NCBI GenBank assembly: GCA_035519565.1
Contig: DATIWD010000026.1
Location: 1,074-65,073, forward strand
DNA length: 64,000 nt
Direction: 5' to 3'
DNA from: Gemmatimonadales bacterium
GTDB taxonomy: Bacteria; Gemmatimonadota; Gemmatimonadetes; Gemmatimonadales; GWC2-71-9
The translations under genes and the position numbers were made by a program. Positions 1-64,000 of the stretch are shown here, piece after piece. The notes below the pieces were generated by a model that saw only the letters and a program-made list of their open reading frames with translations, was not told the DNA's origin and did not search any database. Numbering within the stretch: position 1 is the first letter of the stretch; each line of letters opens with the position of its first letter.

Positions 1-298
1 GCGACGGCGCTTCCGCCTGGGCCTCGGGTTCCAGTTCAAGGACGAAGCCCGGCCGGACCTGAATCGCTTCCTCGGCATCGACGAGGCCGACCTGGTCTTG
101 TTCGCGGACGGCGGCAACAGCTGGCTCACGGGAGACGGGCCCGGTCGCGTGCCCAACGATCGAATCCCGAATATCGGAGAGTGGAAGGGCGACCTGGGGA
201 TCGGCCTGGATGCCGGCGGCATCGGGGCCTACCTCCTCAAGGCGCTGACCGGCAGCGAGCCGGTTCGAGTGATGGTACGGCTCCAACGGCGGTTCTAG
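1..298 (+). CDS. C-terminal fragment of an outer-membrane beta-barrel protein (5' end outside window)
   Basis: Frame 2 is open from the window edge to TAG 296-298. The Gly/Asp-rich sequence ends ...VMVRLQRRF, with the terminal Phe typical of OMP barrels. The family cannot be assigned from about 98 aa. Confidence 0.4.
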   Translation, partial: RRRFRLGLGFQFKDEARPDLNRFLGIDEADLVLFADGGNSWLTGDGPGRVPNDRIPNIGEWKGDLGIGLDAGGIGAYLLKALTGSEPVRVMVRLQRRF

Positions 299-308
299 GC
301 GAGGTGCC

Positions 309-980
309 GTGAGGCGTCGGCTCGGGATCGCCCTCCTGGCGACGCTGTTGGGTGCCGCGACGCCGTCTCTCGGCCGGGCCCAGGACACGACCAGGGTCCT
401 GCTGGACGTCAGCCTGGCGACCGAGACCACAACGCCGAGCTCGCAGAGCCCGGTGATCCGCGTCCGCTACTTCTTCCGGGACTCGCGGTGGACCGCGATG
501 CTCCAGTCCGGCTTTCCCCTCCGGATCCACTATCGGGTGGAGTTGTGGCGATCCCGGGGCGCCTGGTTCGATGCCACCGAGCGGGAGGTCGAGTGGGACG
601 TGGCGGTCCGACACGAGCCCTTGCTGGACCAGTACACCGTGGTGCGGTTGACGGGGCGGGCGCGCCAGGAGAATCGCTACGCGACCCAGGACGCGCTGGC
701 CGCGGCGATCGGACGCTCCTACCGGGTCACCATGGCCCCGACCGAGGTGGGCGAGTACTACTACGTCGCTTCGATCCAGGTGACCACGCTCTCCGATACC
801 GACCTCGATGAGCTGGAGCGGTTCTTCGTGGAAGACGTCGCCCCCGCGGCGGAAGGCCGGGAAAACGTGGGAAGTGCGGTCGGACGTGGAGCGAAGCGGC
901 TGGTGCTCAAGCTGGCTGGTCTGCCCAGCCTGCGACTGGAAACGCGAAGCGAGAAGTTCCGGGTGGGCTCGACGCCCTGA
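309..980 (+). CDS. secreted DUF4390-like protein
   Basis: GTG start 10 nt after the upstream stop. Signal peptide MRRRLGIALLATLLGAATPSLGRAQD. The body resembles the DUF4390 family from memory. No catalytic motif. Confidence 0.5.
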   Translation: MRRRLGIALLATLLGAATPSLGRAQDTTRVLLDVSLATETTTPSSQSPVIRVRYFFRDSRWTAMLQSGFPLRIHYRVELWRSRGAWFDATEREVEWDVAVRHEPLLDQYTVVRLTGRARQENRYATQDALAAAIGRSYRVTMAPTEVGEYYYVASIQVTTLSDTDLDELERFFVEDVAPAAEGRENVGSAVGRGAKRLVLKLAGLPSLRLETRSEKFRVGSTP

Positions 981-999
981 ACCGGGCCGAAAGCCCGGC

Positions 1000-1566
1000 T
1001 CAGGCCACCGACTGCTGCAGGTCGCCGAGGGCGCGGAGTGCGGCCTCGCCGTAGAAGAGGCGGATGTACTTCGCCTGGATCGCCGTGAGGCGGCGAACCG
1101 CCCAGGCCAGGTGCACGAAGTGCGGTTCCCGCGGCGGGATGCGCGGGTGCATCCCGCACTCCTCGGGCAGCTGATTCCCCTTCCGGGTGTTGCAGGTGCT
1201 GCAGGCCGTCACCACGTTGGTCCAGTCATTGGTCCCTCCCCGCGAGAGCGGCACCAAGTGGTCCCGCGTCAGACACTCACGGTGCTTGAACTCCGCCGGA
1301 GACCGAGCGCAGAACTGGCACCGGTAGTCATCTCGCGCAAAGAGGAAAGTATTGGTGACTTGGCGGCGGAAACGGCGGGGAACGTGGACGAACCTGACGA
1401 GGCGGATGATGGCTGGTCGTGGAAGGACCAGCCGCTCACTTCTGACTGGCTCACCCCCGTCCGCTTCGACGATCTCCGCCTTCCCCTCGATGACCAGGCG
1501 AAGGGCCCGCCGCACCGGTACCATGGTGAGGGGTTCGAACGAAGCATTGAGCGCAAGACAGCGCAC
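1000..1566 (-). CDS. HNH endonuclease family protein
   Basis: 188 aa with the HNH core RDHLVPLSRGGTNDWTNVVTACSTCNTRKG and an upstream CQFC pair. Convergent with the DUF4390 gene. Confidence 0.8.
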   Translation of the reverse strand: MRCLALNASFEPLTMVPVRRALRLVIEGKAEIVEADGGEPVRSERLVLPRPAIIRLVRFVHVPRRFRRQVTNTFLFARDDYRCQFCARSPAEFKHRECLTRDHLVPLSRGGTNDWTNVVTACSTCNTRKGNQLPEECGMHPRIPPREPHFVHLAWAVRRLTAIQAKYIRLFYGEAALRALGDLQQSVA

Positions 1567-1644
1567 CAGTCACTCCAAGTTCAAGTAGGCCAGCAGACTA
1601 AGATCGTAACGGCGCCCAGAGGGGACGGCAAGGGAGGCCAGTTC

Positions 1645-2160
1645 CTAGCGGGCCAGGGACTCGAGTCGGCTGGCCACCGCCTGCCGGTGCCGGCCGCTTC
1701 GCGTGATGACGAGCACGGTATCCTCGCCGGCGATGGTGCCGATGACCTCGCTCCAGCCGGCCTGATCGATGGCCGCCCCGACCGCCCCGGCCCCGCCGCT
1801 CGCGGTCTTGAGTACAAGAAGCGGGCCCGCGCCCTCCACGCTCACCAGCAGTGCGGGCAGCACCTTGCCCAGGTCGGGCCGCATCTGGCCCTCGCTGGGA
1901 TTGGCGTAGAACGCGCCGCCCTGAGGATCCACCAGCTTGGCCAACCCGAGCTCGCGGATGTCGCGCGAGAGGGTGGCCTGGGTGACGGCGAAGCCCTCCC
2001 CCGCCAGCGCCTCCCGCAGCTCATCCTGGCTCTCGATCCGCCGGTCCTTGATGACCCTGAGGATCGCGGCGTGGCGCTGGAGCTTCGCGTGGTGAGGGAC
2101 GTGATTCTTCGCCCCGACCGGCAGGGTCACGGGCTTGATCAACTTGCGGTGCTCGTCCAT
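1645..2160 (-). CDS. argR: arginine repressor ArgR
   Basis: Winged-helix N-terminus (RHAAILRVIKDRRIESQDELREALAGEGFAVTQATLSRDIRELGL). C-terminal oligomerisation/arginine domain (GTIAGEDTVLVI). The start could be slightly downstream. Confidence 0.85.
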   Translation of the reverse strand: MDEHRKLIKPVTLPVGAKNHVPHHAKLQRHAAILRVIKDRRIESQDELREALAGEGFAVTQATLSRDIRELGLAKLVDPQGGAFYANPSEGQMRPDLGKVLPALLVSVEGAGPLLVLKTASGGAGAVGAAIDQAGWSEVIGTIAGEDTVLVITRSGRHRQAVASRLESLAR

Positions 2161-2203
2161 GCCTCGAGCTCCGGCTGGAATTCGCGGGACGGAATGTGGC
2201 GAA

Positions 2204-3448
2204 TCAATCGGGAGCGCGCCACACCCGCTTCCCGCCCAAATAGGTCGCGATCATCTGCTCTGGGGTGCTCTCCAGAATCGCCTCCATGGTCCCGGTACCC
2301 CCGCTTCCCTTCGGGAGACGGATAACCGCGGCATCTCCCCACTTCCCGGGCGTCAGACTGCCGACGTCGGCGTCGAGGCCGATGGCCCGGGCCGCCTCCA
2401 TGGTGCACAGCTCGAGCGCCTGCGCAGCGCTTAGTCCGCCCAAACGGCGCGCGGCACGGGCTTCGGCCAGGAGGTCGAGCGGGCTCACGCTGGCGACCGA
2501 ATCGGTACCCACCCCGATCCGCAGTCCCGCGGCCCGAAGCGCCGCCAGGGGAGCATCGCCGTGACCGTGGCGAGCGTTCGAGCGGGGACAATGCGCGACC
2601 GCACAGTTGCCGCGCCGGAGCTTCTCGATATCAAGTGCGTCAACCCGGATGAGGTGGATGCACAGCGTACGCCGCCCCAACACCCCATGACGCTCCAGCC
2701 ACTCGACCGGGCTGCACCCGGGATTCGGGGGGAGCGGGATCCCGCGCCGCTCCCATTGCCTGGCAAACGCACCCTGCCCCGAGGCGAGCAGCTCGGATTC
2801 CGCCGCGGATTCCGCCAGATGCACGGCGATGGGCAGCCCCTCGCGTTCGGCCCATCCCGCCACCCCACGATACAGTGCTCCGCTCACGCTGTAGGGCGCG
2901 TGAGGAGAGACGCCCAGCCGCACGCGCGGGGACTCGAAGCGGCGCTGCGCGGCGACTCTGGCCTGGAAGTCGGCCAGCTGGGCTTCCGCACGGGCCGGCT
3001 CGGGGCCAAACACCTCGAGGTAGGCGACTCCACTTCCACCCGCCTCATGGAGGGCCTGGATCACCGCGCCGGAATCCCCGGTGTCCGCCACGGTCGTAAC
3101 CCCGGCGGCATGACAGGCGGCCAGCCCATCCCGGGCCGCCTGAAGAAAATCGGCAGGAGTGCGGCCCCGTTTGAGGGCGATGATCCGAGCGATCCAGTCG
3201 GGGAAATCGGCGTCTCCGGCCTGACCGTCCAGGCCGGTGAGCTCGAGGTGGGTGTGGGCGTTGACGAGACCGGGAAGCAGAGCGGCGCCGGCGAATCGTT
3301 CTTCGGGGATGTCGGGAGAACGGGGGACCTCGGTGTCCGGGCCGACCGCCGTCACCCGGCCATCGGCGCCGATCAGGACCGCACCCCAGGAGATCGGCCT
3401 ACCGTCCATCGGCAGCAGCCACTCCGCCGAGATCCGGCAGGCCGGCAT
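2204..3448 (-). CDS. metal-dependent amidohydrolase (deaminase/chlorohydrolase-like)
   Basis: LPGLVNAHTHLELT metal-binding motif. The true ATG at 3448-3446 shares one base with the TAA of the upstream PBP gene. The 5' 175 codons of ORF 2204..3973 overlap PBP1A and are discarded. Confidence 0.75.
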   Translation of the reverse strand: MPACRISAEWLLPMDGRPISWGAVLIGADGRVTAVGPDTEVPRSPDIPEERFAGAALLPGLVNAHTHLELTGLDGQAGDADFPDWIARIIALKRGRTPADFLQAARDGLAACHAAGVTTVADTGDSGAVIQALHEAGGSGVAYLEVFGPEPARAEAQLADFQARVAAQRRFESPRVRLGVSPHAPYSVSGALYRGVAGWAEREGLPIAVHLAESAAESELLASGQGAFARQWERRGIPLPPNPGCSPVEWLERHGVLGRRTLCIHLIRVDALDIEKLRRGNCAVAHCPRSNARHGHGDAPLAALRAAGLRIGVGTDSVASVSPLDLLAEARAARRLGGLSAAQALELCTMEAARAIGLDADVGSLTPGKWGDAAVIRLPKGSGGTGTMEAILESTPEQMIATYLGGKRVWRAPD

Positions 3449-5595
3449 TACTGGTGGGGCATCAACGGGCTCGCCCCACCACCGGGCGCGAGAAACGCGT
3501 TGTGAACCGGACAAAATTCGGTGGGCTCGGTGCCCGGCAGATACCATTCGACGGCGTGCTCGTCCTTGGGACAGAACGGCGTGAACTTGTAGCCGGTCGA
3601 CTTGTCGATCTCGGCAAAGGTCAGGCTGTCCGGCCGGACCCAGTCGGGAGGAACCGGCCGCCGCTCGTAGATCTCCCGCATCGTGGCGGTCCAGGCCGGG
3701 GCGGCGAGCAAACCGCCCTGCGCGTTGGCCTTGATCTTCTCCGGCTTGTCCATGCCGATCCACACCCCGGTGACCAGATCGGGGGTGAAGCCGATGAACC
3801 AGACGTCGGTATAGTCGTTGGTGGTGCCGGTCTTGCCGCCCGCCGGAATGGGAAACTTGGCGCCGACCGAACCGGCGGCCGTTCCCCGGCGCACCACGTC
3901 TCGCAGGAGATCGTTCATCAGCCAGGCGTGGGCCGGACTCATCACCTGCTCGGACCGGGAGACCGGCCGCCACAGGATATTCCCGGCGCGATCCTCGACC
4001 CGATCGATCGCGGTGGGAACGGTGCGGGTGCCCAGGGTGGCAAAGGCCGAGAAGGCCGAGATGATTTCGAGCGGGATCACATCGGCGGACCCGATGTAGA
4101 TCGACGGATAGGGTGGGATCCGGGTGGTGATCCCGAACTTGGTGGCCTCCCCGATCACGGCCTGGGGACCCAGCTCCATTCCCAGCTTGATCGCGATGAT
4201 GTTGCGCGACTCGTAGAGCGCCTTCCGCAGGGTCATCGGCCCTTCGAACTTCACGTCGTAGTTCTGCGGCTCCCAGGGTGGCTGATTGGGGTCGAGCTGC
4301 ACGCTGATCGGATCATCCACCATGATGGTAGAGAGTGGATACCCGGCCCGGATGGCCGCGGAGTACACGAACGGCTTGAAGGTCGAGCCGGGCTGGCGCA
4401 TGGCCTGCACGGCGCGGTTGAACTTGCTGTCGCTGAAATCCCGCCCACCCACCATGGCGCGGATGAAGCCGGTCTTGGCTTCCAGGGTCACCTCGAGACC
4501 CTGGAGATACGGAGAATCATCTCGCGCCGCCTGGTCCTCGCTCTTCTGGTCCATGTATTCGGCGTAGGTCTGGCGCGGATACTTCCCGTAGGTGCCACTT
4601 TCGATCGACTCGAGCTGTTCGCTGAGTGCGCGCTCGGCCGCCTGCTGCATCTCGAGGTCGAGGGTGGTGTAGATGCGGAGCCCGGCCGTATAGAGCTCGG
4701 GACCGAACCGGGTATCGAGCTGCTGGCGCACGTATTCGACGAAATAGGGGGCGACTTCGCTGAAGTCCGACCGGGACGACAGCGCCAGCGGATAGGCACG
4801 CCAACGCTCGGTTTCCGGCTCGGTCAGCAGACCGCCGTCTTCCAGCAGGCCCAGGATCACGTTCCGGCGGAATACGGCGAGATGGGGATTCTTCCTCGGG
4901 TTGTACCGTCCAGGCGCCTTGGGCAGGGCGGCGAGCGTCGCCGCCTCGGCCACGTTCAGGTCATGCGCGGACTTGCCGAAGTAGCGCTGGGCGGCCGCTT
5001 CGACGCCGAAGGCGCGATTCCCCAGGTTGATCTGGTTGAGGTAGAGCTCGAGGATCTTGTCCTTGGGGAAGAGGCGCTCGATCTCGAAGGCTACCTGCAC
5101 CTCGCGGATCTTGCGCTTGATGGAGCGGTCCTGGCCGCTGATGTCTTCAGGCCAGAGGTTCCGGGCCAGCTGCATCGTGATGGTCGAGAAGCCCTGCGTC
5201 ACCCCGCCGTGCAGCACGTTGGCCTTGATGGCGCCCAACAGCCGGAACCAGTCCACGCCGTGGTGCTGGTAGAACCGCTTGTCCTCGGTCGTGAGAAAGG
5301 CGGCCACCACCGCCGGCGACATCTGGCTCAGCGAGATCACGGTCCGCCGCTCGAGCCCCAGATCGGTGATCAGTCGGCCGTCGGCCGCATAGACCTTGGA
5401 GGCCTGCTCGGGGTCATACCCCTGAGTCAGCTTGGCGGGGGAAGGACAGGCGCCGCCGACACAGGCACGTCGCCAGGCCCCGGTCAGAAAGCCGGTGCCA
5501 AACGCGAACCCCGCCAGGAGGAGGGTGATGACGTTGCTGCGGATCCGCGGCGTGTACCACCATCGGCGCAGCGTATTGAGCGGCCGCGGGCTCAT
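3448..5595 (-). CDS. mrcA: class A penicillin-binding protein (PBP1A: transglycosylase + transpeptidase)
   Basis: N-terminal TM segment. GT51 motifs EDKRFYQHHGVD and GFSTITMQLARN. Transpeptidase SxxK (GSTFKP). Confidence 0.9.
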   Translation of the reverse strand: MSPRPLNTLRRWWYTPRIRSNVITLLLAGFAFGTGFLTGAWRRACVGGACPSPAKLTQGYDPEQASKVYAADGRLITDLGLERRTVISLSQMSPAVVAAFLTTEDKRFYQHHGVDWFRLLGAIKANVLHGGVTQGFSTITMQLARNLWPEDISGQDRSIKRKIREVQVAFEIERLFPKDKILELYLNQINLGNRAFGVEAAAQRYFGKSAHDLNVAEAATLAALPKAPGRYNPRKNPHLAVFRRNVILGLLEDGGLLTEPETERWRAYPLALSSRSDFSEVAPYFVEYVRQQLDTRFGPELYTAGLRIYTTLDLEMQQAAERALSEQLESIESGTYGKYPRQTYAEYMDQKSEDQAARDDSPYLQGLEVTLEAKTGFIRAMVGGRDFSDSKFNRAVQAMRQPGSTFKPFVYSAAIRAGYPLSTIMVDDPISVQLDPNQPPWEPQNYDVKFEGPMTLRKALYESRNIIAIKLGMELGPQAVIGEATKFGITTRIPPYPSIYIGSADVIPLEIISAFSAFATLGTRTVPTAIDRVEDRAGNILWRPVSRSEQVMSPAHAWLMNDLLRDVVRRGTAAGSVGAKFPIPAGGKTGTTNDYTDVWFIGFTPDLVTGVWIGMDKPEKIKANAQGGLLAAPAWTATMREIYERRPVPPDWVRPDSLTFAEIDKSTGYKFTPFCPKDEHAVEWYLPGTEPTEFCPVHNAFLAPGGGASPLMPHQ

Positions 5596-5677
5596 GGAGG
5601 AAAGCTAGACGGGATCGAGTCGAATGACCACCGGCTCATCTTGCCGCGCCGGTTTCCCCACCGTACGATTCGCGCCC

Positions 5678-6940
5678 ATGGACGATCTCTACTCCACCCT
5701 CCGCGACCGCGGGTTCCTGCACGATGCCACCCCGGGGCTCAAGGAACGGCTGGCCCGGGGGCCGATCACCGCCTACATCGGCTTCGACCCGACCTCCGAC
5801 TCGCTCCACGTGGGGAACCTGGTGCCGGTGATGGGCCTGGCCTGGCTCCAGCGGGCCGGCGGGACTCCTATCCCTCTTCTGGGTGGGGGTACCGGCATGG
5901 TGGGCGATCCCAGCGGCAAGCGAACCGAGCGGCCACTCCTCACCGTGGAGCAGATCGACGCCAACCTGGCCAAGATCCGCGGACAGCTGGCTCACTTCCT
6001 ATCCTTTGAGGGTCCCACCGCGGCCCGGCTGCGCAACAACGCCGACTGGCTCCGCCCGCTGGCCCTGATGGAGTTCCTCCGGGATACCGGGAAGCACTTC
6101 ACCGTGAACTACATGCTCCAGAAGGAGTCGGTGCAGAGCCGGATGGAGAGCGGAATCTCCTTCACCGAATTCAGTTACATGCTGGTCCAGGCCTACGACT
6201 TCTGGCACCTGTTCAAGGCGGAGGGCTGTGAGCTCCAGATGGGGGGGAGCGACCAGTGGGGAAACATCACGGCGGGGATCGAGCTGATCGGACGGCGGGA
6301 GCAGAAGCCGGCCCACGGGCTGGTGTTCCCGCTGCTGACCACGACCTCAGGGTCGAAGTTCGGGAAGAGCGAGGCCGGTAACGTCTGGTTGGATCTCAAG
6401 AGGACGGACGAGAACGTGTTCTATCAGTTTTGGTTCAACACTGAGGACCAAGACGTCGAGCGCTTTCTCAAGCTCTTCACGTTCATTCCCTTGGATCAGA
6501 TCACAACAATTGTAGCGGCACATCGTGCCGACCCAGGCAAGCGGGTAGCTCAAGAGCAGCTGGCAGACGACGTGACCAGACGTGTCCACGGCGAAGAGGG
6601 CCTGCGTCGTGCGAAAGAGGCGAAGGCTGCGCTATTCAGCATGAGTGGGACGGGCACGGTCAAACTCCCAGAAGCACTACGCCGAGAGGTCATTGCCCGT
6701 CGCGACATTGCTAGAGGTCTTTCTCTAGTAGACGCCCTTGTTCTAGTAAAGCTGGCTACTTCCAAGGCCGATGCACGCCGCGGGATCCAAGCCAGGAGCT
6801 ACTACGTGAACCTTGAGCAGGTCTCGAATGCCGTTGACCAGGTACTCACAACCAACAACCTGTTGCGAGACGCCGACGGCACCGAGTACATCCTTCTGCG
6901 CAAAGGCAAGAAAAACAACGTGGCTTTGATGGTGAGCTGA
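5678..6940 (+). CDS. tyrS: tyrosine--tRNA ligase
   Basis: HIGH-type motif (SLHVGN) and KMSKS-type motif (KFGKS). C-terminal S4-like domain (ARRGIQARSYYVNLEQV). ATG at 5678 chosen (MDDLYSTLRDRGF). The 3' third has strikingly lower GC (see findings). Confidence 0.9.
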   Translation: MDDLYSTLRDRGFLHDATPGLKERLARGPITAYIGFDPTSDSLHVGNLVPVMGLAWLQRAGGTPIPLLGGGTGMVGDPSGKRTERPLLTVEQIDANLAKIRGQLAHFLSFEGPTAARLRNNADWLRPLALMEFLRDTGKHFTVNYMLQKESVQSRMESGISFTEFSYMLVQAYDFWHLFKAEGCELQMGGSDQWGNITAGIELIGRREQKPAHGLVFPLLTTTSGSKFGKSEAGNVWLDLKRTDENVFYQFWFNTEDQDVERFLKLFTFIPLDQITTIVAAHRADPGKRVAQEQLADDVTRRVHGEEGLRRAKEAKAALFSMSGTGTVKLPEALRREVIARRDIARGLSLVDALVLVKLATSKADARRGIQARSYYVNLEQVSNAVDQVLTTNNLLRDADGTEYILLRKGKKNNVALMVS

Positions 6941-6987
6941 CGCCCCACCGGCCACGACCGCGTTCCCCTCAGCTAGGAGAGCCGCCG

Positions 6988-7290
6988 ATGCACGAGTTCA
7001 TGAAGTTCCTCAAGGAATACGGCGTGATCGGGTTGGCCATCGCTGTCATCATCGGCGGCAAGGCCGGAGATCTGGTCAAGGCGCTGGTGGACGGGATCCT
7101 GATGCCGCTGATCAACCCGATCCTGGCCAGCGCCGGCGGGAACTGGCAGACCTCGACCCTGGACATCGGGCCCTTCCACTTTGCGATCGGCGCGCTGCTG
7201 AGCGCCTTCATCAACTTCGTGGTGGTGGCCTACCTGGTCTTCTGGTTCTCCAAGAAGGTGCTCAAGGAGGAGACCGTCACCAAGAAGTAG
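6988..7290 (+). CDS. mscL: large-conductance mechanosensitive channel
   Basis: 100 aa; FLKEYGVIGLAIAVIIGGKAGDLVKALVDGILMPLI is the classic MscL TM1 region. AGGAGA Shine-Dalgarno upstream. Confidence 0.9.
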   Translation: MHEFMKFLKEYGVIGLAIAVIIGGKAGDLVKALVDGILMPLINPILASAGGNWQTSTLDIGPFHFAIGALLSAFINFVVVAYLVFWFSKKVLKEETVTKK

Positions 7291-7296
7291 AACCGC

Positions 7297-8847
7297 CTAC
7301 CACCGGGATCGGCTGGTCCCTCGGGAGGGCTTTCCACCCAGCAGTCCGAAGAGTCCGCGCACCACCTCCCGCCCGATGGTCCGGCCGATCTGGGAGTTCA
7401 GCGCTCCCAGGATCGCGCCACCCGCTACCGCCACCGCGGTCTTGCCGGCCGGCGCTCCCCGCTCCGGTGCGCCGGGTCCGGCCGGTGCCGCGGGCGGCGC
7501 GGTCTGCGCCATCCGCTTGGCCAGCAGCTCCCGCGCACTCTCCCGATCCACGCGCTCCCCGTACTCCTTCAAGAAGTCCGACTCCTTCACGTCCGCGGCC
7601 AGCTCATCCGGAGTGAGTGGTCCCATCCGGGAGGCGGGAGGAATCAGCCGGGTCGCCGCGACCGGCGTGGGAGAGCCCCGCTCGTCGAGCACCGTGACCA
7701 CCGCTTCCCCGATCCCCAGGGACGTGAGGGTCTGCGCCAGGTCGTAGAAGGTGGTCTTGGGAAAGGTGCGCACCGTCGCCTTGAGGGCGGCATCATCGTC
7801 GGGCGTATGGGCTCGCAGGGCGTGCTGCACCCGGTGGCCGAGCTGGGCCAGGACGTCGTCGGGGACATCCTTGGGAGTCTGGGTCACCAGGTAGACACCG
7901 ACGCCCTTGGAGCGGATCAGGCGCACCACCTGCTCGATCTGGTCGCGGAAAGCCTTGGGCGAATCCTCGAACAGCAGGTGGGCTTCGTCGAAGAAGAACA
8001 CCAGCTTGGGTTTGGGGAGGTCGCCCGCCTCGGGCAGGTTGTGATAGAGTTCGGCCAGCATCCACATCATGAAGGTGGACCAGAGCTTGGGCTTGTCCTG
8101 CACATCCGAAAGCTCCAGGCAGGTGACCACGCCCCGGCCATCCGAGCCCACGTGCAGCATGTCCTTCACGTCGAACTCGGGCTCTCCGAAGAAGGCCTCG
8201 GCGCCCTGCGACTCGAGCTCGACCATCTTCCGAAGCAGCACCCCTACCGTCGCCGCCGACAGCCCGCCGTAGTCCTTGAGCACGCCCTTGGCGCCATCGG
8301 AGGTCAGATACTGAAGCACCGCGCGCAGGTCGGCGAGGTCGAGCAGCGGCAGCTGCAGGTCGTCGGCGAACTTGAAGACCAGCGCGAGTACGCTGCCCTG
8401 CGTGTCGTTGAGATCGAGCACCTTGGCCAGGAGCAGGGGGCCGAACGAGCTCACGGTGGCCCGCAACTGGACCCCGAGTTTCCCGCTCAGACTCACGAAT
8501 TCGACCGGCACCGGGGCTGGCTTCCAGGTCCACCCGACGCTGGTGGCCCGCTCGGTAATCTTGGGGTTCGATTCCCCGGGCTTGGCGAGACCGGACAGAT
8601 CGCCCTTGATGTCAGCGACGAACACCGGGATCCCCTGCGCCGACAGCTGTTCCGTCAAGAGCTGGAGGGTCTTGGTCTTCCCGGTCCCGGTGGCGCCGGC
8701 CACTAGTCCGTGCCGGTTCAGGGTCGCCAGGGGGAGCCTGATCTTGGGCTCGGGATGGACGGTCTGTCCTTCCAGGGCCGCGCCCAGCACCGCCGAGGGG
8801 CCGGTGAAGCCGTAGCCCTTCGCGAGCATATCGGTGAATTGGGACAT
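7297..8847 (-). CDS. HerA-like P-loop ATPase (DUF853/YjgR family)
   Basis: Walker A VAGATGTGKT and Walker B LVFFFDEAHLLF. Start at ATG 8847 (MSQFTDML). The upstream 187 codons of ORF 7297..9408 overlap the permease gene and are rejected. Confidence 0.8.
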   Translation of the reverse strand: MSQFTDMLAKGYGFTGPSAVLGAALEGQTVHPEPKIRLPLATLNRHGLVAGATGTGKTKTLQLLTEQLSAQGIPVFVADIKGDLSGLAKPGESNPKITERATSVGWTWKPAPVPVEFVSLSGKLGVQLRATVSSFGPLLLAKVLDLNDTQGSVLALVFKFADDLQLPLLDLADLRAVLQYLTSDGAKGVLKDYGGLSAATVGVLLRKMVELESQGAEAFFGEPEFDVKDMLHVGSDGRGVVTCLELSDVQDKPKLWSTFMMWMLAELYHNLPEAGDLPKPKLVFFFDEAHLLFEDSPKAFRDQIEQVVRLIRSKGVGVYLVTQTPKDVPDDVLAQLGHRVQHALRAHTPDDDAALKATVRTFPKTTFYDLAQTLTSLGIGEAVVTVLDERGSPTPVAATRLIPPASRMGPLTPDELAADVKESDFLKEYGERVDRESARELLAKRMAQTAPPAAPAGPGAPERGAPAGKTAVAVAGGAILGALNSQIGRTIGREVVRGLFGLLGGKPSRGTSRSRW

Positions 8848-8885
8848 GGAGGTGTCGCTTGGTTGTCGGTTGAATTGGAGATCGA

Positions 8886-9752
8886 TCAGAGGCGGCGGAG
8901 CTTGGGATCCCAGGCTTCGCGGAGTCCGTCTCCCACCAGGTTGAATCCCAGTACCGCGACGCCGATGGCGACTCCGGGTGCGAACGAGACCCAGGGTGCC
9001 ACCCGCAACAACTCCCGGCCTTCGGCCACCATGGAGCCCCAGCTCGGGGTCGGCGGCTGGGCGCCCAGGCCGACGAACGACAGCGCCGCTTCCGCCATGA
9101 TCGCCCCGGCCATGCCCAGGGTCGCCGCGACGATGACCTGCGCGACCACATTCGGCAAGAGGTGGCGGAGCAGGATGCGGCCGTCGCGGGCGCCCAAGGC
9201 GCGCGCGGCCAGGACGTACTCCGACTGTCGCAGCACCAGCACCTGACTCCGGACCAGCCGCGCCATCCCCGCCCAGCCGACGGCGCCGATGATCCCGAAG
9301 ACGACCAGGAGCGAGGGGCGCACCGCGGCGGCCACGGCAATGAGCAGCAGAAGAGTCGGAAAAGCGAGCGTCACGTCGGCCAGGCGCATCACCGCGCTGT
9401 CGATCCATCGCCCATAATATCCGGCGGTGAGTCCCAGAGTGACTCCCAGGAGTACCGCCACCAGCTGGGAGATCACGCCTACGGCGAGCGAGATCCGGGC
9501 CCCGTAGAGCACCCGGGTGAGCACGTCCCTGCCCTGGGTGTCGGCCCCCAGCGGGAAGCTGGTTCCGGGTGGAGCGAGATAGGCGTGCTTGAGATCACCG
9601 ACGACCGGGTTGTAGGGAGTGAGCACGGGAGCGAGGAGGGCGGCCAGCACGACGGCGGCCACCAGGAGGGCGCCGACGCGGAACATCGCGTCGCGTCGAA
9701 ACTGCCGGGCGATCGGCGAGTTGCTCACTTCTCCCCTCTTTCGGTTTGACAT
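8886..9752 (-). CDS. ABC transporter permease, DppC/OppC type (no partner genes adjacent)
   Basis: The N-terminal OppC-like segment (PLGADTQGRDVLTRVLYGARISL), six hydrophobic segments and the permease EAA-type loop are recognised by eye. Confidence 0.85.
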   Translation of the reverse strand: MSNRKRGEVSNSPIARQFRRDAMFRVGALLVAAVVLAALLAPVLTPYNPVVGDLKHAYLAPPGTSFPLGADTQGRDVLTRVLYGARISLAVGVISQLVAVLLGVTLGLTAGYYGRWIDSAVMRLADVTLAFPTLLLLIAVAAAVRPSLLVVFGIIGAVGWAGMARLVRSQVLVLRQSEYVLAARALGARDGRILLRHLLPNVVAQVIVAATLGMAGAIMAEAALSFVGLGAQPPTPSWGSMVAEGRELLRVAPWVSFAPGVAIGVAVLGFNLVGDGLREAWDPKLRRL

Positions 9753-9787
9753 ACGTTAGTGGCCATCCGGGACCAGGGGCAAGCATC

Positions 9788-10852
9788 GTGTCGATCGACG
9801 GGCCGTTCACCCTCGTGCTTAGCGGCGGCGGCCTCAAGGGACTGGCGCATATCGGCGTCCTCCAGGCGCTGGACGAGCGGGGGCTGCAACCGAGCCTGGT
9901 GGTCGGCACCAGCATGGGGTCCCTGATCGGCGCCGCCTGGGCCTCGGGGATGCCGCTCAAGGAGATGCACGAGCGCGGGCTCCGGATCCGGCGTCGGGAC
10001 GTGTTCCAGGTCGCGCACATCGACATGGCGCTCAAGCGGATGCGCTCGCCGGCGGTGTATCGGCGTGAGCCGCTCGAGCTCCTGGTCACCGACCTGCTTG
10101 GCAATCGCACCTTCGAGGACCTCAAGCACCGGCTCCTGGTCAACACGGTCGAACTCAACTCCGGCATGCAGGTGCTCTGGGGATTGCCGGGACTGCGCCA
10201 CATCCGGGTCGCCGACGCGGTGTTCGCCTCCTGCGCCCTGCCCGGCATCCTCCCGCCGCGCGAAATCGAAGGCCGCCACTACGTGGATGGCGCCGTGGTC
10301 GAGAACCTGCCGGTGCGGGCCGCCGCGGGTCAGGGCACCGGATCGATCATGGCGGTGGACGTGGGGTCCACGACGGCGCTCAGGGCCGAGGTGCAGGAGG
10401 AGGGGTTCGCCGCGACCTACATCCGCGGTCTCGAGATCGTCATGCAGACCATGATGCAGACCCGGCTCGAGGATTGGGCTCAGCCGCCGATCCTGCTGGT
10501 CCACCCGCGGGTGGAGCACGTCTCCATGTTTGCCTTCGGGTCCAACCGCGAGCTGATCGAGGAAGGACGGCGCGCGACCGCGACCATGCTGGACGGGCTG
10601 GCGGAGCCGCTTAATGCGAAAATGATCGGCATCTTTCCGCACCGGCGGGTGCGGATCCGCGTCGATCGGTCCCGCTGCGTCTCTTGCGGCGATTGTGTCG
10701 CGCGGGCCCCCGCGGTCTTTCGCCTGGATCACGAGGGTCGCGCCGAAGTGCTGGAGCCGGTCCAGGTCTGGTCGCCGCTGGACGGGGACTACGTCCGCAA
10801 CTGCCCCACCTACGCCATCAGCGCGCGCCTAGCCGAGCCCGCGAGCCACTAG
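9788..10852 (+). CDS. patatin-like phospholipase fused to a C-terminal single-cluster ferredoxin domain
   Basis: Patatin motifs GGGLKGLAHIG, GTSMGS (GxSxG) and YVDGAV (catalytic Asp). C-terminal CVSCGDCVARAP...NCPTYA is a CxxCxxC...CP ferredoxin signature. GTG 9788 preferred because ATG 9746 would overlap the divergent permease start. Confidence 0.75.
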   Translation: MSIDGPFTLVLSGGGLKGLAHIGVLQALDERGLQPSLVVGTSMGSLIGAAWASGMPLKEMHERGLRIRRRDVFQVAHIDMALKRMRSPAVYRREPLELLVTDLLGNRTFEDLKHRLLVNTVELNSGMQVLWGLPGLRHIRVADAVFASCALPGILPPREIEGRHYVDGAVVENLPVRAAAGQGTGSIMAVDVGSTTALRAEVQEEGFAATYIRGLEIVMQTMMQTRLEDWAQPPILLVHPRVEHVSMFAFGSNRELIEEGRRATATMLDGLAEPLNAKMIGIFPHRRVRIRVDRSRCVSCGDCVARAPAVFRLDHEGRAEVLEPVQVWSPLDGDYVRNCPTYAISARLAEPASH

Positions 10853-11851
10853 TCGATCGCGGTCGAGCCTGGTCAGAATCCGGCGGCAGGCCGCCTCCAC
10901 TCGGTCCAGCGGAATACTGGCCACCGGCCCTCCTTCCGCCGGCACGACTTCCTGCACCGTGCTCAGCGGCCTAAAGCGGGCCATGGCCTCGGCATCCGCC
11001 GAGTACATCGCGACAATCGGCCGATCCAGTGCGGCGGCCAGGTGCACGATCGAGGTATCCACGGTGATCACCAGATCCGCCAATTCCACCACGCCCGCCA
11101 CGTCGAGCAGGTTGCCCGGAGCGATCCCCTGGATCTCTACACCGGACTGGCGGACGCTCGCGATCAGGGCCTGCGCTTCCGCCACGCGATCCGGCGGGTC
11201 GTTGAGGAAAAAGACCGTGGGACGAAGGGCGGCCAACCGGGAGAGGAGCTCGCGCCAATGCTCGACCGGCCATTCCCTTCCGGGGCCGCGTCCGGAGCTG
11301 TTGTTGACCAGTACGGTCCATCGGGAGCGGTCGCCAACCAGTCGAGCCGCGCGGGCGCGCGATTCGGCCGGAATGCCGATACTGGGGCGTGGCGATTCCG
11401 GGACCTTCAAGTTCAACAGCTTGAGCGGCTGGATCGAGAGACTGGTCAGATGCTCGCCGGCTGCTGGCCAGGGCAGCGCGTAGTCGAAGGGATTCCGGTC
11501 GGGGCCGGCGTAACCCACCGTTACCCTGGCGGGTCTGAGCCGGGCCAACCTCGCGCTGTTCCGACTCCAGTGGTGCTTGGGATCGATCCACACATCAAAC
11601 CGCCGATGCCAGACCCCCCACGCGAAGCGGAGCAGGCCCGGGGGCGTGGTGTCGAATGGTAGAACGTGGTCAATGGCCGAATGGTGCTCGGCGATGGGCC
11701 GGCCCCGGGTCCCCACGATCGCGGTGAGATGGGACGATGGAAGCTGCTGCTTGATGGCGTCGAACAGCGGGGTCGTCAGGATGAAGTCGCCGGCGGGTCC
11801 CGGGCGAAACACGGCGAAGCGGGCCGCCGGAGGAATACTGACTGACGTCAT
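10829..11851 (-). CDS. glycosyltransferase family 9 (LPS heptosyltransferase-like)
   Basis: 340 aa. The C-terminal DLVITVDTSIVHLAAAL motif is typical of GT9. Start at ATG 11851 (MTSVSIPP). Confidence 0.7.
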   Translation of the reverse strand: MTSVSIPPAARFAVFRPGPAGDFILTTPLFDAIKQQLPSSHLTAIVGTRGRPIAEHHSAIDHVLPFDTTPPGLLRFAWGVWHRRFDVWIDPKHHWSRNSARLARLRPARVTVGYAGPDRNPFDYALPWPAAGEHLTSLSIQPLKLLNLKVPESPRPSIGIPAESRARAARLVGDRSRWTVLVNNSSGRGPGREWPVEHWRELLSRLAALRPTVFFLNDPPDRVAEAQALIASVRQSGVEIQGIAPGNLLDVAGVVELADLVITVDTSIVHLAAALDRPIVAMYSADAEAMARFRPLSTVQEVVPAEGGPVASIPLDRVEAACRRILTRLDRDRLVARGLG

Positions 11852-11873
11852 CCTCCCACCGTGCGCGTGGCGG

Positions 11874-12857
11874 TCATGGGGCCGGCGCTGCACCCCCAGC
11901 ACCACGCTTGACCCCCTGGAGCAGGCTCACCATGCGGTGCATGTAGGTATGCTCGCGGAGGGCCCGCTCCCGACCAGCGGCCGCCACCCGCTCGCGAAAG
12001 CCGTTGTCTTCCAGGGCGTGCTGAACCGCGTGCCGCAGCTCATCGGCGTGCTGATAGACCAGCACCTCGCGGCCGGGCTCGAGGTAGCTCGGGAGATCGC
12101 CGCGGAAATCCACCACCTGGGCCGAGCCGATGGCGGCCAGCTCGAAGACCCGCTCATTGCAGGACTTGGCGTCGCGAGTGGGGTCGGGATCGATGGAATG
12201 GTGGATATTGACGGCCACCGTCGCGCCGGCGTAGGCTCGCACGTAATTCTCCGCGGTCTCCAACTCCCCGCGGCAGTAATCCTTGAGTCCGGTCTTCCTC
12301 CAGCCGTAGCCCCAGACCGCCAGGCCAAACTCCACCAGGGTCGAGAGCAGCTGTTCCCGGCGCGGGGTCGCGTTGCCCACGAAGACCACGTTGGCCCGAT
12401 AGGGCGCCCGCGCACGCATCGGCCGGTGAAACGAGGGATCGCAGGCGAGCGGCAGCAGTTGAACCGGGACCCCGATCCCATCCAGCGCCGCGGCCAGGTC
12501 GGTGCCGGACACCGCCACCCGATCATAGGCCTTCCCGACCTCGCGGATCGCCGCGAGCGAGCGGAGGTCGCCGGTGTGCCAGATCACCCATGGCACTTCG
12601 GCCCGGCGCTTCAGCGCCTGGACCTGGGCGGCGTCGAGGTCTTCCCCACCGATCACCAGCACCAGATCGGGGTGATGCTGGTCAATGGCCTGGGCCACCC
12701 GATCGGAAAGGTCGTGACCACGGAGCCGGGTCATGATCCCGCGTCGCGCGGGGTCGAGGCTGGCCACGGTGCAGCCGAGGCGCTCCAGGGCCCGGCGGCG
12801 AAGGACATTGTGCGCGTGCAGGACCTCGTCGAATCGGGTCACCAGCAGAACTTGCAT
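11874..12857 (-). CDS. CgeB-like/GT1-like glycosyltransferase
   Basis: The N-terminal MQVLLV Rossmann start and the C-terminal NERVFELAAIGSAQVVD...EL motif resemble the CgeB/DUF3880-type glycosyltransferase family. Alternative start at 12878. Confidence 0.55.
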   Translation of the reverse strand: MQVLLVTRFDEVLHAHNVLRRRALERLGCTVASLDPARRGIMTRLRGHDLSDRVAQAIDQHHPDLVLVIGGEDLDAAQVQALKRRAEVPWVIWHTGDLRSLAAIREVGKAYDRVAVSGTDLAAALDGIGVPVQLLPLACDPSFHRPMRARAPYRANVVFVGNATPRREQLLSTLVEFGLAVWGYGWRKTGLKDYCRGELETAENYVRAYAGATVAVNIHHSIDPDPTRDAKSCNERVFELAAIGSAQVVDFRGDLPSYLEPGREVLVYQHADELRHAVQHALEDNGFRERVAAAGRERALREHTYMHRMVSLLQGVKRGAGGAAPAP

Positions 12858-12896
12858 ACTCTGGAACGGAGAATTCATGAGGGATGGGGAGAGCGA

Positions 12897-14723
12897 TTAC
12901 TGGATGGCAGGCGCGATCTCGTCTTTGAACTGCAGCTCGTAGAGTCGCCGGTAGAGCCGTCCCTCGGCGAGCAGGTCGGCGTGGGAGCCACGCTCCGTGA
13001 TCTCGCCCGCCTCCAAGACCACGATCTGATCGGCGTGCCGGACGGTGGCGAGGCGGTGGGCGATGACCAGCACGGTCCGATCCTGCATCAGCCGGTCGAT
13101 CGCCTGCTGGACCAGCCGCTCGGATTCCGTATCCAGCGCGCTGGTCGCCTCGTCCAGCACCAGGATCGGCGGATCCTTGAGCAGCGCGCGCGCGATGGCC
13201 ACCCGTTGCCGCTGCCCGCCCGAGAGGCGGGTGCCCCGTTCGCCCAGCATCGTGTCATAGCCTTGGGGCAGTGCGCTGATGAACTCGTGCGCATTGGCCG
13301 CCCGGGCCGCGCGCTCCACCTCGGCCCGCGTCGCTTCCGGTCTGGCGTAGGCGATGTTGGCGTGCACCGTGTCGTTGAGGAGGACCGTATCCTGGCCGAC
13401 CACGCCAATCAGGTCGCGCACCGAGCCGCGATCGAGCGAAGTTGTCGGCACACCGTCGAGCAGAATGTTGCCGCGCGTGGGGTCGTAGAAGCGGGGCAGC
13501 AAATCCGCGATCGTGGTCTTGCCGGCGCCGGAAGGTCCCACCAGGGCCACGACCTGTCCCCGCTCAATCCGAAGCGTGACGTCCCGGAGCACCTCGGCGT
13601 GGCTCTCGTACTGGAAGGAGACGTGGTCGTAGACGATGTCCCGCTCGAAGCGGGCCCGCGGGAGGCCGGGGGGATCCAGGTCCTGCGCCGGCCGGTCGAG
13701 CACTTCGAACACCCGGTCTGCGCTGGCCCTGGCGCCGGCCATCGAGGCGGGGAACTGGGTGATCGCCTTGAGGGGAGACATCATCCGCAACGCCCCGATC
13801 AGGAAGACAATAACCGATTGGGGACTCACCGGCGGTCCGCCGAGGGCCCCCGTCCTGCCGGCCCAGATGATGACCATTATGACTATCCCGCCGAAGATCT
13901 CGGTCACGGGGCCGGTCAGCGAGGAGAACCGCTCGGCCCGGATCGCACGCTTGCGATACCGCTGCAGCTGATCGAGGAAGCGGGCCGACTCCCGTTCCTC
14001 GCCGCGGTAGGCCCGGATCAGTTTAACGGCGGCCAGGCGTTCGGTGACCGTGGCAGTGACCTCCCCCCCCTGCTCGGCCCGATCGCGGGAATGCGCCCGG
14101 AGGCGGCGGATTATGACCTGGACGACGAGCAGGAGCACCGGCGCGCAGGCCAGGGTCAGCAGGGTGAGGCGCCAGCTCAGTGAGGTGAGAATGAACAGGG
14201 TGGTCAGGATCACCACCAAGTACTGGAAGAGAGAACTCGCCGCGGTCACAGCCCCCTTGCACTGCTCGATGTCGCTGGTGAGGCGCGAGACCAGCTGACC
14301 CGCGCGAGTCCGCTGGAAGAACTGGAGATCAACGTGCAGCAGGTGTTCGAACGCCTGCGTACGCAGGTCCCGCACCAGACCCTCCTGGATCCGGACCGAG
14401 AGCTGCCGCGAGGCGTAACCCATGGCGTTCTTGACCAGGAGACCCGCTAGCAGCACGAACACCACTCGCACCGTGGCCTGGGTGGGCGTGGTGCCAGCGA
14501 GGAGCGGGTTCATGACCCAGTCCATCGCATCCTCAAGCTTGCTCGAACCGGTGGTGAGCACTCCGGCGGTGCCGAAGAGGTACTTGAGGAAAGGGATCAG
14601 GACGACGAGGGTGAAGCCGTCCAGCACCGACGACAGGAACGTCGTGGTGAGACCAAGAACGAACAGCGCGCGATACGGAAGGACGTAGCGGAGGAGCCGG
14701 AGCTCGGTGCTCGGCCTGGACAT
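12897..14723 (-). CDS. msbA: ABC transporter permease/ATPase, MsbA-like lipid A exporter
   Basis: Six-TM domain followed by an NBD with GPSGAGKTT, LSGGQRQRVAIARAL and ILVLDEATSALD. Its ATG shares one base with the stop of the upstream PglZ regulator. Confidence 0.8.
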   Translation of the reverse strand: MSRPSTELRLLRYVLPYRALFVLGLTTTFLSSVLDGFTLVVLIPFLKYLFGTAGVLTTGSSKLEDAMDWVMNPLLAGTTPTQATVRVVFVLLAGLLVKNAMGYASRQLSVRIQEGLVRDLRTQAFEHLLHVDLQFFQRTRAGQLVSRLTSDIEQCKGAVTAASSLFQYLVVILTTLFILTSLSWRLTLLTLACAPVLLLVVQVIIRRLRAHSRDRAEQGGEVTATVTERLAAVKLIRAYRGEERESARFLDQLQRYRKRAIRAERFSSLTGPVTEIFGGIVIMVIIWAGRTGALGGPPVSPQSVIVFLIGALRMMSPLKAITQFPASMAGARASADRVFEVLDRPAQDLDPPGLPRARFERDIVYDHVSFQYESHAEVLRDVTLRIERGQVVALVGPSGAGKTTIADLLPRFYDPTRGNILLDGVPTTSLDRGSVRDLIGVVGQDTVLLNDTVHANIAYARPEATRAEVERAARAANAHEFISALPQGYDTMLGERGTRLSGGQRQRVAIARALLKDPPILVLDEATSALDTESERLVQQAIDRLMQDRTVLVIAHRLATVRHADQIVVLEAGEITERGSHADLLAEGRLYRRLYELQFKDEIAPAIQ

Positions 14724-16291
14724 CAGCGGCCCTGGTGGGGGGTCAGCAGGGCGATGGGCAACACCATCTCCTCCGGCGCCACCCCACCATGAAGGAAGGC
14801 CCCACGGTAGCGGGCCTGATACTCACGCAACTTGGTGGGGTAGACGAAGAACCGGTCGCCGGTGGCCAGCAGCAGGCGGGCATCGGCGCCTCGCTCGGGG
14901 AGTCCGTAGCTCGACAGGTCGTCCACCACGATGGCGGCCTCGGGATCCTCGATCCGGAGGTCGTCGCCGAACTTGTAGCGCAGGTTCAAGGTCGCGTCCC
15001 GCTTGGCGAAGACCGTGGCGGGCGTATGACAGTGGATCCACCCGTGATCGGTGGTGACCAGCACCGGCACGCCGCGGGTGTCCGCCGCGCGGAGCGCGCC
15101 CCAGAGCGGGGAGCGCTCGAACCAGGTCCGGGTCAGGCTCCGCAGGGCCGGCGCGTCCCGCGCGACTTCGAACAGGGTCGAATTCTCGGTCCGCCCGTGG
15201 GTGAGCTGGTCGATGAAATTGAACACCAGCGCCGTGATTCCCGGTTGCGCCAGGTGGGTCGGCAGTCGGCGCAGGAGCGCCTCGCCGTCCTGTGAGGTGA
15301 AGACCTTTTCGTAGCGGACCGGCACGTCCCTTCCAGTCAGCCGCTTCATCTGCCGCTGCAGCAGCTCGCCCTCGTGAGCGTTGAGCGAGGTCTCGTCGGT
15401 GTCCTTCCACCATTCGGGATAGCGCCGGGCCAGCTCGGCCGGGAGGAGCCCACTGAAGATCGCGTTCCGCGCGAACGGCGTGGCGGTCGGGAGAATCGAG
15501 AGGTAGTGGACCGTCTCGATGTCGAACCGGGTCCCGATGATCGGGCGCAGCACCTCCCATTGATCGAGGCGGAGGCAATCCACCACGACCAGCAAGGCCT
15601 TGCCGTGGCGCTCGAGGACCGGCGCCAGGAACTCCGAGCCGATGTCGATGCTCAAGGGCGGGCGACCGGCCCGGTCGCTCCGGAGCCACCGGGGATATTC
15701 CTGGGCCACGAAGTGGGCAAAGTCCCCGCGCAGGCTTCCCTGGAGCGTGCGAAGCGCGTCCTGAAGTCCCGGCTCGTCGGCCTGGCCCAGCCGCACCTCC
15801 CATTCGGCCAGCTCGACCACCAGCGCGATCCACTCGCGCCACCCCATTCCGGCGCGCCGTCCCGCCTCCAACTCGCGGAACCGGGTCGCGAAATCGCGGG
15901 AGAGCCGTTGCTGGCGGATCCGGTCTCCCTCCAGCAGCCGGGTGACCACCGAGAGAATCTGCCGGGGGCTCGCGGGCTTGATGAGATAGTCGGAGATCTC
16001 GGCGCCGATCGCGTCCTTCAGGGTCTCCGGCTCCTCGCTCTTGGTCACCATGACCACCGGCAGGGTCTGATCGATGGCCCGGATGGCCCGGAAGAGATCG
16101 AGTCCGCGCCGGCCCGGCATCTGCTCGTCGAGCAGGACTACCCCATAGGGCTGGCGCTGGAGCAGCACCAGGGCATCGTCGCCGTGCGCGGCACGTTCGA
16201 CCATGAACCCCTGCTGTTCCAGGAACAGGACATGCGAGGTGAGACTCTCCACCTCATCGTCCACCCAGAGAATGCTTCGCGGGCGCGCCAT
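14723..16291 (-). CDS. response regulator with C-terminal PglZ (alkaline-phosphatase-fold) domain, PorX-like
   Basis: Canonical receiver (WVDDE, VVLLDEQMPG, VVMVTK, YLIKP) followed by about 390 aa with a PglZ-like core (LLVVVDCLRLDQW, VTTDHG). Start at ATG 16291. Confidence 0.75.
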   Translation of the reverse strand: MARPRSILWVDDEVESLTSHVLFLEQQGFMVERAAHGDDALVLLQRQPYGVVLLDEQMPGRRGLDLFRAIRAIDQTLPVVMVTKSEEPETLKDAIGAEISDYLIKPASPRQILSVVTRLLEGDRIRQQRLSRDFATRFRELEAGRRAGMGWREWIALVVELAEWEVRLGQADEPGLQDALRTLQGSLRGDFAHFVAQEYPRWLRSDRAGRPPLSIDIGSEFLAPVLERHGKALLVVVDCLRLDQWEVLRPIIGTRFDIETVHYLSILPTATPFARNAIFSGLLPAELARRYPEWWKDTDETSLNAHEGELLQRQMKRLTGRDVPVRYEKVFTSQDGEALLRRLPTHLAQPGITALVFNFIDQLTHGRTENSTLFEVARDAPALRSLTRTWFERSPLWGALRAADTRGVPVLVTTDHGWIHCHTPATVFAKRDATLNLRYKFGDDLRIEDPEAAIVVDDLSSYGLPERGADARLLLATGDRFFVYPTKLREYQARYRGAFLHGGVAPEEMVLPIALLTPHQGR

Positions 16292-16401
16292 GAGGTGAAG
16301 CTTACCGGAGGCGAGGGTGCCGAGCAACGCGCTGGCGGCGGCTGCACCCGCATTCTACATTCCGCTCATCCGATCCGAAGCGCCCCTTCGCGCGATCATC
16401 C

Positions 16402-16779
16402 ATGACCGGTTGGGATCCTGCCAGCACCGAGTTGCTCTCCCTCATGCCACGGACAGCCCGCGGACCGCGGCGGGACGGAGTGTTTGCGCTCTGGCTCATC
16501 GTCCGCGCAGCCCTCGATCTGTTGCTCGACCCGCCGCTATCCGAGCGAGCCCACCGCAAGCGGATCGCGGCATTGGAAGCTCGGCTTTCCAGCTTGAGCC
16601 TCCCTGCCCCGCTCCGTCGAGCCCTGGCCGCCGCTCTGCTTCATCTGCGGGACGCGCGGCCCGAGACCGCGGCCCCGGTGCTGGCTCACCTGGTCGCACC
16701 GGCGAGGGAAACGGTGGGGGCCGAGGCCTCCGAGGCGCTGGCCCTGGCGGCCCGTGCCGCCCGGCAAGGAGGGAGGTAG
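16402..16779 (+). CDS. hypothetical Ala/Leu/Arg-rich helical protein
   Basis: 125 aa, G/C-ending codons dominate. Its TAG is 3 nt before the GTG of the next gene, and its last codons carry that gene's AAGGAGGGAGG Shine-Dalgarno. No recognisable motif. Confidence 0.5.
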   Translation: MTGWDPASTELLSLMPRTARGPRRDGVFALWLIVRAALDLLLDPPLSERAHRKRIAALEARLSSLSLPAPLRRALAAALLHLRDARPETAAPVLAHLVAPARETVGAEASEALALAARAARQGGR

Positions 16780-16782
16780 GCC

Positions 16783-17691
16783 GTGCGGTCCCGCCCGCCT
16801 CGTCGGCCGCCCCATCTCCCAACCTCGGGCAATCCCGAACGCGCCGAGCGACCCTCCGTGCAGGTCCTGGTCGGGCGCATGGACGCCGAAGATCCCCAGG
16901 CGCGCCACCCCGACACGATTCCCACCGGGTTCCCATCGCTGGATCCGGTGCTGGGCGGTGGGCTCCGCAAACAGGACTTCGTCATCCTGACCGGCGACAT
17001 CGGAAGCGGCAAGTCTGCGCTGGGGTTGGCCATCGCGATGCGAAGCGCGATCCGCGGCCATCCCACCGTGGTGCTTTCCGGCGAGATGTCCGAGGATCGG
17101 ATCATGGAGCGCGCTCTCGCAATCGAGGCCCGGTTATCGGTCGACCAGCTGCGCTCCGGCGAGATGAGCGACGAGGCCCGGGCGGCGGTCGGCGCGGCCG
17201 CGGTTCGCCTGCGCGGGCTCCCGCTCATGATCCGGCCGCTGGCGGGAAGGGCGTTCGATGAGGTCACCGACGTGCTCCAGGCGGTGCCGCGACCGGTGCT
17301 GGTGGTAGTGGATTACCTGCAGATGGTGGCCTCGCCTCACGCCGCGGCGACGGCCCAGGAGGAACTGGCCCTGGTGGCCCGCGCGCTCAAGGCCACCGCC
17401 ATCGATCGCGACGTGGTGATCCTGGCCCTGGCCCAACTCCCCCTCCATCACGCCCGCCGCCGCGATCCCCGGCCTCGCCTCGACGACCTGGGCGGCGGCG
17501 GCGCCGTCAAACAGCACGCCGACGTCGTCCTCGCCCTGTATCGCGAAGAGATGTATCAGCCGGGCCAGGGGATGGAGGGCGCCACGGAGCTGATCGTGGC
17601 CAAGAACCGGAATGGGCCCACGGGTTTCGTAGATCTCTATTTCTATCGGAACTGGCTGCGGTTCGAAGACATGATGGACCCGGAGAAGTAG
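16783..17691 (+). CDS. DnaB C-terminal (RecA-fold) domain protein lacking the helicase N-terminal domain
   Basis: Walker A GDIGSGKS and Walker B VLVVVDYLQM. DnaB-like blocks ADVVLALYREEMY, ELIVAKNRNGPTG and FYRNWLRFED. Only about 45 aa precede the ATPase core. Confidence 0.75.
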   Translation: MRSRPPRRPPHLPTSGNPERAERPSVQVLVGRMDAEDPQARHPDTIPTGFPSLDPVLGGGLRKQDFVILTGDIGSGKSALGLAIAMRSAIRGHPTVVLSGEMSEDRIMERALAIEARLSVDQLRSGEMSDEARAAVGAAAVRLRGLPLMIRPLAGRAFDEVTDVLQAVPRPVLVVVDYLQMVASPHAAATAQEELALVARALKATAIDRDVVILALAQLPLHHARRRDPRPRLDDLGGGGAVKQHADVVLALYREEMYQPGQGMEGATELIVAKNRNGPTGFVDLYFYRNWLRFEDMMDPEK

Positions 17692-17703
17692 GACCGGCCC
17701 GAC

Positions 17704-19110
17704 TCACCTCGGTTCACTACCAGACTCCCCGCAGGTCATCCGCTTCTTCAGACTATCCGCGCCAACGCTCTGGCGATCGCGCAGCCCTCGCACGATCAGC
17801 GGAGCCAACTGGTCCGCCAGCAGCTGGTTGGCCAGGCCATTGGGGTGCGTATCGAAAGGGTTCACGGTGAGCTGACCCAGATCGTGACCCAGAAAGGCGT
17901 CGCGAACCGAGACGGCCGGGAGACCGGCACCCAAGAGCCGGCAGACGAAGTGGTCGTACCGCTCCCTCAAGTCGGGATCGGTGGCCGGCGCAATGTCGAA
18001 CGGCACCAGGAGCGCGATTGGGCCCGCGCGGGCTTCTCCCATTAGTCGCTCCACGTCGGCCACATGCTTGGTCACCAGCTCCGGATCCCGATACGGGTCT
18101 TCGACTCCCTGGCCCGCAAAGAACGGGAGGTGCCGGAGCCGGATGTAGATCTCCTGGACCAGATAGGAGTTGAGGAATAGCAGGCGGAGCGGATGCAGGC
18201 GGCCCAGCATCGAGCCCGGATCGGTCAAGGTTCCACGCGGGGTGACCCGTCGCAGGTAGTCGATATCGTTGAAGACGTAGAGCAGGATCAGCACGTCCGG
18301 GTGGAACTGGAGCACGTACTCCATGAAGGGAAACTCGGTGAGCGTGTTCCGATCTCCCTCGCTGGCGTTGATCGAGCGCCATGTCTCACCGGTCTGATCG
18401 GTGAGCCGCCGCGCCAGTCGTTCTCCAACCCGGTCGCTGATGTCGGGGATGCCCCACCCGAAGGCGTAGCTGTCGCCGATCACCGCGATTCGTCGAGTGC
18501 CGTCGGCCGCGGCCGGGGGCGGCTCGACGTCCCGGAACCCGGCCCGGTTCAGCTGCACATGGCGTCGCCCCCAGATCTTGCTGCGATAGGTGGGAAAACC
18601 CTGCGGCGCCGGGGACACGAAGGCCGTGACCCGCGCCACCCCTTCGAGCACGATCCCCGTAGCCGCGACGCTTCCCAACAGGAGTGCCACGTCCCGAAGT
18701 CTGGGCGAGAGTCTGCGACCGGCCAGCGCGGCGCCTACCAGAAGCAGGAGCAGTGCGACCCATTCGAGCGCGGCACTGGGGCCGGTGGATGAGCCGAACA
18801 GGTTGGCTTCGAAGAGGCGGCCGGCCTGCACCGGATCTGCCAGGGCGGCGAAGAGGTAGGCCAGCGACCAGACCAGGAAGGCCCAGTCGAGCAGCGTCAC
18901 GGCCGGCGACCCATCAGCGGCACGGGGGCGGAGCGCCAGGGCGGCGTAGATCACGAGGAGAACCGCCAGGACGAGCCAGACGCCTACAAAGGAAGGCGAC
19001 CATCGGCCCAGGACCGACCGGTTTTCGGCCGAGGTATAGAGACTAAGCGCGATCAGAAGAAACGCGCTGCCCGCGACACGAAGGACCAGCGTCTTGGCGC
19101 GTTGCGTCAT
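17704..19110 (-). CDS. polytopic membrane protein with C-terminal SGNH/GDSL-type hydrolase domain
   Basis: About 190 aa of hydrophobic segments, then IAVIGDSYAFGWG (block I Ser), LYVFNDIDY, and a C-terminal D..H pair (NPFDTHPN). Start at ATG 19110. Confidence 0.6.
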   Translation of the reverse strand: MTQRAKTLVLRVAGSAFLLIALSLYTSAENRSVLGRWSPSFVGVWLVLAVLLVIYAALALRPRAADGSPAVTLLDWAFLVWSLAYLFAALADPVQAGRLFEANLFGSSTGPSAALEWVALLLLLVGAALAGRRLSPRLRDVALLLGSVAATGIVLEGVARVTAFVSPAPQGFPTYRSKIWGRRHVQLNRAGFRDVEPPPAAADGTRRIAVIGDSYAFGWGIPDISDRVGERLARRLTDQTGETWRSINASEGDRNTLTEFPFMEYVLQFHPDVLILLYVFNDIDYLRRVTPRGTLTDPGSMLGRLHPLRLLFLNSYLVQEIYIRLRHLPFFAGQGVEDPYRDPELVTKHVADVERLMGEARAGPIALLVPFDIAPATDPDLRERYDHFVCRLLGAGLPAVSVRDAFLGHDLGQLTVNPFDTHPNGLANQLLADQLAPLIVRGLRDRQSVGADSLKKRMTCGESGSEPR

Positions 19111-19296
19111 GGCATGCAGTCTCCCCAGGCCGTCGGCTGAAGCACCAGCCTCGCCTCCGCAGAGCAAGGCGCGGGCCCAGCCAACATAAACGGGCCCCGA
19201 ACCCCCGGGCCACGAGCCCCGCCGCCTATATCGCGTTGCCGGTCCCTGAGCCGACGGCTAGTTTTCGTCCTGTAAGCACCCCTCCGGGATCGGACC

Positions 19297-20046
19297 ATGG
19301 CAGGCCATAGCAAGTGGAAACAGATCAAACGGAAGAAGGCGGTCGCCGACAGTCGGCGTGCCTCCTCCTGGACCAAGGCTATCCGCGAGATCACCGTGGC
19401 GGCCCGGGCCGGAGGCGGAGACCCGGGTGGCAATCCGCGGCTCCGGACCGCGATCGACGCGGCCCGGGCGGTGAACATGCCGAACGAGAACATCGACCGC
19501 GCCGTCAAGAAGGGCACCGGTGAGCTCGAAGGCGCCGCGCTGGAGGAGATCGTCTACGAGGGTTACGGGCCGGGCGGCGCCGCCATCATGATCGAGGCGA
19601 CCACCGACAACCCCAACCGGACGGTGGCCGAAGTCCGGCATGCCTTCAGCCGGCAGGGTGGAAATCTGGGCGCCACCAACTCGGTGGCCTGGATGTTCGA
19701 CCGAAAGGGCCAGATCCTGATCGACGCCTCTTCCCTCGACGAAGACCGGGCGCTCGAGCTGGCCCTGGAAGCCGGCGCCGAGGACTTCTCGCGGGACGGC
19801 GATCAATACCTGGTCTCCACTACCCCTTCCACCTTCCACGCCGTGCAGGATGCGCTCAAGGCCAAGGGCGTGCCCATCGAATCGGCCGAATTGGCCCAGG
19901 TGCCCAGGAACACCGTCAAGATCGAGGGCAAGACGGCGGAGCAGATGCTCAAGCTGATGGAGGCCCTGGAGGAGCTGGACGACGTCTCCAAGGTCTTTTC
20001 CAACTTCGACATCGATGTGAGCCAGATGGCGGAGGTCTCGACCTGA
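19297..20046 (+). CDS. yebC: YebC/PmpR family DNA-binding regulator
   Basis: The N-terminus MAGHSKWKQIKRKKA is diagnostic. 249 aa. Confidence 0.9.
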   Translation: MAGHSKWKQIKRKKAVADSRRASSWTKAIREITVAARAGGGDPGGNPRLRTAIDAARAVNMPNENIDRAVKKGTGELEGAALEEIVYEGYGPGGAAIMIEATTDNPNRTVAEVRHAFSRQGGNLGATNSVAWMFDRKGQILIDASSLDEDRALELALEAGAEDFSRDGDQYLVSTTPSTFHAVQDALKAKGVPIESAELAQVPRNTVKIEGKTAEQMLKLMEALEELDDVSKVFSNFDIDVSQMAEVST

Positions 20047-20050
20047 CGGG

Positions 20051-20560
20051 GTGGGCACCGTGAGAGTGCTGGGGATCGACCCCGGCACCGCGGTGGTGGG
20101 ATTCGGCGTGGTGGAGGCGGGGACCGCCGGCGTGCCGGGCCGGTTGATCGAATGTGGGGCCCTGCGCACCCCTGCCCGCGACGCCCTGGCCGCCCGGCTT
20201 CACGTCATCCATCAAGGCATCCACGAGCTGATTACCAGGCACCAACCGGACGTGATCGCCGTCGAGACCGTCTTCTACGGCACCAACGTTCGCACCACGG
20301 TGGCCCTCGCCCAGGCGCGCGGCGTGATTCTCCTCGCGGCTGAACAGTCCGCTCTTCCCATCGCCGAGTACACACCCGCCACGATCAAGCAGACCGTGGT
20401 GGGCCGGGGCGCGGCCCGGAAACCCCAGGTGGGCTACATGGTCGCCCAGTTGCTCCGGCTCAAGACCGCACCGACTCCCAGCGACGCGGCCGATGGGGTG
20501 GCCGTCGCCCTGACCCATCTCCTGCGCAGCTCCAGAATCCCCCTGCGGGTCACCCGATGA
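20051..20560 (+). CDS. ruvC: crossover junction endodeoxyribonuclease RuvC
   Basis: VLGIDPGTAVVGFGVV is the RuvC N-terminal catalytic Asp motif. GTG starts are possible at 20051, 20060 and 20066. Confidence 0.9.
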   Translation: MGTVRVLGIDPGTAVVGFGVVEAGTAGVPGRLIECGALRTPARDALAARLHVIHQGIHELITRHQPDVIAVETVFYGTNVRTTVALAQARGVILLAAEQSALPIAEYTPATIKQTVVGRGAARKPQVGYMVAQLLRLKTAPTPSDAADGVAVALTHLLRSSRIPLRVTR

Positions 20561-21168
20561 TCGCTTCGCTCACCGGGACCCTGGCCGATCGTACGGGGGA
20601 GACCGTGGTGATCCATACCGACAGCGGCGTGGGCTACAGCGTTACCGTCCCCCACGGGGTAGCCGAGCGGCTCCCCGCGCGGGGCGCGCGGCTCAGCCTC
20701 TATACCGAGCTGGTCGTCCGCGAGGATAGTTGGGCCCTTTACGGCTTCGACCGGGTCGAGGAGCGGACTATCTTCCAGCGGCTGCTGGGCGCCAGCGGAT
20801 TCGGCCCCAAGCTGGCCCTGGCACTGCTCTCCGAGCTGGGCCCCGAGCGGACGGTCCGGAGCATCCGACGTCGCGACGTGGCCGCCTTGAGCTCGGTGAG
20901 CGGGATCGGAAGGAAGAAAGCCGAGCGCCTCGTGCTCGAGCTGGTCGATCGCTTCCTGGACCTGGAAGCCCTGATCGTGACCGACCGGCCGCTGCCCGCG
21001 GAAGCGCCGGGCGGCGACGCGGTCCGGGCCTTGGAGCGGTTGGGCTACTCGACCTCCCAATCGGAGCGCACCGTGCGGGACCTCTTGGCCAAAGGCGCAC
21101 CGGATGAGCCGGCGGAGTTGATTCGCCGAGCCCTCCAGGCGCTGGCGACGCGTCGGGGAGAACCCTGA
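20557..21168 (+). CDS. ruvA: Holliday junction helicase subunit RuvA
   Basis: MIASLTGTL start, HhH motifs (LLGASGFGPKLALALLS, LSSVSGIGRKKAERLVLEL). 4-nt overlap with ruvC. Confidence 0.9.
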   Translation: MIASLTGTLADRTGETVVIHTDSGVGYSVTVPHGVAERLPARGARLSLYTELVVREDSWALYGFDRVEERTIFQRLLGASGFGPKLALALLSELGPERTVRSIRRRDVAALSSVSGIGRKKAERLVLELVDRFLDLEALIVTDRPLPAEAPGGDAVRALERLGYSTSQSERTVRDLLAKGAPDEPAELIRRALQALATRRGEP

Positions 21169-21342
21169 ATGGCTCGTCTGACCGAAACGGCAGAGTGGCA
21201 GTGTACCCGCTGCGGCAGCAGCAATCGGCGTCTGGTGAAGCCAGGGGCTCCCGAAGCGGCCGACCGCTGCGTCCATTGTCACGCTCCTCACCGCATTACC
21301 CGGCCCGACCGGCCGGTTCGTTGGGAGGCGAAGCTCGAGTGA
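21169..21342 (+). CDS. small zinc-ribbon protein (57 aa), absent from the ORF track
   Basis: ATG immediately follows the ruvA TGA (TGAATG). Translation is [57 protein letters not shown], with CxxC...CxxC. TGA at 21340-21342. It fills most of the ruvA-ruvB gap. Confidence 0.45.
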
Positions 21343-21385
21343 CTACCCCTTCGCCTCGTCGCCCGCACTCACTTATTCTCCAGCC

Positions 21386-22411
21386 ATGACCCGCCTGGAG
21401 ATCACCACCCCCGAGCCGCTCCCGGAAGAGCGGGGCACCGAAGCGGCGCTCCGCCCCTCGCGGCTCGACGAGTTCGTAGGCCAGGTCAACCTCAAGGCAT
21501 CGCTCCAGATCGCGATCGAAGCCGCCAAGGCCCGCGGCGATACGCTCGATCACATGCTCTTCTTCGGCCCCCCGGGGCTGGGGAAGACCACGCTGGCCAC
21601 CCTCCTCGCCAGGGAGATGGGGGTCCAGCTTCGCGCCACCTCAGGGCCGGTGCTGGAGAAGCCGGGCGACCTGGTCAGCATCCTCACGACTCTGGGCAAG
21701 GGAGACATCCTCTTCATCGATGAGATCCACCGGCTCCGCCCGGTGATGGAGGAGTTTCTCTACCCGGCCATGGAGGACTACCGGGTCGAGGTGCGGATTG
21801 CCGAAGGACCGCATGCCCAGACCATCCCGATGACGCTGGAGCAGTTCACCCTGGTGGGGGCGACCACCCGCTTCGGCCTGCTGACTCCGCCGATGCGGGC
21901 CCGCTTCGGCATCGTCGAGCGGCTGGACTTCTACCCGATCGAGGACCTGGCCATCATCGTCCAGCGCTCCGCGGCGGTGCTCAACGTGCCGGCGGACGCG
22001 GAAGGCGTGCTCGAGATCGCGCGACGGAGTCGCGGCACCCCCCGGATCGCCAACCGGCTGCTCCGGCGAGTCCGGGACTATGCCCAGGTCAAAGGCGACG
22101 GGCGGATCACCGGCGTGCTGGCGCGCGAGGCCCTGGCCCGGCTCAACGTCGACGAGTTCGGGCTGGACGACATGGACGCCCGCATTCTCACCACGATCAT
22201 CGAGAAGTTCGGCGGAGGACCGGTGGGCCTCAACACCGTGGCCGTCGCGGTCGGGGAAGACGGCGGGACCCTCGAGGAGGTCTACGAGCCCTTCCTGATT
22301 CAGCAAGGTTTCCTGGAGCGGACGCCCCGCGGCCGCACCGCCACTCCCCTCGCCTACCGCCGGTTCGGCATCACGCCGCCTCCCGGTCAGGCCACTCTCT
22401 TTGGGCACTGA
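21386..22411 (+). CDS. ruvB: Holliday junction helicase RuvB
   Basis: AAA+ motifs [11 protein letters not shown] and [10 protein letters not shown], plus a winged-helix C-terminus. Confidence 0.95.
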
Positions 22412-23461
22412 GCCGCTTCCCGCCGCCGCGTACCGCGCCGCCGACTTCGATTACGAACTTCCGACCGACCTGATCGCCCAAGCTCCCCTGGCGGAGCGGT
22501 CGGCCAGCCGGCTGCTGGTAGTGCGCCGCTCGGTCTCGGGCCAGGGCGCGCGCGAGGACCGGTGGTTCAGCCAGCTGCCGGAGCTGATCCCGCCCGGCGA
22601 TCTCCTGGTCCTCAATACCACCCGGGTTCGGCACGCTCGACTTCGTGGCACCCGAAGCTCGGGGGCGGCGGCCGAAATTCTGTTGATTCATCCGGCCACC
22701 GGCGATCAATGGGTGGCGATCGGCCAGCCGGGGAGCGCGCTCCGGCCAGGCAAGCGCATTGGGTTGGGAGAAGGGATCTCGGTCGAGACGGTCGCGATTC
22801 TGGATGGAGGAGAGCGCCTGGTTCGATTCATCGGTGCCACCGCGGAGGAAGCAATCCGCCGTTGGGGGACCCTCCCCCTGCCGCCTTACATCGCGCGTGA
22901 GGCCACGACCGAGGACGACATTCGCTATCAGACCGTGTACGCCGAGCGGGAGGGCAGCGTGGCGGCGCCGACCGCCGGCCTCCACTTTACGCCTGCCCTG
23001 CTCGACGATCTCGCCGCACGAGGGGTCTCCTTGACCCGTTTGGACCTCGAAGTGGGCCCGGGAACCTTCCGGCCGATCGAATCCGAAGACCTCTCGGCGC
23101 ATCGCATGCATCCCGAGCGGTTCACCATTCCGGCCGAAGCGGCGGACAGTATGGCGCGAACGCGCGCGGCGGGGGGCCGGGTCTGGGCGGTGGGAACCAC
23201 GGTGGTCCGGGCCCTGGAATCGGCCGCACGGGACGGCGGACTCGTCCATGCCGGCCAGGGCGAGACCCGGCTCATGATTACTCCCGGATTTCGTTTCCGG
23301 GTGGTGGACCATTTGATCACCAACTTCCATCTTCCCCGCTCGACCCTGCTCTGCCTGGTTTGCGCCTTCGGCGGATACGAGACGATGATGGCGGCCTATC
23401 GGCACGCGGTAGGGCATCGGTATCGGTTTTACTCGTACGGAGATGCGATGGTGGTGGTGTA

Positions 23462-23462
<1 letters not shown>
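22401..23462 (+). CDS. queA: S-adenosylmethionine:tRNA ribosyltransferase-isomerase
   Basis: [17 protein letters not shown]-terminus, YQTVYA and [10 protein letters not shown] blocks. TTG start overlaps the ruvB end. Confidence 0.9.
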
Positions 23463-25014
<1,552 letters not shown>

Positions 25015-25018
<4 letters not shown>

Positions 25019-25551
25019 CGGTTCACCGGCTTCACCTGCTCGGCTCGCCGGTGCTCCGGGAGCGGAGCGCCGAAGTACCGGGCGTAGATGACGCCACGCG
25101 CCAGCTGATCGCCGATCTCTTCGAGACCATGGTGGCGGCCAAGGGCGTGGGCCTGGCGGCCAACCAGATCGGCGTCGCGCGGCGGGTGGCGGTGGTCGAA
25201 GCGGACAGCCATCGGCTGGTACTGGTCAACCCGGTGATCCTGGAGACCGAGGGGCGGGAGACGGCGGAGGAAGGGTGCCTGTCGATCCCCGAGCTCTACG
25301 CCGACGTGACCCGCCCCTTCCGGGTCGTAGTCGAGGCCCTGAACGAACTGGGACAGCCGGTCCGGATCGAGCATGAGGGCTTGCCGGCCCGCGCGATCCA
25401 GCACGAGATCGACCACCTGGACGGGATTCTCTTCATTGACCACCTGGGCCCGATGAAGCGCCGGATGCTCATGAATCGCTGGAAGCGTGAACACCCGGCC
25501 GAAGAGGGGTTTATCCGAGAGATCAAGCCGGCTTCGGCCGGCTCCGGCTGA
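25015..25551 (+). CDS. def: peptide deformylase
   Basis: GVGLAANQIG, EGCLSIP and HEIDHLDG motifs. ATGA overlap with yajC. Confidence 0.95.
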
Positions 25552-26480
25552 TGCGAATCGTGTTCTTCGGGACCCCCCGCTTCGCGGTCCCCTCGTTGCG
25601 GGCCCTCCTGGAGGAGGGCTTCGATATCGTCGGCGTGGTGACCCAGCCCGATCGGCCCCAGGGGCGCTCCCGTTCGCGCGCCGTGGCTTCACCCGTGAAG
25701 GTCGCGGCGGAGGCGGAAGGGCTTCCGCTGCTTCAGCCCGAGCGCCCGATCGGCGACGTCTTCATCAAGGGCCTCGAACACCTCCGGCCCGACATCGGAG
25801 TCGTGGTCGCCTACGGACACATTCTGCGGCCTCAAGTATTGGCCATCCCGCCCGGTGGGATGATCAACGTCCACGCTTCCCTGCTCCCGCGCTACCGTGG
25901 CCCCGCCCCCATTCAATGGGCCATCCTCAACGGGGACGAAACCACCGGTGTCAGCATCATGCAGCTGGAGGAAGGAATGGACACCGGGCCGGTGCTCCAC
26001 GGGATCGAGACCGAGATCGCCGCAGACGAAACCGGCGGCGAGCTGGCCGAGCGGCTGGCGGAGCTGGGAGCGGCGGCGCTGGTCGAGGCGCTCACGCTGA
26101 TCGCGTCGGGAGCCAGCCGGCCGGAGCAGCAGGACAACACCAAGGCCACCTACGCCCCGAAGATCGATCACGGGGTCACGCGACTGACCTGGACCAACGA
26201 CGCCGCTCATCTGGCCCGCGCCATCCGTGCCTTCGATCCGGAGCCGGGCGCGTGGAGCATGCTCGACGACACCGAGATCAAGTTGTTCGGGGCGCGGGCG
26301 GTGAGTGGGAGCCCGAGCCAGACCCCCGGCACCGTCCTGCGCGCGACTCCCTGCCTCGAAATCGCCGCCGGTGTGGGCGCGGTCGAGGTGCAGGAGGTCC
26401 AGCCGGCCGGGAAGAAGCGGATGTCGGCGGGGGCCTGGGCGCGCGGCCGCAAGGTGTCGGTCGGCCAACGGTTCGCATGA
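25551..26480 (+). CDS. fmt: methionyl-tRNA formyltransferase
   Basis: MRIVFFGTPRFAVPSL and NVHASLLPRYRGPAPIQWAI motifs. Confidence 0.95.
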   Translation: MRIVFFGTPRFAVPSLRALLEEGFDIVGVVTQPDRPQGRSRSRAVASPVKVAAEAEGLPLLQPERPIGDVFIKGLEHLRPDIGVVVAYGHILRPQVLAIPPGGMINVHASLLPRYRGPAPIQWAILNGDETTGVSIMQLEEGMDTGPVLHGIETEIAADETGGELAERLAELGAAALVEALTLIASGASRPEQQDNTKATYAPKIDHGVTRLTWTNDAAHLARAIRAFDPEPGAWSMLDDTEIKLFGARAVSGSPSQTPGTVLRATPCLEIAAGVGAVEVQEVQPAGKKRMSAGAWARGRKVSVGQRFA

Positions 26481-27112
26481 GGCCGCTGCCGCGCCTGCAT
26501 GCAATCACCACCGAGTCGGTGTTGGCCAGAACGGACTTGGGCGTTCGCGCGGCCGCCCTGGCGGCAGCGGGACCGGCGCTGGCGCTGCACGCCAGGGGTC
26601 ACTCCCTGACGGGGGCCGCGCTGGTTGCCCTGGTGACGCGATTCCTGTCGCTGGCGGGCCCGCCCGAGGCCTCAGTCTTCGTCAACGGGCGGGCCGACGT
26701 CGCCCGCGCCCTGGACGCGCAGGGGCTCCACCTCGGAGCCACGGACTACTCGGTGCCGGACGCGCGTCGAGTGCTCGGGACCGAATGGCGGGGTTGGGTC
26801 GGCCGCTCGGTCCATAGCGTGGAGGCCGCCGTGCAAGCGAAGGACGAAGCGGCGGACTACGTGATCGCCGGGAACGTGTTCGAAACCAGCTCGCATCCCG
26901 GGCGGCCGGCCCAGGGACTCGAGTTCGTGACCCGGGTCGCCAAGGTGGGGCTGCCGGTGATAGCGATCGGAGGGATCACCGCCGAGCGAGCGCCGCTGGT
27001 ACGGGAGGCCGGGGCCTACGGCGTGGCCGCGGTCACGGCCCTGTGGGAGACCCGCGATTCCGCCGCCGCGGCGGTCGACCTGTTGCGATCGTGGACCGAG
27101 GCAGAACCGTGA
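26477..27112 (+). CDS. thiE: thiamine-phosphate synthase
   Basis: 211 aa from ATG 26477 (ATGA overlap with fmt). TIM-barrel ThiE-like blocks (VFVNGRADVARALDAQGLHLG, VIAIGGIT). The upstream part of ORF 25487..27112 is an fmt-overlapping artefact. Confidence 0.75.
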   Translation: MRPLPRLHAITTESVLARTDLGVRAAALAAAGPALALHARGHSLTGAALVALVTRFLSLAGPPEASVFVNGRADVARALDAQGLHLGATDYSVPDARRVLGTEWRGWVGRSVHSVEAAVQAKDEAADYVIAGNVFETSSHPGRPAQGLEFVTRVAKVGLPVIAIGGITAERAPLVREAGAYGVAAVTALWETRDSAAAAVDLLRSWTEAEP

Positions 27113-27318
27113 GCGCGCTCCATATCCAGGTCAACGGGGAGGCCCGGGAGATTCCTTCCCCCGCTACGGTGGAGGATCTCCTGCACCGTCTGGGCCTCGA
27201 CCCCCGTACAGTGGTGGTCGAGCTGAATCGCCAGATCGTCCGTCGTCCACGGTTGGCGGAGACGCCGCTCGCCGAGGGCGACGCCATCGAGCTGGTGCAC
27301 TTCGTAGGAGGGGGATGA
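27109..27318 (+). CDS. thiS: sulfur carrier protein ThiS
   Basis: 69 aa, beta-grasp size, ends ...ELVHFVGGG with the C-terminal Gly-Gly. GTGA overlap with thiE. Confidence 0.85.
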   Translation: MSALHIQVNGEAREIPSPATVEDLLHRLGLDPRTVVVELNRQIVRRPRLAETPLAEGDAIELVHFVGGG

Positions 27319-27321
27319 TTT

Positions 27322-27398
27322 CATTGGCGATTGGTGAATGCCGATTGATCATTGAGCACTCGGCAATCGGCACTCGGCAATCGGCACTCGGCAATGTC
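27322..27398. repeat. eleven consecutive heptamer repeats, including 3 x 14-bp GCACTCGGCAATCG
   Basis: Heptads: CATTGGC GATTGGT GAATGCC GATTGAT CATTGAG CACTCGG CAATCGG CACTCGG CAATCGG CACTCGG CAATGTC. The left heptads (CCGATTG) are the reverse complement of the right heptads (CAATCGG). The region is locally low in GC. Confidence 0.9.
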
Positions 27399-27413
27399 TG
27401 GTAGGAGACTTTC

Positions 27414-28223
27414 ATGACTGCAACTGCACAGGCTCCTGTGTCCATGGATAGCCCCCTGGAGATCGGTGGACGGAGCTTTCGGTCCCGGCTGCTGGTGGGC
27501 ACCGGCAAGTACAAGAGCAACGAGCTGATGCTCCGGGCCCTGGAGGCCTCCGGCGCCGAGGTGGTCACGGTGGCGGTCCGCCGCGTGGACCTCGACCGCC
27601 GCAAGGAAGAGGGAATGCTCTATCACCTCGACCCCACGCGGTTCTTCCTGCTGGCCAACACCGCCGGCTGCTACTCCGCCGAAGAGGCGGTCCGCTACGC
27701 CCGCCTGGCCCGCGAGGCCGGGTTCAACGACTTCGTGAAGCTCGAAGTGATCGGAGACCGGGAGACCCTGCTCCCCGACGTGGAGGGGCTTCTCGTCGCG
27801 ACGCGCACGCTGGTCGCGGAGGGATTCAAGGTGATGGCCTACACCAATGAAGACCTGGTGACCGCCCTGCGTCTGGAAGACGCGGGGTGCGTCGCGGTCA
27901 TGCCCCTGGCCTCCCCGATCGGAAGCGGCCTCGGCCTGCTCAATCCTTATCACATCCGCACCATCAAGCGCCGACTGCAGGTTCCGGTCATCGTGGATGC
28001 CGGCGTCGGTACCGCGTCCGATGCCTGCCTGACCATGGAGCAGGGCGTCGACGGGATTCTCATGAATACCGCCCTGGCGGAGGCGACCGACCCGGTGGCC
28101 ATGGCCGCGGCAATGCGCCACGCGGTCGAGGCCGGCCGTCTGGCCTATCTCGCTGGGCGCATGCCTCGGCGCGAGGTGGCGGTGCCGTCCAGTCCGGTCC
28201 GCGGGATGCTCGCCTCGGAGTGA
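27414..28223 (+). CDS. thiG: thiazole synthase
   Basis: LLVGTGKY, KLEVIGD and PLASPIGSG blocks. AGGAGA Shine-Dalgarno at 27403-27408. Confidence 0.95.
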   Translation: MTATAQAPVSMDSPLEIGGRSFRSRLLVGTGKYKSNELMLRALEASGAEVVTVAVRRVDLDRRKEEGMLYHLDPTRFFLLANTAGCYSAEEAVRYARLAREAGFNDFVKLEVIGDRETLLPDVEGLLVATRTLVAEGFKVMAYTNEDLVTALRLEDAGCVAVMPLASPIGSGLGLLNPYHIRTIKRRLQVPVIVDAGVGTASDACLTMEQGVDGILMNTALAEATDPVAMAAAMRHAVEAGRLAYLAGRMPRREVAVPSSPVRGMLASE

Positions 28224-29536
28224 CCGCTCGAGCGGTGGCCTCGGACCCGACACCGGCGCGCCGGGCCGCCTGGCAAATCCTCGAGCGAGTTCGACGGGGA
28301 GCCACCTTCGAGGCAGCCCTGGACCAGGTCCTGGGCTCCCTGGAAGCGCGAGACCGCCGGCTGGCCCACGAACTGGCCGCCGGGGTGCTCCGACGCCAAC
28401 GCGAGCTCGACGGTCGGCTCGAGCCGCTGATTCCGAACGGGCTCAAGTCGGTGAAGCGCGAAACCCTCCAGATTCTCCGGCTGGGAGCCTACCAGCTTAC
28501 CGCACTCGACCGAGTACCCGCGCACGCGGCGGTCAGCACCAGCGTCGACCTGGCCCGCGAGGTGTCGGGAAAGAACGCGGCCAGGTTCGTCAACGCGGTT
28601 CTGCGGCGATTGCACGGCGGCGGCGCTCCGGCGCCGGCGCCCCCGTCCGATCCGATCGCCGCGCTGGCTCACCGGTATTCTCATCCCACCTGGTTGGTCA
28701 CGCGCTGGGCCGGACGATACGGCATGGTGGGAACCACCCGGCTGCTGGAGTGGAACAACCAGGTTCCACCGCTGGTGCTCCAGGCGGCGCGTGAGGACCT
28801 GGTCCACGTGCGGCAGCGGCTGACTGCTCGTGGGATCTCCGCAGATCCAGCACCCTTCGAGGCCGGCCTGATCGCCGGGCATGCCCGACCGGGCGAGCTG
28901 CCCGGATATGACGAGGGCGCCTTTCAGGTCCAGGACGCTGCGCAGGCTTTGGTGCTTCGTTACGCGGCCCTTCCCGTCGACGCGGTGGTCTACGATGCCT
29001 GTGCCGCTCCGGGCGGAAAGGCGATCGGGTTGGGGAGAATGGTGAAGATGGTGGTGGCCGCCGACCGAAACCGGACCCGGATCAAACGGATGACCCGGAA
29101 CTTCCGCCGGGCCGGGTCCGGACACGAGTATCCGATCGCAGCCGACGCGGCCTCGCCGCCACTCCGCCAGGTGGACGCGGTGCTGCTCGACGCCCCCTGC
29201 CTTGCCACCGGGACCCTGGCTCGCCACCCCGAGGCACGGTGGCGGATCCGGCCCTCCGCCCTCGCTACTCTGGCCCGGAGCCAGGCGCTGCTGCTCGACC
29301 GACTCGCGCCGGTAGTTCGCCCGGGTGGCCTGCTCATCTACGCCACCTGCTCCCTGGAACCGGAGGAGAACGAGGAGCAGACGGAACGCTTCCTCAACAC
29401 CCATCCCGACTTTCACCGGGAACCGGGTGAGGCGGTGCCGGCGGAGTTGCTTTCCCCAGCAGGCGATCTGGTTATTCTCCCTCAGCGCCACGGCATGGAT
29501 GGCGCCTATGCCACCCGCCTCAGGAGAGCGGCCTGA
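28220..29536 (+). CDS. rsmB: 16S rRNA (cytosine-C5)-methyltransferase RsmB/Sun
   Basis: NusB-like N-terminus (FVNAVLRR) and SAM methyltransferase core (DACAAPGGK, DAPCLATGT, YATCSLEPEENE). GTG 28220, GTGA overlap with thiG. Confidence 0.9.
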   Translation: MTARAVASDPTPARRAAWQILERVRRGATFEAALDQVLGSLEARDRRLAHELAAGVLRRQRELDGRLEPLIPNGLKSVKRETLQILRLGAYQLTALDRVPAHAAVSTSVDLAREVSGKNAARFVNAVLRRLHGGGAPAPAPPSDPIAALAHRYSHPTWLVTRWAGRYGMVGTTRLLEWNNQVPPLVLQAAREDLVHVRQRLTARGISADPAPFEAGLIAGHARPGELPGYDEGAFQVQDAAQALVLRYAALPVDAVVYDACAAPGGKAIGLGRMVKMVVAADRNRTRIKRMTRNFRRAGSGHEYPIAADAASPPLRQVDAVLLDAPCLATGTLARHPEARWRIRPSALATLARSQALLLDRLAPVVRPGGLLIYATCSLEPEENEEQTERFLNTHPDFHREPGEAVPAELLSPAGDLVILPQRHGMDGAYATRLRRAA

Positions 29537-30301
29537 ATGCGGCCTCGCCGCCACCTTGCTCCCTCGTTCTTTGCGACCATCGCCGGCCGGCGCCTGATCC
29601 GCCAAGCCGGCGTGGTGGCGTTGGCGTTCCTGGCTGGCTACCTGCTGACCGTTTTCTGGCTCTTCCCGGCTCCACTCTTCTCGTCCGACCACGCCGTGCC
29701 CAGAGTCGTGGAGCGCGACATCGCCGACGCCAGGGAGCGGCTGGAGCGCCAGGGCTTCCGCGCCAAGGTGGCCGGCGAGGATGCGGACCCCAAGGCGGCG
29801 CGCGGGGTCGTCCTCTGGCAGGACCCGGCTCCCGGCACCGTGCTCCCCAAAGGCACCGTGATCCAACTCACCACCAGCACCGGTCCGGCGCAGGTCGCTA
29901 TTGCCGATGTGGTGGGCATGGATGAATCCCTGGCCCGCCGCGTCGTCGAGTCCTCCGGGCTCACCATTGGCGGCGTGGACTCGATCCCCGCCAGCGACGA
30001 GCGGGGCGTCGTCATCGCTACTCGGCCCGGGGCCGGCGTCGCGCGGGACGCGGGAACCGCGGTAGTCCTGGTCGTGAGCAGCGGTCCGGCGGAGATCAAC
30101 GTGCCGGATGTGATCGGCCTGACGCAGAAGGCGGCCGCCGAGCGCATCACCCAGGCGGGACTCCGGCCGGGGAGCGTGGTTTCGCGTCCCGTCTCCGGCA
30201 AGCTCCCGGGCACCGTGATCGATCAGCGCCCCGCACCGGGTACCCTGAGTGCGCGCGATGGACGGGTTGACCTCATCCTGGCCAGGAAGCCGACGCAATG
30301 A
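29537..30301 (+). CDS. membrane-anchored protein with three PASTA domains and no kinase or PBP domain
   Basis: Short cytoplasmic N-terminus, one TM (VVALAFLAGYLLTVFWLF), then three repeats of about 65 aa with PASTA-like V(P/A)DV(V/I)G...A...L pattern. Confidence 0.75.
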   Translation: MRPRRHLAPSFFATIAGRRLIRQAGVVALAFLAGYLLTVFWLFPAPLFSSDHAVPRVVERDIADARERLERQGFRAKVAGEDADPKAARGVVLWQDPAPGTVLPKGTVIQLTTSTGPAQVAIADVVGMDESLARRVVESSGLTIGGVDSIPASDERGVVIATRPGAGVARDAGTAVVLVVSSGPAEINVPDVIGLTQKAAAERITQAGLRPGSVVSRPVSGKLPGTVIDQRPAPGTLSARDGRVDLILARKPTQ

Positions 30302-30963
30302 CGCTCCGCATCGCTCCCAGTGTGCTCAGCGCCGATCTCGGCCGGTTGCGGGAACAGGTGGATGCCGCCGTGGCGGGGGGCGCCGAATGGATTCACGTGG
30401 ACGTGATGGACGGGCGGTTCGTGCCTAACCTGACCTTCGGGGCGCCGTTGATTCGGAGCCTGCGCAAGATCACCGACGTCCCGCTCGACGTGCACTTGAT
30501 GGTGATCGAGCCGGAGCGCTACATCGCCGAATACGCCGATGCCGGGGCCAACGTCTTCACCTTCCACCCCGAGGCCACCGTCCACGCCCACCGCCATCTT
30601 CAGGAGATTCGGCACCGGGGCATGCAGGCGGGCCTCGCCCTCAACCCCTCGACGCCACTCTCCGCGGTCGAGGAGATCGTCGGGAATCTCGACCTCCTGC
30701 TCGTCATGGCGGTGAATCCCGGATTCGGGGGGCAGAGTTATCTCCCCGCCTCGACCGACAAGATCCGGCGAGCCCGGGAGCTGCTCGACCGCCGGCGCTC
30801 CCCGGCTGCCCTCGAGGTGGACGGCGGGATCACGCAGGAGACGATCCGCGACGCCTGGAGAGCGGGGGCCGATACCTTCGTCGCGGGAAACGCCGTGTTC
30901 GGCGCCAAGGATCCTGGCGCGGCCGTGCGGGCCCTTCTCAAGCAGTGCACGGAGCAGGTATGA
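30298..30963 (+). CDS. rpe: ribulose-phosphate 3-epimerase
   Basis: IAPSVLSAD, HVDVMDGRFVPN and VNPGFGGQ blocks. Confidence 0.95.
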   Translation: MTLRIAPSVLSADLGRLREQVDAAVAGGAEWIHVDVMDGRFVPNLTFGAPLIRSLRKITDVPLDVHLMVIEPERYIAEYADAGANVFTFHPEATVHAHRHLQEIRHRGMQAGLALNPSTPLSAVEEIVGNLDLLLVMAVNPGFGGQSYLPASTDKIRRARELLDRRRSPAALEVDGGITQETIRDAWRAGADTFVAGNAVFGAKDPGAAVRALLKQCTEQV

Positions 30964-31529
30964 GCGACGAAGCGACCAGGATCCGCCGGCAACTGATGGT
31001 GGTGGCGGCCGTCCTCCTCGGCCTCATCTTCGGCGCGGCCGCGCTGGTGCGCTTCGGACCCGAGGTTCAGGCCGTGGAGGTCGGGGCCAAGGCGCCCGAC
31101 TTCAGGGTCTACGATCTGGCCCAGGGGGACACCGTGTCGATCCGCCAGCGGTATCGCAACACGGTCACCCTGGTGAACATCTGGGCCACCTGGTGCCAGC
31201 CCTGCCGCGTGGAGATGCCCTCGATGCAGCAGCTGTACGATTCGCTGAGCGGCAAGGGATTCAAGATCGCCGCGATCAGCATCGACGAAGGAAGCCCGGA
31301 GAACGTGCGCAAGTTCGTGAAGGAGCTGGGGCTCTCCTTCGACGTCCTTCAGGACCGTTCCACCAGGATCCAGGGCGCCTATCAGACCACCGGCGTGCCC
31401 GAGAGCTTCCTGCTCAACCGCGACGGGGTCATCATCAAGCGGGTGATCGGGGCTCACGACTGGAACTCGGAGGTCAATCGCGCGCTGGTGGAGCGCCTCC
31501 TGGCGGAGCCGGGGAGCGGAACCCAGTGA
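30960..31529 (+). CDS. TlpA/ResA-like thiol:disulfide oxidoreductase
   Basis: Signal-anchor followed by a thioredoxin fold with WATWCQPC. ATGA overlap with rpe. Confidence 0.85.
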   Translation: MSDEATRIRRQLMVVAAVLLGLIFGAAALVRFGPEVQAVEVGAKAPDFRVYDLAQGDTVSIRQRYRNTVTLVNIWATWCQPCRVEMPSMQQLYDSLSGKGFKIAAISIDEGSPENVRKFVKELGLSFDVLQDRSTRIQGAYQTTGVPESFLLNRDGVIIKRVIGAHDWNSEVNRALVERLLAEPGSGTQ

Positions 31530-31531
31530 CG

Positions 31532-32623
31532 ATGCGCTCCGGACCACAAACCATCCTCGCGATCGAAACCTCCTGCGACGAGACCTCCGCCGCGGTGCTG
31601 GTCGAGGAAGGCGGGCGCCCGACCCTCCGTAGCGTGGTGATTCTGTCCCAGGATGTGCACGCCGTCTTCGGCGGCGTGGTGCCGGAGCTGGCGAGTCGGG
31701 CGCACCTGCGCACGCTGGGGTCGGTGGTGGATCGCGCACTGGATCAGGCTGGAGCCAAACTGGAGGAGCTGACCGGAGTCGCGGTGACCGCGGGTCCGGG
31801 TCTGGTCGGGGCGCTGCTGGTCGGGGTGATGTATGGGAAGACGCTGGCCTGGAGCCGGAGTCTCCCGCTGATCGGCGTCCATCACATGGAAGGCCATCTC
31901 TTCGCCCCCACCCTCGAAGACCCGGAGTACCGCCCGCCGTTCGTGGGCCTCCTCGTGAGTGGGGGACACACGATGCTGCTGGACGTCCGCGGATGGGGAG
32001 ACTATCGGCTGCTGGGGCAGACCCGGGACGATGCGGCCGGCGAGGCGTTCGACAAGGTCGCCACGATCCTTGGCCTGGGATATCCCGGCGGACCGGTGAT
32101 CGAACGGCAGGCCGCCCAGGGGCGCCCCGATCGCTTCGATTTCCCGCGCCCGATGCTGCAGGAGCTGGATCGGGTCGGTCCCGCGCAATACGAGTTTTCG
32201 TTCAGCGGGCTCAAGACGGCGGTGCTGCGGGCCGCGAGGTCCTCCCCGAACCTGGAGCAGGATCGGGCCGACCTGGCCCGCGGGTTCCAGGAGGCGGTGC
32301 TCGACGTGCTGGTGGCCAAGACCGCCCATGCGGTCGAGGCATTAGGATACCCGCAGGCCACGATCGGCGGCGGCGTGGCCTGCAACCGGGTTCTCGCGGC
32401 GCGACTCCGGGAACGGCTGGGCTCCTCGGTCCGGGTCGCCATCGCCTCGAATCGGCTGAACACCGACAATGCCGCCATGATCGGGGCCGCCGGCCTCTGG
32501 CGGCTCGGGCGCGGGGAACGAAGCGGCTGGGACCTGGAACCGGCCGCCGACCTCCCGATGCCCGGCCTGGCAAGGGCAGCCCCGAGTCACCCGCACGGAC
32601 GCCATTCGGCCCACGTCACCTGA
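31532..32623 (+). CDS. tsaD: tRNA N6-adenosine threonylcarbamoyltransferase
   Basis: ILAIETSCDETSAAV, GVHHMEGH and GGVACN blocks. ATG 31532. Confidence 0.95.
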   Translation: MRSGPQTILAIETSCDETSAAVLVEEGGRPTLRSVVILSQDVHAVFGGVVPELASRAHLRTLGSVVDRALDQAGAKLEELTGVAVTAGPGLVGALLVGVMYGKTLAWSRSLPLIGVHHMEGHLFAPTLEDPEYRPPFVGLLVSGGHTMLLDVRGWGDYRLLGQTRDDAAGEAFDKVATILGLGYPGGPVIERQAAQGRPDRFDFPRPMLQELDRVGPAQYEFSFSGLKTAVLRAARSSPNLEQDRADLARGFQEAVLDVLVAKTAHAVEALGYPQATIGGGVACNRVLAARLRERLGSSVRVAIASNRLNTDNAAMIGAAGLWRLGRGERSGWDLEPAADLPMPGLARAAPSHPHGRHSAHVT

Positions 32624-32630
32624 ACGATCC

Positions 32631-33512
32631 ATGACCATCTATCCACTCGTCATAAAGCTCGGATTCATCGAGATCACCGGCTACGGGATCATGATGATGG
32701 TGGGATTCCTCACCGGCGGCTGGTTGATCCAGCTCGAGTTGCAGCGCCGGGGCTTGAACGAGGAATACGCCGCCGACATCACCCTGGCCGCGGCCATCGG
32801 CGGCATCCTCGGCGCCAAGCTCTGGTACGCGGCCCTCACCCACGATCTCGGGACGCTCTTCTCGCGGAGCGGCCTGGTCTGGTATGGCGGATTCCTGGGC
32901 GGGAGCGCGGCGGTCCTGCTCAATGGCTGGCGGCGCCGAGTCCCCATGCGGTGGACCATGCAACTAGTCGCCCCCTCCCTGGCTGCGGCGTATGCCCTCG
33001 GCCGGGTGGGGTGCTTCATGGTCAACGACGATTACGGACGCCCAACTTCCGTTCCCTGGGCGATGAAGTTCCCGCAGGGCTCGCCGGCGTCCACCGCTCA
33101 GAACCTGGCGATTCAGTTCGGGATCCCGGTTCCTCCGGGAGTGGACCCGTCCACCGTGATGGCCGTCCATCCCACCCAGCTCTACGAAGTGGCGGCGATG
33201 CTGGTGGCCTTCGCGCTGCTGTGGACCTGGCGCACCCGGACCCACGGGACCGGCTGGTTGTTCGGGGCTTACCTGACGATGGCGGGAGTGGAGCGATTCC
33301 TGGTCGAGATCCTCCGGGCCAAGGACGACCGGTTCTTCGGACCCTTCACGATTGCGCAGGTGACGAGCGTGGGGTTGGTGCTGGTGGGAACTGCTCTGCT
33401 GATCAAGTTCGACCCGGGACCGGAGCTATCTCCAGGACCCTACCTGCTTCCCCCACCGGAGACCCCGGGGAAGAAACAGCGCCCGGTCAACTCCGGGCGC
33501 GCGGGGCCGTAA
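32631..33512 (+). CDS. lgt: prolipoprotein diacylglyceryl transferase
   Basis: Polytopic membrane protein with the Lgt-like blocks GYGIMMMVGFL, GRVGCFMVNDDYGRPT and HPTQLYE. Confidence 0.9.
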   Translation: MTIYPLVIKLGFIEITGYGIMMMVGFLTGGWLIQLELQRRGLNEEYAADITLAAAIGGILGAKLWYAALTHDLGTLFSRSGLVWYGGFLGGSAAVLLNGWRRRVPMRWTMQLVAPSLAAAYALGRVGCFMVNDDYGRPTSVPWAMKFPQGSPASTAQNLAIQFGIPVPPGVDPSTVMAVHPTQLYEVAAMLVAFALLWTWRTRTHGTGWLFGAYLTMAGVERFLVEILRAKDDRFFGPFTIAQVTSVGLVLVGTALLIKFDPGPELSPGPYLLPPPETPGKKQRPVNSGRAGP

Positions 33513-35604
33513 TCCGGCTCTTCAGTCGCTCGATCTCCGCTCTCAATTCGGCCAGATCGGCATCCATCCGTTCCAGCGAACGGAGCAGATCGAGGTCTAC
33601 GTCCACCGGCGCGATGCGCTCAGCGGGTGGCGTGGGCGGCACGCTCGATTCCGGAACCAGGACCGGGGTCACCGGCAGACGACGCGGCTCGATCACGAAG
33701 GTCCAGACCAGCGCGCCGAGCAGGAGCAGCAGCAGAACGCCCTGGAGCGCCAGGGACTCCACGGTCGGATAGATCCCGAGGGCCGGCACCCGCGGCGCCC
33801 ACTCGAGGATGGTGGTGGAGAGGAGCCCTCCCTCCTGCAGCTCCGCCACGCCCTTCCCGGCAAACACGAAGGCCATGTAGTAGAGGAAGCCGCTGGTGAT
33901 CGCGAAGAAGGGACGGAGCGGGATCCGCATCCCGAACCGGTTGATCGCCTGATAGATCGCCACCAGGACCAGGGTCCCGAGCGCGATCCCGCCGACGATG
34001 GGAGCGGTGGCGGAGACCGGTCCCGCGGTCACAAACAGCGCCTTGTAGAACAGCACCGTCTCGAACCCTTCCCGATAGACCGCGAGGAACGCCGCGGAGG
34101 CCAGTGCCAGCGAGGATCCGCTGGTGAGCGCATCCTGCACTTTCCCCCGCACGAACCGGTTCCACTTGGCCACCTCCATCTTCGAGAGCAGCCAGTAGCT
34201 CACATAGAAGAGCATTCCCGTGGCCAGCAGCATGGTGAGCCCTTCGAGGGCCTCACGGCGGGCCGGGGTGACCTGGAAGAGGGTCTCCAGCAACAGGGCG
34301 GTGAGCAGGCTGACTCCGATCGCGGCGACGACGCCGATATGCACGTCGCGCCCGCGATGAGCCGCCCCGGTCTTGAGGAGCACCGCCATCAGCGCCCCGA
34401 TGATCAGGATCGCTTCCAGCCCTTCGCGAAGCAGAATGACGAACGACTGCACGAAGAGACTGGTCCCCGACAGGCGATCGGCCACGACCCGCTCGGCGTT
34501 CTCGAGTCCGGCCCCGAGCCCCGAGCGGAGAACGGTGAGCTCATTCATGGTGGCCCCACCCGCCGCACGGGTGCGGAAGGTGGCGAAGCCCGCTTCGAGG
34601 TCACTGGTGAGGCTCGAGTTCTTCGCCCGCACCATCGGCTCCACCCGCTCGAAGGTCAGATACGCGTCGAAGGCAGTGGTGCTCGCCCCCTGGTAGTCGC
34701 CGGCCCGCGCCCGGTCCATCGCCTGGTCGAGCTGCGTGCGCACCGAGGAGAAGACCCGGGCCACATCGGAGTCGGACGGAGCCGGCGCCTGGAGCGCACG
34801 AACCGCCGCGAGGCGCCCACCCACCTGCGCCGCGGGCGCATCGGGCGAGAGGCCCAGCGCCTCGATCACCTGTCGATCGGACAGGACGGCGGTGGTCGCG
34901 AAGCTCTGGAGTGATGCGGGGACGGTGCCGCTCGCGGCGGGAAGCCTGAGTAACGAGGCGTAGGCGGCCACGGCCCAGCGGTCCTCGGCCGAAAGCGACG
35001 CCTCATAGGCCGGCATCGCGGTACCCGCGACGCCCAGGGTCACCCGCCGGTAGAAGTCGAGGGGAGACCGGTCCCGGAGCGTCAGCGGATCGCTGAGGAC
35101 GGCGGGAGGGGGATTGAGTTTGGCACCCGCCGAACCGTCGCCACGCCCCAGGGCACCATGACAGCCGGCGCAGTCGGCCTGGTAGACCTTCGCTCCCCGG
35201 GCGAGCACAGGCGGCTGACTGGGAATCTCTTCCAGGGGTGCTCCCAACTCGCGCTCGAGCCAGGCATTGAGAGTTTGCACTCGCCGAGCGAGGCTGTCGG
35301 GCGGAGCCTGTTGCTCGACCAATCGCACCATCGAATCGACCGCGGCGCCAGCCACGGGACCGAGCGTGGGACCCAGTACGGTCGCGGTCCTCCGGGCTTC
35401 GGTCAGGAACAGGTTGGCTTCGGCGATCTCCTCCTTCGAGACCACCCGCCCGTTCTCGAAACCGAGCCGGTACTCCTGGGAAGCCACTGAGGTAATGGAC
35501 GCAAGCCGGCGGGCCTGAACCACCTTCTCGTCGGGTCGGGGCGGGGCGGTGGCGCCGACCTGGAGGAGGAGACCCGGAAGCAGAGCCGCAGTGATGAGAA
35601 ACAT
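33487..35604 (-). CDS. cytochrome c domain fused to an FTR1-family iron permease
   Basis: Signal peptide, haem motif CAGCH with a downstream Met (GTAMPAYE). Seven-TM FTR1 core with both REGLE-type motifs (LLREGLEAI, YREGFETVLF). About 80 aa C-terminal tail with a coiled-coil-like segment. ATG 35604 (TTG 35610 also possible). Confidence 0.8.
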   Translation of the reverse strand: MFLITAALLPGLLLQVGATAPPRPDEKVVQARRLASITSVASQEYRLGFENGRVVSKEEIAEANLFLTEARRTATVLGPTLGPVAGAAVDSMVRLVEQQAPPDSLARRVQTLNAWLERELGAPLEEIPSQPPVLARGAKVYQADCAGCHGALGRGDGSAGAKLNPPPAVLSDPLTLRDRSPLDFYRRVTLGVAGTAMPAYEASLSAEDRWAVAAYASLLRLPAASGTVPASLQSFATTAVLSDRQVIEALGLSPDAPAAQVGGRLAAVRALQAPAPSDSDVARVFSSVRTQLDQAMDRARAGDYQGASTTAFDAYLTFERVEPMVRAKNSSLTSDLEAGFATFRTRAAGGATMNELTVLRSGLGAGLENAERVVADRLSGTSLFVQSFVILLREGLEAILIIGALMAVLLKTGAAHRGRDVHIGVVAAIGVSLLTALLLETLFQVTPARREALEGLTMLLATGMLFYVSYWLLSKMEVAKWNRFVRGKVQDALTSGSSLALASAAFLAVYREGFETVLFYKALFVTAGPVSATAPIVGGIALGTLVLVAIYQAINRFGMRIPLRPFFAITSGFLYYMAFVFAGKGVAELQEGGLLSTTILEWAPRVPALGIYPTVESLALQGVLLLLLLGALVWTFVIEPRRLPVTPVLVPESSVPPTPPAERIAPVDVDLDLLRSLERMDADLAELRAEIERLKSRITAPRARS

Positions 35605-35674
35605 TCTCAAATAGTCTTGGTCAGGGCACAGAGAAACTAGACTGCCGCAGTAGGAATGGAAAGGCGGGGCGCAA

Positions 35675-35782
35675 GACGGACAGGGCGGACACGATGGACA
35701 GGGCGGTCAGGCTCGGCTCGCCGCTACCGCCTTACCGCTTTGTCCGTCCTTTCCGACTTGTCCGTCTTGACCGTCTTGTCCG
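35675..35782. repeat. two inverted arrays of 9-bp tandem repeats
   Basis: Plus-strand array 35675-35710: GACGGACAG GGCGGACAC GATGGACAG GGCGGTCAG. Opposite array 35735-35782, read on the minus strand: CGGACAAGA CGGTCAAGA CGGACAAGT CGGAAAGGA CGGACAAAG CGG. AAGACGGACA (35673-82) is the exact reverse complement of TGTCCGTCTT (35759-68). Confidence 0.85.
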
Positions 35783-36193
35783 TTTTACGACCACGGCCAC
35801 CGCTCCTGCCGCGCTCTGTGCGTGCGACAGCGAAAGGTGCACCTCCAGTGGCCCATGCCGCCGCGCCAAGGCCGCCGCGCGGCCGAGGAGGGACATTCCT
35901 GGCCGGCCACCGGGATCCCGGGTGACTTCCAGATCGTGCCAGCTTACCGACGCCGCACCGGGGAGTGCCTGAAGTGCCTTGAAGGCCGCCTCCTTGGCGG
36001 CGATCCGGGCGGCCAGATGAGGAGTGGGCCGAGCCATGCCCCGGACGTAGGCGATCTCGGAATCGGTCAGCAGCTTTTCCATGGCCCGCGCACCGTGGCG
36101 CGCGAGCAGCCGCTCGACGCGCGGGATGTCCACGAGATCGATTCCGATCCCGATGAGGCCGTCGGCGGGGATGCTCAGAAGATCTCCCACCAC
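35732..36193 (-). CDS. acpS: holo-[acyl-carrier-protein] synthase
   Basis: IGIGIDLVDIPRVE N-terminal motif and KEAAFKAL block. GTG start at 36193 or 36190, overlapping the upstream gene. Unusual basic C-terminal tail KRTRRSRRTSRKGRTKR encoded by the 9-bp repeat. Confidence 0.8.
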   Translation of the reverse strand: MVGDLLSIPADGLIGIGIDLVDIPRVERLLARHGARAMEKLLTDSEIAYVRGMARPTPHLAARIAAKEAAFKALQALPGAASVSWHDLEVTRDPGGRPGMSLLGRAAALARRHGPLEVHLSLSHAQSAAGAVAVVVKRTRRSRRTSRKGRTKR

Positions 36194-36903
36194 CAGGTCA
36201 CCAGAGGCCGCAGCCACTCCGGTGCCGGCAGGAATCCGCCGATCACCAGACCGAAATAGATCGCCGTGCCGAACAGCAGCGAGCCCACCACGAGGACCGG
36301 CCACCAGGGGCGGTGCCAGGAACGAATGCGCTCGATTTCGGAGCTCCACCCCGATTGTTCCCGTTTGACGGCTTCTTCCAGCGAGATCCACGCCGCCTCC
36401 AATCGCCGCGCGGCGGTGGTCAGGGCGCGCTCCCATGCTTCGGTGGTGGCGCCCTCGGCGGCGGTCCCCTCCTGTCGGAGCGCGTCGAGCGCGGTCAGCA
36501 GGGGCCCGGCCCCTGCCCCGAGCCGGACCAGGATGGCGCGCGCTTCGGCGGGCGCCACCGCGACGGCGCGTTTCCGACGGCGCGGCATTCTCGCCTCGAT
36601 GGCTGCCGACAGCAGTCTCGCATCGATTCCCCGCACCAGGCTTTCGGCGGAGGAGGCGACGGCTCGATCCCACGCCGCCGACCATCCATCGGCACCCAGT
36701 GCCGTGATCCGCTGCCGGGGGTCCGCCGCCGCGCGGGCCCGGCCGGCCAGCTCGAAGATGTCGGTGACGAGTTGATACCGGATGGCGTCGAGGTCGGCCC
36801 ACGATGAGGAATCGTGCGACGGGGGTGTCGCCAGCCGGCCGAGCGAGGGCCCCAGCTCGGGAACCGAGACGGCGATCGGCTCCACGGTCACCGCAGCCGC
36901 CAC
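36175..36903 (-). CDS. hypothetical protein, helical N-domain with a C-terminal Trp-rich TM hairpin
   Basis: 242 aa with no recognisable motif. C-terminus WWPVLVVGSLLFGTAIYFGLVIGGFLPAPEWLRPLVTWWWEIF. GTG 36903, or GTG 36891 giving a GTGA overlap with the CYTH gene. Confidence 0.55.
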   Translation of the reverse strand: MAAAVTVEPIAVSVPELGPSLGRLATPPSHDSSSWADLDAIRYQLVTDIFELAGRARAAADPRQRITALGADGWSAAWDRAVASSAESLVRGIDARLLSAAIEARMPRRRKRAVAVAPAEARAILVRLGAGAGPLLTALDALRQEGTAAEGATTEAWERALTTAARRLEAAWISLEEAVKREQSGWSSEIERIRSWHRPWWPVLVVGSLLFGTAIYFGLVIGGFLPAPEWLRPLVTWWWEIF

Positions 36904-37493
36904 CCTGGCGCGGCGCCGCGAAGCTCCTGGACCGTCAGGATGGCTCGCTGGCCGGTCCGAGACTCATAGCGGGCGACGAACTCGGGCAGCGACTCAGGCA
37001 GGAAGAGCATGCGCGGCAGTCTCGTTGCCTCCACGGCGGCTTCGATGGCCGGTCCGGTGCCCTCGATCTCCAGCAAGGTATCCATCCGGGGATACCACTC
37101 GAGACGCGCTACCGCCCCCGCGATATTGAAGAACCGGACGAAGCGATCGATGGCCACGATCACCTTGAATCCCAGCGCCTGAAACAGCTCGATCACGGGC
37201 GCCGCGCCGGTCACCTCGAATTCCAGCTCCTGGCGCAGTTTGTAGCCTTCGGCGGAGCGCTGAGTCGGGCCCTTCCATGCCACCAGCGCGCGCGGCGTCG
37301 CGCCGGTTTCCGAAGGGCGCATGAGGCGGACGCGGAGGACCTCGTCGCGCGAGGTCAGCTCTCCATCGCGATCGAACTTGCGGTCTTCCATTAAACCGCT
37401 GAATCCGGCCACCGCACCGGCCTTGAGAAGAGCCTCGATGACCGCGTTGGGATCGTGCACCAGGGCCTTGAGCTCGAGCTCGTCGGCCTTCAT
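36888..37493 (-). CDS. CYTH-domain protein (triphosphate tunnel metalloenzyme / class IV adenylate cyclase-like)
   Basis: N-terminal ExExK signature (MKADELELKAL). About 200 aa with an alternating beta-strand pattern. 4-nt overlap with the HAD gene. Confidence 0.65.
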   Translation of the reverse strand: MKADELELKALVHDPNAVIEALLKAGAVAGFSGLMEDRKFDRDGELTSRDEVLRVRLMRPSETGATPRALVAWKGPTQRSAEGYKLRQELEFEVTGAAPVIELFQALGFKVIVAIDRFVRFFNIAGAVARLEWYPRMDTLLEIEGTGPAIEAAVEATRLPRMLFLPESLPEFVARYESRTGQRAILTVQELRGAAPGWRLR

Positions 37494-38188
37494 GCGAGGA
37501 TTGCCTGCACGACCGCCTCGGTCGCTGCCAAGTCCTCGAACGCCGCGTGAGCGCCGGCGGCGGTCAATTCGACCAGTGCGTAACTCCCGGTGGCGACCGC
37601 GACCGCCCGGGCCCCAACTTCCCGACCACAGGTGACGTCAGCAGGCGTATCGCCGACAATGACGATCTCCTCGCCTCGGGGCTCGCGTCCGAAGAACGGC
37701 CGGGCCCGCCGCGCGGCGATGGCAGGGAGTCGGGGGCGCTCGGCGGCATCGGAGCCGAAGGCGCCAACCGTGAAGCGGGAGGGATCGAGCCCGGCGGCCC
37801 GGAGCTTGAGCGCCGCCCCGGCCGAGAGGTTCCCGGTCAGGAGACCCAGAACCACCCCGGCCTCTGCCTCCAACCGCTCGAGCAAGGGACCGACCCCGGG
37901 CAACACGCGAACCGGCGGGGTCCCCGGTCGGAGCTCCCGTTCCAGGAGTGCGACGTAGCTCTTGCAGAGCACTTCGATACGCTGATCCAGGGCCGGCTCG
38001 GGAACCCCGGCCAGAGTCAGAATCTCGGCCACGATCTGGGGATCGGTCTTTCCGTCGAAGCGGACTCGCCGGAAGACTTCCAGGTCGCCCACCAGGTGGG
38101 CCATCGCCGCCGTCAGCGCGCGTCGTCCGGCGCCCTGGGTCAGTAGCAGGGTTCCGTCGATATCGAAGAGGACCAGTTTGCGTTTCAC
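37490..38188 (-). CDS. HAD-superfamily phosphatase (phosphoglycolate phosphatase-like)
   Basis: Motif I LFDIDGTLL, motif II LLTGN, motif III/IV K...GDTPADV. GTG 38188 preceded by GGAGGCAAA. GTGA overlap with the upstream gene. Confidence 0.8.
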   Translation of the reverse strand: MKRKLVLFDIDGTLLLTQGAGRRALTAAMAHLVGDLEVFRRVRFDGKTDPQIVAEILTLAGVPEPALDQRIEVLCKSYVALLERELRPGTPPVRVLPGVGPLLERLEAEAGVVLGLLTGNLSAGAALKLRAAGLDPSRFTVGAFGSDAAERPRLPAIAARRARPFFGREPRGEEIVIVGDTPADVTCGREVGARAVAVATGSYALVELTAAGAHAAFEDLAATEAVVQAILA

Positions 38189-38973
38189 TTTGCCTCCGGG
38201 ACGCGGCGCACCGCGACCAGCCGTTCGCGCAGATACCCGGCGCGGGTACCGGGTACCCAGGGCTCGACGACGAATCCTCCGCACGACAAGGCGGCATGGA
38301 CCAGGGTATCGCGAGGGCCGGCCAGGGCCACGTGCGAGACCCGTCCGTTCTCATTGAAGAAGAGAAGGTCGCCGGGCCGAAGCTTGGCGGGTTCGACGGC
38401 CACTCCAGCGGATACCTGATCTCCGGTGTCGCGGGGCAGCTCGATGCCGCGAGCGGCGAACACGGTCTGCACCAGCCCCGAACAGTCCGCGCCCCAGGGC
38501 GTGACGCCACCCCAGAGATAGGGCGTTCCCGCAAACATCCGGGTGGCCCACTCAAAGACCGGCTCGGCTCGGGCGGTCGCGCGGGCCTCTGCGACGGGGA
38601 CCACCCGTCCCGCCATCAGTCGGCCGCTCTGGCCGTCGGGCAAGTGGATCGCCTTCCCGCGAAGCTCGACTCGGGCTCGCAGCGGAACCCGCCACACCGT
38701 TTCGCCCAGGATCACCGCCCCATCGCTCCAGCCCTGGGCCCGCCGCTTCCAGCTCTCGGCCTCCTCGCGGGAGACCTCGAGGAGGTAGCCACGATGGACC
38801 CATCCTTCGTATCGGTCGAAGTCGGCGCGAATCCGCCGCCAGTCTCCCTTCGATTCCAGGAGGGAGCCGGTTTCGCCGAGCACGAGTTGGCTGAGCTGTT
38901 CCGCGCGGACCGCCGGAGCCGCCCCCAGAGGAGCCAGGGCGGCACGGACGATCACAGCGTCTGGAATGGGCAT
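38185..38973 (-). CDS. NlpC/P60 (C40) peptidase with N-terminal SH3b-like domains
   Basis: Catalytic Cys block GTPYLWGGVTPWGADCSGLVQ and downstream His (VSHVALA). The N-terminal half is SH3b-like. Confidence 0.8.
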   Translation of the reverse strand: MPIPDAVIVRAALAPLGAAPAVRAEQLSQLVLGETGSLLESKGDWRRIRADFDRYEGWVHRGYLLEVSREEAESWKRRAQGWSDGAVILGETVWRVPLRARVELRGKAIHLPDGQSGRLMAGRVVPVAEARATARAEPVFEWATRMFAGTPYLWGGVTPWGADCSGLVQTVFAARGIELPRDTGDQVSAGVAVEPAKLRPGDLLFFNENGRVSHVALAGPRDTLVHAALSCGGFVVEPWVPGTRAGYLRERLVAVRRVPEAK

Positions 38974-39019
38974 GAAGCTGAAAGGCCGGACTAGGGCAAG
39001 AGCGGTGTGGCGAGAGCGG

Positions 39020-39229
39020 CTAGCTGGAAGCGGGAGACGGCTTGTCCGACTTTCCGGCCGCGGCCGCCTTGGCCTCGCAGGCCTGACAGCGGATCACGCC
39101 TCGGAAGGTGCAGACCAGGCAAATGAAGGTTCCGCAGTCCGCGCAGGGGTAGCCTTCCGACGCCCGCTCCTCGCGCCCGCAGGCGCGGCAGTTCATCGCA
39201 TCGTGTTCCTTGAGTTCCGTCATGGTCAC
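39020..39229 (-). CDS. small cysteine-rich protein with four CxxC pairs (double zinc ribbon)
   Basis: 69 aa. C14/C17, C29/C32, C37/C40, C48/C51. Starts 4 nt after the regulator stop. Ala/Lys/Ser-rich tail. Confidence 0.6.
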   Translation of the reverse strand: MTMTELKEHDAMNCRACGREERASEGYPCADCGTFICLVCTFRGVIRCQACEAKAAAAGKSDKPSPASS

Positions 39230-39233
39230 CGTC

Positions 39234-40574
39234 CTAGAGCGTGATCGCGTACCGCTTGATCTTGTTGATCAGCGTCGCCCGCGATATGCCCAGCTCCTGG
39301 GCGGAACGGGTGCGGTTACCGGCATGGTGCCGCAGGGTCCGTTCAATGTGCTCCCGTTCCAGTTCGTCCATGGTACGCGGGGTGTGGCGACGGTCGCCGA
39401 CCCCGGCCCGGTTCCGGAATTCGCCGGGGAGGTGCTCGACTCCCACCACCGCCTGTCCCCGGGCGAGGATCAAGGCCCGCTCCAGTACGCCTCGCGCCTC
39501 CCTGATGTTGCCGGGCCAGGAATAGCCCAGCAACCGCTCGAGACATTCGGGCGCGAGCGACGCCGGTCCGCCCGGTACTTCCAGCTGCAGCTCGCTCAGG
39601 AGCCGGAGCACCAGCGTCAGACGATCCTCGGCGGTCCGGTCCTTGAGCGAGGAGAGGGAAATCGGCATCACATCGAGGCGATACTGGAGATCTTCCCGCA
39701 ACCGGCCCGCCTCGACCTCGGCGCTCAGGTCGCGACTCGTGGTCGCAATCAACCGCACGTCCACCTTCACGTCCTGGCTGCCTCCCAGCCGTCGGATGGT
39801 TCGGGTCTCCAGCACCCGGAGCACCTTGGGCTGCAGCTCGAGGGGAAGATCCCCGATCTCCTGGAGTACCAGGGTGCCTCCCTCGGCGGCCTCGAACAGT
39901 CCCAGCCGCCGATGAGTGGCGTCGGGATGGGCGCCGCGTTCCTGCCCGAAGAGCGCGGCATCGAGCCCGGCCACCGATTGCCCGGTGCAGCGGATCCGGA
40001 AGAACCCCGCGCGGCTGCGCGGGCTCAGCCGATGGATCTGGGCGGCGACCCAGGCCTTGCCGATGCCCAGCTCGCCCCGGATCAGCACCGTGGTCCGGTC
40101 ACTCTGAGCGAAGAGCGCGATCTGGCGAGCCAGCTCCCGCATGGGACCCGACTGGCCCAGCACATCCAGCCCCCCGCTGGGGAGAACCTCTTTGGCCAGC
40201 CGGCTGGCCAGTCGGCCCAGCTTGACCTTCTCGACGACGCGGGCGGCGGCGCCGAGCAGGAGGGCCGTGTCGGGCGGGCGAGTGAGCACGTGCTCGACGC
40301 CCAGGGCCACGGCCCGTTTGGTCAGGTCGACGTCGGCGCCGGCCTGGAGCGCGATGACCGCCGCGCCCCGCTCATGCAATCCCTGGAAAAGCTCGAGGCC
40401 GGCAGGCGACTCGAGCTCGGCCACCACGACGTCGGGGTGCAGCCGATCGTAGGTGGCCAGGCCTTCTTCGGGGGTGAGCTCGCGCGATACCTCGAACCCC
40501 GCGCCCTCGAACTGCCCTCCGGTGGCGCGGAGTACGCCGGCGTCGCGGTCGATCAGTAGCACCGAATCAGGCAT
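39234..40574 (-). CDS. NtrC-family (receiver-AAA+-Fis HTH) regulator with degenerate receiver and AAA+ motifs
   Basis: Architecture is clear (GELGIGKA, GGTLVLQEIGDLPLELQPKVLRVL, VDVRLIATT, C-terminal SAQELGISRATLINKIKRY). However, the phospho-acceptor reads AELES, GAFTGA reads GAHPDA and Walker B DE reads QE. Confidence 0.8.
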   Translation of the reverse strand: MPDSVLLIDRDAGVLRATGGQFEGAGFEVSRELTPEEGLATYDRLHPDVVVAELESPAGLELFQGLHERGAAVIALQAGADVDLTKRAVALGVEHVLTRPPDTALLLGAAARVVEKVKLGRLASRLAKEVLPSGGLDVLGQSGPMRELARQIALFAQSDRTTVLIRGELGIGKAWVAAQIHRLSPRSRAGFFRIRCTGQSVAGLDAALFGQERGAHPDATHRRLGLFEAAEGGTLVLQEIGDLPLELQPKVLRVLETRTIRRLGGSQDVKVDVRLIATTSRDLSAEVEAGRLREDLQYRLDVMPISLSSLKDRTAEDRLTLVLRLLSELQLEVPGGPASLAPECLERLLGYSWPGNIREARGVLERALILARGQAVVGVEHLPGEFRNRAGVGDRRHTPRTMDELEREHIERTLRHHAGNRTRSAQELGISRATLINKIKRYAITL

Positions 40575-40600
40575 CAGCGAATCTCAGAATGGCGGGAGCC

Positions 40601-42529
40601 TCAGCGCGACAACTCGAACCAGAACCGTGCCCCTCCCTCGGGCCGGTTCTGCGCCCGGATCTCACCTCCATGCGCCCGGATTATACCATGAGAAATGGAG
40701 AGTCCAAGACCGGTCCCCTCGCCCACCCCTTTGGTCGTGAAGAACGGCTCGAACAATCGCGGCATCACTTCGGGCGGAATCCCCGGTCCGGTATCGGTCA
40801 CCTCGCACCCCACGATCTGTGCAGTGGACCAGGTGCGCACCCGACCGACGCGCCGGGGCGCGCCCTGCATCGCGTGGGCGGCGTTGGTCAGCAGGTTCGT
40901 AAGCACCTGCCGCAGCTGCTCCGGATCCGCGCTGATCGGGGGAAGGCCGGCTTCGAGGGCCAGCTCCCACTGCAACTCGGGCTCGACCTGACCCACGGCC
41001 TCGCTCACCAGGACATTGAGGTCGGTCTGGTGCCGCCGCAGGGGGCGTTGACGGGCGAAGGTCAGCAGGTCGCCGACGATCCGCGCGGCACGCACTGCCT
41101 CACGCCGGATCATCTGGGCCACTCGCCCGCCTTCCTCGCCGGTCGCCGGATCGAGGGACATGGCCTGGGCCAGGGCCGCGATTCCCGCCAGAGGATTGTT
41201 GAGCTCATGCGCGGCGCCCGATACCAGCTGCCCCAGCGCCGCCATCCGCTCGGTATGCTCGAGCCGGTCGCGCAGCTCCCGTTCTTCCGTGATGTCCCGG
41301 GCGATGGTCAGCACCGAGCGACCGCCCCGGGCTTCGGCCACCGGCACCGAGATCGCCGCCGCTTCGCGCAGGGCGCCGTCCTCCCGCTGAAAGTGCATGG
41401 TGTATTGGCGCGACTCGCCCTGCAGGCAGGCGTCGAGCTGCGCCCGCACCGGGTCGCGCTCGCGGGCCGACAGGAAGTCTTCGAGCAGGCGGCCCGGGGC
41501 GGGCTGAGTGACGCCGGCCAACCCCATGGCCGCCTGATTCACGGCCTGGAACCGGTGGTCGGCGTCGGTGGTGAAGATGGCCACCGGCGCCGCCGCAAAG
41601 AGCGCGCGGAAGCGGGCCTCGGAGCGTTCCAGTGCTTCCTGGGTCAGCCGCTCGGGGGTCACGTCGTCGATCGCCGCGACCACGCCTCCGTCGGCCCGGG
41701 GTGTCGCGGTGAGCACCAGCACCCGGCCATCCCGGCTCTGGAGCAGGCGACTGACCCGCTCCTTCCCGGACTCGGCCAGCCACAGGGGATCCTGCTCCGG
41801 CGCCGGCCACTCGGCGAAGAGCGCGCGCAGATCGTAGCCGGGGAGCGAGGTCACCGGCACCCCGGCCAGAGCGGCGACGAAGCGATTGGCGCGAATGACC
41901 CGGCCCGAAACCTCGACCAGTGCGAGACCGCTGCCGGTGCCATCGAAGGTGGATTGCCACTCGCGTTTGACCCGGCTCACCATGTCCAGCAGACGGCTCT
42001 TCCCGATCGCGAGGGCGGCCTGATCGGCAAAGGCGGTGGCGAGCCGGCGCTCCTCGGGTCCGTAGGTGCGGGGCCGGTCGTGGCAGAACATCAGGGCCCC
42101 CATCGGCTCACCCCCGAAGATCAGGGGGAGCAACGCCATGGAGACGAACCCCTCGGTGGCGGCCTCCGCGGCCAGGGGGAAATCAGGATCGGCGGGAGCG
42201 TCGAGGATGAACCGGGGGCCGGCCTGAAGGATCTCCCGCACGCTGCCCTCGTCCCCGAGGATGCGTTCGACCGCATCGCTGAAGCGGCTGGAGAGCCCGA
42301 TGGCCACGGCGCCGCGAGCCCCACGGCGCCCCGCCTCGAACAGAAAGACCCCGGCCCGCTCGGCCCGGAAGACCCGGATCCCTTCGGCCCCCACCAGCTC
42401 CATGCTCCGGGTGGCGTCCTCGGCTTCAGTGAGGGCGTGGGCGATCCGGCCAAGGGCTTCGATCTGCTCGAGTCGCCGGGTAAGGAGGTCCTCGAGGGGA
42501 ACCGCAGAGGATTCCGGCGAGCCGCTCAC
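40601..42529 (-). CDS. soluble GAF-PAS-PAS sensor histidine kinase
   Basis: H-box AAHELNNPL, N-box LLTNAAHAM, G-boxes DTGPGIP and GTGLGLS. No TM segment. GTG start in a GTGA overlap with the upstream lipid kinase gene. Confidence 0.85.
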   Translation of the reverse strand: MSGSPESSAVPLEDLLTRRLEQIEALGRIAHALTEAEDATRSMELVGAEGIRVFRAERAGVFLFEAGRRGARGAVAIGLSSRFSDAVERILGDEGSVREILQAGPRFILDAPADPDFPLAAEAATEGFVSMALLPLIFGGEPMGALMFCHDRPRTYGPEERRLATAFADQAALAIGKSRLLDMVSRVKREWQSTFDGTGSGLALVEVSGRVIRANRFVAALAGVPVTSLPGYDLRALFAEWPAPEQDPLWLAESGKERVSRLLQSRDGRVLVLTATPRADGGVVAAIDDVTPERLTQEALERSEARFRALFAAAPVAIFTTDADHRFQAVNQAAMGLAGVTQPAPGRLLEDFLSARERDPVRAQLDACLQGESRQYTMHFQREDGALREAAAISVPVAEARGGRSVLTIARDITEERELRDRLEHTERMAALGQLVSGAAHELNNPLAGIAALAQAMSLDPATGEEGGRVAQMIRREAVRAARIVGDLLTFARQRPLRRHQTDLNVLVSEAVGQVEPELQWELALEAGLPPISADPEQLRQVLTNLLTNAAHAMQGAPRRVGRVRTWSTAQIVGCEVTDTGPGIPPEVMPRLFEPFFTTKGVGEGTGLGLSISHGIIRAHGGEIRAQNRPEGGARFWFELSR

Positions 42530-43428
42530 GCGGTGGGGGCCATCACGGTAATGGCGGCGGGTACCACGTTCACGGTGAAGGGAGTCTGGCCGGCCGGCTC
42601 CCCGTCCATCTGGACCGGCTGCGCCGGATCGCTCTCGACCCGGATCTCCTCGCCCTGGGCGTAGCCCACGTAGCCGGACTCGCCATCGAAATGGTCGCGC
42701 TCACGCAGCAGGTCCCAGACGGCACGGACCCCTTCCAACAGGCTGTCGGCACGGAGCGTCAGCAGGTCCAGACGGCCGTCGCTGGGAGAGATGCTGCTCC
42801 GCAGCTGCACGTACGGCGGGATGACTTCCCGGCAGTTGGCGACCAGGACCATGGCGGCGGTGGTTTCGCGCTCGATTCCGTCCACCGTGATGATCTGGCG
42901 CACGCTCCTGAGCTCAGGCAACAGCCGGAAGGTGGTGGCCACGTACGCCGCCATGCCCCAGCGCCGCTTTTCAAGGCCGGCGGTCTCCGCCATGATCCGG
43001 GCGTCATAACCCGCCCCGCAGGCCACGGCGAAGTAATGGAGGCCATCGGACCGCTCCATCCGTCCCAGATCGATCGGCTGCGCCCGCGCACGGAGCAGCG
43101 CCCTGGCCGCCTGGGCCGGCGAAGCGGGGATGCGGAGGTTGCCGGCCAGGAGGTTTCCCGTCCCGCCCGGGATGATGCCCAGGCTGGTTTCAGTCCCGAC
43201 GAGGGCCGCCGCCGCCTGCATGGTCGTGCCGTCGCCTCCGAAGACGGTCACCACGTCGTAGTCCTCCTCTACCGCCTGTTCGGCAAAGCGGCGCGCGTCC
43301 CCGGTCCCGCCGGTGACATGGGCCTCGACCGACCAGCCGCCCTGCTGGAGGATCTGTGCGACCTCGGCCAGCGTCTGGTGCGCGGTCCGGGCCGCGGCGG
43401 GGTTGGTGATCAGGAGCGCCCGGGTCAT
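42526..43428 (-). CDS. diacylglycerol/lipid kinase family protein (YegS/BmrU-like)
   Basis: ALLITNPAA..., TVFGGDGT and GIIPGGTGN motifs. ATG 43428, one nt after the tamB stop. Confidence 0.8.
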   Translation of the reverse strand: MTRALLITNPAAARTAHQTLAEVAQILQQGGWSVEAHVTGGTGDARRFAEQAVEEDYDVVTVFGGDGTTMQAAAALVGTETSLGIIPGGTGNLLAGNLRIPASPAQAARALLRARAQPIDLGRMERSDGLHYFAVACGAGYDARIMAETAGLEKRRWGMAAYVATTFRLLPELRSVRQIITVDGIERETTAAMVLVANCREVIPPYVQLRSSISPSDGRLDLLTLRADSLLEGVRAVWDLLRERDHFDGESGYVGYAQGEEIRVESDPAQPVQMDGEPAGQTPFTVNVVPAAITVMAPTA

Positions 43429-43429
43429 G

Positions 43430-46400
43430 TCACCACTCGCGCTGCCAGAGCACGTCGAAGCCAACCTGATACCGGTTGACGTTGCTCTGCAGGGCCGGGT
43501 TGATGTCGGTGCAGTAGAGGCTGGGTTCCACGGTGGCCTTGAGGCGGAATTCCTTGCTGATGCGGTATTCGGCGTTGGGGTAGAGCTGAGTACGGTTGGT
43601 ACAGACGTCCGCGTTCACCGCCACGAACACATTGCGGCCGATCTGCCAGCCGGCCGCCACCTGGGCCACTGAAGCCACCCCGGTCTGATTGGTCTGCGAA
43701 GGGGAAAGCTGACCCGGCTTGATCTCGATGTAGTCGATCGGCACGCCCAGATCGGTGGCCAGCGTTCGCTGAATCTCGTTGGAGAGCGCGCTCGACAGAT
43801 AGGAGACTGCGCTGTTCACGGCCGCCAACTGGTTGGCACCCTGGGCGGAATTGCCGCTGGCCAGACCGAACGACGGCTGGCCGAACATAAGGTACGAGAC
43901 CAATTCGGTTTCGGATAGCGGCGGGTGCTGGTCGCTGGTGAGCGTCAGCTTGGGCGCGAGCAGCGTTCCCGACACGGTGGCGATCACCGGGATCTCTTCG
44001 TTGTCGGGCACCGTGCGTACCGTGTAGCGGGCTTCGATGTCGAGATCGGCGTTCAGGTCCGGGGTCCCGAAATAGCGCACGTCGCCCCGCTCCACCGTGA
44101 AGTTCCGAGTGACGAACCCGACCTTGAGCGCGTAGGTGCCCCGGAGCGCGGTCAGCGTACCGTAGATCCGGTAATTCTGGCGCACTTTGTTGACCGTCAG
44201 CGCGCCGTCCAGCTGGATGTTGGCTTCGTTGGACCGAAGCCAGAACGATTCGCCCATGCTCAGGCGCAGGTCCTGGATGATCAGCGCCTCGAGGAACTTG
44301 TTGGGGATACCCACGCCCAGCCGCTGGCGCCTGATCTGGGATTGATCGATCAACTCGGAATCGGGAGTGGTCTCCAGGTCCACGATTCTCTTGGTGATCA
44401 GGTCGGCAAAGTGGAGCGCCCCGCTGTTCGCCGTGAGCTCGCCGGTTACGGTGGCGCCGATGAACGGGCCCCGGAGCGCCACGTCGCCGCTCGCCTCCAG
44501 CGAGAGCAGGTTCCGGATGTCGACCGCATAGAACCGGCTGGCCCGGAATCGAAGATCGAACACCGGGCGGGTCAGCTCCTCCAGGCGGAGCCCCCCCGTC
44601 ACCCGCATCGTCCCCTGCCCACTGTTGAGTTTGAGCGTGTCCAGCTGAATCGAGTCCCCGCTCAGGCGGGCCCGGCCCGAGATGCCGGTGTACCGGGCCC
44701 CCAGAGCCGGAAGGGTCATGGCGGCATCGCTGAGCGAGATATAGCCGGAGAGCCGCGGAGCGTCCCAGGTTCCGCCCAGTTCCATGGCGGCGTTGAGCAC
44801 GCCGCGCACGCCGCGCACCGTCGGGGTGAACGCCTCGATCACGCCGAGGTCGGTACTGTCCGCCGTCCCTCGGATCAGCAAGGGGCCCTGAAGCCGGCGC
44901 TCGGGAACCGACTTGAGCGCCAGATCCACCGGCAGCTGGCCCTGCACCCGCAGCACCGGCTGGCCGGTCCGCCAGACCAGGAGATTGGCCTCCAGCGATC
45001 GGTCGGCGTAGTTGACCACTCCCTGAATGAAGGGCGCGTTGAAGTCCTCGAAGCGTGCGTCGGCCAGCGAGGCGGTTCCCGTGAAGGTCGGCGACTCGAA
45101 GTTTCCCCCGACCGCCAGGTCCATACCCACCCGGCCGTTGACCCCGGTGGTATCCCGTTGGCCGAGCAGATAGAGGTCCTGGAGCGGAAGGCCCAGCACG
45201 TGGATCGCGAAGTCGCCGGCGCGGCCACGGGGTACCGTCCCGCCGACGCCGATCGAGCCCGAGCCGTCATCGGCATCCAGAGTGACCGACTCGATCGAGA
45301 AGGCGGTGTCGGCCAGGAGGGCGCTGGTCGGATGGCTGAGCTGCCAGCGATGGTTAGGCAGGTTGGCGGCGAGACTATCGACGTGGTAGAGCCGAGCGTC
45401 TCCGCGGCGCCACCAGTACCCCCCACCCCGGAGCAGTACCGCTTCTCCCAATCCCAGGCTGGTGTGCCAGTCGAGCGAGTCGGCGTATCCCTCCACCTCG
45501 AAGCCGGCGTTTCGAGCCACCCAGTGCCCCACGCTGACCGAATCGGAGGCGAGACTCGCCGCGAGGCGCGGCCGGCGACCACCGCCCCACTCGAGCTTCC
45601 CGTCCAGCACGGCGGTGCGGGCCTGTTGCCAACTCGCGTCGCGGACCTCGGCCTCCAGGCGGGCATTGAGCGAATCGAGCGAGCCACCCAGTCGGAGCGC
45701 GGCGTCGCCACGGCCGCTCAGGCGCCGCGACCCCGCGCTGGTGTCCCGCGGCAGACCGCTCATCACCAGGGCGAGGGAGTCCAGCACGCCGAGGCTGTCC
45801 AATCGGGCGTTGAACTGCATGACCCCGTCGTGCCCTGAAGTCCAGCCGAGGGTCCCCGATCCTCCGAGCCCGCCGGCCAGCCAGCTCATCCCGAGGGTGT
45901 CGAGCTGAATCAGGCTGTCCGCCACCGAGACGATGGTCCACGCGGTGTCGAAGACGAACTCGCGCATCGAGCCCGGGCCCAGCTCGACGGCCAGACGCCC
46001 CTTGGGCGCGACCAGCGTGTCGATCACTCCGGTCGCGCGCAGGGATCCCTGGAGCCGAGTGTGGGGCCCATCGCCGCGCAGCGTCCCGAGATCGAGGTCC
46101 CGAAACTCGATCGCCATGTCATCGGCGCCCCAGCGGGGAGGCAGCACGGTGCCTCGGCCCCTGGCGTGGAATGTGCCCAGCTCGCCGTGAAGGTTGGCGT
46201 CGATCGCCAGCCGGTCGAGGAATCCGGAGGTGTGAACCCGGCCCGAGAGCCGACCCTGGCTCTTGAGTGAGGGAAAGGCCCTCCGGATTCCCTCGAAGTC
46301 GAGGGGATCGAACGTGAGGTCGGAGGCGAGCCCGAGGGTGTTGCCCCGGCTGTCGAAGGTCACCGACCCGCTCGCCACGCTGACCGGGCGATCGCCGTCC

Positions 46401-47848
46401 TGATGCTGGACCGTTCCCTGAAAGCTGATCAGCTGCAGGGGGCCGTCGAGCGTCCCCGACCCCTGCATCCGTCCTTCGAGAATCACCGCCGGAATCAGCA
46501 GCCGTGCGGAACGCAGATCGACATCCGCCTGCGTAAGCTCGGCGTGCTGGAACTCGAGGCCGTGCGGCCCGTTCAGTATGAGGTGGCCGTTCAGGGCGAT
46601 GCGGTTGAGCGGATGATCCTCCAGGCGTCCTTCGCGGAACATCCAGTCGAGGTCCACGTCCATGCTGTCGAAGTAGCCCCCGCCGGCGAGGGTTCCGCTG
46701 ACGCTTCCCTGGAACGGCAAGGTGTCGAGGTAGGGCCGCACCGCCTCGAGGTCGAGATCGGTGAGGGTCAGCTGCATGCCTCGTACGCCCAGCCCGCGGG
46801 CCTGGTTGGTGAGCAGAGTCACCCGCCCTTCCGCCTGCCCCGCGGCCCCGCTCAGGCGCAGGTCGCGAAGCGTGTACGCGGTCAGGGAATCGGACGTGGA
46901 TTGGAGACCGACCAGGCTCCGCCCCGACAGCGATGGAAAGTCCGGCGAGATCCAGCGCAGGTCCCCCAGGTCGATACGGGGCGCCGCCAGGGCCAGGTCG
47001 TATTGCAGCGGTCCGTGGGGCCAGGTGACCACGCCGCCGCCCCGCACCAGCGTGTTGGGGAGCGTGGCCCGGGTGATACTGAGGGCCAGGCTGTCTTCGT
47101 GAGTCCAGCCCCGGATCACGCCCGAGGTGATCGTGACCGCCGGATCGCTCACATGGGTCGCGATGGAATCGATATCGAAGGTGAGCGGCTGGTGGTCGGG
47201 GCTGCTGATCAGGATCCGGCGGAACTGCACGGTCAGCGGATCGAACGAGATGATGCGCTGCAGCCCCTCCGGGGTGTCTTCGATGACCCGCCCCGGCTGG
47301 GCCCGGTCGGCGGCCAGCGCCGCGTCGCGCGCCGCCTGGGTGTGGGCGTTATCCGGTGGAGACCAGGGCAACGAGATCCGGAGCAAGCCATCATCGACGG
47401 TCAGGTTCCGAAACTCGATCAGCGGCGAGGGACCGGTGCCGGGAGGACCTTCACCCAGCTTGAGCACTTCCTGGAAGTTGAGCCGCCCGCTGGAATGCTT
47501 GGTGATGTGAATGGTGGGATGATCCAGCGTGATCCTGCTCAGGACCACGCGGCCCACCAGGAGACTCTGGAGCCCGAACCGGATTTCCGCCCTGGGCAGC
47601 GACGCCAGGAGCGCGCCGCTGGTGTCGCGCACGGTCACCCGCTCCAGCGTGAGATCCCGAAGGAAGGAGCCGTAGATCGCGCCGATTTCGAACTGGCCCC
47701 GGAGACTCCGGCCCAGCTCGGCCGCGACTGCGCGCGCCAGCAGGGCCCGCCCCGAGCCGGTCCGGACCAGCACCATGACCAGGGCGATCAGGATCGGCAG
47801 CGTGCCGAGGGCGAGGGCGAGCAGGACCCGACCGGCGCGGCGTCGCAT
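43430..47848 (-). CDS. tamB: translocation and assembly module protein TamB (AsmA-like, DUF490 C-terminus)
   Basis: 1472 aa with an N-terminal signal-anchor and a long repetitive beta-rich body. The C-terminal block ends ...GFDVLWQREW. Directly downstream of an Omp85 gene. Confidence 0.8.
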   Translation of the reverse strand: MRRRAGRVLLALALGTLPILIALVMVLVRTGSGRALLARAVAAELGRSLRGQFEIGAIYGSFLRDLTLERVTVRDTSGALLASLPRAEIRFGLQSLLVGRVVLSRITLDHPTIHITKHSSGRLNFQEVLKLGEGPPGTGPSPLIEFRNLTVDDGLLRISLPWSPPDNAHTQAARDAALAADRAQPGRVIEDTPEGLQRIISFDPLTVQFRRILISSPDHQPLTFDIDSIATHVSDPAVTITSGVIRGWTHEDSLALSITRATLPNTLVRGGGVVTWPHGPLQYDLALAAPRIDLGDLRWISPDFPSLSGRSLVGLQSTSDSLTAYTLRDLRLSGAAGQAEGRVTLLTNQARGLGVRGMQLTLTDLDLEAVRPYLDTLPFQGSVSGTLAGGGYFDSMDVDLDWMFREGRLEDHPLNRIALNGHLILNGPHGLEFQHAELTQADVDLRSARLLIPAVILEGRMQGSGTLDGPLQLISFQGTVQHQDGDRPVSVASGSVTFDSRGNTLGLASDLTFDPLDFEGIRRAFPSLKSQGRLSGRVHTSGFLDRLAIDANLHGELGTFHARGRGTVLPPRWGADDMAIEFRDLDLGTLRGDGPHTRLQGSLRATGVIDTLVAPKGRLAVELGPGSMREFVFDTAWTIVSVADSLIQLDTLGMSWLAGGLGGSGTLGWTSGHDGVMQFNARLDSLGVLDSLALVMSGLPRDTSAGSRRLSGRGDAALRLGGSLDSLNARLEAEVRDASWQQARTAVLDGKLEWGGGRRPRLAASLASDSVSVGHWVARNAGFEVEGYADSLDWHTSLGLGEAVLLRGGGYWWRRGDARLYHVDSLAANLPNHRWQLSHPTSALLADTAFSIESVTLDADDGSGSIGVGGTVPRGRAGDFAIHVLGLPLQDLYLLGQRDTTGVNGRVGMDLAVGGNFESPTFTGTASLADARFEDFNAPFIQGVVNYADRSLEANLLVWRTGQPVLRVQGQLPVDLALKSVPERRLQGPLLIRGTADSTDLGVIEAFTPTVRGVRGVLNAAMELGGTWDAPRLSGYISLSDAAMTLPALGARYTGISGRARLSGDSIQLDTLKLNSGQGTMRVTGGLRLEELTRPVFDLRFRASRFYAVDIRNLLSLEASGDVALRGPFIGATVTGELTANSGALHFADLITKRIVDLETTPDSELIDQSQIRRQRLGVGIPNKFLEALIIQDLRLSMGESFWLRSNEANIQLDGALTVNKVRQNYRIYGTLTALRGTYALKVGFVTRNFTVERGDVRYFGTPDLNADLDIEARYTVRTVPDNEEIPVIATVSGTLLAPKLTLTSDQHPPLSETELVSYLMFGQPSFGLASGNSAQGANQLAAVNSAVSYLSSALSNEIQRTLATDLGVPIDYIEIKPGQLSPSQTNQTGVASVAQVAAGWQIGRNVFVAVNADVCTNRTQLYPNAEYRISKEFRLKATVEPSLYCTDINPALQSNVNRYQVGFDVLWQREW

Positions 47849-50037
47849 CAGAACGGCTGCCCGATGGCGAAGTGGAGTTTCCAGCCGACTTTGCCGGGCT
47901 GCTGGTAATCGGACTGCGCGAACACCAGCGTGCCGTCGGACCGCTCCAGGTAGAGCGCGCCCGGCGTATTGGCGTACCCGTTGTAGGCCAGGTCGAGGCG
48001 TAGCGGCCCCAACGGGGTCTGGACCCGAATCCCTCCGCCCGGAGTCACCCGGACCAGCGTCGGGGAGAATTTGGTCTCGCCGCGCTGGTAGAGCAGTCCC
48101 CCGTCGACGAAGAAGGCGAAGCGCATGTGGCGGGACCAGATTGGGGACGGAACACGCAGCTCCACGTTGGCCACGGCGAGCGTGTTGCCGCCCGTGGCCG
48201 AGAAATGCACCGGGATCTGGCCCTTGTTCACGGAATCCAGGGCGGCGGGAGGGAGACTGTCACGGGTCACGATGTACACCACCGGTCCCATCTCGTTGGG
48301 GCTGTACCCACGGACGTCGTTCGGTCCGCCGGCGTAGAACCGCGCCTCCGGCGGGGTGAAGCGGACCGGTCCGCTGTCGAACGGAATCTCCGGCGAGACC
48401 AGGGCGCCGGCGCGGAGCCGCCAGCTCAAGGTGACCTCCGAGCTCAGGGGGCGATACCAGGCGGCATCGGCCACCAGGCTGGCGAACTGCTCCTGCTCGG
48501 AGGAACCGGTGAACTTGGCGCTCAGGTTTCCCAGCAGGGAGATCAGCGAACCCCGGGTGGGGTCGAGGGGGCTGTTGGAGCGAGGCCAGGCAATCCGGCC
48601 GGACACCACGCCGGCCCGGCGCTGCTGACTGATCTCATTCCGGTCCGCCGGCGTACAGGCGTTGAAGAAGGCGCAGAGCGTGGCGTCGCTGGCAACCGTC
48701 TTGCCGAAGGTGAGGCGGTACCCCACCGTGATCACGTTGTGCAGCGGCGTCTCCCGGACCACGTTCAGCGCGCCACCGATGTCCTCGACGCGATAGACGT
48801 TGACTTCGGAGCGCCGTTCGCCGAAAACGCTGAAGTTGCCCACCAGGCGCGGTGACCCCAGGAACCTCGGCTCCCGGACCAGGGCGGTCACGTTGTAGTT
48901 GACCAGGCTGGATCCGATGGAGTCCTCCTTGAGGCCGGAGCAGATGTTGTTCTCCAGGCCGAAATTCAGCGGATCACCCACGCCGATCTTGGAAACCCGG
49001 GCCGAGAGGTCGAACAGTTTCCCGCTCCGGAAAATGTTCCGGTCGGTAAACCCCGCCCCGATCCGGAAGCAGTCGTCGGTGCCGTAGCCCACCTGCGAAC
49101 GGACCTTGTAGCGCCTTCCCTCGGCCACCCGGGTCAGGATCGGGATCACCGTATCTCCGGGCTGGAACCTGGTGGAGTCGATGGTGACCGTGGCGAAGCG
49201 GAACAGATCGGTCGAATACAGCTTTCGCTGGCTGTCGAACAGCCGGTCCTCCTTGTACAGCTGTCCCGACTCGAGGAGCAACAGCTTCCGGACCCGGCTG
49301 GTGTCGAGGCCCGCGGACCCTTCGACGGTGACCGGTCCGATGATGCCCTGCTTCCCGGGCACCACCTCGAGCGAGACCGCGGCCGTGCGGGCGTCCTTGT
49401 CCACGTCGAAGCTCCGCAGCACTTCCACCGACGGGTACCCGCGGTTGCGGAGCCGCCGGGCGATGGTGTCGGCGCTGGTCTGGAAGAGGAAGCGGTTGAA
49501 TGGCGCACCGACGCGAAGGGCCAGGTCTTCGGTGATCTCCCTGGGCTTGGGGAGGGTGTCGATGCCGGTGATGGTGAACGTGGTCACCCGGACCGGCTCG
49601 CCCTCCGTAATCAGGAATTGGATCGCTACTTCCTTCGGCTTGCGGGTCACCACGGTATCGATCTTCACTTCCATGAAACCGCTCTGGCGGTAGAGCAGGA
49701 TCAGGCGGAGCACGTCCCGCTTGAACTCCAGCTCGTCGAATTCCCGTTTCTCCCCCAGTCCGATCCAGCGGAAGGGAGGCGTGCGGGCGAACCAGTTCGA
49801 GTTGGTGGTGCTGATGGCCGCGCTGAGGACTTCGGTGTCGATGGAGCGATTTCCCACAAACTTGAGGCCCTTCACCACGCGAACGCTGTCCTGGGCCACG
49901 GCGGGCGCGACCAGGACGGTGGACAGCAGCACGGCGTGGAGCGCTCGCTTCAATGGGGTCGTGCGACTATTCCAACGCGGGAGCGCGAGTGTTGGCACGA
50001 CCCCCCCGGGGGCCGGCGCGGAACCGGGCAACAGCAC
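47848..50037 (-). CDS. Omp85-family outer membrane protein (TamA/BamA-like) with POTRA domains
   Basis: Signal peptide (..VLVAPAVAQD), POTRA-like repeats, and a C-terminal barrel ending ...HFAIGQPF. The start may be TTG 49953 rather than 50037. Confidence 0.8.
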   Translation of the reverse strand: MLLPGSAPAPGGVVPTLALPRWNSRTTPLKRALHAVLLSTVLVAPAVAQDSVRVVKGLKFVGNRSIDTEVLSAAISTTNSNWFARTPPFRWIGLGEKREFDELEFKRDVLRLILLYRQSGFMEVKIDTVVTRKPKEVAIQFLITEGEPVRVTTFTITGIDTLPKPREITEDLALRVGAPFNRFLFQTSADTIARRLRNRGYPSVEVLRSFDVDKDARTAAVSLEVVPGKQGIIGPVTVEGSAGLDTSRVRKLLLLESGQLYKEDRLFDSQRKLYSTDLFRFATVTIDSTRFQPGDTVIPILTRVAEGRRYKVRSQVGYGTDDCFRIGAGFTDRNIFRSGKLFDLSARVSKIGVGDPLNFGLENNICSGLKEDSIGSSLVNYNVTALVREPRFLGSPRLVGNFSVFGERRSEVNVYRVEDIGGALNVVRETPLHNVITVGYRLTFGKTVASDATLCAFFNACTPADRNEISQQRRAGVVSGRIAWPRSNSPLDPTRGSLISLLGNLSAKFTGSSEQEQFASLVADAAWYRPLSSEVTLSWRLRAGALVSPEIPFDSGPVRFTPPEARFYAGGPNDVRGYSPNEMGPVVYIVTRDSLPPAALDSVNKGQIPVHFSATGGNTLAVANVELRVPSPIWSRHMRFAFFVDGGLLYQRGETKFSPTLVRVTPGGGIRVQTPLGPLRLDLAYNGYANTPGALYLERSDGTLVFAQSDYQQPGKVGWKLHFAIGQPF

Positions 50038-50082
50038 GCAACTGCTGGAGTTTCGCCGGGTTACAGGTTAGAGTCAACCGGA

Positions 50083-51615
50083 GTGTGGCGCCCCGTTCTG
50101 CCTCTCCTGCTGCTGCTGGGCTCCGGCTGCCGGACGCCGGAGAATCGCACCACCCTCAACTACTACTTCTCCTTCGACCCCCGCTCCCTCGACCCCGCCT
50201 TTTCGAGCGACGTCCCGAGCGGCCAGGTGGTGGCGCTGGTCTTCGATAACCTCACCCAATTCGACGCCGACGGCCGCCTCCAGCCGGGGCTGGCTCGCAC
50301 CTGGGAGGCCGACCGCCGGGGCCTGGTGTACACCTTTCATCTGCGCCGAGGGGTTCGGTTTCACAACGGGCGCCGGCTGGTCGCCGACGATGTCCGCGCC
50401 AGCTGGCTGCGCGCCCTCTCGCCGGTCACCAAGGGCGGTCGCGGCTGGCCGCTGTTCCCGATCCGCGGCGCGCGCGCCTTTGCGGCCGGTGCCGACAGCG
50501 CCGTGGCGATCGCGGTCCCCGACGACTCGACCGTCGTGGTCACTCTGGAGGTGCCGCTCAACTTCTTCCCCATGCTGCTCGCCATGCCGGTCGCGGCGGT
50601 GGTCCCCCTGCCGACGCCTCCGGAGTTCGACCAGCAACCGGTGGGCAGCGGGCCCTGGCGCTTCGTCTCCTGGTCTCACGACGACCACATCGTCCTGGCG
50701 AAAAACGCCGAATACTGGGGACAGCCGCCCAGGTCCGACACGCTCCGGATCCGGATCATCCCCGAGACAATGACCCAGGCGGCCGAATACGAATCGGGCC
50801 GGCTCAGCGTGCTCGAGGTGCCGCCGGGAGAGACCCGCATGTGGGAGACCAAACGCGCCGCCGAGCTCCAGCGGACTCCTTCGCTCCGGATTCTCTACAT
50901 CGCCATCAACACCACGCGCGGGCCGCTCAAGGACGTCCGGGTGCGCCAGGCGCTCAATCACGCCGTGGACCTGCCGACCATCCTCGACCGGCTCATGGGA
51001 GGGCGAGGCACTCTCGCGGCGGGCGCGCTCCCGCCGGGTCTCGAAGGCTACGATTCGACGCGGGCACGATACGCCTACGACCCGGCGCTGGCGAAAAGTC
51101 TCCTCGCTGAGGCAGGATACTCCGGTGGCTTCTCGCTTCAGCTCTGGCGGGGACAACTGCCGGGCTACGCCCGGGTCGCGCAGGCGGTGCAACAGGATCT
51201 CGGCGCCGTGGGCATCAAGGTCGAAATCGTCGAGCGGGACTACGCCAGCGCGCGGGCCGCCGCATGGAAGGGCGAAGCGGATCTCTTTCTCAGCGAGTGG
51301 TACGCCGACTACCCCGACCCCGAGAATTTCAACTTTCCTCTCTTTCACTCGAGCAATCGGGGCGCCGGCGCCAACTACGCGTTCCTCAACGACCCGGTAC
51401 TCGACAGCCTGATCCTCCTGGCCCGGAGCACGACGCGGGAGGAGGAAAAAGTCCGCCTGGATCGCACCATCGACCAGCGGGTCTTCGAGGCCGCGCCCTG
51501 GATCTTCTGCTGGTTCGTCACCGACCTCTGGGCGGTGCAGCCCGATGTCCGAGGCTGGAGCATCCCCCGCATCTTCACCGGACAGCGCTGGCAGGACGTG
51601 GTTCGCGGGCCATGA
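50083..51615 (+). CDS. ABC transporter substrate-binding lipoprotein, family 5 (peptide/nickel type)
   Basis: GTG 50083. Lipobox LLLLGSGC. Family 5 blocks (FDNLTQFDADGRLQPGLA, TFHLRRGVRFHNG). The upstream part of ORF 49618..51615 is rejected. Confidence 0.85.
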   Translation: MWRPVLPLLLLLGSGCRTPENRTTLNYYFSFDPRSLDPAFSSDVPSGQVVALVFDNLTQFDADGRLQPGLARTWEADRRGLVYTFHLRRGVRFHNGRRLVADDVRASWLRALSPVTKGGRGWPLFPIRGARAFAAGADSAVAIAVPDDSTVVVTLEVPLNFFPMLLAMPVAAVVPLPTPPEFDQQPVGSGPWRFVSWSHDDHIVLAKNAEYWGQPPRSDTLRIRIIPETMTQAAEYESGRLSVLEVPPGETRMWETKRAAELQRTPSLRILYIAINTTRGPLKDVRVRQALNHAVDLPTILDRLMGGRGTLAAGALPPGLEGYDSTRARYAYDPALAKSLLAEAGYSGGFSLQLWRGQLPGYARVAQAVQQDLGAVGIKVEIVERDYASARAAAWKGEADLFLSEWYADYPDPENFNFPLFHSSNRGAGANYAFLNDPVLDSLILLARSTTREEEKVRLDRTIDQRVFEAAPWIFCWFVTDLWAVQPDVRGWSIPRIFTGQRWQDVVRGP

Positions 51616-52532
51616 AACGGTTTCTGACGGTGCGACTCGCATTGCTGGTCCCCACGCTGCTCGGCGTGCTGGTGGTGGCCTTTCTCTTGCTCTATGTCGC
51701 GCCGGGAGACCCGGTGCAGGCCATGGTCGGCGAGCGGGCCGACCCGCAGACCATCGCGCAGTTGCGGGCCGACCTGCATCTCGACGAGTCCCTCGCGGCC
51801 CAGTTCGGCCACTACGTCAGGAGCGTCCTGCGGGGAGACCTGGGGACCTCGTACATCACGCGGCGCCCGATTCTCACGGACCTGTTGCAGCGCTTCCCGG
51901 CGACGTTGCGGCTGGCCGCGGCGGCCATGCTCTTTGCGACGCTGCTGGGGATTTCCGTCGGGGTCCTGGGCGCCTGGAAGCCGGGCTCGTGGATGGACCG
52001 GCTCGCGACCGGAGCGGCGTACCTGGGGATCTCGTTCCCGGTCTACTGGGTCGGCCTGGTGCTCATTCTGGTCTTCGCGGTGAACCTTCGCTGGTTCCCG
52101 CCCTCGGGCTCGGCGGGGATCGCGGCCCTGGTGCTCCCGGCCATCACGCTGGGGATGCGATCGGTGGCGTTTCTCGCCCGGGTGACCCGCGCGGCCATGC
52201 AGGAGGTGCTGCAGAGCGACTTCGTCCGCACCGCCCGGGCCCAGGGACTCTCGGAGACCCGAGTGCTGGTCCGGCGCGCGCTCCGAAACGCGCTGCTCCC
52301 GGTCTTGACCGTGGCCGGGCTCGATTTCGGGAGTTATCTCACCGGCTCGATCCTGACGGAGACGGTGTTCAGCTGGCCGGGGGTGGGACGCTACGTGCTG
52401 ACCGCCATCGAGAAACGGGATCTTCCCGCGGTGCAAGGCAGTATTCTTTTTCTGAGCCTGGTATTCGTGCTGGTGAACCTGCTGACCGATCTCCTGTATG
52501 CCAAGGCGGATCCGCGAGTGTCGTATGACTGA
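51612..52532 (+). CDS. ABC transporter permease, DppB/OppB type
   Basis: MKRFLTVRLALLVPTLLGVLVVAFLLLYVAPGDP N-terminus and EAA-type loop (DFVRTARAQGLSE). ATGA overlap with the binding protein gene. Confidence 0.9.
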   Translation: MKRFLTVRLALLVPTLLGVLVVAFLLLYVAPGDPVQAMVGERADPQTIAQLRADLHLDESLAAQFGHYVRSVLRGDLGTSYITRRPILTDLLQRFPATLRLAAAAMLFATLLGISVGVLGAWKPGSWMDRLATGAAYLGISFPVYWVGLVLILVFAVNLRWFPPSGSAGIAALVLPAITLGMRSVAFLARVTRAAMQEVLQSDFVRTARAQGLSETRVLVRRALRNALLPVLTVAGLDFGSYLTGSILTETVFSWPGVGRYVLTAIEKRDLPAVQGSILFLSLVFVLVNLLTDLLYAKADPRVSYD

Positions 52533-54042
52533 ACCTCGGCGTGGACTGGGGTGGAGCGTGGCGCTGGTCTGGGTCGCCCTCTGCCCCACCGCACTTCCGC
52601 TCCACGCGCAGAAGCTCGGCGCGAAGCTCGACGCCCGGCTGGACGCGCCGCCCTTCCGGAGCACCATCTGGGGGGTCGCGGTGCTGGACCAGAACGGGCG
52701 CTCGCTCTACGCGCGCAACGCGGACCGCCTGTTCATTCCCGCCAGCAACACCAAGCTGGTCGTGAGCGCCGTGGCCGCGGCTCTCCTGCCCCCCAGCTGG
52801 ACGGTCAAGACCAGCCTCTATGCCGCCGGTCCCGTCGACGGGAGCACGCTCCGTGGCGACCTGGTCCTCTACGGCCGAGGCGATCCCACCTTCAGCCAGC
52901 GCTGCTACGCCACCGACTCGACCCTCGCCGGAGCCTGCGAGACCGATCCCTTCGCCCGACTCCGCGTGCTGGCGGACAGCCTGAAGGCGCGGGGGATCCG
53001 CACCGTAACCGGGGACATCGTGGGCGACGGGAGTTACTTCGAGCCTCGAATGGTGCATCCGAGCTGGGAGGCCTTCGATCTCAACTGGTGGTACGCGGCC
53101 CCGGTCTCGGGACTCGACTTCAATGACAACAGCATCAACATCATCTGGGGACCGGGGCCAGCCGAAGATGCCCCAGCCGCCATTCGTTTCGAGCCCAGCC
53201 TGGGTGAAATCTCCCTGGAGAACCGCACCCGCACCGTCGCCGCCGGCGGCGTCACCGACATCGCGGACCGGATCTTCCGGGAGCCTGGCACCCTCCGACT
53301 GTGGGCCGAGGGCACCGTCGCCATCGACAAACCGCAGCGTACCGATTACTTCGCCCTGCCGGATCCCAACTGGTTCGCCGCCCGCGCGATGCGCCAGGTG
53401 CTCAACGAGCAGGGCATCGCCGTCCTCGGGCAGGTTCGCTCGACGACCGATTCGATGAAGTACCTGGCCGCACGGAACACCGCTCCCCTGGCGGAGGTCG
53501 CGTCCCGGCCGCTCAAGGACTGGATCTTCGCGATCCTCAATACCAGCCAGAACCTCTTCGCGGAGATGCTCCTCAAGCAGCTCGGCCGGCAGTTCGGCAA
53601 GGCGGGCTCCTGGGACGAGGGGCTGATGGTGGAGCAGCGCTTCCTGGTCGACAGCGTGAAGGTGGACTCGACCCAGTTCCGCCTGGTGGATGGCTCGGGA
53701 CTCTCGAGCCAGAACCTGATCGCTCCGGGCGCCCTGGCCAAGATCCTCCAGTACATGCGCCGGCACCCCCGATTCGAGACCTTCAGCGCCGGGTTACCTC
53801 GCTCCGGTCTCCCCGGCACCCTGCGTACCCGCTTCGTCGGTACGCCCTTGGAAGGGAAGGTCTGGGCCAAGACCGGCACGACCTCGCTGGGCAGCACGCT
53901 TTCAGGGTTCATCGAGCTGGCCCCCGGGAAATGGGCTACCTTCTCGATCCAGTCCAACCACTACACGGCGACCAACGGGGTGATGAAGGACGGGATCGAC
54001 AGCGTGGTGGTGGAGATCGGGCGCTCAATGACGAAACGCTGA
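52525..54042 (+). CDS. dacB: D-alanyl-D-alanine carboxypeptidase/endopeptidase (PBP4, peptidase S13)
   Basis: Signal peptide, SxxK (PASNTK), SGL and KTGT-type motifs (WAKTGTT). ATG 52525 overlaps the permease end by 8 nt. Confidence 0.85.
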   Translation: MTEPRRGLGWSVALVWVALCPTALPLHAQKLGAKLDARLDAPPFRSTIWGVAVLDQNGRSLYARNADRLFIPASNTKLVVSAVAAALLPPSWTVKTSLYAAGPVDGSTLRGDLVLYGRGDPTFSQRCYATDSTLAGACETDPFARLRVLADSLKARGIRTVTGDIVGDGSYFEPRMVHPSWEAFDLNWWYAAPVSGLDFNDNSINIIWGPGPAEDAPAAIRFEPSLGEISLENRTRTVAAGGVTDIADRIFREPGTLRLWAEGTVAIDKPQRTDYFALPDPNWFAARAMRQVLNEQGIAVLGQVRSTTDSMKYLAARNTAPLAEVASRPLKDWIFAILNTSQNLFAEMLLKQLGRQFGKAGSWDEGLMVEQRFLVDSVKVDSTQFRLVDGSGLSSQNLIAPGALAKILQYMRRHPRFETFSAGLPRSGLPGTLRTRFVGTPLEGKVWAKTGTTSLGSTLSGFIELAPGKWATFSIQSNHYTATNGVMKDGIDSVVVEIGRSMTKR

Positions 54043-54054
54043 GAGGGTACAGTC

Positions 54055-54537
54055 ATGCTGCTGCTGCTGGTGCGACACGCGGAGGCGGGCGACCGGAACG
54101 CCTCCGTCTACGCCGACGACACTCAGCGCCCGCTCACCGGCAAGGGAATGAAGGTGCAGGCCAAGGTGAGTCGGCGGCTCCGCAAGCGTGGCTACCAGCC
54201 CGATCTGATCCTTTCAAGCCCCTGGGTCCGGGCCTGGCAGACGGCGACCATTCTCGCCCAGGGCACCCGGACCGAAGTCGCGCCGGTCGAATGCCCCCCT
54301 CTCGCCACCGATCCCGACATACCGTCGCTGGCAGAAGCCGTCGGTTCGCGGCATCCGGAGGAGATCGTGGCCCTGGTCGGCCACGAGCCCTGGATGAGCG
54401 AGCTGGCCTCGCTCCTCCTGGCCGGCGAGCCGGACAAGGTGGCGATTGACTTCCCCAAGAGCGGCGTGATGGGCATCGAGGTCAGCGAGCTGGCCGCCGG
54501 CGCCGGCTCTCTCCGGTTCTTTCTCCGACCCAAGTAA
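54055..54537 (+). CDS. sixA: phosphohistidine phosphatase SixA
   Basis: LLLVRHAEA (RHG-type motif), a downstream His (LVGHEP), and 160 aa size typical of SixA. Confidence 0.8.
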   Translation: MLLLLVRHAEAGDRNASVYADDTQRPLTGKGMKVQAKVSRRLRKRGYQPDLILSSPWVRAWQTATILAQGTRTEVAPVECPPLATDPDIPSLAEAVGSRHPEEIVALVGHEPWMSELASLLLAGEPDKVAIDFPKSGVMGIEVSELAAGAGSLRFFLRPK

Positions 54538-54609
54538 GGCCGCGACGCGGCTCGACATTCTTCGTCTCACCTTTACGCCGGCGCCCAGGCGCGGCGAGAT
54601 TGGTGCTTG

Positions 54610-55704
54610 ATGCGGAGACCCCTGGTCGGCATCGCGGCCGCGGCCCTCGGTGTGCTCGCCGGGTGCCAGGCCACCTCCCAGTTCCTGACCGAGCTGCTGA
54701 AGGAGCGGCCTCCGATCCCCCTCGAGGCCGCCACCGTCACCAGCGACCTCAGGATCGACTCAACCGGGGTCCTTCAGGGCAGCCTGGTCGGCGAAGGCAC
54801 TCCCTGGCAGGTCCATCTCCTTTCCAGCGATACCACGATTATCGCCCAGCTGGCCCGCGCCGGTGGCTACGACCCCAGGCGCTCCAGCGTGTGGGATTGG
54901 CTGGCCAAGCGGCGTACCGTGGAGATCGACCCCAGCTACGTACGCCTGCGGGGCACCCCTCAGCAAATCGTCATCGGTTCTCCCGACGGCCACACCGGGG
55001 TCCGGCTCCAGAGCATCCTGCTTCACGGCAGCGCCTGCGGCAGCCGCGGCGCCCAGGCCGAACTGGTGGTCGAAGACGCCCGGCTGGGCGGGCCGTCGCT
55101 GCGCGGACCGGTGGTCGCCTCCTTCCGACCGGGCGACCCGACCGCGGAGCGGTACTACCGCAATCTCCCTCCGGCGATGTCAGATTCGTTGCAGCGGCGC
55201 CTGGTGGCCCAGACCGCCGCCGCCGCCGATTCGGTCTATCTCCGGTATCTCAATCGCAACGAGCGCCCACTGAGTGCTTCCGTCCCCAGCCGGCTCGATA
55301 TCAACCTGTTGGCCGACTTCGACGCCGCCGACGTGCTCCCCTTCCGGCTCGACGATGGGCGGGTCCGCTATGTGGTCGCGCTGCGCGAACAGCGCGCCAC
55401 GGCCAACGGGATCCCCGTGGTGGCCGCCACGATGATGGTGTGGGATAGCGCCGCCGTCTGGCGCCAGTTCGTGTTCCGTCCCACCTTGCTGGAGTGGCGG
55501 CGCGGGCAGCTGATGGCCCACTCAGGATGGGTACCGCTGTTCTGGCGCCGAGTGGAAGCGATCAGCGGCTTCGCCTTCGACCACGACTACCTCTGGCTGG
55601 AACAGGTCGATCCCGTGGCTGACCGCGTGCTCTGGGTGGTGATGGAGCCTCGTAGCAACAACGTCGTGGCTGCCGCCGAGGTGGCGAGCCCCTGCCTGGA
55701 CTAG
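54610..55704 (+). CDS. hypothetical lipoprotein
   Basis: Lipobox AALGVLAGC. 364 aa with no motif I recognise. TTG 54607 is an alternative start. Confidence 0.55.
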   Translation: MRRPLVGIAAAALGVLAGCQATSQFLTELLKERPPIPLEAATVTSDLRIDSTGVLQGSLVGEGTPWQVHLLSSDTTIIAQLARAGGYDPRRSSVWDWLAKRRTVEIDPSYVRLRGTPQQIVIGSPDGHTGVRLQSILLHGSACGSRGAQAELVVEDARLGGPSLRGPVVASFRPGDPTAERYYRNLPPAMSDSLQRRLVAQTAAAADSVYLRYLNRNERPLSASVPSRLDINLLADFDAADVLPFRLDDGRVRYVVALREQRATANGIPVVAATMMVWDSAAVWRQFVFRPTLLEWRRGQLMAHSGWVPLFWRRVEAISGFAFDHDYLWLEQVDPVADRVLWVVMEPRSNNVVAAAEVASPCLD

Positions 55705-55711
55705 AGGACCC

Positions 55712-56251
55712 TTGGCCTCAATCAAGACCGAACGACTCGAACTGCTTCCGCTGTCCGCCGAGGCGATCGAGGCCTTGCTCGCGGCCGACGAGCCCAGGCT
55801 CCGGGCGCTGACGGGCGCCGCGTTCCCCATTCCTCTCCGCCCGCCACCACTGATGGAAGGCCTGCTTCCTTTGGTGCGGGACCGGGTGCGGGCTCATCCC
55901 GCCGACCTCACCTGGGGGACCTGGGTCGTGGTGTCCCGCGATACACACAAGGCGGTCGGAGCGCTGGGATTCGGCGGCCCCCCAGACCAGGCGGGCGATG
56001 TCCTGCTGGGCTACGCGACCTATCCGGAGTCGGATCACAAGGGCTACGCGACCGAAGCGGTGCGCGGCCTGGTCGCGTGGGCGCTGCAGCAACCCGGGGT
56101 GCACCGGATCTGCTCCAGCATTCCGTCAGACAACGAGCCGGCTCGGCGGGTGGCGGAGAAAGCCGGCATGCGGATCGTGGGCACCGTCTGGGAAGAGGAC
56201 ATCGACGAGGCCCTGCTCTACGCCGTGGATAACCAAGCGGCAGGCGGATGA
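55712..56251 (+). CDS. GNAT family N-acetyltransferase (RimJ/RimL-like)
   Basis: TERLELLPLS N-terminus typical of the Acetyltransf_3 type. GYATEAVRGLVAWAL acetyl-CoA block. TTG start. Confidence 0.75.
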   Translation: MASIKTERLELLPLSAEAIEALLAADEPRLRALTGAAFPIPLRPPPLMEGLLPLVRDRVRAHPADLTWGTWVVVSRDTHKAVGALGFGGPPDQAGDVLLGYATYPESDHKGYATEAVRGLVAWALQQPGVHRICSSIPSDNEPARRVAEKAGMRIVGTVWEEDIDEALLYAVDNQAAGG

Positions 56252-56793
56252 AGATCTACACCAGGACCGGCGATCAGGGCGAGACCGGTCTCTTCGGCGG
56301 CGGTCGGGTGCCCAAGGACCATCCGCGGGTGGCCGCCTACGGGGACGTGGACGAGCTCAACTCCACCATCGGTCTGGTGCGCGCGACCGCTCCCACCGAC
56401 TGGTTCGATGAGCTGCTGGCCGGGATTCAGCGGGACCTTTTCTCGATCGGCGGCCACCTGGCGACCCCCGATCCGGAACGCGTCCAGGCGGCCCTCGCCA
56501 AGGCCGAGCTCTCCCACACGCGTGTCCAGGCGTTCGAAGCGGAGATCGACGCCGCCGATCGCGAGCTGCCACCCCTCCGCGCCTTCGTCCTTCCCGCCGG
56601 GTCGCCAAAGGCCGCGGCACTACATCTGGCGCGGACCGTCTGTCGCCGCGCTGAACGCAATGTGGTGCACCTCTCGCACGAAGCGCCGGTCCCCGAGCTG
56701 TTCATCGTCTATCTCAACCGACTCTCCGACCTGCTCTTCACACTGGCCCGTCTCGCCAATCACCGGGCCGGCCTGGGCGACGTGACGTGGTAG
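56248..56793 (+). CDS. ATP:cob(I)alamin adenosyltransferase, PduO type
   Basis: The MKIYTRTGDQGETGLFGG N-terminus is diagnostic. 4-nt overlap with the GNAT gene. Confidence 0.9.
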   Translation: MKIYTRTGDQGETGLFGGGRVPKDHPRVAAYGDVDELNSTIGLVRATAPTDWFDELLAGIQRDLFSIGGHLATPDPERVQAALAKAELSHTRVQAFEAEIDAADRELPPLRAFVLPAGSPKAAALHLARTVCRRAERNVVHLSHEAPVPELFIVYLNRLSDLLFTLARLANHRAGLGDVTW

Positions 56794-57893
56794 CCCGACT
56801 CCAGCCGATCCTGGTTCGCCACGCCCTGGGGAGCTATCCGGTCCACGTCGAGCGTGGGGCCCTCAGCGAGCTGCCGCGGTTCCTCTCGGACACCTTCCCT
56901 GACCGGCGCCTGGCCATCATCACCGACGACACGGTGGGTCGCCTCTACCCCGGGTGGGCCGGCGAGGCGGCCGCCGGGCTGGCCCAGATTCTCAGCTTCG
57001 AGTTCCCCTCCGGGGAGCGCCACAAGACTCGCGAGACCTGGCAGACGCTGACCGACCGCTTGTTGACCGCGGGATTCGGACGGGACAGCGCATTCGTCGC
57101 CCTCGGGGGTGGCGTGGTGGGAGACCTGGCCGGGTTCGTCGCCGCGACCTACATGCGAGGAGTCCCCTACGCCCAGGTGCCGACCACGCTCCTCGCGATG
57201 CTGGACGCGTCAGTGGGCGGGAAGGTCGGGGTCGATACCCCGCATGGAAAGAACCTGATCGGCGCCTTTCATCCACCCGCCATCGTGATCGCCGACCCCG
57301 ACGTCCTGCAGGATCTCCCCCTGGCCGAGTACCGCGGAGGGCTGGCGGAGGCGGTCAAGCACGGATTGATCGCGGATGAGCGGTACTTCGAATCGATCGA
57401 GCGGGGCGTCGATGACCTCAACGCCCGCGACCCGAGCGCGTTGACTGATCTGATTCGTCGCAGCGTCGAGATCAAGGCGGGAGTGGTCGCCGAGGACGAG
57501 CGGGAAGGCGGCAAACGGGCGATTCTCAACGCCGGGCACAGCGTGGCGCACGGCCTGGAGCAGGCCAGCGCCTATCGGCTGGCCCACGGCGAGGCGGTGG
57601 CCCTGGGGTTGGTGGCGGAAACGCTGGTCGCCGAGCGCATGGGACTCGCTCCCCGCGGGTTGGCCGAGCGGGTTCGGGCCCTGATCTCCGCCCTCGGCCT
57701 GCCCACCCACAGCGAGTACGCCGCAGCACCCGAACGCGTCCTCGAAGCCATGGCTCGCGACAAGAAGAATCGCGCCGGCGCTCTTCGTCTCTCACTGCCC
57801 ACCCGGTTGGGCGCCATGCATCCGGGTGGTGGGAGCTGGACCGTCGCCGTGGAGCCTGCGCTCATCGTGGAGGCGCTGCGCGCACTGGTCTAA
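56787..57893 (+). CDS. aroB: 3-dehydroquinate synthase
   Basis: GGGVVGDLAGFVAATYMRGVPYAQVPTTLLAMLDASVGGKVGVD and NAGHSVAHGLE blocks. GTG start overlaps the upstream gene. Confidence 0.9.
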   Translation: MVARLQPILVRHALGSYPVHVERGALSELPRFLSDTFPDRRLAIITDDTVGRLYPGWAGEAAAGLAQILSFEFPSGERHKTRETWQTLTDRLLTAGFGRDSAFVALGGGVVGDLAGFVAATYMRGVPYAQVPTTLLAMLDASVGGKVGVDTPHGKNLIGAFHPPAIVIADPDVLQDLPLAEYRGGLAEAVKHGLIADERYFESIERGVDDLNARDPSALTDLIRRSVEIKAGVVAEDEREGGKRAILNAGHSVAHGLEQASAYRLAHGEAVALGLVAETLVAERMGLAPRGLAERVRALISALGLPTHSEYAAAPERVLEAMARDKKNRAGALRLSLPTRLGAMHPGGGSWTVAVEPALIVEALRALV

Positions 57894-58070
57894 GGCCGAG
57901 TTTTCCGCACTTCCGCTGGTCTTCCACACGCCGGTTTTCCTCAAGTCCAATCAGTGCAGTGAGTTCCACGGTTTTTCCAGAGCGATGTTTGTTCACGGTG
58001 TGGGGAAAAGTTGACAAACGTGCGAAGCGACAGGAGGTAAACAATTTGTGATGTGGAAATCTTTTTTTGC

Positions 58071-58099
58071 TTGACCGACTTTTTAACGCCTCCTATATT
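58071..58099 (+). promoter_or_regulatory. sigma70-type promoter candidate upstream of the sigma factor gene
   Basis: TTGACC (58071-76), exactly 17 nt spacer, TATATT (58094-99). About 72 nt upstream of ATG 58171, within the only large AT-richer spacer of the window. Confidence 0.55.
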
Positions 58100-58170
58100 C
58101 GCACACCTTTTCGCGGCGAATCGAGCCGCTCTCCCTCACAATTCGGTCCCCCTTTTTCGAGCGGGGTGGT

Positions 58171-59064
58171 ATGGCGTCAGGCATGGCGGGCAAGGGCAAG
58201 CCATTCTTCCGGCCGGCCGCGACCGGCGCGTTCGACCAGTATCTGCTCGATATCCAGAAGCTCCCGATGATCACCGATCCTGAAGAGGAACGGCGCCTGG
58301 CCCGTCGAGCCCAGCAGGGCGACGAAAAGGCGGCGGAGCGGCTGGTGACGGCCAACCTGCGGTTCGTGATCTCCTACGTGAAGAAGTACCAGGGGCACGG
58401 ACTCGACCTGTCCGAGCTGGTGGCGATCGGAAACGAGGGGTTGCTCAAAGCGGTGCGGAAGTTCGATCCGGAGCATGGCGTCAAGTTCATCTCGTATGCG
58501 GTCTGGTGGGTCCGGCAGGCGGTGCTCAAGGCGCTGGCCGAGCAGACGAGGAGCGTGAGGATCCCGCTCAACCAGAATTCGGCCCTGATCCGGATGTCCC
58601 GCACCGAGACGTTTCTCTCCCAGGAGCTGGGACGCGAGCCCACCGACGCAGAAATCGCCGTAGCCCTCAACGACAGCGTAGACAACATCAGAGCCGCCCG
58701 CCGCATGACCAGCGCCGAGATCTCTCTCGACGCCCCGGTCGAGCGCCACGAAAAAGGCGCGAGTACCCTCGGTGAGCGGTTTGCCGGTCCTGAAAGCGGA
58801 GACATCGAGGAGCACACTGATTCCCGGCTGATGCGGGAGTTCATCGACCGGGTGTTCGAACGCTATCTCACTCCCCGCGAACGCAAGATCCTCTATCTCT
58901 ACTATGGTCTGGAAGAAGGCTCGGAGGCGCTGACCCTGGAGAACATCGGCGCGCTCCTGGGCGTTACCCGGGAGCGGATCCGCCAGATCCGCGAGCGGGC
59001 CTTCGAGAAACTGCGTCAGTCCCCGGATGTGAAGTCTCTCAAGGGTGCCTGGGTGGCCGCCTAG
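58171..59064 (+). CDS. RNA polymerase sigma-70 family factor, RpoD-like but short (no region 1.1)
   Basis: Region 2 (ANLRFVISYVKKY, YAVWWVRQAV), region 3, and region 4.2 (LTLENIGALLGVTRERIRQIRERAFEKLR). At 297 aa it resembles the compact primary sigma of the Bacteroidota/FCB group. Confidence 0.8.
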   Translation: MASGMAGKGKPFFRPAATGAFDQYLLDIQKLPMITDPEEERRLARRAQQGDEKAAERLVTANLRFVISYVKKYQGHGLDLSELVAIGNEGLLKAVRKFDPEHGVKFISYAVWWVRQAVLKALAEQTRSVRIPLNQNSALIRMSRTETFLSQELGREPTDAEIAVALNDSVDNIRAARRMTSAEISLDAPVERHEKGASTLGERFAGPESGDIEEHTDSRLMREFIDRVFERYLTPRERKILYLYYGLEEGSEALTLENIGALLGVTRERIRQIRERAFEKLRQSPDVKSLKGAWVAA

Positions 59065-59087
59065 CGCGCCCTTCAGAGGGATGAAGA

Positions 59088-59122
59088 GGACGGAGGAGAA
59101 GATCCCTCCGTCCTTTTCGTTT
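59088..59122 (+). terminator. Rho-independent terminator after the sigma factor gene
   Basis: GGACGGAGG (59088-96) pairs perfectly with CCTCCGTCC (59105-13), with an 8-nt loop, followed by TTTTCGTTT. Confidence 0.8.
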
Positions 59123-59163
59123 GCCGATCGGCCACCGCCGTCGCCCCATCCTATATTCCCACC

Positions 59164-60606
59164 ATGCCGGGAATCGCCACCGATGCCCTCTCGCGCGATC
59201 TGGCGCGGATCGTCGGACCCCGCTGGGTCCGGACGCGGGGCAGCGAGTTGGTGACCTACCGGGCCGATGGGCTCCCCACCCACGAATCGACGCCCCTCCT
59301 GGTGGTCCTCCCCGGCACGCGCGAGGAAGTCATCGCCATCGTGCGGCTGCTCCACGAGAGCGGCACCGCCTTCGTGGCCCGGGGCGCGGGCACCGGTCTC
59401 TCCGGTGGCGCCCTGGCGGATACCGACGCCGTGCTGATCGTGCTCACCCGGCTGTCGAGGATTCTGGCGATCCATCCCCAGAAGGCTCGGGCGATTCTTG
59501 AACCCGGCGTGGTCAATGCGCGGCTGTCCGAGGCAGCTCACCCCTACGGGCTCCAATACGTTCCCGACCCCTCGAGCCAGACCGCGTGCACCGTAGGCGG
59601 GAACGTGGCCGAGAACGCCGGCGGCCCCCACTGCCTCAAGTATGGAGTCACCACCAACCACGTCACGGCGCTCGAGGTCGTTCTGGCCGACGGCTCCGTG
59701 GTCCGACTCGGCTCGCCTTCGGGCGAACCGTGGGGACCGGACCTGGTGGGATTGTTCGTGGGAAGCGAGGGGATGTTCGGCATCGCGACCGAGATCACCG
59801 TGCGCCTGGTGCCGATCCCGCCCGCGATTCACACCGTCTTTGCCGACTTCATGAACCTCCGCGCCGCCAGTGAAGCGGTGAGTGCGATCATCGCCTCGGG
59901 GATCGTTCCCGCCGCGCTGGAGATGATGGACCAGTCCTGCATAGAGGCGGTGGAGGCCTCGATCTACGCCACCGGCGCCCGCACCGACGCCGCCGCCGCG
60001 CTGCTGGTGGAGCTGGACGGGACTCCGGAAACGGTTCAGGCCGAGGTCGCCCTGGTCGAGGGGTTGCTCCGTCGGCACGGCGCCCGAGACCTTCGAAGCG
60101 CCGCCACCCCGGCCGAGCGGGGGCGCCTCTGGCAAGGTCGGAAGAAGGCGTTCGGCGCCCTGGGCCGCATCGCGCCCGACCTGGTGGTTCAGGACGCGGT
60201 AGTGCCCCGCTCCGCTTTGCCGGACACGCTCGATCGGATCGGCGCCATTCGCGACCGGCTGGGACTTCGAATCAGCAACGTCTTCCACGCCGGCGACGGC
60301 AATCTCCACCCCTGTATCAGCTTCGACCGGCGGGACCGGGATCTCTCCGAGCGAGTGCAGAAGGCCAGCGAGGAGATCATGCTGGCTTGTTTAGCGGCGG
60401 GTGGCAGCATCACCGGAGAGCACGGCGTGGGCAGCGACAAACTGGGATACATGCCGGTGGCGTTTGATGCGGAGACCCTGGGCGCGATGTGCGCGGTGCG
60501 GCACGCCTTCGATCCCACCGAGAGGGCCAACCCCGGCAAGGTCTACCCGACTCAGGCCTGCAACGAATGGTTCCGCGCCGGAACAATGGCGCCTCGAAGG
60601 GCGTGA
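59164..60606 (+). CDS. glcD: glycolate oxidase subunit GlcD (FAD-linked oxidase)
   Basis: FAD-binding PCMH domain (VVLPGTREEVIAIVRL, ARGAGTGLSGGA) and C-terminal GEHGVG block. Followed by glcE and glcF. Confidence 0.85.
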   Translation: MPGIATDALSRDLARIVGPRWVRTRGSELVTYRADGLPTHESTPLLVVLPGTREEVIAIVRLLHESGTAFVARGAGTGLSGGALADTDAVLIVLTRLSRILAIHPQKARAILEPGVVNARLSEAAHPYGLQYVPDPSSQTACTVGGNVAENAGGPHCLKYGVTTNHVTALEVVLADGSVVRLGSPSGEPWGPDLVGLFVGSEGMFGIATEITVRLVPIPPAIHTVFADFMNLRAASEAVSAIIASGIVPAALEMMDQSCIEAVEASIYATGARTDAAAALLVELDGTPETVQAEVALVEGLLRRHGARDLRSAATPAERGRLWQGRKKAFGALGRIAPDLVVQDAVVPRSALPDTLDRIGAIRDRLGLRISNVFHAGDGNLHPCISFDRRDRDLSERVQKASEEIMLACLAAGGSITGEHGVGSDKLGYMPVAFDAETLGAMCAVRHAFDPTERANPGKVYPTQACNEWFRAGTMAPRRA

Positions 60607-60610
60607 CCCG

Positions 60611-61831
60611 ATGAACGAAGCCGCGTTCGATCGGTTGCAGGCGCTGCTGGGACCCGGTGCCGTCGAGCGGGACGGCCGCGGGTTGCCTCGGGTCGTCCCC
60701 GAGAACGAGGACCGTCTCGCCCTGCTCTGCAAGACGGCGATGGAGGAGAGCTGGAAGATCCGGGTGGAGGGCCGCAGCACCTGGCTACCTCCCGATGCGC
60801 CGGCCGACCTGGCCGTAAGCACCCATGCGATGGGACGGGTGATCTCGGTGAGCCCGAGCGATCTGGTGGCCACGGTCCAGGCCGGTGCCACCCTCGAGAC
60901 TGTTCGACGCGAACTGGCGGAGGCCGGGATGTGGCTGGCACTCGACCCGCCGGGACGCGCCGAGCGCTCCATCGGTTCGATCGTCGCTACCGGGACGTCG
61001 GGACCGCTCCGCCATCTCTACGGCCCCGTGCGGGACCATGTGCTGGGCTGCACCGTGGTGACCGGCGACGGGAGGATCGTGAAGTCCGGGGGACGCGTGG
61101 TGAAGAACGTCGCCGGTTACGACCTCACCAAACTCCAGATCGGCGGATTCTCCGCCTTTGGCATCGTGACCGAGCTGCATCTCCGGCTTCGGGCCCTGCC
61201 TCGCGCCGATGTCACGCTCCTCGCGCGCGGACACCGGGATCGCCTGACCGCGGGCGCCCGTGACGCCAGCGCGGCGCAGGTCGGCGCGGCGGCACTGGAG
61301 CTGATCTCTCCCGCGCTCGCCGATGAAAGCGACTGGGTGCTGGCCGCGCGACTGCTGGGTCAGGAGGCCGTGGTGGCGGCCGAGACGCGCCGGCTCCAGA
61401 ACGAAACCAAGGACCTGCTGTGGGAACCGCTGCCAGCCGATCGAACCGGCACGTTCTGGGGACTGGCCGGACGCGCCGCGCTGGCGGGGCCGCTCACCTT
61501 GAGGGCCGGCGCCCTGCTCGATGGGCTCGACGATACCCTCGATCTGATCCGGGACCTGCTGGACGATCGCCTGATCAGCGCCGGGGCCGGGACCGGAGCG
61601 ATTCGCTGGAGCGGCGAGGCTCCTCCCGATCGGTTCCGCCTGTTGCGGCGTCAACTGGCCGATCGGGAGGTCCCGGTCACGCTCGAGCGCGCCCCCTGGG
61701 AGATGCGGCGCGTGGTTGGACATTTCGGGGCCTATCAGGAGGGTGTCGGCCGATTGGTGGGACGGCTCCGCGAGACCTTCGACCCCGGCTCGCTCCTGAG
61801 CGTCGCGCTCGAAGGAGCCCATGGCGACTGA
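60611..61831 (+). CDS. glcE: glycolate oxidase FAD-binding subunit GlcE
   Basis: PCMH-type FAD-binding domain (KNVAGYDLTKL). Positioned between glcD and glcF. ATG 60611. Confidence 0.75.
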   Translation: MNEAAFDRLQALLGPGAVERDGRGLPRVVPENEDRLALLCKTAMEESWKIRVEGRSTWLPPDAPADLAVSTHAMGRVISVSPSDLVATVQAGATLETVRRELAEAGMWLALDPPGRAERSIGSIVATGTSGPLRHLYGPVRDHVLGCTVVTGDGRIVKSGGRVVKNVAGYDLTKLQIGGFSAFGIVTELHLRLRALPRADVTLLARGHRDRLTAGARDASAAQVGAAALELISPALADESDWVLAARLLGQEAVVAAETRRLQNETKDLLWEPLPADRTGTFWGLAGRAALAGPLTLRAGALLDGLDDTLDLIRDLLDDRLISAGAGTGAIRWSGEAPPDRFRLLRRQLADREVPVTLERAPWEMRRVVGHFGAYQEGVGRLVGRLRETFDPGSLLSVALEGAHGD

Positions 61832-63062
61832 GGTCGCGCCGAGCCGATTCGCTGCGCTCGATCCCTGTGTGCACTGTGGGTTCTGCCTGCCTGCCTGCCC
61901 CACCTACCTCGCCACCGGAGACGAAGCCGACAGCCCTCGAGGGCGCATCGTCCTCATGCGGGCGCTGGAGCGGGGCGAAATCGCCCCCGACGATCCTGCC
62001 CTGGGCCAGCACCTCGACGCCTGCCTCGGCTGCCGTGGCTGCGAGCCGGTCTGTCCTTCGGGCGTGGGCTACGGCCGGGGGCTGGAGGCTGCTCGTGAGC
62101 TGCTCATGGAAGCACGTGGCCTTCCGGCCCTCGCCCGCCTTACGCTGTGGGTCTTTCAAGCGCCCTGGCGCTGGCAGATGCTCTTCGGGACGGCGCGTGG
62201 AGTCCGGGAGGCCGGATTGGCACGGCGACTGGCAGGGCCCGGTCGCATGGGATTCGCGATGGGGATGGTCGCCGCGACGCGAGCGTCTGAGGCAAGTCAC
62301 CATGGCTCGGCTCCCAAGCCACTGTCGTCCGATGGCCCAACCGTCTCCATCTTTGTCGGCTGCGTGATGGACAGCCTGTTCTCCCACGTCCATCGCGCCA
62401 CCCAGAGAACGCTGGAGGCGAACGGCTACCGGGTCGTGGAGATCAACGGTCAAACCTGCTGCGGCGCCCTCCACGAGCACGCCGGCGACCGGGCGACTGC
62501 TACAATGCTCGCCGAGGCCAACGTTCGCGCCTTTGCCAACTCCGCCGGCGCGATCGTCGTCAACAGCGCGGGGTGCGGGGCTCTGCTCAAGGACTATGGC
62601 CACCTGCTCGATACCCCGGAGGCACGCGCCTTTGCGGCACGGGTCAAAGACGTGAGTGAGTTGCTGGCCGAGCGGGGACCACGCGCGGGAGCGCGGCTCG
62701 AGATGGACGTGGCCTATGATGCGCCCTGTCACCTGCAGCACGCCCAGCGGGTGCACGAGCAGCCGCTGGCGGTGCTGCGGGCGATCCCCGGTTTGCGATT
62801 ACAGATGCTCCCGGGATTCGACCGCTGCTGCGGCTCCGCAGGCATCTATGGATTGCTCCAGCCCGAGCTGTCTCGCGAAGTGCTGCTGGACAAGATCAAG
62901 ACCATCGCGGGCGCCGATCCCAGGCCTCAAGTCATCGCCACCGGAAACCCGGGCTGTCTGATGCAGATTGGCGCGGGGTGCCTCGCGGCCGGGCTCGCGA
63001 TCGAGGTCAGACACCCGGTCGAGCTGCTGGATCAGTCATACCAGGCTGCAGGACTCTACTGA
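61821..63062 (+). CDS. glcF: glycolate oxidase iron-sulfur subunit GlcF
   Basis: Two ferredoxin motifs (CVHCGFCLPACP, CLGCRGCEPVCP) and two CCG domains (CCG...; CCGSAG). AAGGAG Shine-Dalgarno. Confidence 0.9.
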   Translation: MATEVAPSRFAALDPCVHCGFCLPACPTYLATGDEADSPRGRIVLMRALERGEIAPDDPALGQHLDACLGCRGCEPVCPSGVGYGRGLEAARELLMEARGLPALARLTLWVFQAPWRWQMLFGTARGVREAGLARRLAGPGRMGFAMGMVAATRASEASHHGSAPKPLSSDGPTVSIFVGCVMDSLFSHVHRATQRTLEANGYRVVEINGQTCCGALHEHAGDRATATMLAEANVRAFANSAGAIVVNSAGCGALLKDYGHLLDTPEARAFAARVKDVSELLAERGPRAGARLEMDVAYDAPCHLQHAQRVHEQPLAVLRAIPGLRLQMLPGFDRCCGSAGIYGLLQPELSREVLLDKIKTIAGADPRPQVIATGNPGCLMQIGAGCLAAGLAIEVRHPVELLDQSYQAAGLY

Positions 63063-64000
63063 TGCCGTTGGCCCAGGTTGATCGCGCTCGCCTCGAGCGG
63101 CTCCGACACGGGACCGTCGTGGTCGTAGACCAGCCAGCGGTCTTCGAGGTGACCGGGAGCGGGGCACTCCCCTGTCTCCAGGGCCTGCTCACCAACGATC
63201 TCGTCACTCCGGGAGAGAACAGTCTGGTCTACGGCGCCCTGCTCACGGCCAAGGGGATGATCGTGGTGGACCACTGGGTGATCCGGCGTCCATCGGGATT
63301 CACCATGATCAGTCCGATCGAGACTCGAGAGCGCAGCAAGGAGCTGTTCGCCCGTTCCCTGCCTCCTCGACTGGCAAAGGCCCAGGACCAGACCGGAAGC
63401 CGGGGCGTGGCGTGGCTCTACGGTGACACCGCGCGCGCGACGCTGGGCAGACTCGGCAAGTCGCCGATGCCCGAGGGGCCGGGACGAGTGACCGACTGGG
63501 ATGGCGGTGCCCTGCTGGTGGCGCGGCCGGGGCCCGCGGCACCGTTCGCCGCTCTGGTGGCTGGAGCATCGGCCGAGGTCGAGAAGCTGGCTGCTGACCT
63601 GGTGCGGGCGGGTGCGGCCCGCGGCGACGAGACCGACCGGATGGCGGCGCGGATCCTCGCCGGTTGGCCGGCGGTGGGCGCCGAGATCGACGAGAAGACG
63701 CTGCCTCAGGAAGCGCGCTACGACGAGATCGACGGCGTCTCTTACACCAAGGGCTGTTACACCGGGCAGGAGACCGTCGCGCGAGTTCACTTCCGTGGTC
63801 ACCCCAATCGAATGCTCCGTGGCCTCCTGTGGAGCGGATCTGCCAAGGTGGAGCCGGGCGCGACATTGGTCGCGCAGGCGGCGGAGCCGGGGCCGGTCAA
63901 ACCGGTCGGCACCGTCGAGAGCATCCTGCGGCTGCCCGATCGCACCCTCGGCCTCTCGGTGCTCCGGCGCGAAATCCCCGCGGGAGGGCGAGTCACCGCG
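63062..64000 (+). CDS. ygfZ: folate-binding protein YgfZ / GcvT-family (3' end outside window)
   Basis: The frame is open from ATG 63062 (TGATG overlap with glcF) to the window edge, so it is absent from the ORF track. Contains the YgfZ signature KGCYTGQE. Confidence 0.75.
   Translation, partial: MPLAQVDRARLERLRHGTVVVVDQPAVFEVTGSGALPCLQGLLTNDLVTPGENSLVYGALLTAKGMIVVDHWVIRRPSGFTMISPIETRERSKELFARSLPPRLAKAQDQTGSRGVAWLYGDTARATLGRLGKSPMPEGPGRVTDWDGGALLVARPGPAAPFAALVAGASAEVEKLAADLVRAGAARGDETDRMAARILAGWPAVGAEIDEKTLPQEARYDEIDGVSYTKGCYTGQETVARVHFRGHPNRMLRGLLWSGSAKVEPGATLVAQAAEPGPVKPVGTVESILRLPDRTLGLSVLRREIPAGGRVTA

What the first reader, a model, noticed from the sequence alone, without database searches (positions are those of the whole stretch)
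16402..17691. DnaB C-terminal-domain-only ATPase coupled to a small helical protein
The 302-aa protein aligns by eye with the RecA-like C-terminal half of replicative DnaB (GDIGSGKS, VVVDYLQM, ADVVLALYREEMY, IVAKNRNGPTG, F..NWLRFED). It lacks the about 170-aa N-terminal primase-interaction and collar domain. Two conserved blocks are altered: SQLSR reads AQLPL, and DLRESG reads DLGGGG. It starts 3 nt after a 125-aa Ala/Leu/Arg-rich ORF whose 3' end carries its Shine-Dalgarno, so the pair looks like a two-gene module. It sits divergently from the PorX-like operon. It is unlikely to be the replicative helicase, so it may be a loader-like, regulatory or defence ATPase.
Basis: partly seen in the sequence, partly recalled or inferred. 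Interest (0 to 1): 0.6.

Follow-up and report, generated by a model that had tools for sequence, protein, structure and literature searches.

The report
N-domain-less DnaB paralog with small partner
Bacteria of the order Gemmatimonadales carry, besides their normal replication helicase, a shortened and partly degenerate copy of it that is tightly coupled to a small, very basic helical protein of unknown fold; the pair is real and conserved, but the shortened helicase is dispensable and its role is untested.

Summary
ORF 16783-17691 (302 aa) is a DnaB C-terminal (RecA-fold) domain with a linker-like helix but no N-terminal domain. It starts 3 nt after a 125-aa ORF (16402-16779).

It is not a split dnaB. 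The genome has a complete dnaB and a dciA elsewhere. The small protein shows no sequence, profile or fold similarity to the DnaB N-domain or to any known family.

The pair is confined to the order Gemmatimonadales. The small gene is near-universal there (135 of 137 sampled genomes; 0 of 63 elsewhere in the phylum). The DnaB paralog is found in only 94 of 137, and deletion remnants are visible.

In this window the ATP-site residues are intact. Both arginines that contact ssDNA in canonical DnaB are replaced across the whole clade. The Walker A lysine is lost in some lineages, including a genus with closed genomes of 4.4-5.3 Mb.

Best reading: a dispensable, non-replicative DnaB-derived ring NTPase, probably not a processive translocase, subordinate to the small basic protein. 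The function is unknown. A link to recombination, defence or helicase loading is not supported.

This scan has already found the same pair in other genomes.

The parts
16402..16779 (+). Small partner gene: 125 aa, pI 11.5, all-helical (7 helices). An orphan family that is near-universal in Gemmatimonadales.
   Evidence: No Pfam/NCBIfam/PHROG/PADLOC hit. 1243 homologous clusters. AF2 pLDDT 93, pTM 0.88. No fold match in PDB or BFVD. Profile found in 135/137 genomes of the order and 0/63 outside it. dN/dS 0.089.
16768..16776 (+). Shine-Dalgarno-like GGAGGGAGG inside the 3' end of the small ORF, 6 nt upstream of the GTG start of the DnaB paralog.
   Evidence: Sequence. The same-genus genome has ATG at the same position.
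16783..17691 (+). DnaB paralog: 302 aa, consisting of a linker-like helix plus the RecA-fold C-terminal domain, with no N-terminal domain.
   Evidence: PF03796 E 1.1e-51. TIGR00665 positions 174-433 only. 35-38% identity to solved DnaB C-terminal domains. Fold match to DnaB ATPase domains, TM 0.80-0.84 normalised by target.
16858..16887 (+). Predicted helix (residues 26-35, VQVLVGRMDA) in the position of the DnaB linker helix.
   Evidence: AF2 model helix 153-162 of the read-through construct, pLDDT about 63-68. The pattern e..V.r.Da is conserved among paralogs. Its role in ring formation is inferred.
16993..17016 (+). Walker A GDIGSGKS (Lys77). Intact here, but the lysine is replaced by T/C/S in some lineages.
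   Evidence: L139 GAGTS, L140 SVGCS, L141 SVGSS, L143 GSGCS.
17077..17091 (+). SGEMS with the catalytic Glu101 (canonical SLEM).
   Evidence: Invariant in paralogs and canonical DnaB.
17302..17325 (+). Walker B VVVDYLQM (Asp177).
   Evidence: Asp invariant. The residues after it are variable in paralogs.
17431..17502 (+). Motif H3 and DNA-binding loop II, AQLPLHHARRRDPRPRLDDLGGGG. Gln218 is kept here (His in some paralogs). Leu221 stands where canonical DnaB has the Arg of SQLSR, and Gly237 stands where it has the Arg of DLRESG.
   Evidence: Alignment. R to G at 237 is found in 0 of 24 paralogs as Arg. The equivalent residues R365 and R381 of BstDnaB lie next to the ssDNA (PMC6318325).
17599..17625 (+). 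AKNRNGPTG with Lys274 and the arginine finger Arg276.
   Evidence: Invariant in all 24 paralogs and in canonical DnaB. R-finger assignment from PMC6318325.

Best explanation
The locus encodes a lineage-specific two-gene unit of the order Gemmatimonadales. The first gene makes a small, strongly basic, all-helical protein of a fold without known relatives. The second gene makes a paralog of the replicative helicase DnaB, reduced to the linker-like helix and the RecA-fold motor domain. The paralog is not the replicative helicase. It most likely still forms a DnaB-type ring with inter-subunit nucleotide sites, because the trans-acting Lys/Arg finger and the catalytic Glu are invariant. It has lost the primase/collar domain and both arginines that grip ssDNA in canonical DnaB, and in some lineages also the Walker A lysine. 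I therefore read it as an accessory, dispensable, nucleotide-binding ring that is probably not a processive ssDNA translocase. It would act together with, and be subordinate to, the small basic protein, which has a function of its own. Shown: identity, architecture, residue changes, distribution, coupling and dispensability. Inferred: ring formation, loss of translocation, and physical interaction with the small protein. The cellular process it serves is not established. DNA transactions are the default guess from its ancestry and from the basic partner.
For: DnaB_C domain only. True dnaB and dciA lie elsewhere in the genome. The paralogs form one clade (100/100 support), separated by a long branch from all canonical DnaBs, including those of E. 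coli and T. aquaticus. The clade is found only in the three families of the order: 66/96, 25/38 and 3/3 genomes, with no paralog-type match in the other nine families. The small-protein profile is found in 95/96, 37/38 and 3/3 genomes, and in 0/63 elsewhere. Coupling: the matched parts lie within 300 nt of each other in 54 of 56 loci that hold both genes. Start/stop gaps run from overlaps to about 40 nt, and called genes in another genus overlap by ATGA. Of 77 informative loci, 19 lack the paralog and 2 hold remnants, while the small gene stays. ATP-site residues are kept, and the residues equivalent to R365 and R381 are replaced in the whole clade (PMC6318325). The Walker A lysine is lost in 4 of 24 paralogs examined. 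dN/dS is 0.075-0.089. The small protein has pI 9.7-11.9 throughout the family.
Against: There are no experimental data of any kind. Loop II still carries conserved arginines (R226, R230 in R..DPRP), so nucleic-acid binding and even translocation cannot be excluded. An AF2 model of the read-through construct gave two well-folded domains joined by a disordered linker, with pTM only 0.66. This gives no confident docking of the small protein on the ATPase, although the test is weak. The small gene's constraint looks the same with or without the paralog, so the two proteins may merely share an operon. Loss of the Walker A lysine in some lineages while the rest is conserved could also mean that the function differs between lineages.
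Confidence: 0.6

Rival explanations
1. It is an active accessory helicase or branch-migration motor for recombination and repair. It would be analogous to RadA/Sms, working with the neighbouring yebC-ruvC-ruvA-ruvB genes, with the small basic protein as its DNA-targeting or loading factor.
For: The pair lies upstream of yebC-ruvC throughout the order. The ATP-site residues are intact in this genome. RadA is a DnaB-type helicase without the DnaB N-domain (PMC5512693, listed). The partner is basic.
Against: The space between the paralog and yebC holds different, often opposite-strand genes in different genomes: an SGNH gene here, RidA + EamA in another genus, and a lipoprotein-like ORF elsewhere. 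Co-transcription with ruv is therefore not general. The two ssDNA-contacting arginines are gone in every member, and the Walker A lysine is lost in some. The gene was lost in about 30% of genomes. A radA-like ORF already follows dnaB.
Confidence: 0.18
2. It is a regulator or decoy of the replication machinery. A DnaB-like ring or subunit would mix with canonical DnaB or titrate its loader DciA, modulating replication under conditions set by the small protein.
For: It keeps the linker-like helix and the C-terminal domain surface, which are the regions that loaders bind in canonical DnaB (established knowledge from DnaB-DciA and DnaB-DnaC structures such as 8a3v and 6qel, which are among the fold matches). 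A degenerate motor combined with conserved interface residues fits a pseudo-enzyme. dciA and dnaB are present.
Against: There is no direct evidence. The paralog is only 33-38% identical to the genome's own DnaB C-terminal domain and sits on a long branch, so interface compatibility is doubtful. Its dispensability argues against a central control role.
Confidence: 0.12
3. It is a domesticated or decaying remnant of the replication module (loader + helicase) of a mobile element, or an anti-phage defence ATPase.
For: Short DnaB-like proteins that consist of the C-terminal domain exist in phages (phrog_243, a 273-position profile, E 6.8e-31). Loss is patchy and remnants exist. The clade sits on a long branch.
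Against: The chromosomal position is fixed between the PorX-like gene and yebC in all three families. There is no integrase or phage gene nearby, and GC content is like the flanks. Phage relatives are at most 35% identical. There is no PADLOC family above noise. Purifying selection is strong. The small protein resembles no known loader.
Confidence: 0.05
4. It is a split dnaB, with the upstream ORF being the detached N-terminal domain.
For: The two ORFs are in the same frame, separated by one TAG and one codon. Their summed length is about that of DnaB.
Against: A full-length dnaB exists elsewhere. hhalign of the small-protein alignment against Gemmatimonadota DnaB N-domains gives probability 0.14%. 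The confident AF2 model matches no DnaB N-domain structure. The frame relation between the two ORFs differs between genomes.
Confidence: 0.01

Closest known systems
Bacterial replicative helicase DnaB (TIGR00665; structures 4ESV, 2R6A, 2Q6T, 6BBM)
   Same: It shares the RecA-fold C-terminal domain with all SF4 motifs in order. It keeps Walker A, the catalytic Glu, the Walker B Asp, the H3 Gln, the Lys/Arg finger and the C-terminal strand. It is 35-38% identical to solved DnaB C-terminal domains.
   Different: It has no N-terminal globular domain or helical hairpin, so no primase docking and no collar. The Arg of SQLSR and the Arg of DLRESG, which lie next to the ssDNA, are replaced. It scores far below the equivalog cut-off. 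It is dispensable, and a true dnaB coexists with it.
RadA/Sms (DnaB-type recombination helicase)
   Same: A DnaB-like hexameric RecA-fold motor without the DnaB N-domain that acts outside replication. The KNRxG motif resembles RadA's KNRFG (established knowledge; PMC5512693).
   Different: RadA has an N-terminal zinc finger and a C-terminal Lon-like domain, and both are absent here. TIGR00416 matches only at E 1.5e-7 over the P-loop region. A separate radA-like ORF is present.
Short phage DnaB-like helicases (PHROG 243) and the helicase G40P with its loader G39P of phage SPP1
   Same: A C-terminal-domain-sized DnaB-like protein. In SPP1, a small helical protein of about 126 aa is encoded just upstream of the helicase (established knowledge; the G40P ATPase domain 3BH0 is a fold match).
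   Different: The locus is chromosomal, syntenic and vertically inherited in one bacterial order. The small protein has no sequence or fold similarity to G39P or to any PDB or BFVD entry. Phage relatives are at most 35% identical.
RSF1010 RepA-type plasmid helicases (Pfam AAA_25)
   Same: A hexameric DnaB-like helicase built from the RecA-fold core alone. AAA_25 matches at E 1e-11.
   Different: The match is much weaker than to DnaB_C. There is no plasmid context. RepA is an active replicative helicase (established knowledge).

Membership tests
Replicative DnaB (TIGR00665 equivalog) | N-terminal domain (PF00772) with helical hairpin | tested here: not met
   PF00772 occurs only on contig C133 of the genome. 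The model match starts at position 174 of 435. The upstream ORF is not an N-domain.
Replicative DnaB (TIGR00665 equivalog) | Score above the curated equivalog cut-off | tested here: not met
   185.8 bits against a cut-off of 385.25.
Replicative DnaB (TIGR00665 equivalog) | Sole or essential helicase of the genome | tested here: not met
   A complete dnaB is present. The paralog was not found in 43 of 137 genomes of the order.
DnaB_C domain superfamily (PF03796, SF4 RecA-fold motor) | Domain match above the gathering score, with Walker A, catalytic Glu, Walker B Asp and Arg finger | tested here: met
   176.1 bits against a cut-off of 27. Motifs shown.
DnaB_C domain superfamily (PF03796, SF4 RecA-fold motor) | ssDNA-contacting arginines at both ends of loop II (Bst R365, R381) | tested here: not met
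   Leu221 and Gly237 stand at these positions here. No paralog has Arg at the R381 position (PMC6318325).
DnaB_C domain superfamily (PF03796, SF4 RecA-fold motor) | Hexameric ring, ATPase and 5'-3' helicase activity | not testable with these tools
   Needs biochemistry. Only inferred from the conserved trans-acting finger.
RadA/Sms (TIGR00416) | Zinc finger + RecA-like domain with KNRFG + Lon-like C-terminal domain | tested here: not met
   E 1.5e-7, 30.6 bits against a cut-off of 403, matching residues 46-186 only. The protein ends right after the RecA fold.
Known helicase loaders (DciA, DnaC/DnaI, lambda P, G39P, DnaD) - for the small protein | Sequence or fold similarity to a loader family | tested here: not met
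   No Pfam or NCBIfam family at E up to 1, apart from a chance 0.12 hit. Foldseek against PDB gave a best E of 0.66 and TM below 0.4. BFVD gave a best E of 0.5. A DciA gene lies elsewhere in the genome.
Anti-phage defence systems (PADLOC) | Match to a defence protein model, and a variable island context | tested here: not met
   Only P-loop-level hits with E of 2.6e-4 or weaker. The locus is syntenic across the order.

The most novel reading that the evidence does not exclude
The small, strongly basic helical protein is an order-wide signature gene with a fold unlike anything in PDB or BFVD. It could be a new kind of DNA-bound partner or loader for DnaB-type rings. The degenerate paralog would then be a helicase turned into a non-translocating, nucleotide-gated clamp or adaptor that the small protein recruits. 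This would be a pseudo-helicase regulatory module of replication or repair, with the small protein also able to act on the canonical DnaB where the paralog has been lost.
Probability: 0.12. Interest if true: 0.7.

Novelty: new variant of a known kind. Interest (0 to 1): 0.42.

Why it matters
DnaB-family motors outside replication (RadA/Sms, phage helicases) have repeatedly turned out to have distinct mechanisms. This is a clean natural case of a replicative helicase paralog stripped of its N-domain and of its DNA-gripping arginines. It is conserved under purifying selection for the whole history of a bacterial order, yet it is expendable. Its partner belongs to an orphan family with a confidently predicted new helical fold. 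Working out what the pair does would show how a hexameric helicase is re-used as something else, and would assign a function to a near-universal signature gene of a widespread soil order. The practical value is modest: it corrects automatic 'replicative DNA helicase' labels on these genes.

Tried and rejected
1. Split dnaB was rejected. dnaB lies elsewhere, hhalign probability is 0.14%, there is no fold match, and the frames differ between genomes.

2. A 'natural fusion' of the small ORF and the paralog in genome G009 was first taken as Rosetta-stone evidence. A database search found no fused proteins. Close relatives have an intact 132-aa ORF overlapping the paralog start by ATGA. G009 therefore simply carries a frameshift, and this evidence was withdrawn.

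3. AF2 was run on the TAG read-through construct as a proxy for the complex. Both parts fold (pLDDT 88), but pTM is 0.66 and the linker is disordered, so no docking can be claimed. The full-length Foldseek alignments to DnaB (about 440 columns, rmsd about 24 Å) reflect only helix-on-helix matching in the N-terminal part.

4. A profile search of 1.84 billion representative proteins with the small-protein alignment found 445 hits. All are stand-alone proteins of the same size. The few longer ones have no Pfam domain and look like over-extended ORF calls.

5. Phage origin was tested with tblastn against 50,697 phage records, and the best identity was 35%. Defence was tested with PADLOC and gave nothing.

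6. The promoter/terminator scan of the locus found nothing above chance.

The original BstDnaB-ssDNA paper is not held, so the residue roles are cited through PMC6318325.

Full report
**1. What is in the sequence**

ORF 16783-17691 (+, GTG start, 302 aa) follows ORF 16402-16779 (+, ATG, 125 aa) after TAG-GCC. GGAGGGAGG lies at 16768-16776 inside the end of the first ORF.

The 302-aa protein matches Pfam DnaB_C at E 1.1e-51 over residues 46-296. It matches the DnaB equivalog model TIGR00665 only from model position 174 to 433, at 185.8 bits against a cut-off of 385. It is 35-38% identical to the C-terminal domains of solved DnaB helicases.

The small protein matches no family in Pfam, NCBIfam, PHROGs or PADLOC.

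A receiver + PglZ (PorX-type) gene and an msbA-like ABC gene lie divergently upstream. Downstream lie a membrane SGNH hydrolase gene on the opposite strand, then yebC and ruvC. GC content of the pair (0.70-0.73) is close to that of the flanks.

**2. It is not the replicative helicase and not a split dnaB**

The same genome (95% complete) has a full-length dnaB on contig C133. It carries the N-terminal domain PF00772 (112 bits) and DnaB_C (357 bits) in one 487-codon frame, followed by a radA-like ORF. The genome also has a dciA loader gene.

The small protein was modelled with very high confidence (pLDDT 93, pTM 0.88) as seven helices. Foldseek found nothing similar in the PDB (best E 0.66, TM below 0.4), although DnaB N-domains are in that library. 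It also found nothing in the viral library BFVD.

A profile-profile comparison of the small-protein alignment with the N-terminal 200 residues of 15 Gemmatimonadota DnaBs gave probability 0.14%.

In this window the two ORFs happen to be in the same frame. The frame relation differs among relatives (0, +1, +2), and some pairs overlap. Read-through is therefore not the design.

**3. Distribution and linkage**

Both genes have many homologues, and all that carry names are from Gemmatimonadales or Gemmatimonadota.

In an even sample of 200 genomes of the phylum, the paralog clade (E ≤ 1e-45, short frame) was found only in the three families of the window's own order. The counts were 66/96, 25/38 and 3/3. 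The three hits in other families are full-length canonical DnaBs.

A profile of the small protein that includes its very divergent orthologues (about 22% identity) from the second family was found in 95/96, 37/38 and 3/3 genomes of those families. It was found in 0 of 63 genomes of the other nine families. The small gene is thus a near-universal signature of the order, while the paralog is present in about two thirds of it.

Of 77 fetched loci with enough downstream DNA:
- 56 have the paralog. In 54 of them it lies within 300 nt of the small-ORF match.
- 2 hold only C-terminal remnants.
- 19 have none, and the small gene is then followed by other genes or directly by yebC.

Whole-genome searches confirm that the genomes without the paralog have only the canonical dnaB.

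Junctions between the two genes range from 4-nt overlaps (ATGA) to about 40 nt.

Both genes are under purifying selection: dN/dS is 0.089 and 0.075 against the same-genus genome. Identity of the small protein to the window's copy is similar in genomes with and without the paralog.

The unit is therefore real but asymmetric. In the loci I inspected, the paralog always had the small gene directly upstream. The small gene does not need the paralog.

**4. State of the motor**

I aligned 24 paralogs from all three families with 17 canonical DnaBs.

Invariant in both groups: the P-loop glycine, the catalytic Glu (E101 here), the Walker B Asp (D177), the R..RP core of loop II, and the Lys/Arg finger (K274, R276). 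Because the finger acts across a subunit interface, its invariance is the best sequence argument that the paralog still forms a DnaB-like oligomer. This is an inference.

Two changes define the clade:
- The Arg of SQLSR is not conserved (Leu221 here).
- The Arg of DLRESG is Gly237 here, and no paralog has Arg there.

According to PMC6318325, the equivalent residues (R365 and R381 of BstDnaB; R357 and K373 of HpDnaB) sit at the two ends of DNA-binding loop II, next to the ssDNA in the BstDnaB-DNA crystal structure. That paper proposes them to pull the DNA through the pore.

In addition, the Walker A lysine is replaced by Thr, Cys or Ser in all three examined genomes of one genus of the second family (complete genomes of 4.4-5.3 Mb) and in one further genome. 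ATP hydrolysis is therefore not required for whatever keeps the gene in those lineages.

In a maximum-likelihood tree the paralogs form one clade (100/100). A long branch (about 1.7 changes per site) separates it from all canonical DnaBs. The E. coli and T. aquaticus sequences fall among the Gemmatimonadota ones. The paralog is therefore an old, fast-evolving lineage rather than a recent duplicate. Its donor cannot be named. Phage relatives are no closer than 35%.

**5. Does the small protein bind the paralog?**

There is genomic support for a partnership: coupling throughout an order. I could not obtain structural support.

An AF2 model of the TAG read-through construct was built with a block alignment of both families. 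It folded both parts (pLDDT 88) and left residues 126-151 disordered, with pTM 0.66. That value is what two independently placed domains give.

An apparent natural fusion in one genome proved to be a frameshift. No fused protein exists in the database, and close relatives have an intact 132-aa ORF overlapping the paralog start.

The small protein is strongly basic in every lineage (pI 9.7-11.9). It has four invariant residues, G21, R24, R35 and R54. This fits binding to nucleic acid or to an acidic partner, but does not show it.

**6. Context gives little functional guidance**

The block msbA / PorX-like | small / paralog / ... / yebC-ruvC is syntenic in all three families. However, the genes directly flanking the pair vary:
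- Many relatives have a GT9 heptosyltransferase-like gene whose stop overlaps the small ORF start. It is absent here.
- The space between the paralog and yebC holds an SGNH gene here, RidA + EamA in another genus, and a small lipoprotein-like ORF elsewhere, mostly on the opposite strand.

The link to ruvCAB is thus neighbourhood only, not a shared operon in most genomes.

**7. Verdict**

The interpretation 'not the replicative helicase, a two-gene module' is supported. 'Defence' and 'loader-like' find no support.

The most likely nature is a dispensable, partly degenerate DnaB-derived ring NTPase subordinate to an order-specific basic helical protein. The process it serves is unknown. My probabilities are about 0.6 for this reading, 0.18 for an active recombination helicase, 0.12 for a replication regulator or decoy, and 0.05 for a mobile-element remnant or defence.

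This scan had already met the same pair in several other genomes and reached the same general reading. New here:
- the restriction to the order rather than the phylum;
- the quantified dispensability, with remnants;
- the loss of the Walker A lysine in some lineages;
- the assignment of the two altered motifs to the ssDNA-contacting arginines.

Noticed in passing
L009, L011, L012 (junction between small ORF and paralog): In three relatives the paralog's ATG is preceded at 7-8 nt by a TATAAT-like box (TATAAT, TATCTT, TATACT) instead of a Shine-Dalgarno. This suggests a separate promoter and a leaderless mRNA for the paralog in those genomes.
   Followed up: no
L030:4910-6004 and most family-1 loci: A 364-aa heptosyltransferase-like (GT9-type) gene lies between the PorX-like gene and the small ORF, and its end overlaps the small ORF start. 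It is absent at this position in the window, where only about 110 nt separate the two divergent genes.
   Followed up: partly
L135 = G025:C1:574800-576900: One relative carries a third, very divergent full-length DnaB-like gene (515-codon frame, GVPSCGKTT, AQPNDK, DIQGSS) on a very long branch. It is possibly from a mobile element.
   Followed up: no
window 17704-19167 (-): The membrane + GDSL/SGNH hydrolase gene between the paralog and yebC is present only in the window's genus among the loci examined. Other genomes have RidA + EamA or a small lipoprotein-like ORF there, so this slot is a variable spot in an otherwise syntenic block.
   Followed up: partly
L021 (G009:C11): The small ORF of this genome is frameshifted after about residue 75 and runs into the paralog's frame. 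Close relatives have it intact, so this is an assembly error or a very recent mutation.
   Followed up: yes
window 16291-16327 (-): The mechanical ORF of the PorX-like gene starts at TTG 16327, but homologues align only from the ATG at 16291 (MARPRSILWVDDE). The shorter start is more likely.
   Followed up: partly
G000:C133:11709-11903 (L003): A 505-codon frame directly downstream of the true dnaB matches the first 65 positions of DnaB_C. It is probably radA/sms, giving a dnaB-radA gene pair.
   Followed up: no
L066:6374-6562 and L075:6495-6740: Only 63 and 82 C-terminal residues of the paralog remain downstream of an intact small ORF. These are deletion remnants that document the loss in progress.
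   Followed up: partly

What the first reader, a model, noticed from the sequence alone, without database searches (positions are those of the whole stretch)
39020..42529. Intact sensor kinase paired with a multiply degenerate NtrC-family regulator and a 4xCxxC mini-protein
The kinase looks intact. It has soluble GAF-PAS-PAS inputs and good H, N and G boxes.

The regulator keeps the receiver-AAA+-Fis HTH layout, but aligned by eye to E. coli NtrC several key positions differ:
- The phospho-acceptor position reads DVVVAELESP (Asp to Glu).
- The Thr switch reads IALQA.
- The conserved Lys reads LTRP (Lys to Arg).
- The sigma54-contacting GAFTGA loop reads GAHPDA.
- The Walker B GGTLFLDEIG reads GGTLVLQEIG (Asp to Gln).

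It therefore looks phosphorylation-independent and probably sigma54-independent, or a non-catalytic scaffold. That leaves the kinase without an obvious substrate.

Four nt downstream is a 69-aa protein with four CxxC pairs (two zinc ribbons). It could be an anti-activator, an adaptor or the real output.
Basis: partly seen in the sequence, partly recalled or inferred. Interest (0 to 1): 0.7.

Follow-up and report, generated by a model that had tools for sequence, protein, structure and literature searches.

The report
Kinase beside a disabled NtrC-type regulator
In a Gemmatimonadales bacterium, an intact sensor kinase sits next to an NtrC-type regulator that has lost its phosphorylation site, its sigma-54 contact loop and part of its ATPase site yet is still under strong purifying selection; this is a lineage-specific variant of known "atypical" regulators, followed by a small, highly conserved eight-cysteine protein of unknown function.

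Summary
Profile alignments place Glu53 at the phospho-acceptor, Arg10, Gln77 and Arg99 at three other receiver active-site positions, GAHPDA at the GAFTGA loop and Gln238 at the Walker B Asp. The kinase boxes are intact. The mini-ORF has eight invariant Cys.

None of the three genes is decaying: against a sister species (dS 0.7), dN/dS is 0.08 for the regulator, 0.10 for the kinase and 0.05 for the mini-protein.

Orthologues in other Gemmatimonadales are mostly canonical, with an intact receiver and ATPase and a GAFTDA loop. The window's clade of three species-level lineages is nested in a subclade that had already lost the loop and the Walker B Asp. Other lineages deleted the whole AAA+ domain. 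The Fis-type HTH stays almost invariant throughout.

The regulator is therefore best read as a pseudo-receiver, atypical enhancer-binding protein that works without phosphorylation or sigma-54.

The three genes are not a fixed unit. The mini-protein is found across the order (at least 599 species genomes). It occurs with or without the kinase or the AAA+ domain, and once without any regulator. So it is not a specific partner of the degenerate state, and its function is unknown.

Novelty: a new variant of known kinds. Interest: moderate.

The parts
40601..42529 (-). Soluble sensor histidine kinase, 642 aa: GAF, PAS, PAS, HisKA (His441, nt 41207-41209) and HATPase_c. Its start overlaps the stop of the upstream YegS/DAGK-like gene by 4 nt.
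   Evidence: Pfam domains. H, N, G1, F and G2 boxes intact; the HELNNPLAGI core, F and G2 boxes match kinases paired with canonical receivers. No membrane-helix-like segment. dN/dS 0.10 overall and 0.05 in DHp against the sister species.
39234..40574 (-). NtrC-family regulator, 446 aa: pseudo-receiver, atypical AAA+ domain, lid and Fis-type HTH.
   Evidence: Pfam and NCBIfam: no equivalog reached; best is AtoC at 261 bits against a 714 cut-off. PDB alignments. dN/dS 0.077.
40254..40562 (-). Pseudo-receiver domain (residues 5-107): Asp9-Arg10 (DD), Glu53 (acceptor position, nt 40416-40418), Gln77 (Thr position), Arg99 (Lys position), and a 2-residue deletion in the beta3-alpha3 loop.
   Evidence: Response_reg 25.6 bits, below the 30.2 cut-off. 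Alignments to Spo0F and DctD. Family alignments. dN/dS 0.21.
39660..40160 (-). AAA+ sigma-54-interaction-type domain (residues 139-305). Walker A GELGIGK173; L1 loop GAHPDA (nt 39918-39935); Walker B LVLQ238E239 (nt 39855-39872); Arg195 in place of the Asn of EVNCAG; Arg293 and Arg299 of REDLQYRL retained.
   Evidence: PF00158 at 170.6 bits. Alignment to ZraR, NtrC4, FlrA and NifA. Family table. dN/dS 0.05.
39249..39371 (-). Fis-type HTH (HTH_8, residues 402-442). It is almost invariant across all forms of the family, including the short REC-HTH forms.
   Evidence: PF02954 at 51.6 bits. Alignments. 100% identical to the sister species at dS 0.57.
39020..39229 (-). Eight-cysteine mini-protein: 69 aa from GTG 39229, more likely 67 aa from ATG 39223. 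Pattern CxxC-x11-CxxC-x4-CxxC-x7-CxxC with an invariant EERASEGYPC motif.
   Evidence: 666 homologues, none assigned to a Pfam family. All 8 Cys invariant. AF2 mean pLDDT 79.5. Median 76% identity across 80 species, against 38-55% for the neighbouring genes. dN/dS 0.05. SD-like AGGA 8 nt before the ATG.

Best explanation
The locus is a lineage-specific derivative of a two-component/bEBP module. The module sits in a gene array conserved across the Gemmatimonadales: TamA, TamB, YegS-like kinase, [kinase], regulator, mini-protein, NlpC/P60, HAD, CYTH.

Shown:
- The ancestral regulator type was canonical: an intact receiver, an intact ATPase and a GAFTDA loop. GAFTDA is a variant accepted elsewhere as sigma-54-competent.
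- Within one subclade the L1 loop, the Walker B Asp and the Asn of EVNCAG were lost.
- Inside that subclade, the ancestor of the window's three species-level lineages also lost the acceptor Asp, the Thr, the Lys and one acidic-pocket Asp.
- The gene, its kinase and the mini-gene have stayed under purifying selection since then.
- The DNA-binding HTH is unchanged.

Inferred:
- The protein works as a DNA-binding transcription factor at sigma-70-type promoters, as VpsR, NtrX, HupR, TyrR and the Rhodobacter and Caulobacter NtrC proteins do. It does not remodel sigma-54 holoenzyme.
- Its AAA+ domain is kept as an oligomerisation or nucleotide-binding module with little or no hydrolysis.
- The receiver is locked in one state, with Glu53 possibly acting as a permanent phosphomimic.
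- The kinase, which looks catalytically competent, either acts on the pseudo-receiver by binding rather than phosphotransfer, or phosphorylates a receiver encoded elsewhere.
- The mini-protein is a zinc-binding module that is probably co-transcribed and translationally coupled with the regulator. Its role does not depend on the kinase, the AAA+ domain or the phosphorylation site.
For: - Motif states under profile alignment and in 121 orthologues.
- The NJ tree places window + L095 + L092 on one long branch. That branch sits inside a clade with a scrambled L1 loop and Walker B Q/E/P but an intact receiver. This clade is sister to the canonical GAFTDA clades.
- dN/dS against the sister species at dS 0.72: regulator 0.077 (REC 0.21, AAA+ 0.05, lid 0.014, HTH 0), kinase 0.10, mini 0.05. 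Against the 75%-identical lineage the values are 0.19, 0.21 and 0.14.
- 11 of 71 species carry a syntenic REC-HTH_8 gene with the whole AAA+ domain deleted. The ATPase/sigma-54 function is therefore dispensable in this family, while the HTH is almost invariant.
- The kinase boxes are intact.
- GAFTDA is treated as functional (PMC4641369). Phe3 and Thr4 are the critical positions, and Thr4 to Pro is the commonest defect (PMC3162934).
- Atypical EBPs acting at sigma-70 promoters are documented (PMC6158489; bioRxiv 10.1101/2023.06.06.543975).
- Asp to Glu and Lys to Arg are typical pseudo-receiver substitutions, and Glu can be a phosphomimic (PMC12632262).
- No excess of sigma-54 promoter-like sites in the window: 18 found against 19.2 expected.
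Against: - No experiment or expression data bear on any step of the mechanism.
- The Walker A Lys, Walker B Glu, both Arg fingers and sensor II are intact. Residual ATPase activity cannot be excluded from sequence.
- rpoN presence in this genome could not be checked. Only Gemmatimonas aurantiaca T-27 is documented to have it.
- No target promoter or operator was found.
- Long-term retention of an intact kinase next to a receiver it cannot phosphorylate has no demonstrated explanation.
- The tree is a distance tree without support values.
Confidence: 0.6

Rival explanations
1. The regulator is a relic on its way to becoming a pseudogene, and the multiple lost motifs reflect relaxed selection. 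The kinase would then be the only working part.
For: Many catalytic positions changed together. The clade sits on a long branch. The receiver evolves faster than the rest (dN/dS 0.21-0.34). Other lineages have deleted parts of the gene or all of it.
Against: The ORF is intact in all three lineages and in 10 near-identical contigs. Whole-gene dN/dS is 0.077 at dS 0.72, lower than for the neighbouring housekeeping genes (0.09-0.15). The AAA+ value is 0.05, the lid 0.014 and the HTH 0.
Confidence: 0.04
2. It is still a sigma-54 activator, but a constitutive one. Glu53 mimics phospho-Asp (as in NtrC D54E), Gln-Glu in Walker B still supports hydrolysis, and the GAHPDA loop still engages a co-evolved sigma-54. 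Control would then come from the kinase binding to it, or from the mini-protein acting as an anti-activator.
For: Most ATP-site residues are retained and the AAA+ domain is strongly conserved. Glu is a known phosphomimic. Sigma-54 exists in the phylum. The mini-gene is tightly coupled to the regulator gene: 4-10 nt apart here and 5-27 nt in most loci.
Against: Phe3 and Thr4 of the loop are both replaced, and these are the residues whose change abolishes activation. The nearest relatives have unrelated loop sequences (GAVEGA, ASPADV, ASEQEA, GGAGDA), so the loop is unconstrained in this subclade. Whole-AAA+ deletions occur in the same orthologous position. No excess of -24/-12 sites in 64 kb. 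The mini-protein is equally present beside canonical and AAA+-less forms.
Confidence: 0.1
3. The kinase has been rewired. It is kept because it phosphorylates a different receiver encoded elsewhere, and its adjacency to the pseudo-receiver regulator is only historical.
For: In 44 of 71 species the canonical orthologous regulator has no adjacent kinase, so kinase-regulator pairing across loci is normal in this family. The window holds another intact receiver, a REC-PglZ protein at 14726-16354. The kinase is under purifying selection.
Against: No partner can be named. The kinase and regulator genes stay adjacent, 26 nt apart in the window, in all three pseudo-receiver lineages. The receiver is still constrained (dN/dS 0.21), which fits a retained protein-protein role.
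Confidence: 0.25
4. The mini-protein is the functional partner of the regulator's constant part (HTH or receiver), for example a zinc- or redox-dependent co-regulator, or an RNA-polymerase-binding finger of the DksA/TraR kind.
For: It lies immediately downstream of the regulator in 70 of 71 complete loci, including the short REC-HTH forms, usually 5-27 nt away. It is the most conserved gene of the array (median 76% identity). There is a weak resemblance to the TraR/DksA C4 finger (E 0.9; 6 of 43 members hit zf-dskA_traR at E >= 0.02).
Against: The whole array is syntenic across the order, so adjacency alone is weak evidence. One genome keeps the mini-gene with no regulator. Two have other ORFs inserted between the genes. 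The similarity to TraR is not significant, and the AF2 model lacks TraR's long N-terminal helix. No fusions were found in 1.84 billion representatives.
Confidence: 0.25

Closest known systems
Atypical (sigma-54-independent) enhancer-binding proteins: VpsR, NtrX, HupR, TyrR/PhhR, HsfA, DhaR, Rhodobacter and Caulobacter NtrC
   Same: The REC/AAA+/Fis-HTH layout is kept, the GAFTGA loop is defective, and in some members Walker B is non-consensus (VpsR has Asn-Asp for Asp-Glu). They act at sigma-70 promoters without remodelling.
   Different: According to the papers read, phosphorylation of the acceptor Asp is needed in the Rhodobacter and Caulobacter NtrC proteins, and VpsR keeps and uses its Asp. 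Here four of the five receiver active-site residues are gone as well. The loop is substituted rather than deleted. Function at sigma-70 promoters is not shown here.
Pseudo-receiver / aspartate-less receiver response regulators (e.g. FleQ, FrzS, CmrT, as named in the review read)
   Same: Asp to Glu and Lys to Arg are typical pseudo-receiver substitutions, and a Glu may lock an active-like state (PMC12632262).
   Different: [quoted passage not shown] Here an intact kinase under purifying selection is the immediate upstream gene, and no second, canonical regulator lies in the array. The output is an atypical AAA+ domain plus an HTH.
Canonical NtrC/AtoC/DctD-type two-component bEBPs
   Same: Overall architecture. 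Best NCBIfam matches are AtoC, NtrC, the PEP-CTERM regulator and NtrX. Most orthologues in other Gemmatimonadales have every canonical motif, with GAFTDA in the loop.
   Different: The window protein fails the acceptor Asp, Thr, Lys, GAFTGA and Walker B Asp tests, and no equivalog cut-off is reached.
REC + Fis-type HTH regulators without an AAA+ domain (ActR/RegA/PrrA-like layout; from own knowledge)
   Same: Eleven Gemmatimonadales species carry, at the same syntenic position and with the same HTH, a 180-200 aa REC-HTH_8 protein.
   Different: The window protein still has its AAA+ domain. Relatedness of the short forms to ActR/RegA was not tested.
Cross-brace zinc fingers that bind two zinc ions (ZZ, PHD, RING, C1/DC1), for the mini-protein
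   Same: The eight-ligand spacing CxxC-x11-CxxC-x4-CxxC-x7-CxxC. The top fold matches are all of this kind (p62 ZZ: rmsd 2.6-2.7 over 39 columns). 39 of 43 members hit Pfam C1_2 just below the cut-off.
   Different: No match is significant (best Foldseek E 0.4; C1_2 24.4 bits against a 26 cut-off). The ligands are all Cys. The family is confined to Gemmatimonadota-type sequences: 68 clusters among 1.84 billion representatives.

Membership tests
Sigma-54-dependent bacterial enhancer-binding protein (bEBP) | AAA+ domain of the Sigma54_activat type | tested here: met
   PF00158 at 170.6 bits, residues 139-305.
Sigma-54-dependent bacterial enhancer-binding protein (bEBP) | GAFTGA (L1) loop with Phe/Tyr at position 3 and Thr/Ser at position 4 | tested here: not met
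   GAHPDA aligns to GAFTGA of ZraR, NtrC4, FlrA and NifA. The criteria come from PMC3162934 and PMC4641369.
Sigma-54-dependent bacterial enhancer-binding protein (bEBP) | Walker B Asp-Glu for ATP hydrolysis | tested here: not met
   Gln238-Glu239 aligns to Asp-Glu. The Asn of EVNCAG is Arg195.
Sigma-54-dependent bacterial enhancer-binding protein (bEBP) | Walker A GxxGxGK, Arg fingers and sensor II | tested here: met
   GELGIGK173, R293/R299 in REDLQYRL and R358 in GNIRE.
Sigma-54-dependent bacterial enhancer-binding protein (bEBP) | rpoN in the genome and -24/-12 target promoters | tested here: inconclusive
   No rpoN and no excess of TGGCAC-N5-TTGCW-like sites in the 64 kb. The rest of the genome is not available. 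G. aurantiaca T-27 has sigma-54.
Phosphorylatable two-component receiver | Five active-site residues: Asp-Asp, acceptor Asp, Thr/Ser, Lys | tested here: not met
   The residues are Asp9-Arg10, Glu53, Gln77 and Arg99. Response_reg scores 25.6 bits, below the 30.2 cut-off.
Pseudo-receiver (PsR/ALR) | Receiver fold detected, but at least one of the five catalytic residues is missing | tested here: met
   Four of five are replaced, with Asp to Glu and Lys to Arg as is typical.
Atypical (sigma-70-acting) EBP | bEBP architecture with a defective L1 loop | tested here: met
Atypical (sigma-70-acting) EBP | Regulates sigma-70 promoters independently of rpoN and ATP hydrolysis | not testable with these tools
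   This needs in vitro transcription or genetics. No target was identified.
HisKA-type sensor histidine kinase | H box His, plus N, G1, F and G2 boxes | tested here: met
   H441 in HELNNPL, NLLTNAAHAM, DTGPGI, FEPFFTTK and GTGLGLS.
DksA/TraR C4 zinc-finger family (mini-protein) | Significant match to PF01258 or to TraR/DksA, with an N-terminal helix or coiled coil carrying an acidic tip | tested here: not met
   Best E 0.9 against TraR and 0.021 against PF01258. The AF2 model has no long N-terminal helix.
C1/DC1, ZZ, PHD or RING cross-brace zinc fingers (mini-protein) | Match above the family threshold, or a significant fold match | tested here: inconclusive
   C1_2 at 24.4 bits against a 26 cut-off, in 39 of 43 members. 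Foldseek best E 0.4.

The most novel reading that the evidence does not exclude
An intact sensor kinase has been kept for a long time (dS about 1 between lineages) specifically to control a regulator that cannot be phosphorylated. Signalling would then pass by kinase-pseudo-receiver binding (allosteric or sequestration control), not by phosphotransfer. In addition, the invariant eight-Cys mini-protein would be a new kind of zinc-finger co-factor that works with the equally invariant Fis-type HTH, or with RNA polymerase, throughout the Gemmatimonadales.
Probability: 0.15. Interest if true: 0.7.

Novelty: new variant of a known kind. Interest (0 to 1): 0.45.

Why it matters
Atypical EBPs and pseudo-receivers are each known, but how they arise and how pseudo-receivers are controlled are open questions (PMC12632262).

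This orthologous family, fixed at one syntenic position in one bacterial order, shows a graded natural series:
- a canonical bEBP;
- loss of the sigma-54 loop and the Walker B Asp;
- loss of the phosphorylation site while the kinase is kept;
- or deletion of the whole AAA+ domain.

The DNA-binding helix stays unchanged through all of these. That makes it a useful comparative system for asking how sigma-54-dependent activators turn into ordinary transcription factors. It can also show what a kinase does next to a receiver it cannot phosphorylate.

The eight-Cys mini-protein is a near-universal, highly conserved Gemmatimonadales protein with no assigned function. Homologues occur in the genus Gemmatimonas, which has cultured members, so the questions can be tested.

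Tried and rejected
- Pseudogene reading: rejected on dN/dS. Near-identical contigs (99.4-100%) were too close to be informative. An earlier dN/dS script timed out.
- A different Asp at the acceptor site: none lies at the end of beta-3.
- 'The whole family lacks GAFTGA, so it is sigma-54-independent': withdrawn. GAFTDA and GAYTDA are accepted functional variants.
- Sensor-I Asn to Ser as extra evidence of ATPase loss: dropped, because the functional bEBP ZraR has His at that position.
- Sigma-54 promoter scan of 96 loci and the window: only scattered sites, and the one recurrent site lies behind the FTR1 gene in closely related genomes.
- Search for a conserved palindromic operator: only coding-sequence hits, and my control was invalid.
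- Sigma-70 promoter and terminator scan of the array: nothing above background.
- Fold search of the mini-protein model: no significant hit.
- Exhaustive profile search for distant relatives or fusions of the mini-protein: only 68 clusters, and the long ones are frameshift or chimeric calls.

Full report
**What is there.**
The stated interval holds three co-directional minus-strand genes.
- A 642-aa kinase (40601-42529), made of GAF, two PAS, HisKA and HATPase_c domains.
- A 446-aa NtrC-family regulator (39234-40574), with Sigma54_activat at 170.6 bits, AAA_lid_14 and HTH_8. Its receiver scores only 25.6 bits against Pfam's 30.2 cut-off.
- A 69-aa ORF (39020-39229) with four CxxC pairs.

No NCBIfam equivalog is reached; AtoS/AtoC are the best matches, far below their cut-offs. 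Homologues name the organism as Gemmatimonadales. The kinase has no membrane-helix-like segment. Its H441, N, G1, F and G2 boxes are present, and the His-containing core, F box and G2 box match those of orthologous kinases that sit beside canonical receivers.

**Checking the substitutions.**
- HMMER alignments of the full regulator to ZraR, NtrC4, FlrA and NifA, and of its first 126 residues to Spo0F, DctD and others, agree with a 121-sequence family alignment.
- In the receiver, the acceptor Asp is Glu53, the Thr is Gln77 and the Lys is Arg99. The second acidic-pocket Asp is Arg10, and two residues are missing from the beta3-alpha3 loop.
- In the AAA+ domain, GAFTGA reads GAHPDA and Walker B Asp-Glu reads Gln238-Glu239. 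The Asn that canonical members carry in EVNCAG is Arg195.
- The Walker A Lys, Walker B Glu, both Arg of REDLxYRL and the Arg of GNIRE are kept.
- The mini-ORF probably starts at ATG 39223, giving 67 aa. AGGA lies 8 nt upstream, and the orthologues and gene calls agree.

**Not a dying gene.**
- Two sister lineages were recovered with the same gene order: L091/L095 (regulator 90-91% identical) and L092-L094 (75%).
- Nei-Gojobori estimates against L095 (dS 0.64-0.96) give dN/dS of 0.077 for the regulator, 0.103 for the kinase and 0.052 for the mini-gene.
- The flanking genes in that comparison give 0.09-0.15.
- Within the regulator, the receiver is the least constrained part (0.21). The AAA+ domain (0.05), the lid (0.014) and the HTH (no replacements) are tightly held.

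**The family context changes the picture.**
The mini-protein profile found at least 599 species genomes, and the best 80 are all Gemmatimonadota. In these the order TamB, YegS-like kinase, [kinase], regulator, mini, NlpC/P60, HAD, CYTH is conserved. Of the 71 loci in which the interval is complete:
- 44 have a full-length regulator with no adjacent kinase;
- 15 have a kinase plus a regulator;
- 11 have a 180-200-aa REC-HTH_8 protein in which the entire AAA+ domain is deleted (Pfam, alignment);
- 1 has no regulator at all.

Most full-length orthologues are canonical in every motif except that the loop reads GAFTDA or GAYTDA. These variants are regarded as sigma-54-competent in Desulfovibrio (PMC4641369). 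I therefore withdrew my first thought that the whole family is sigma-54-independent.

A distance tree places the window with L095 and L092 on one long branch. That branch lies inside a subclade whose members have unrelated loop sequences (GAVEGA, ASPADV, ASEQEA, GGAGDA), have Walker B Gln, Glu or Pro in several cases, and lack the EVNCAG Asn, but still have intact receivers. So loss of the sigma-54 loop and of part of the ATPase site came first, and loss of the phosphorylation site came later and once. Eight of the short forms have independently drifted toward a pseudo-receiver, with Thr to Val/Ala and mostly Lys to Arg. Through all of this, the HTH (…GNRTRxAxELGISRATLINKIKRY) hardly changes.

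**Mechanism.**
- Shown: the motif states, the order of losses, the purifying selection, the intact kinase and the invariant HTH.
- Inferred from documented relatives: proteins of this architecture with a defective loop act at sigma-70 promoters without remodelling. Examples are VpsR (Walker B Asn-Asp), NtrX, HupR, TyrR/PhhR, HsfA, DhaR and the Rhodobacter and Caulobacter NtrC proteins.
- Asp to Glu and Lys to Arg are among the commonest pseudo-receiver substitutions, and Glu can mimic phospho-Asp (PMC12632262).
- I therefore read the regulator as a phosphorylation-independent, sigma-54-independent DNA-binding factor. Its AAA+ domain is kept for assembly or nucleotide binding.
- The kinase either controls the regulator by binding or serves a receiver elsewhere. 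The only other receiver in the window is a REC-PglZ protein at 14726-16354.
- The window has no rpoN and no excess of -24/-12-like sites (18 against 19.2 expected). Sigma-54 is documented in the phylum only for G. aurantiaca T-27.

**The mini-protein.**
- It is real and remarkable mainly for its conservation. All eight Cys and an EERASEGYPC motif are invariant.
- Median identity is 76% across 80 species, where its neighbours show 38-55%. dN/dS is 0.05.
- It belongs to no Pfam or NCBIfam family. 39 of 43 members fall just below the C1_2 cut-off.
- It has no significant solved-structure relative by sequence (best is TraR, E 0.9) or by fold. The best Foldseek E is 0.4, and the top hits are all PHD, ZZ, RING or C1 cross-brace fingers, from an AF2 model with mean pLDDT 79.5.
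- An exhaustive profile search of 1.84 billion representatives found only 68 clusters and no genuine fusions.
- It follows canonical, atypical, kinase-less and AAA+-less regulators alike, and once follows none. It is therefore not an adaptation to the degenerate regulator.
- The tight spacing (4-10 nt here, 5-27 nt in most loci) makes co-transcription, and a shared role with the constant HTH part, plausible but unproven.

**Comparison and verdict.**
- The regulator fails the membership tests for a sigma-54-dependent bEBP (loop, Walker B) and for a phosphorylatable receiver (4 of 5 residues). It meets the sequence definitions of an atypical EBP and of a pseudo-receiver.
- What is unusual is the combination in one protein together with an adjacent intact kinase under purifying selection. 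Of 20 characterised bacterial atypical regulators, only two are not orphans.
- The stepwise series visible within a single orthologous family is also unusual.
- This is a new variant of known kinds, not a new kind of system. Interest is moderate (0.45).
- The most novel reading still open has a probability of about 0.15. It is kinase-to-pseudo-receiver signalling without phosphotransfer, with the mini-protein as a new zinc-finger co-factor.

Noticed in passing
window 14726-16354 (-): A 543-aa protein with an intact receiver (Response_reg 85 bits) fused to a PglZ domain. It is the only other receiver in the 64 kb, so it is a conceivable alternative target of the kinase.
   Followed up: partly
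window 35732-50037 (-): A long co-directional array with overlapping or closely spaced genes: Omp85/TamA-like, TamB (1472 aa), YegS/DAGK-like kinase, HK, RR, mini, NlpC/P60 with SH3, HAD, weak CYTH, a 242-aa protein with no Pfam hit, and ACPS. It is syntenic across Gemmatimonadales and suggests a link to the cell envelope.
   Followed up: partly
L002, L004, L007, L009, L011, L012, L018, L037, L054, L055, L057 (between the DAGK-like gene and mini): The syntenic regulator is only 180-200 aa (REC + HTH_8), with the AAA+ domain cleanly deleted. Three have canonical receivers. Eight have pseudo-receiver-like changes (Thr to Val/Ala, mostly Lys to Arg) but keep the Asp.
   Followed up: yes
L015:5288-6422: This genome has no regulator between the DAGK-like gene and mini (144-nt gap). 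A stand-alone receiver gene lies convergent just downstream of mini.
   Followed up: partly
L005:1911-2882 and L008:1954-2826: In two species, 0.9-1 kb holding other ORFs is inserted between the regulator and mini. The pair is therefore not always contiguous.
   Followed up: no
window 39020-39223 (-), mini-protein residues about 25-58: The second half (YPCxxCG…FRGVxRCxxC…) aligns weakly with the TraR/DksA C4 finger (E 0.9, not significant). It is a lead toward RNA-polymerase binding, not evidence for it.
   Followed up: partly
L026, L027, L039, L070 at about 11.7 kb (-): A recurrent TGGCACGA-N3-GGTGCT sigma-54-like site lies just beyond the end of the FTR1/cytochrome gene in four closely related genomes with canonical GAFTDA regulators. 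Its orientation gives no obvious target gene.
   Followed up: partly
Francke et al. 2011 supplement: Gemmatimonas aurantiaca T-27 has another bEBP homologue with a defective loop (GAFPGA) and Walker B …YLDN. Its loop differs from the syntenic regulator of a Gemmatimonas sp. MAG (L042, loop TPSNGS), so it may be a different gene. Atypical EBPs may be common in the phylum.
   Followed up: no
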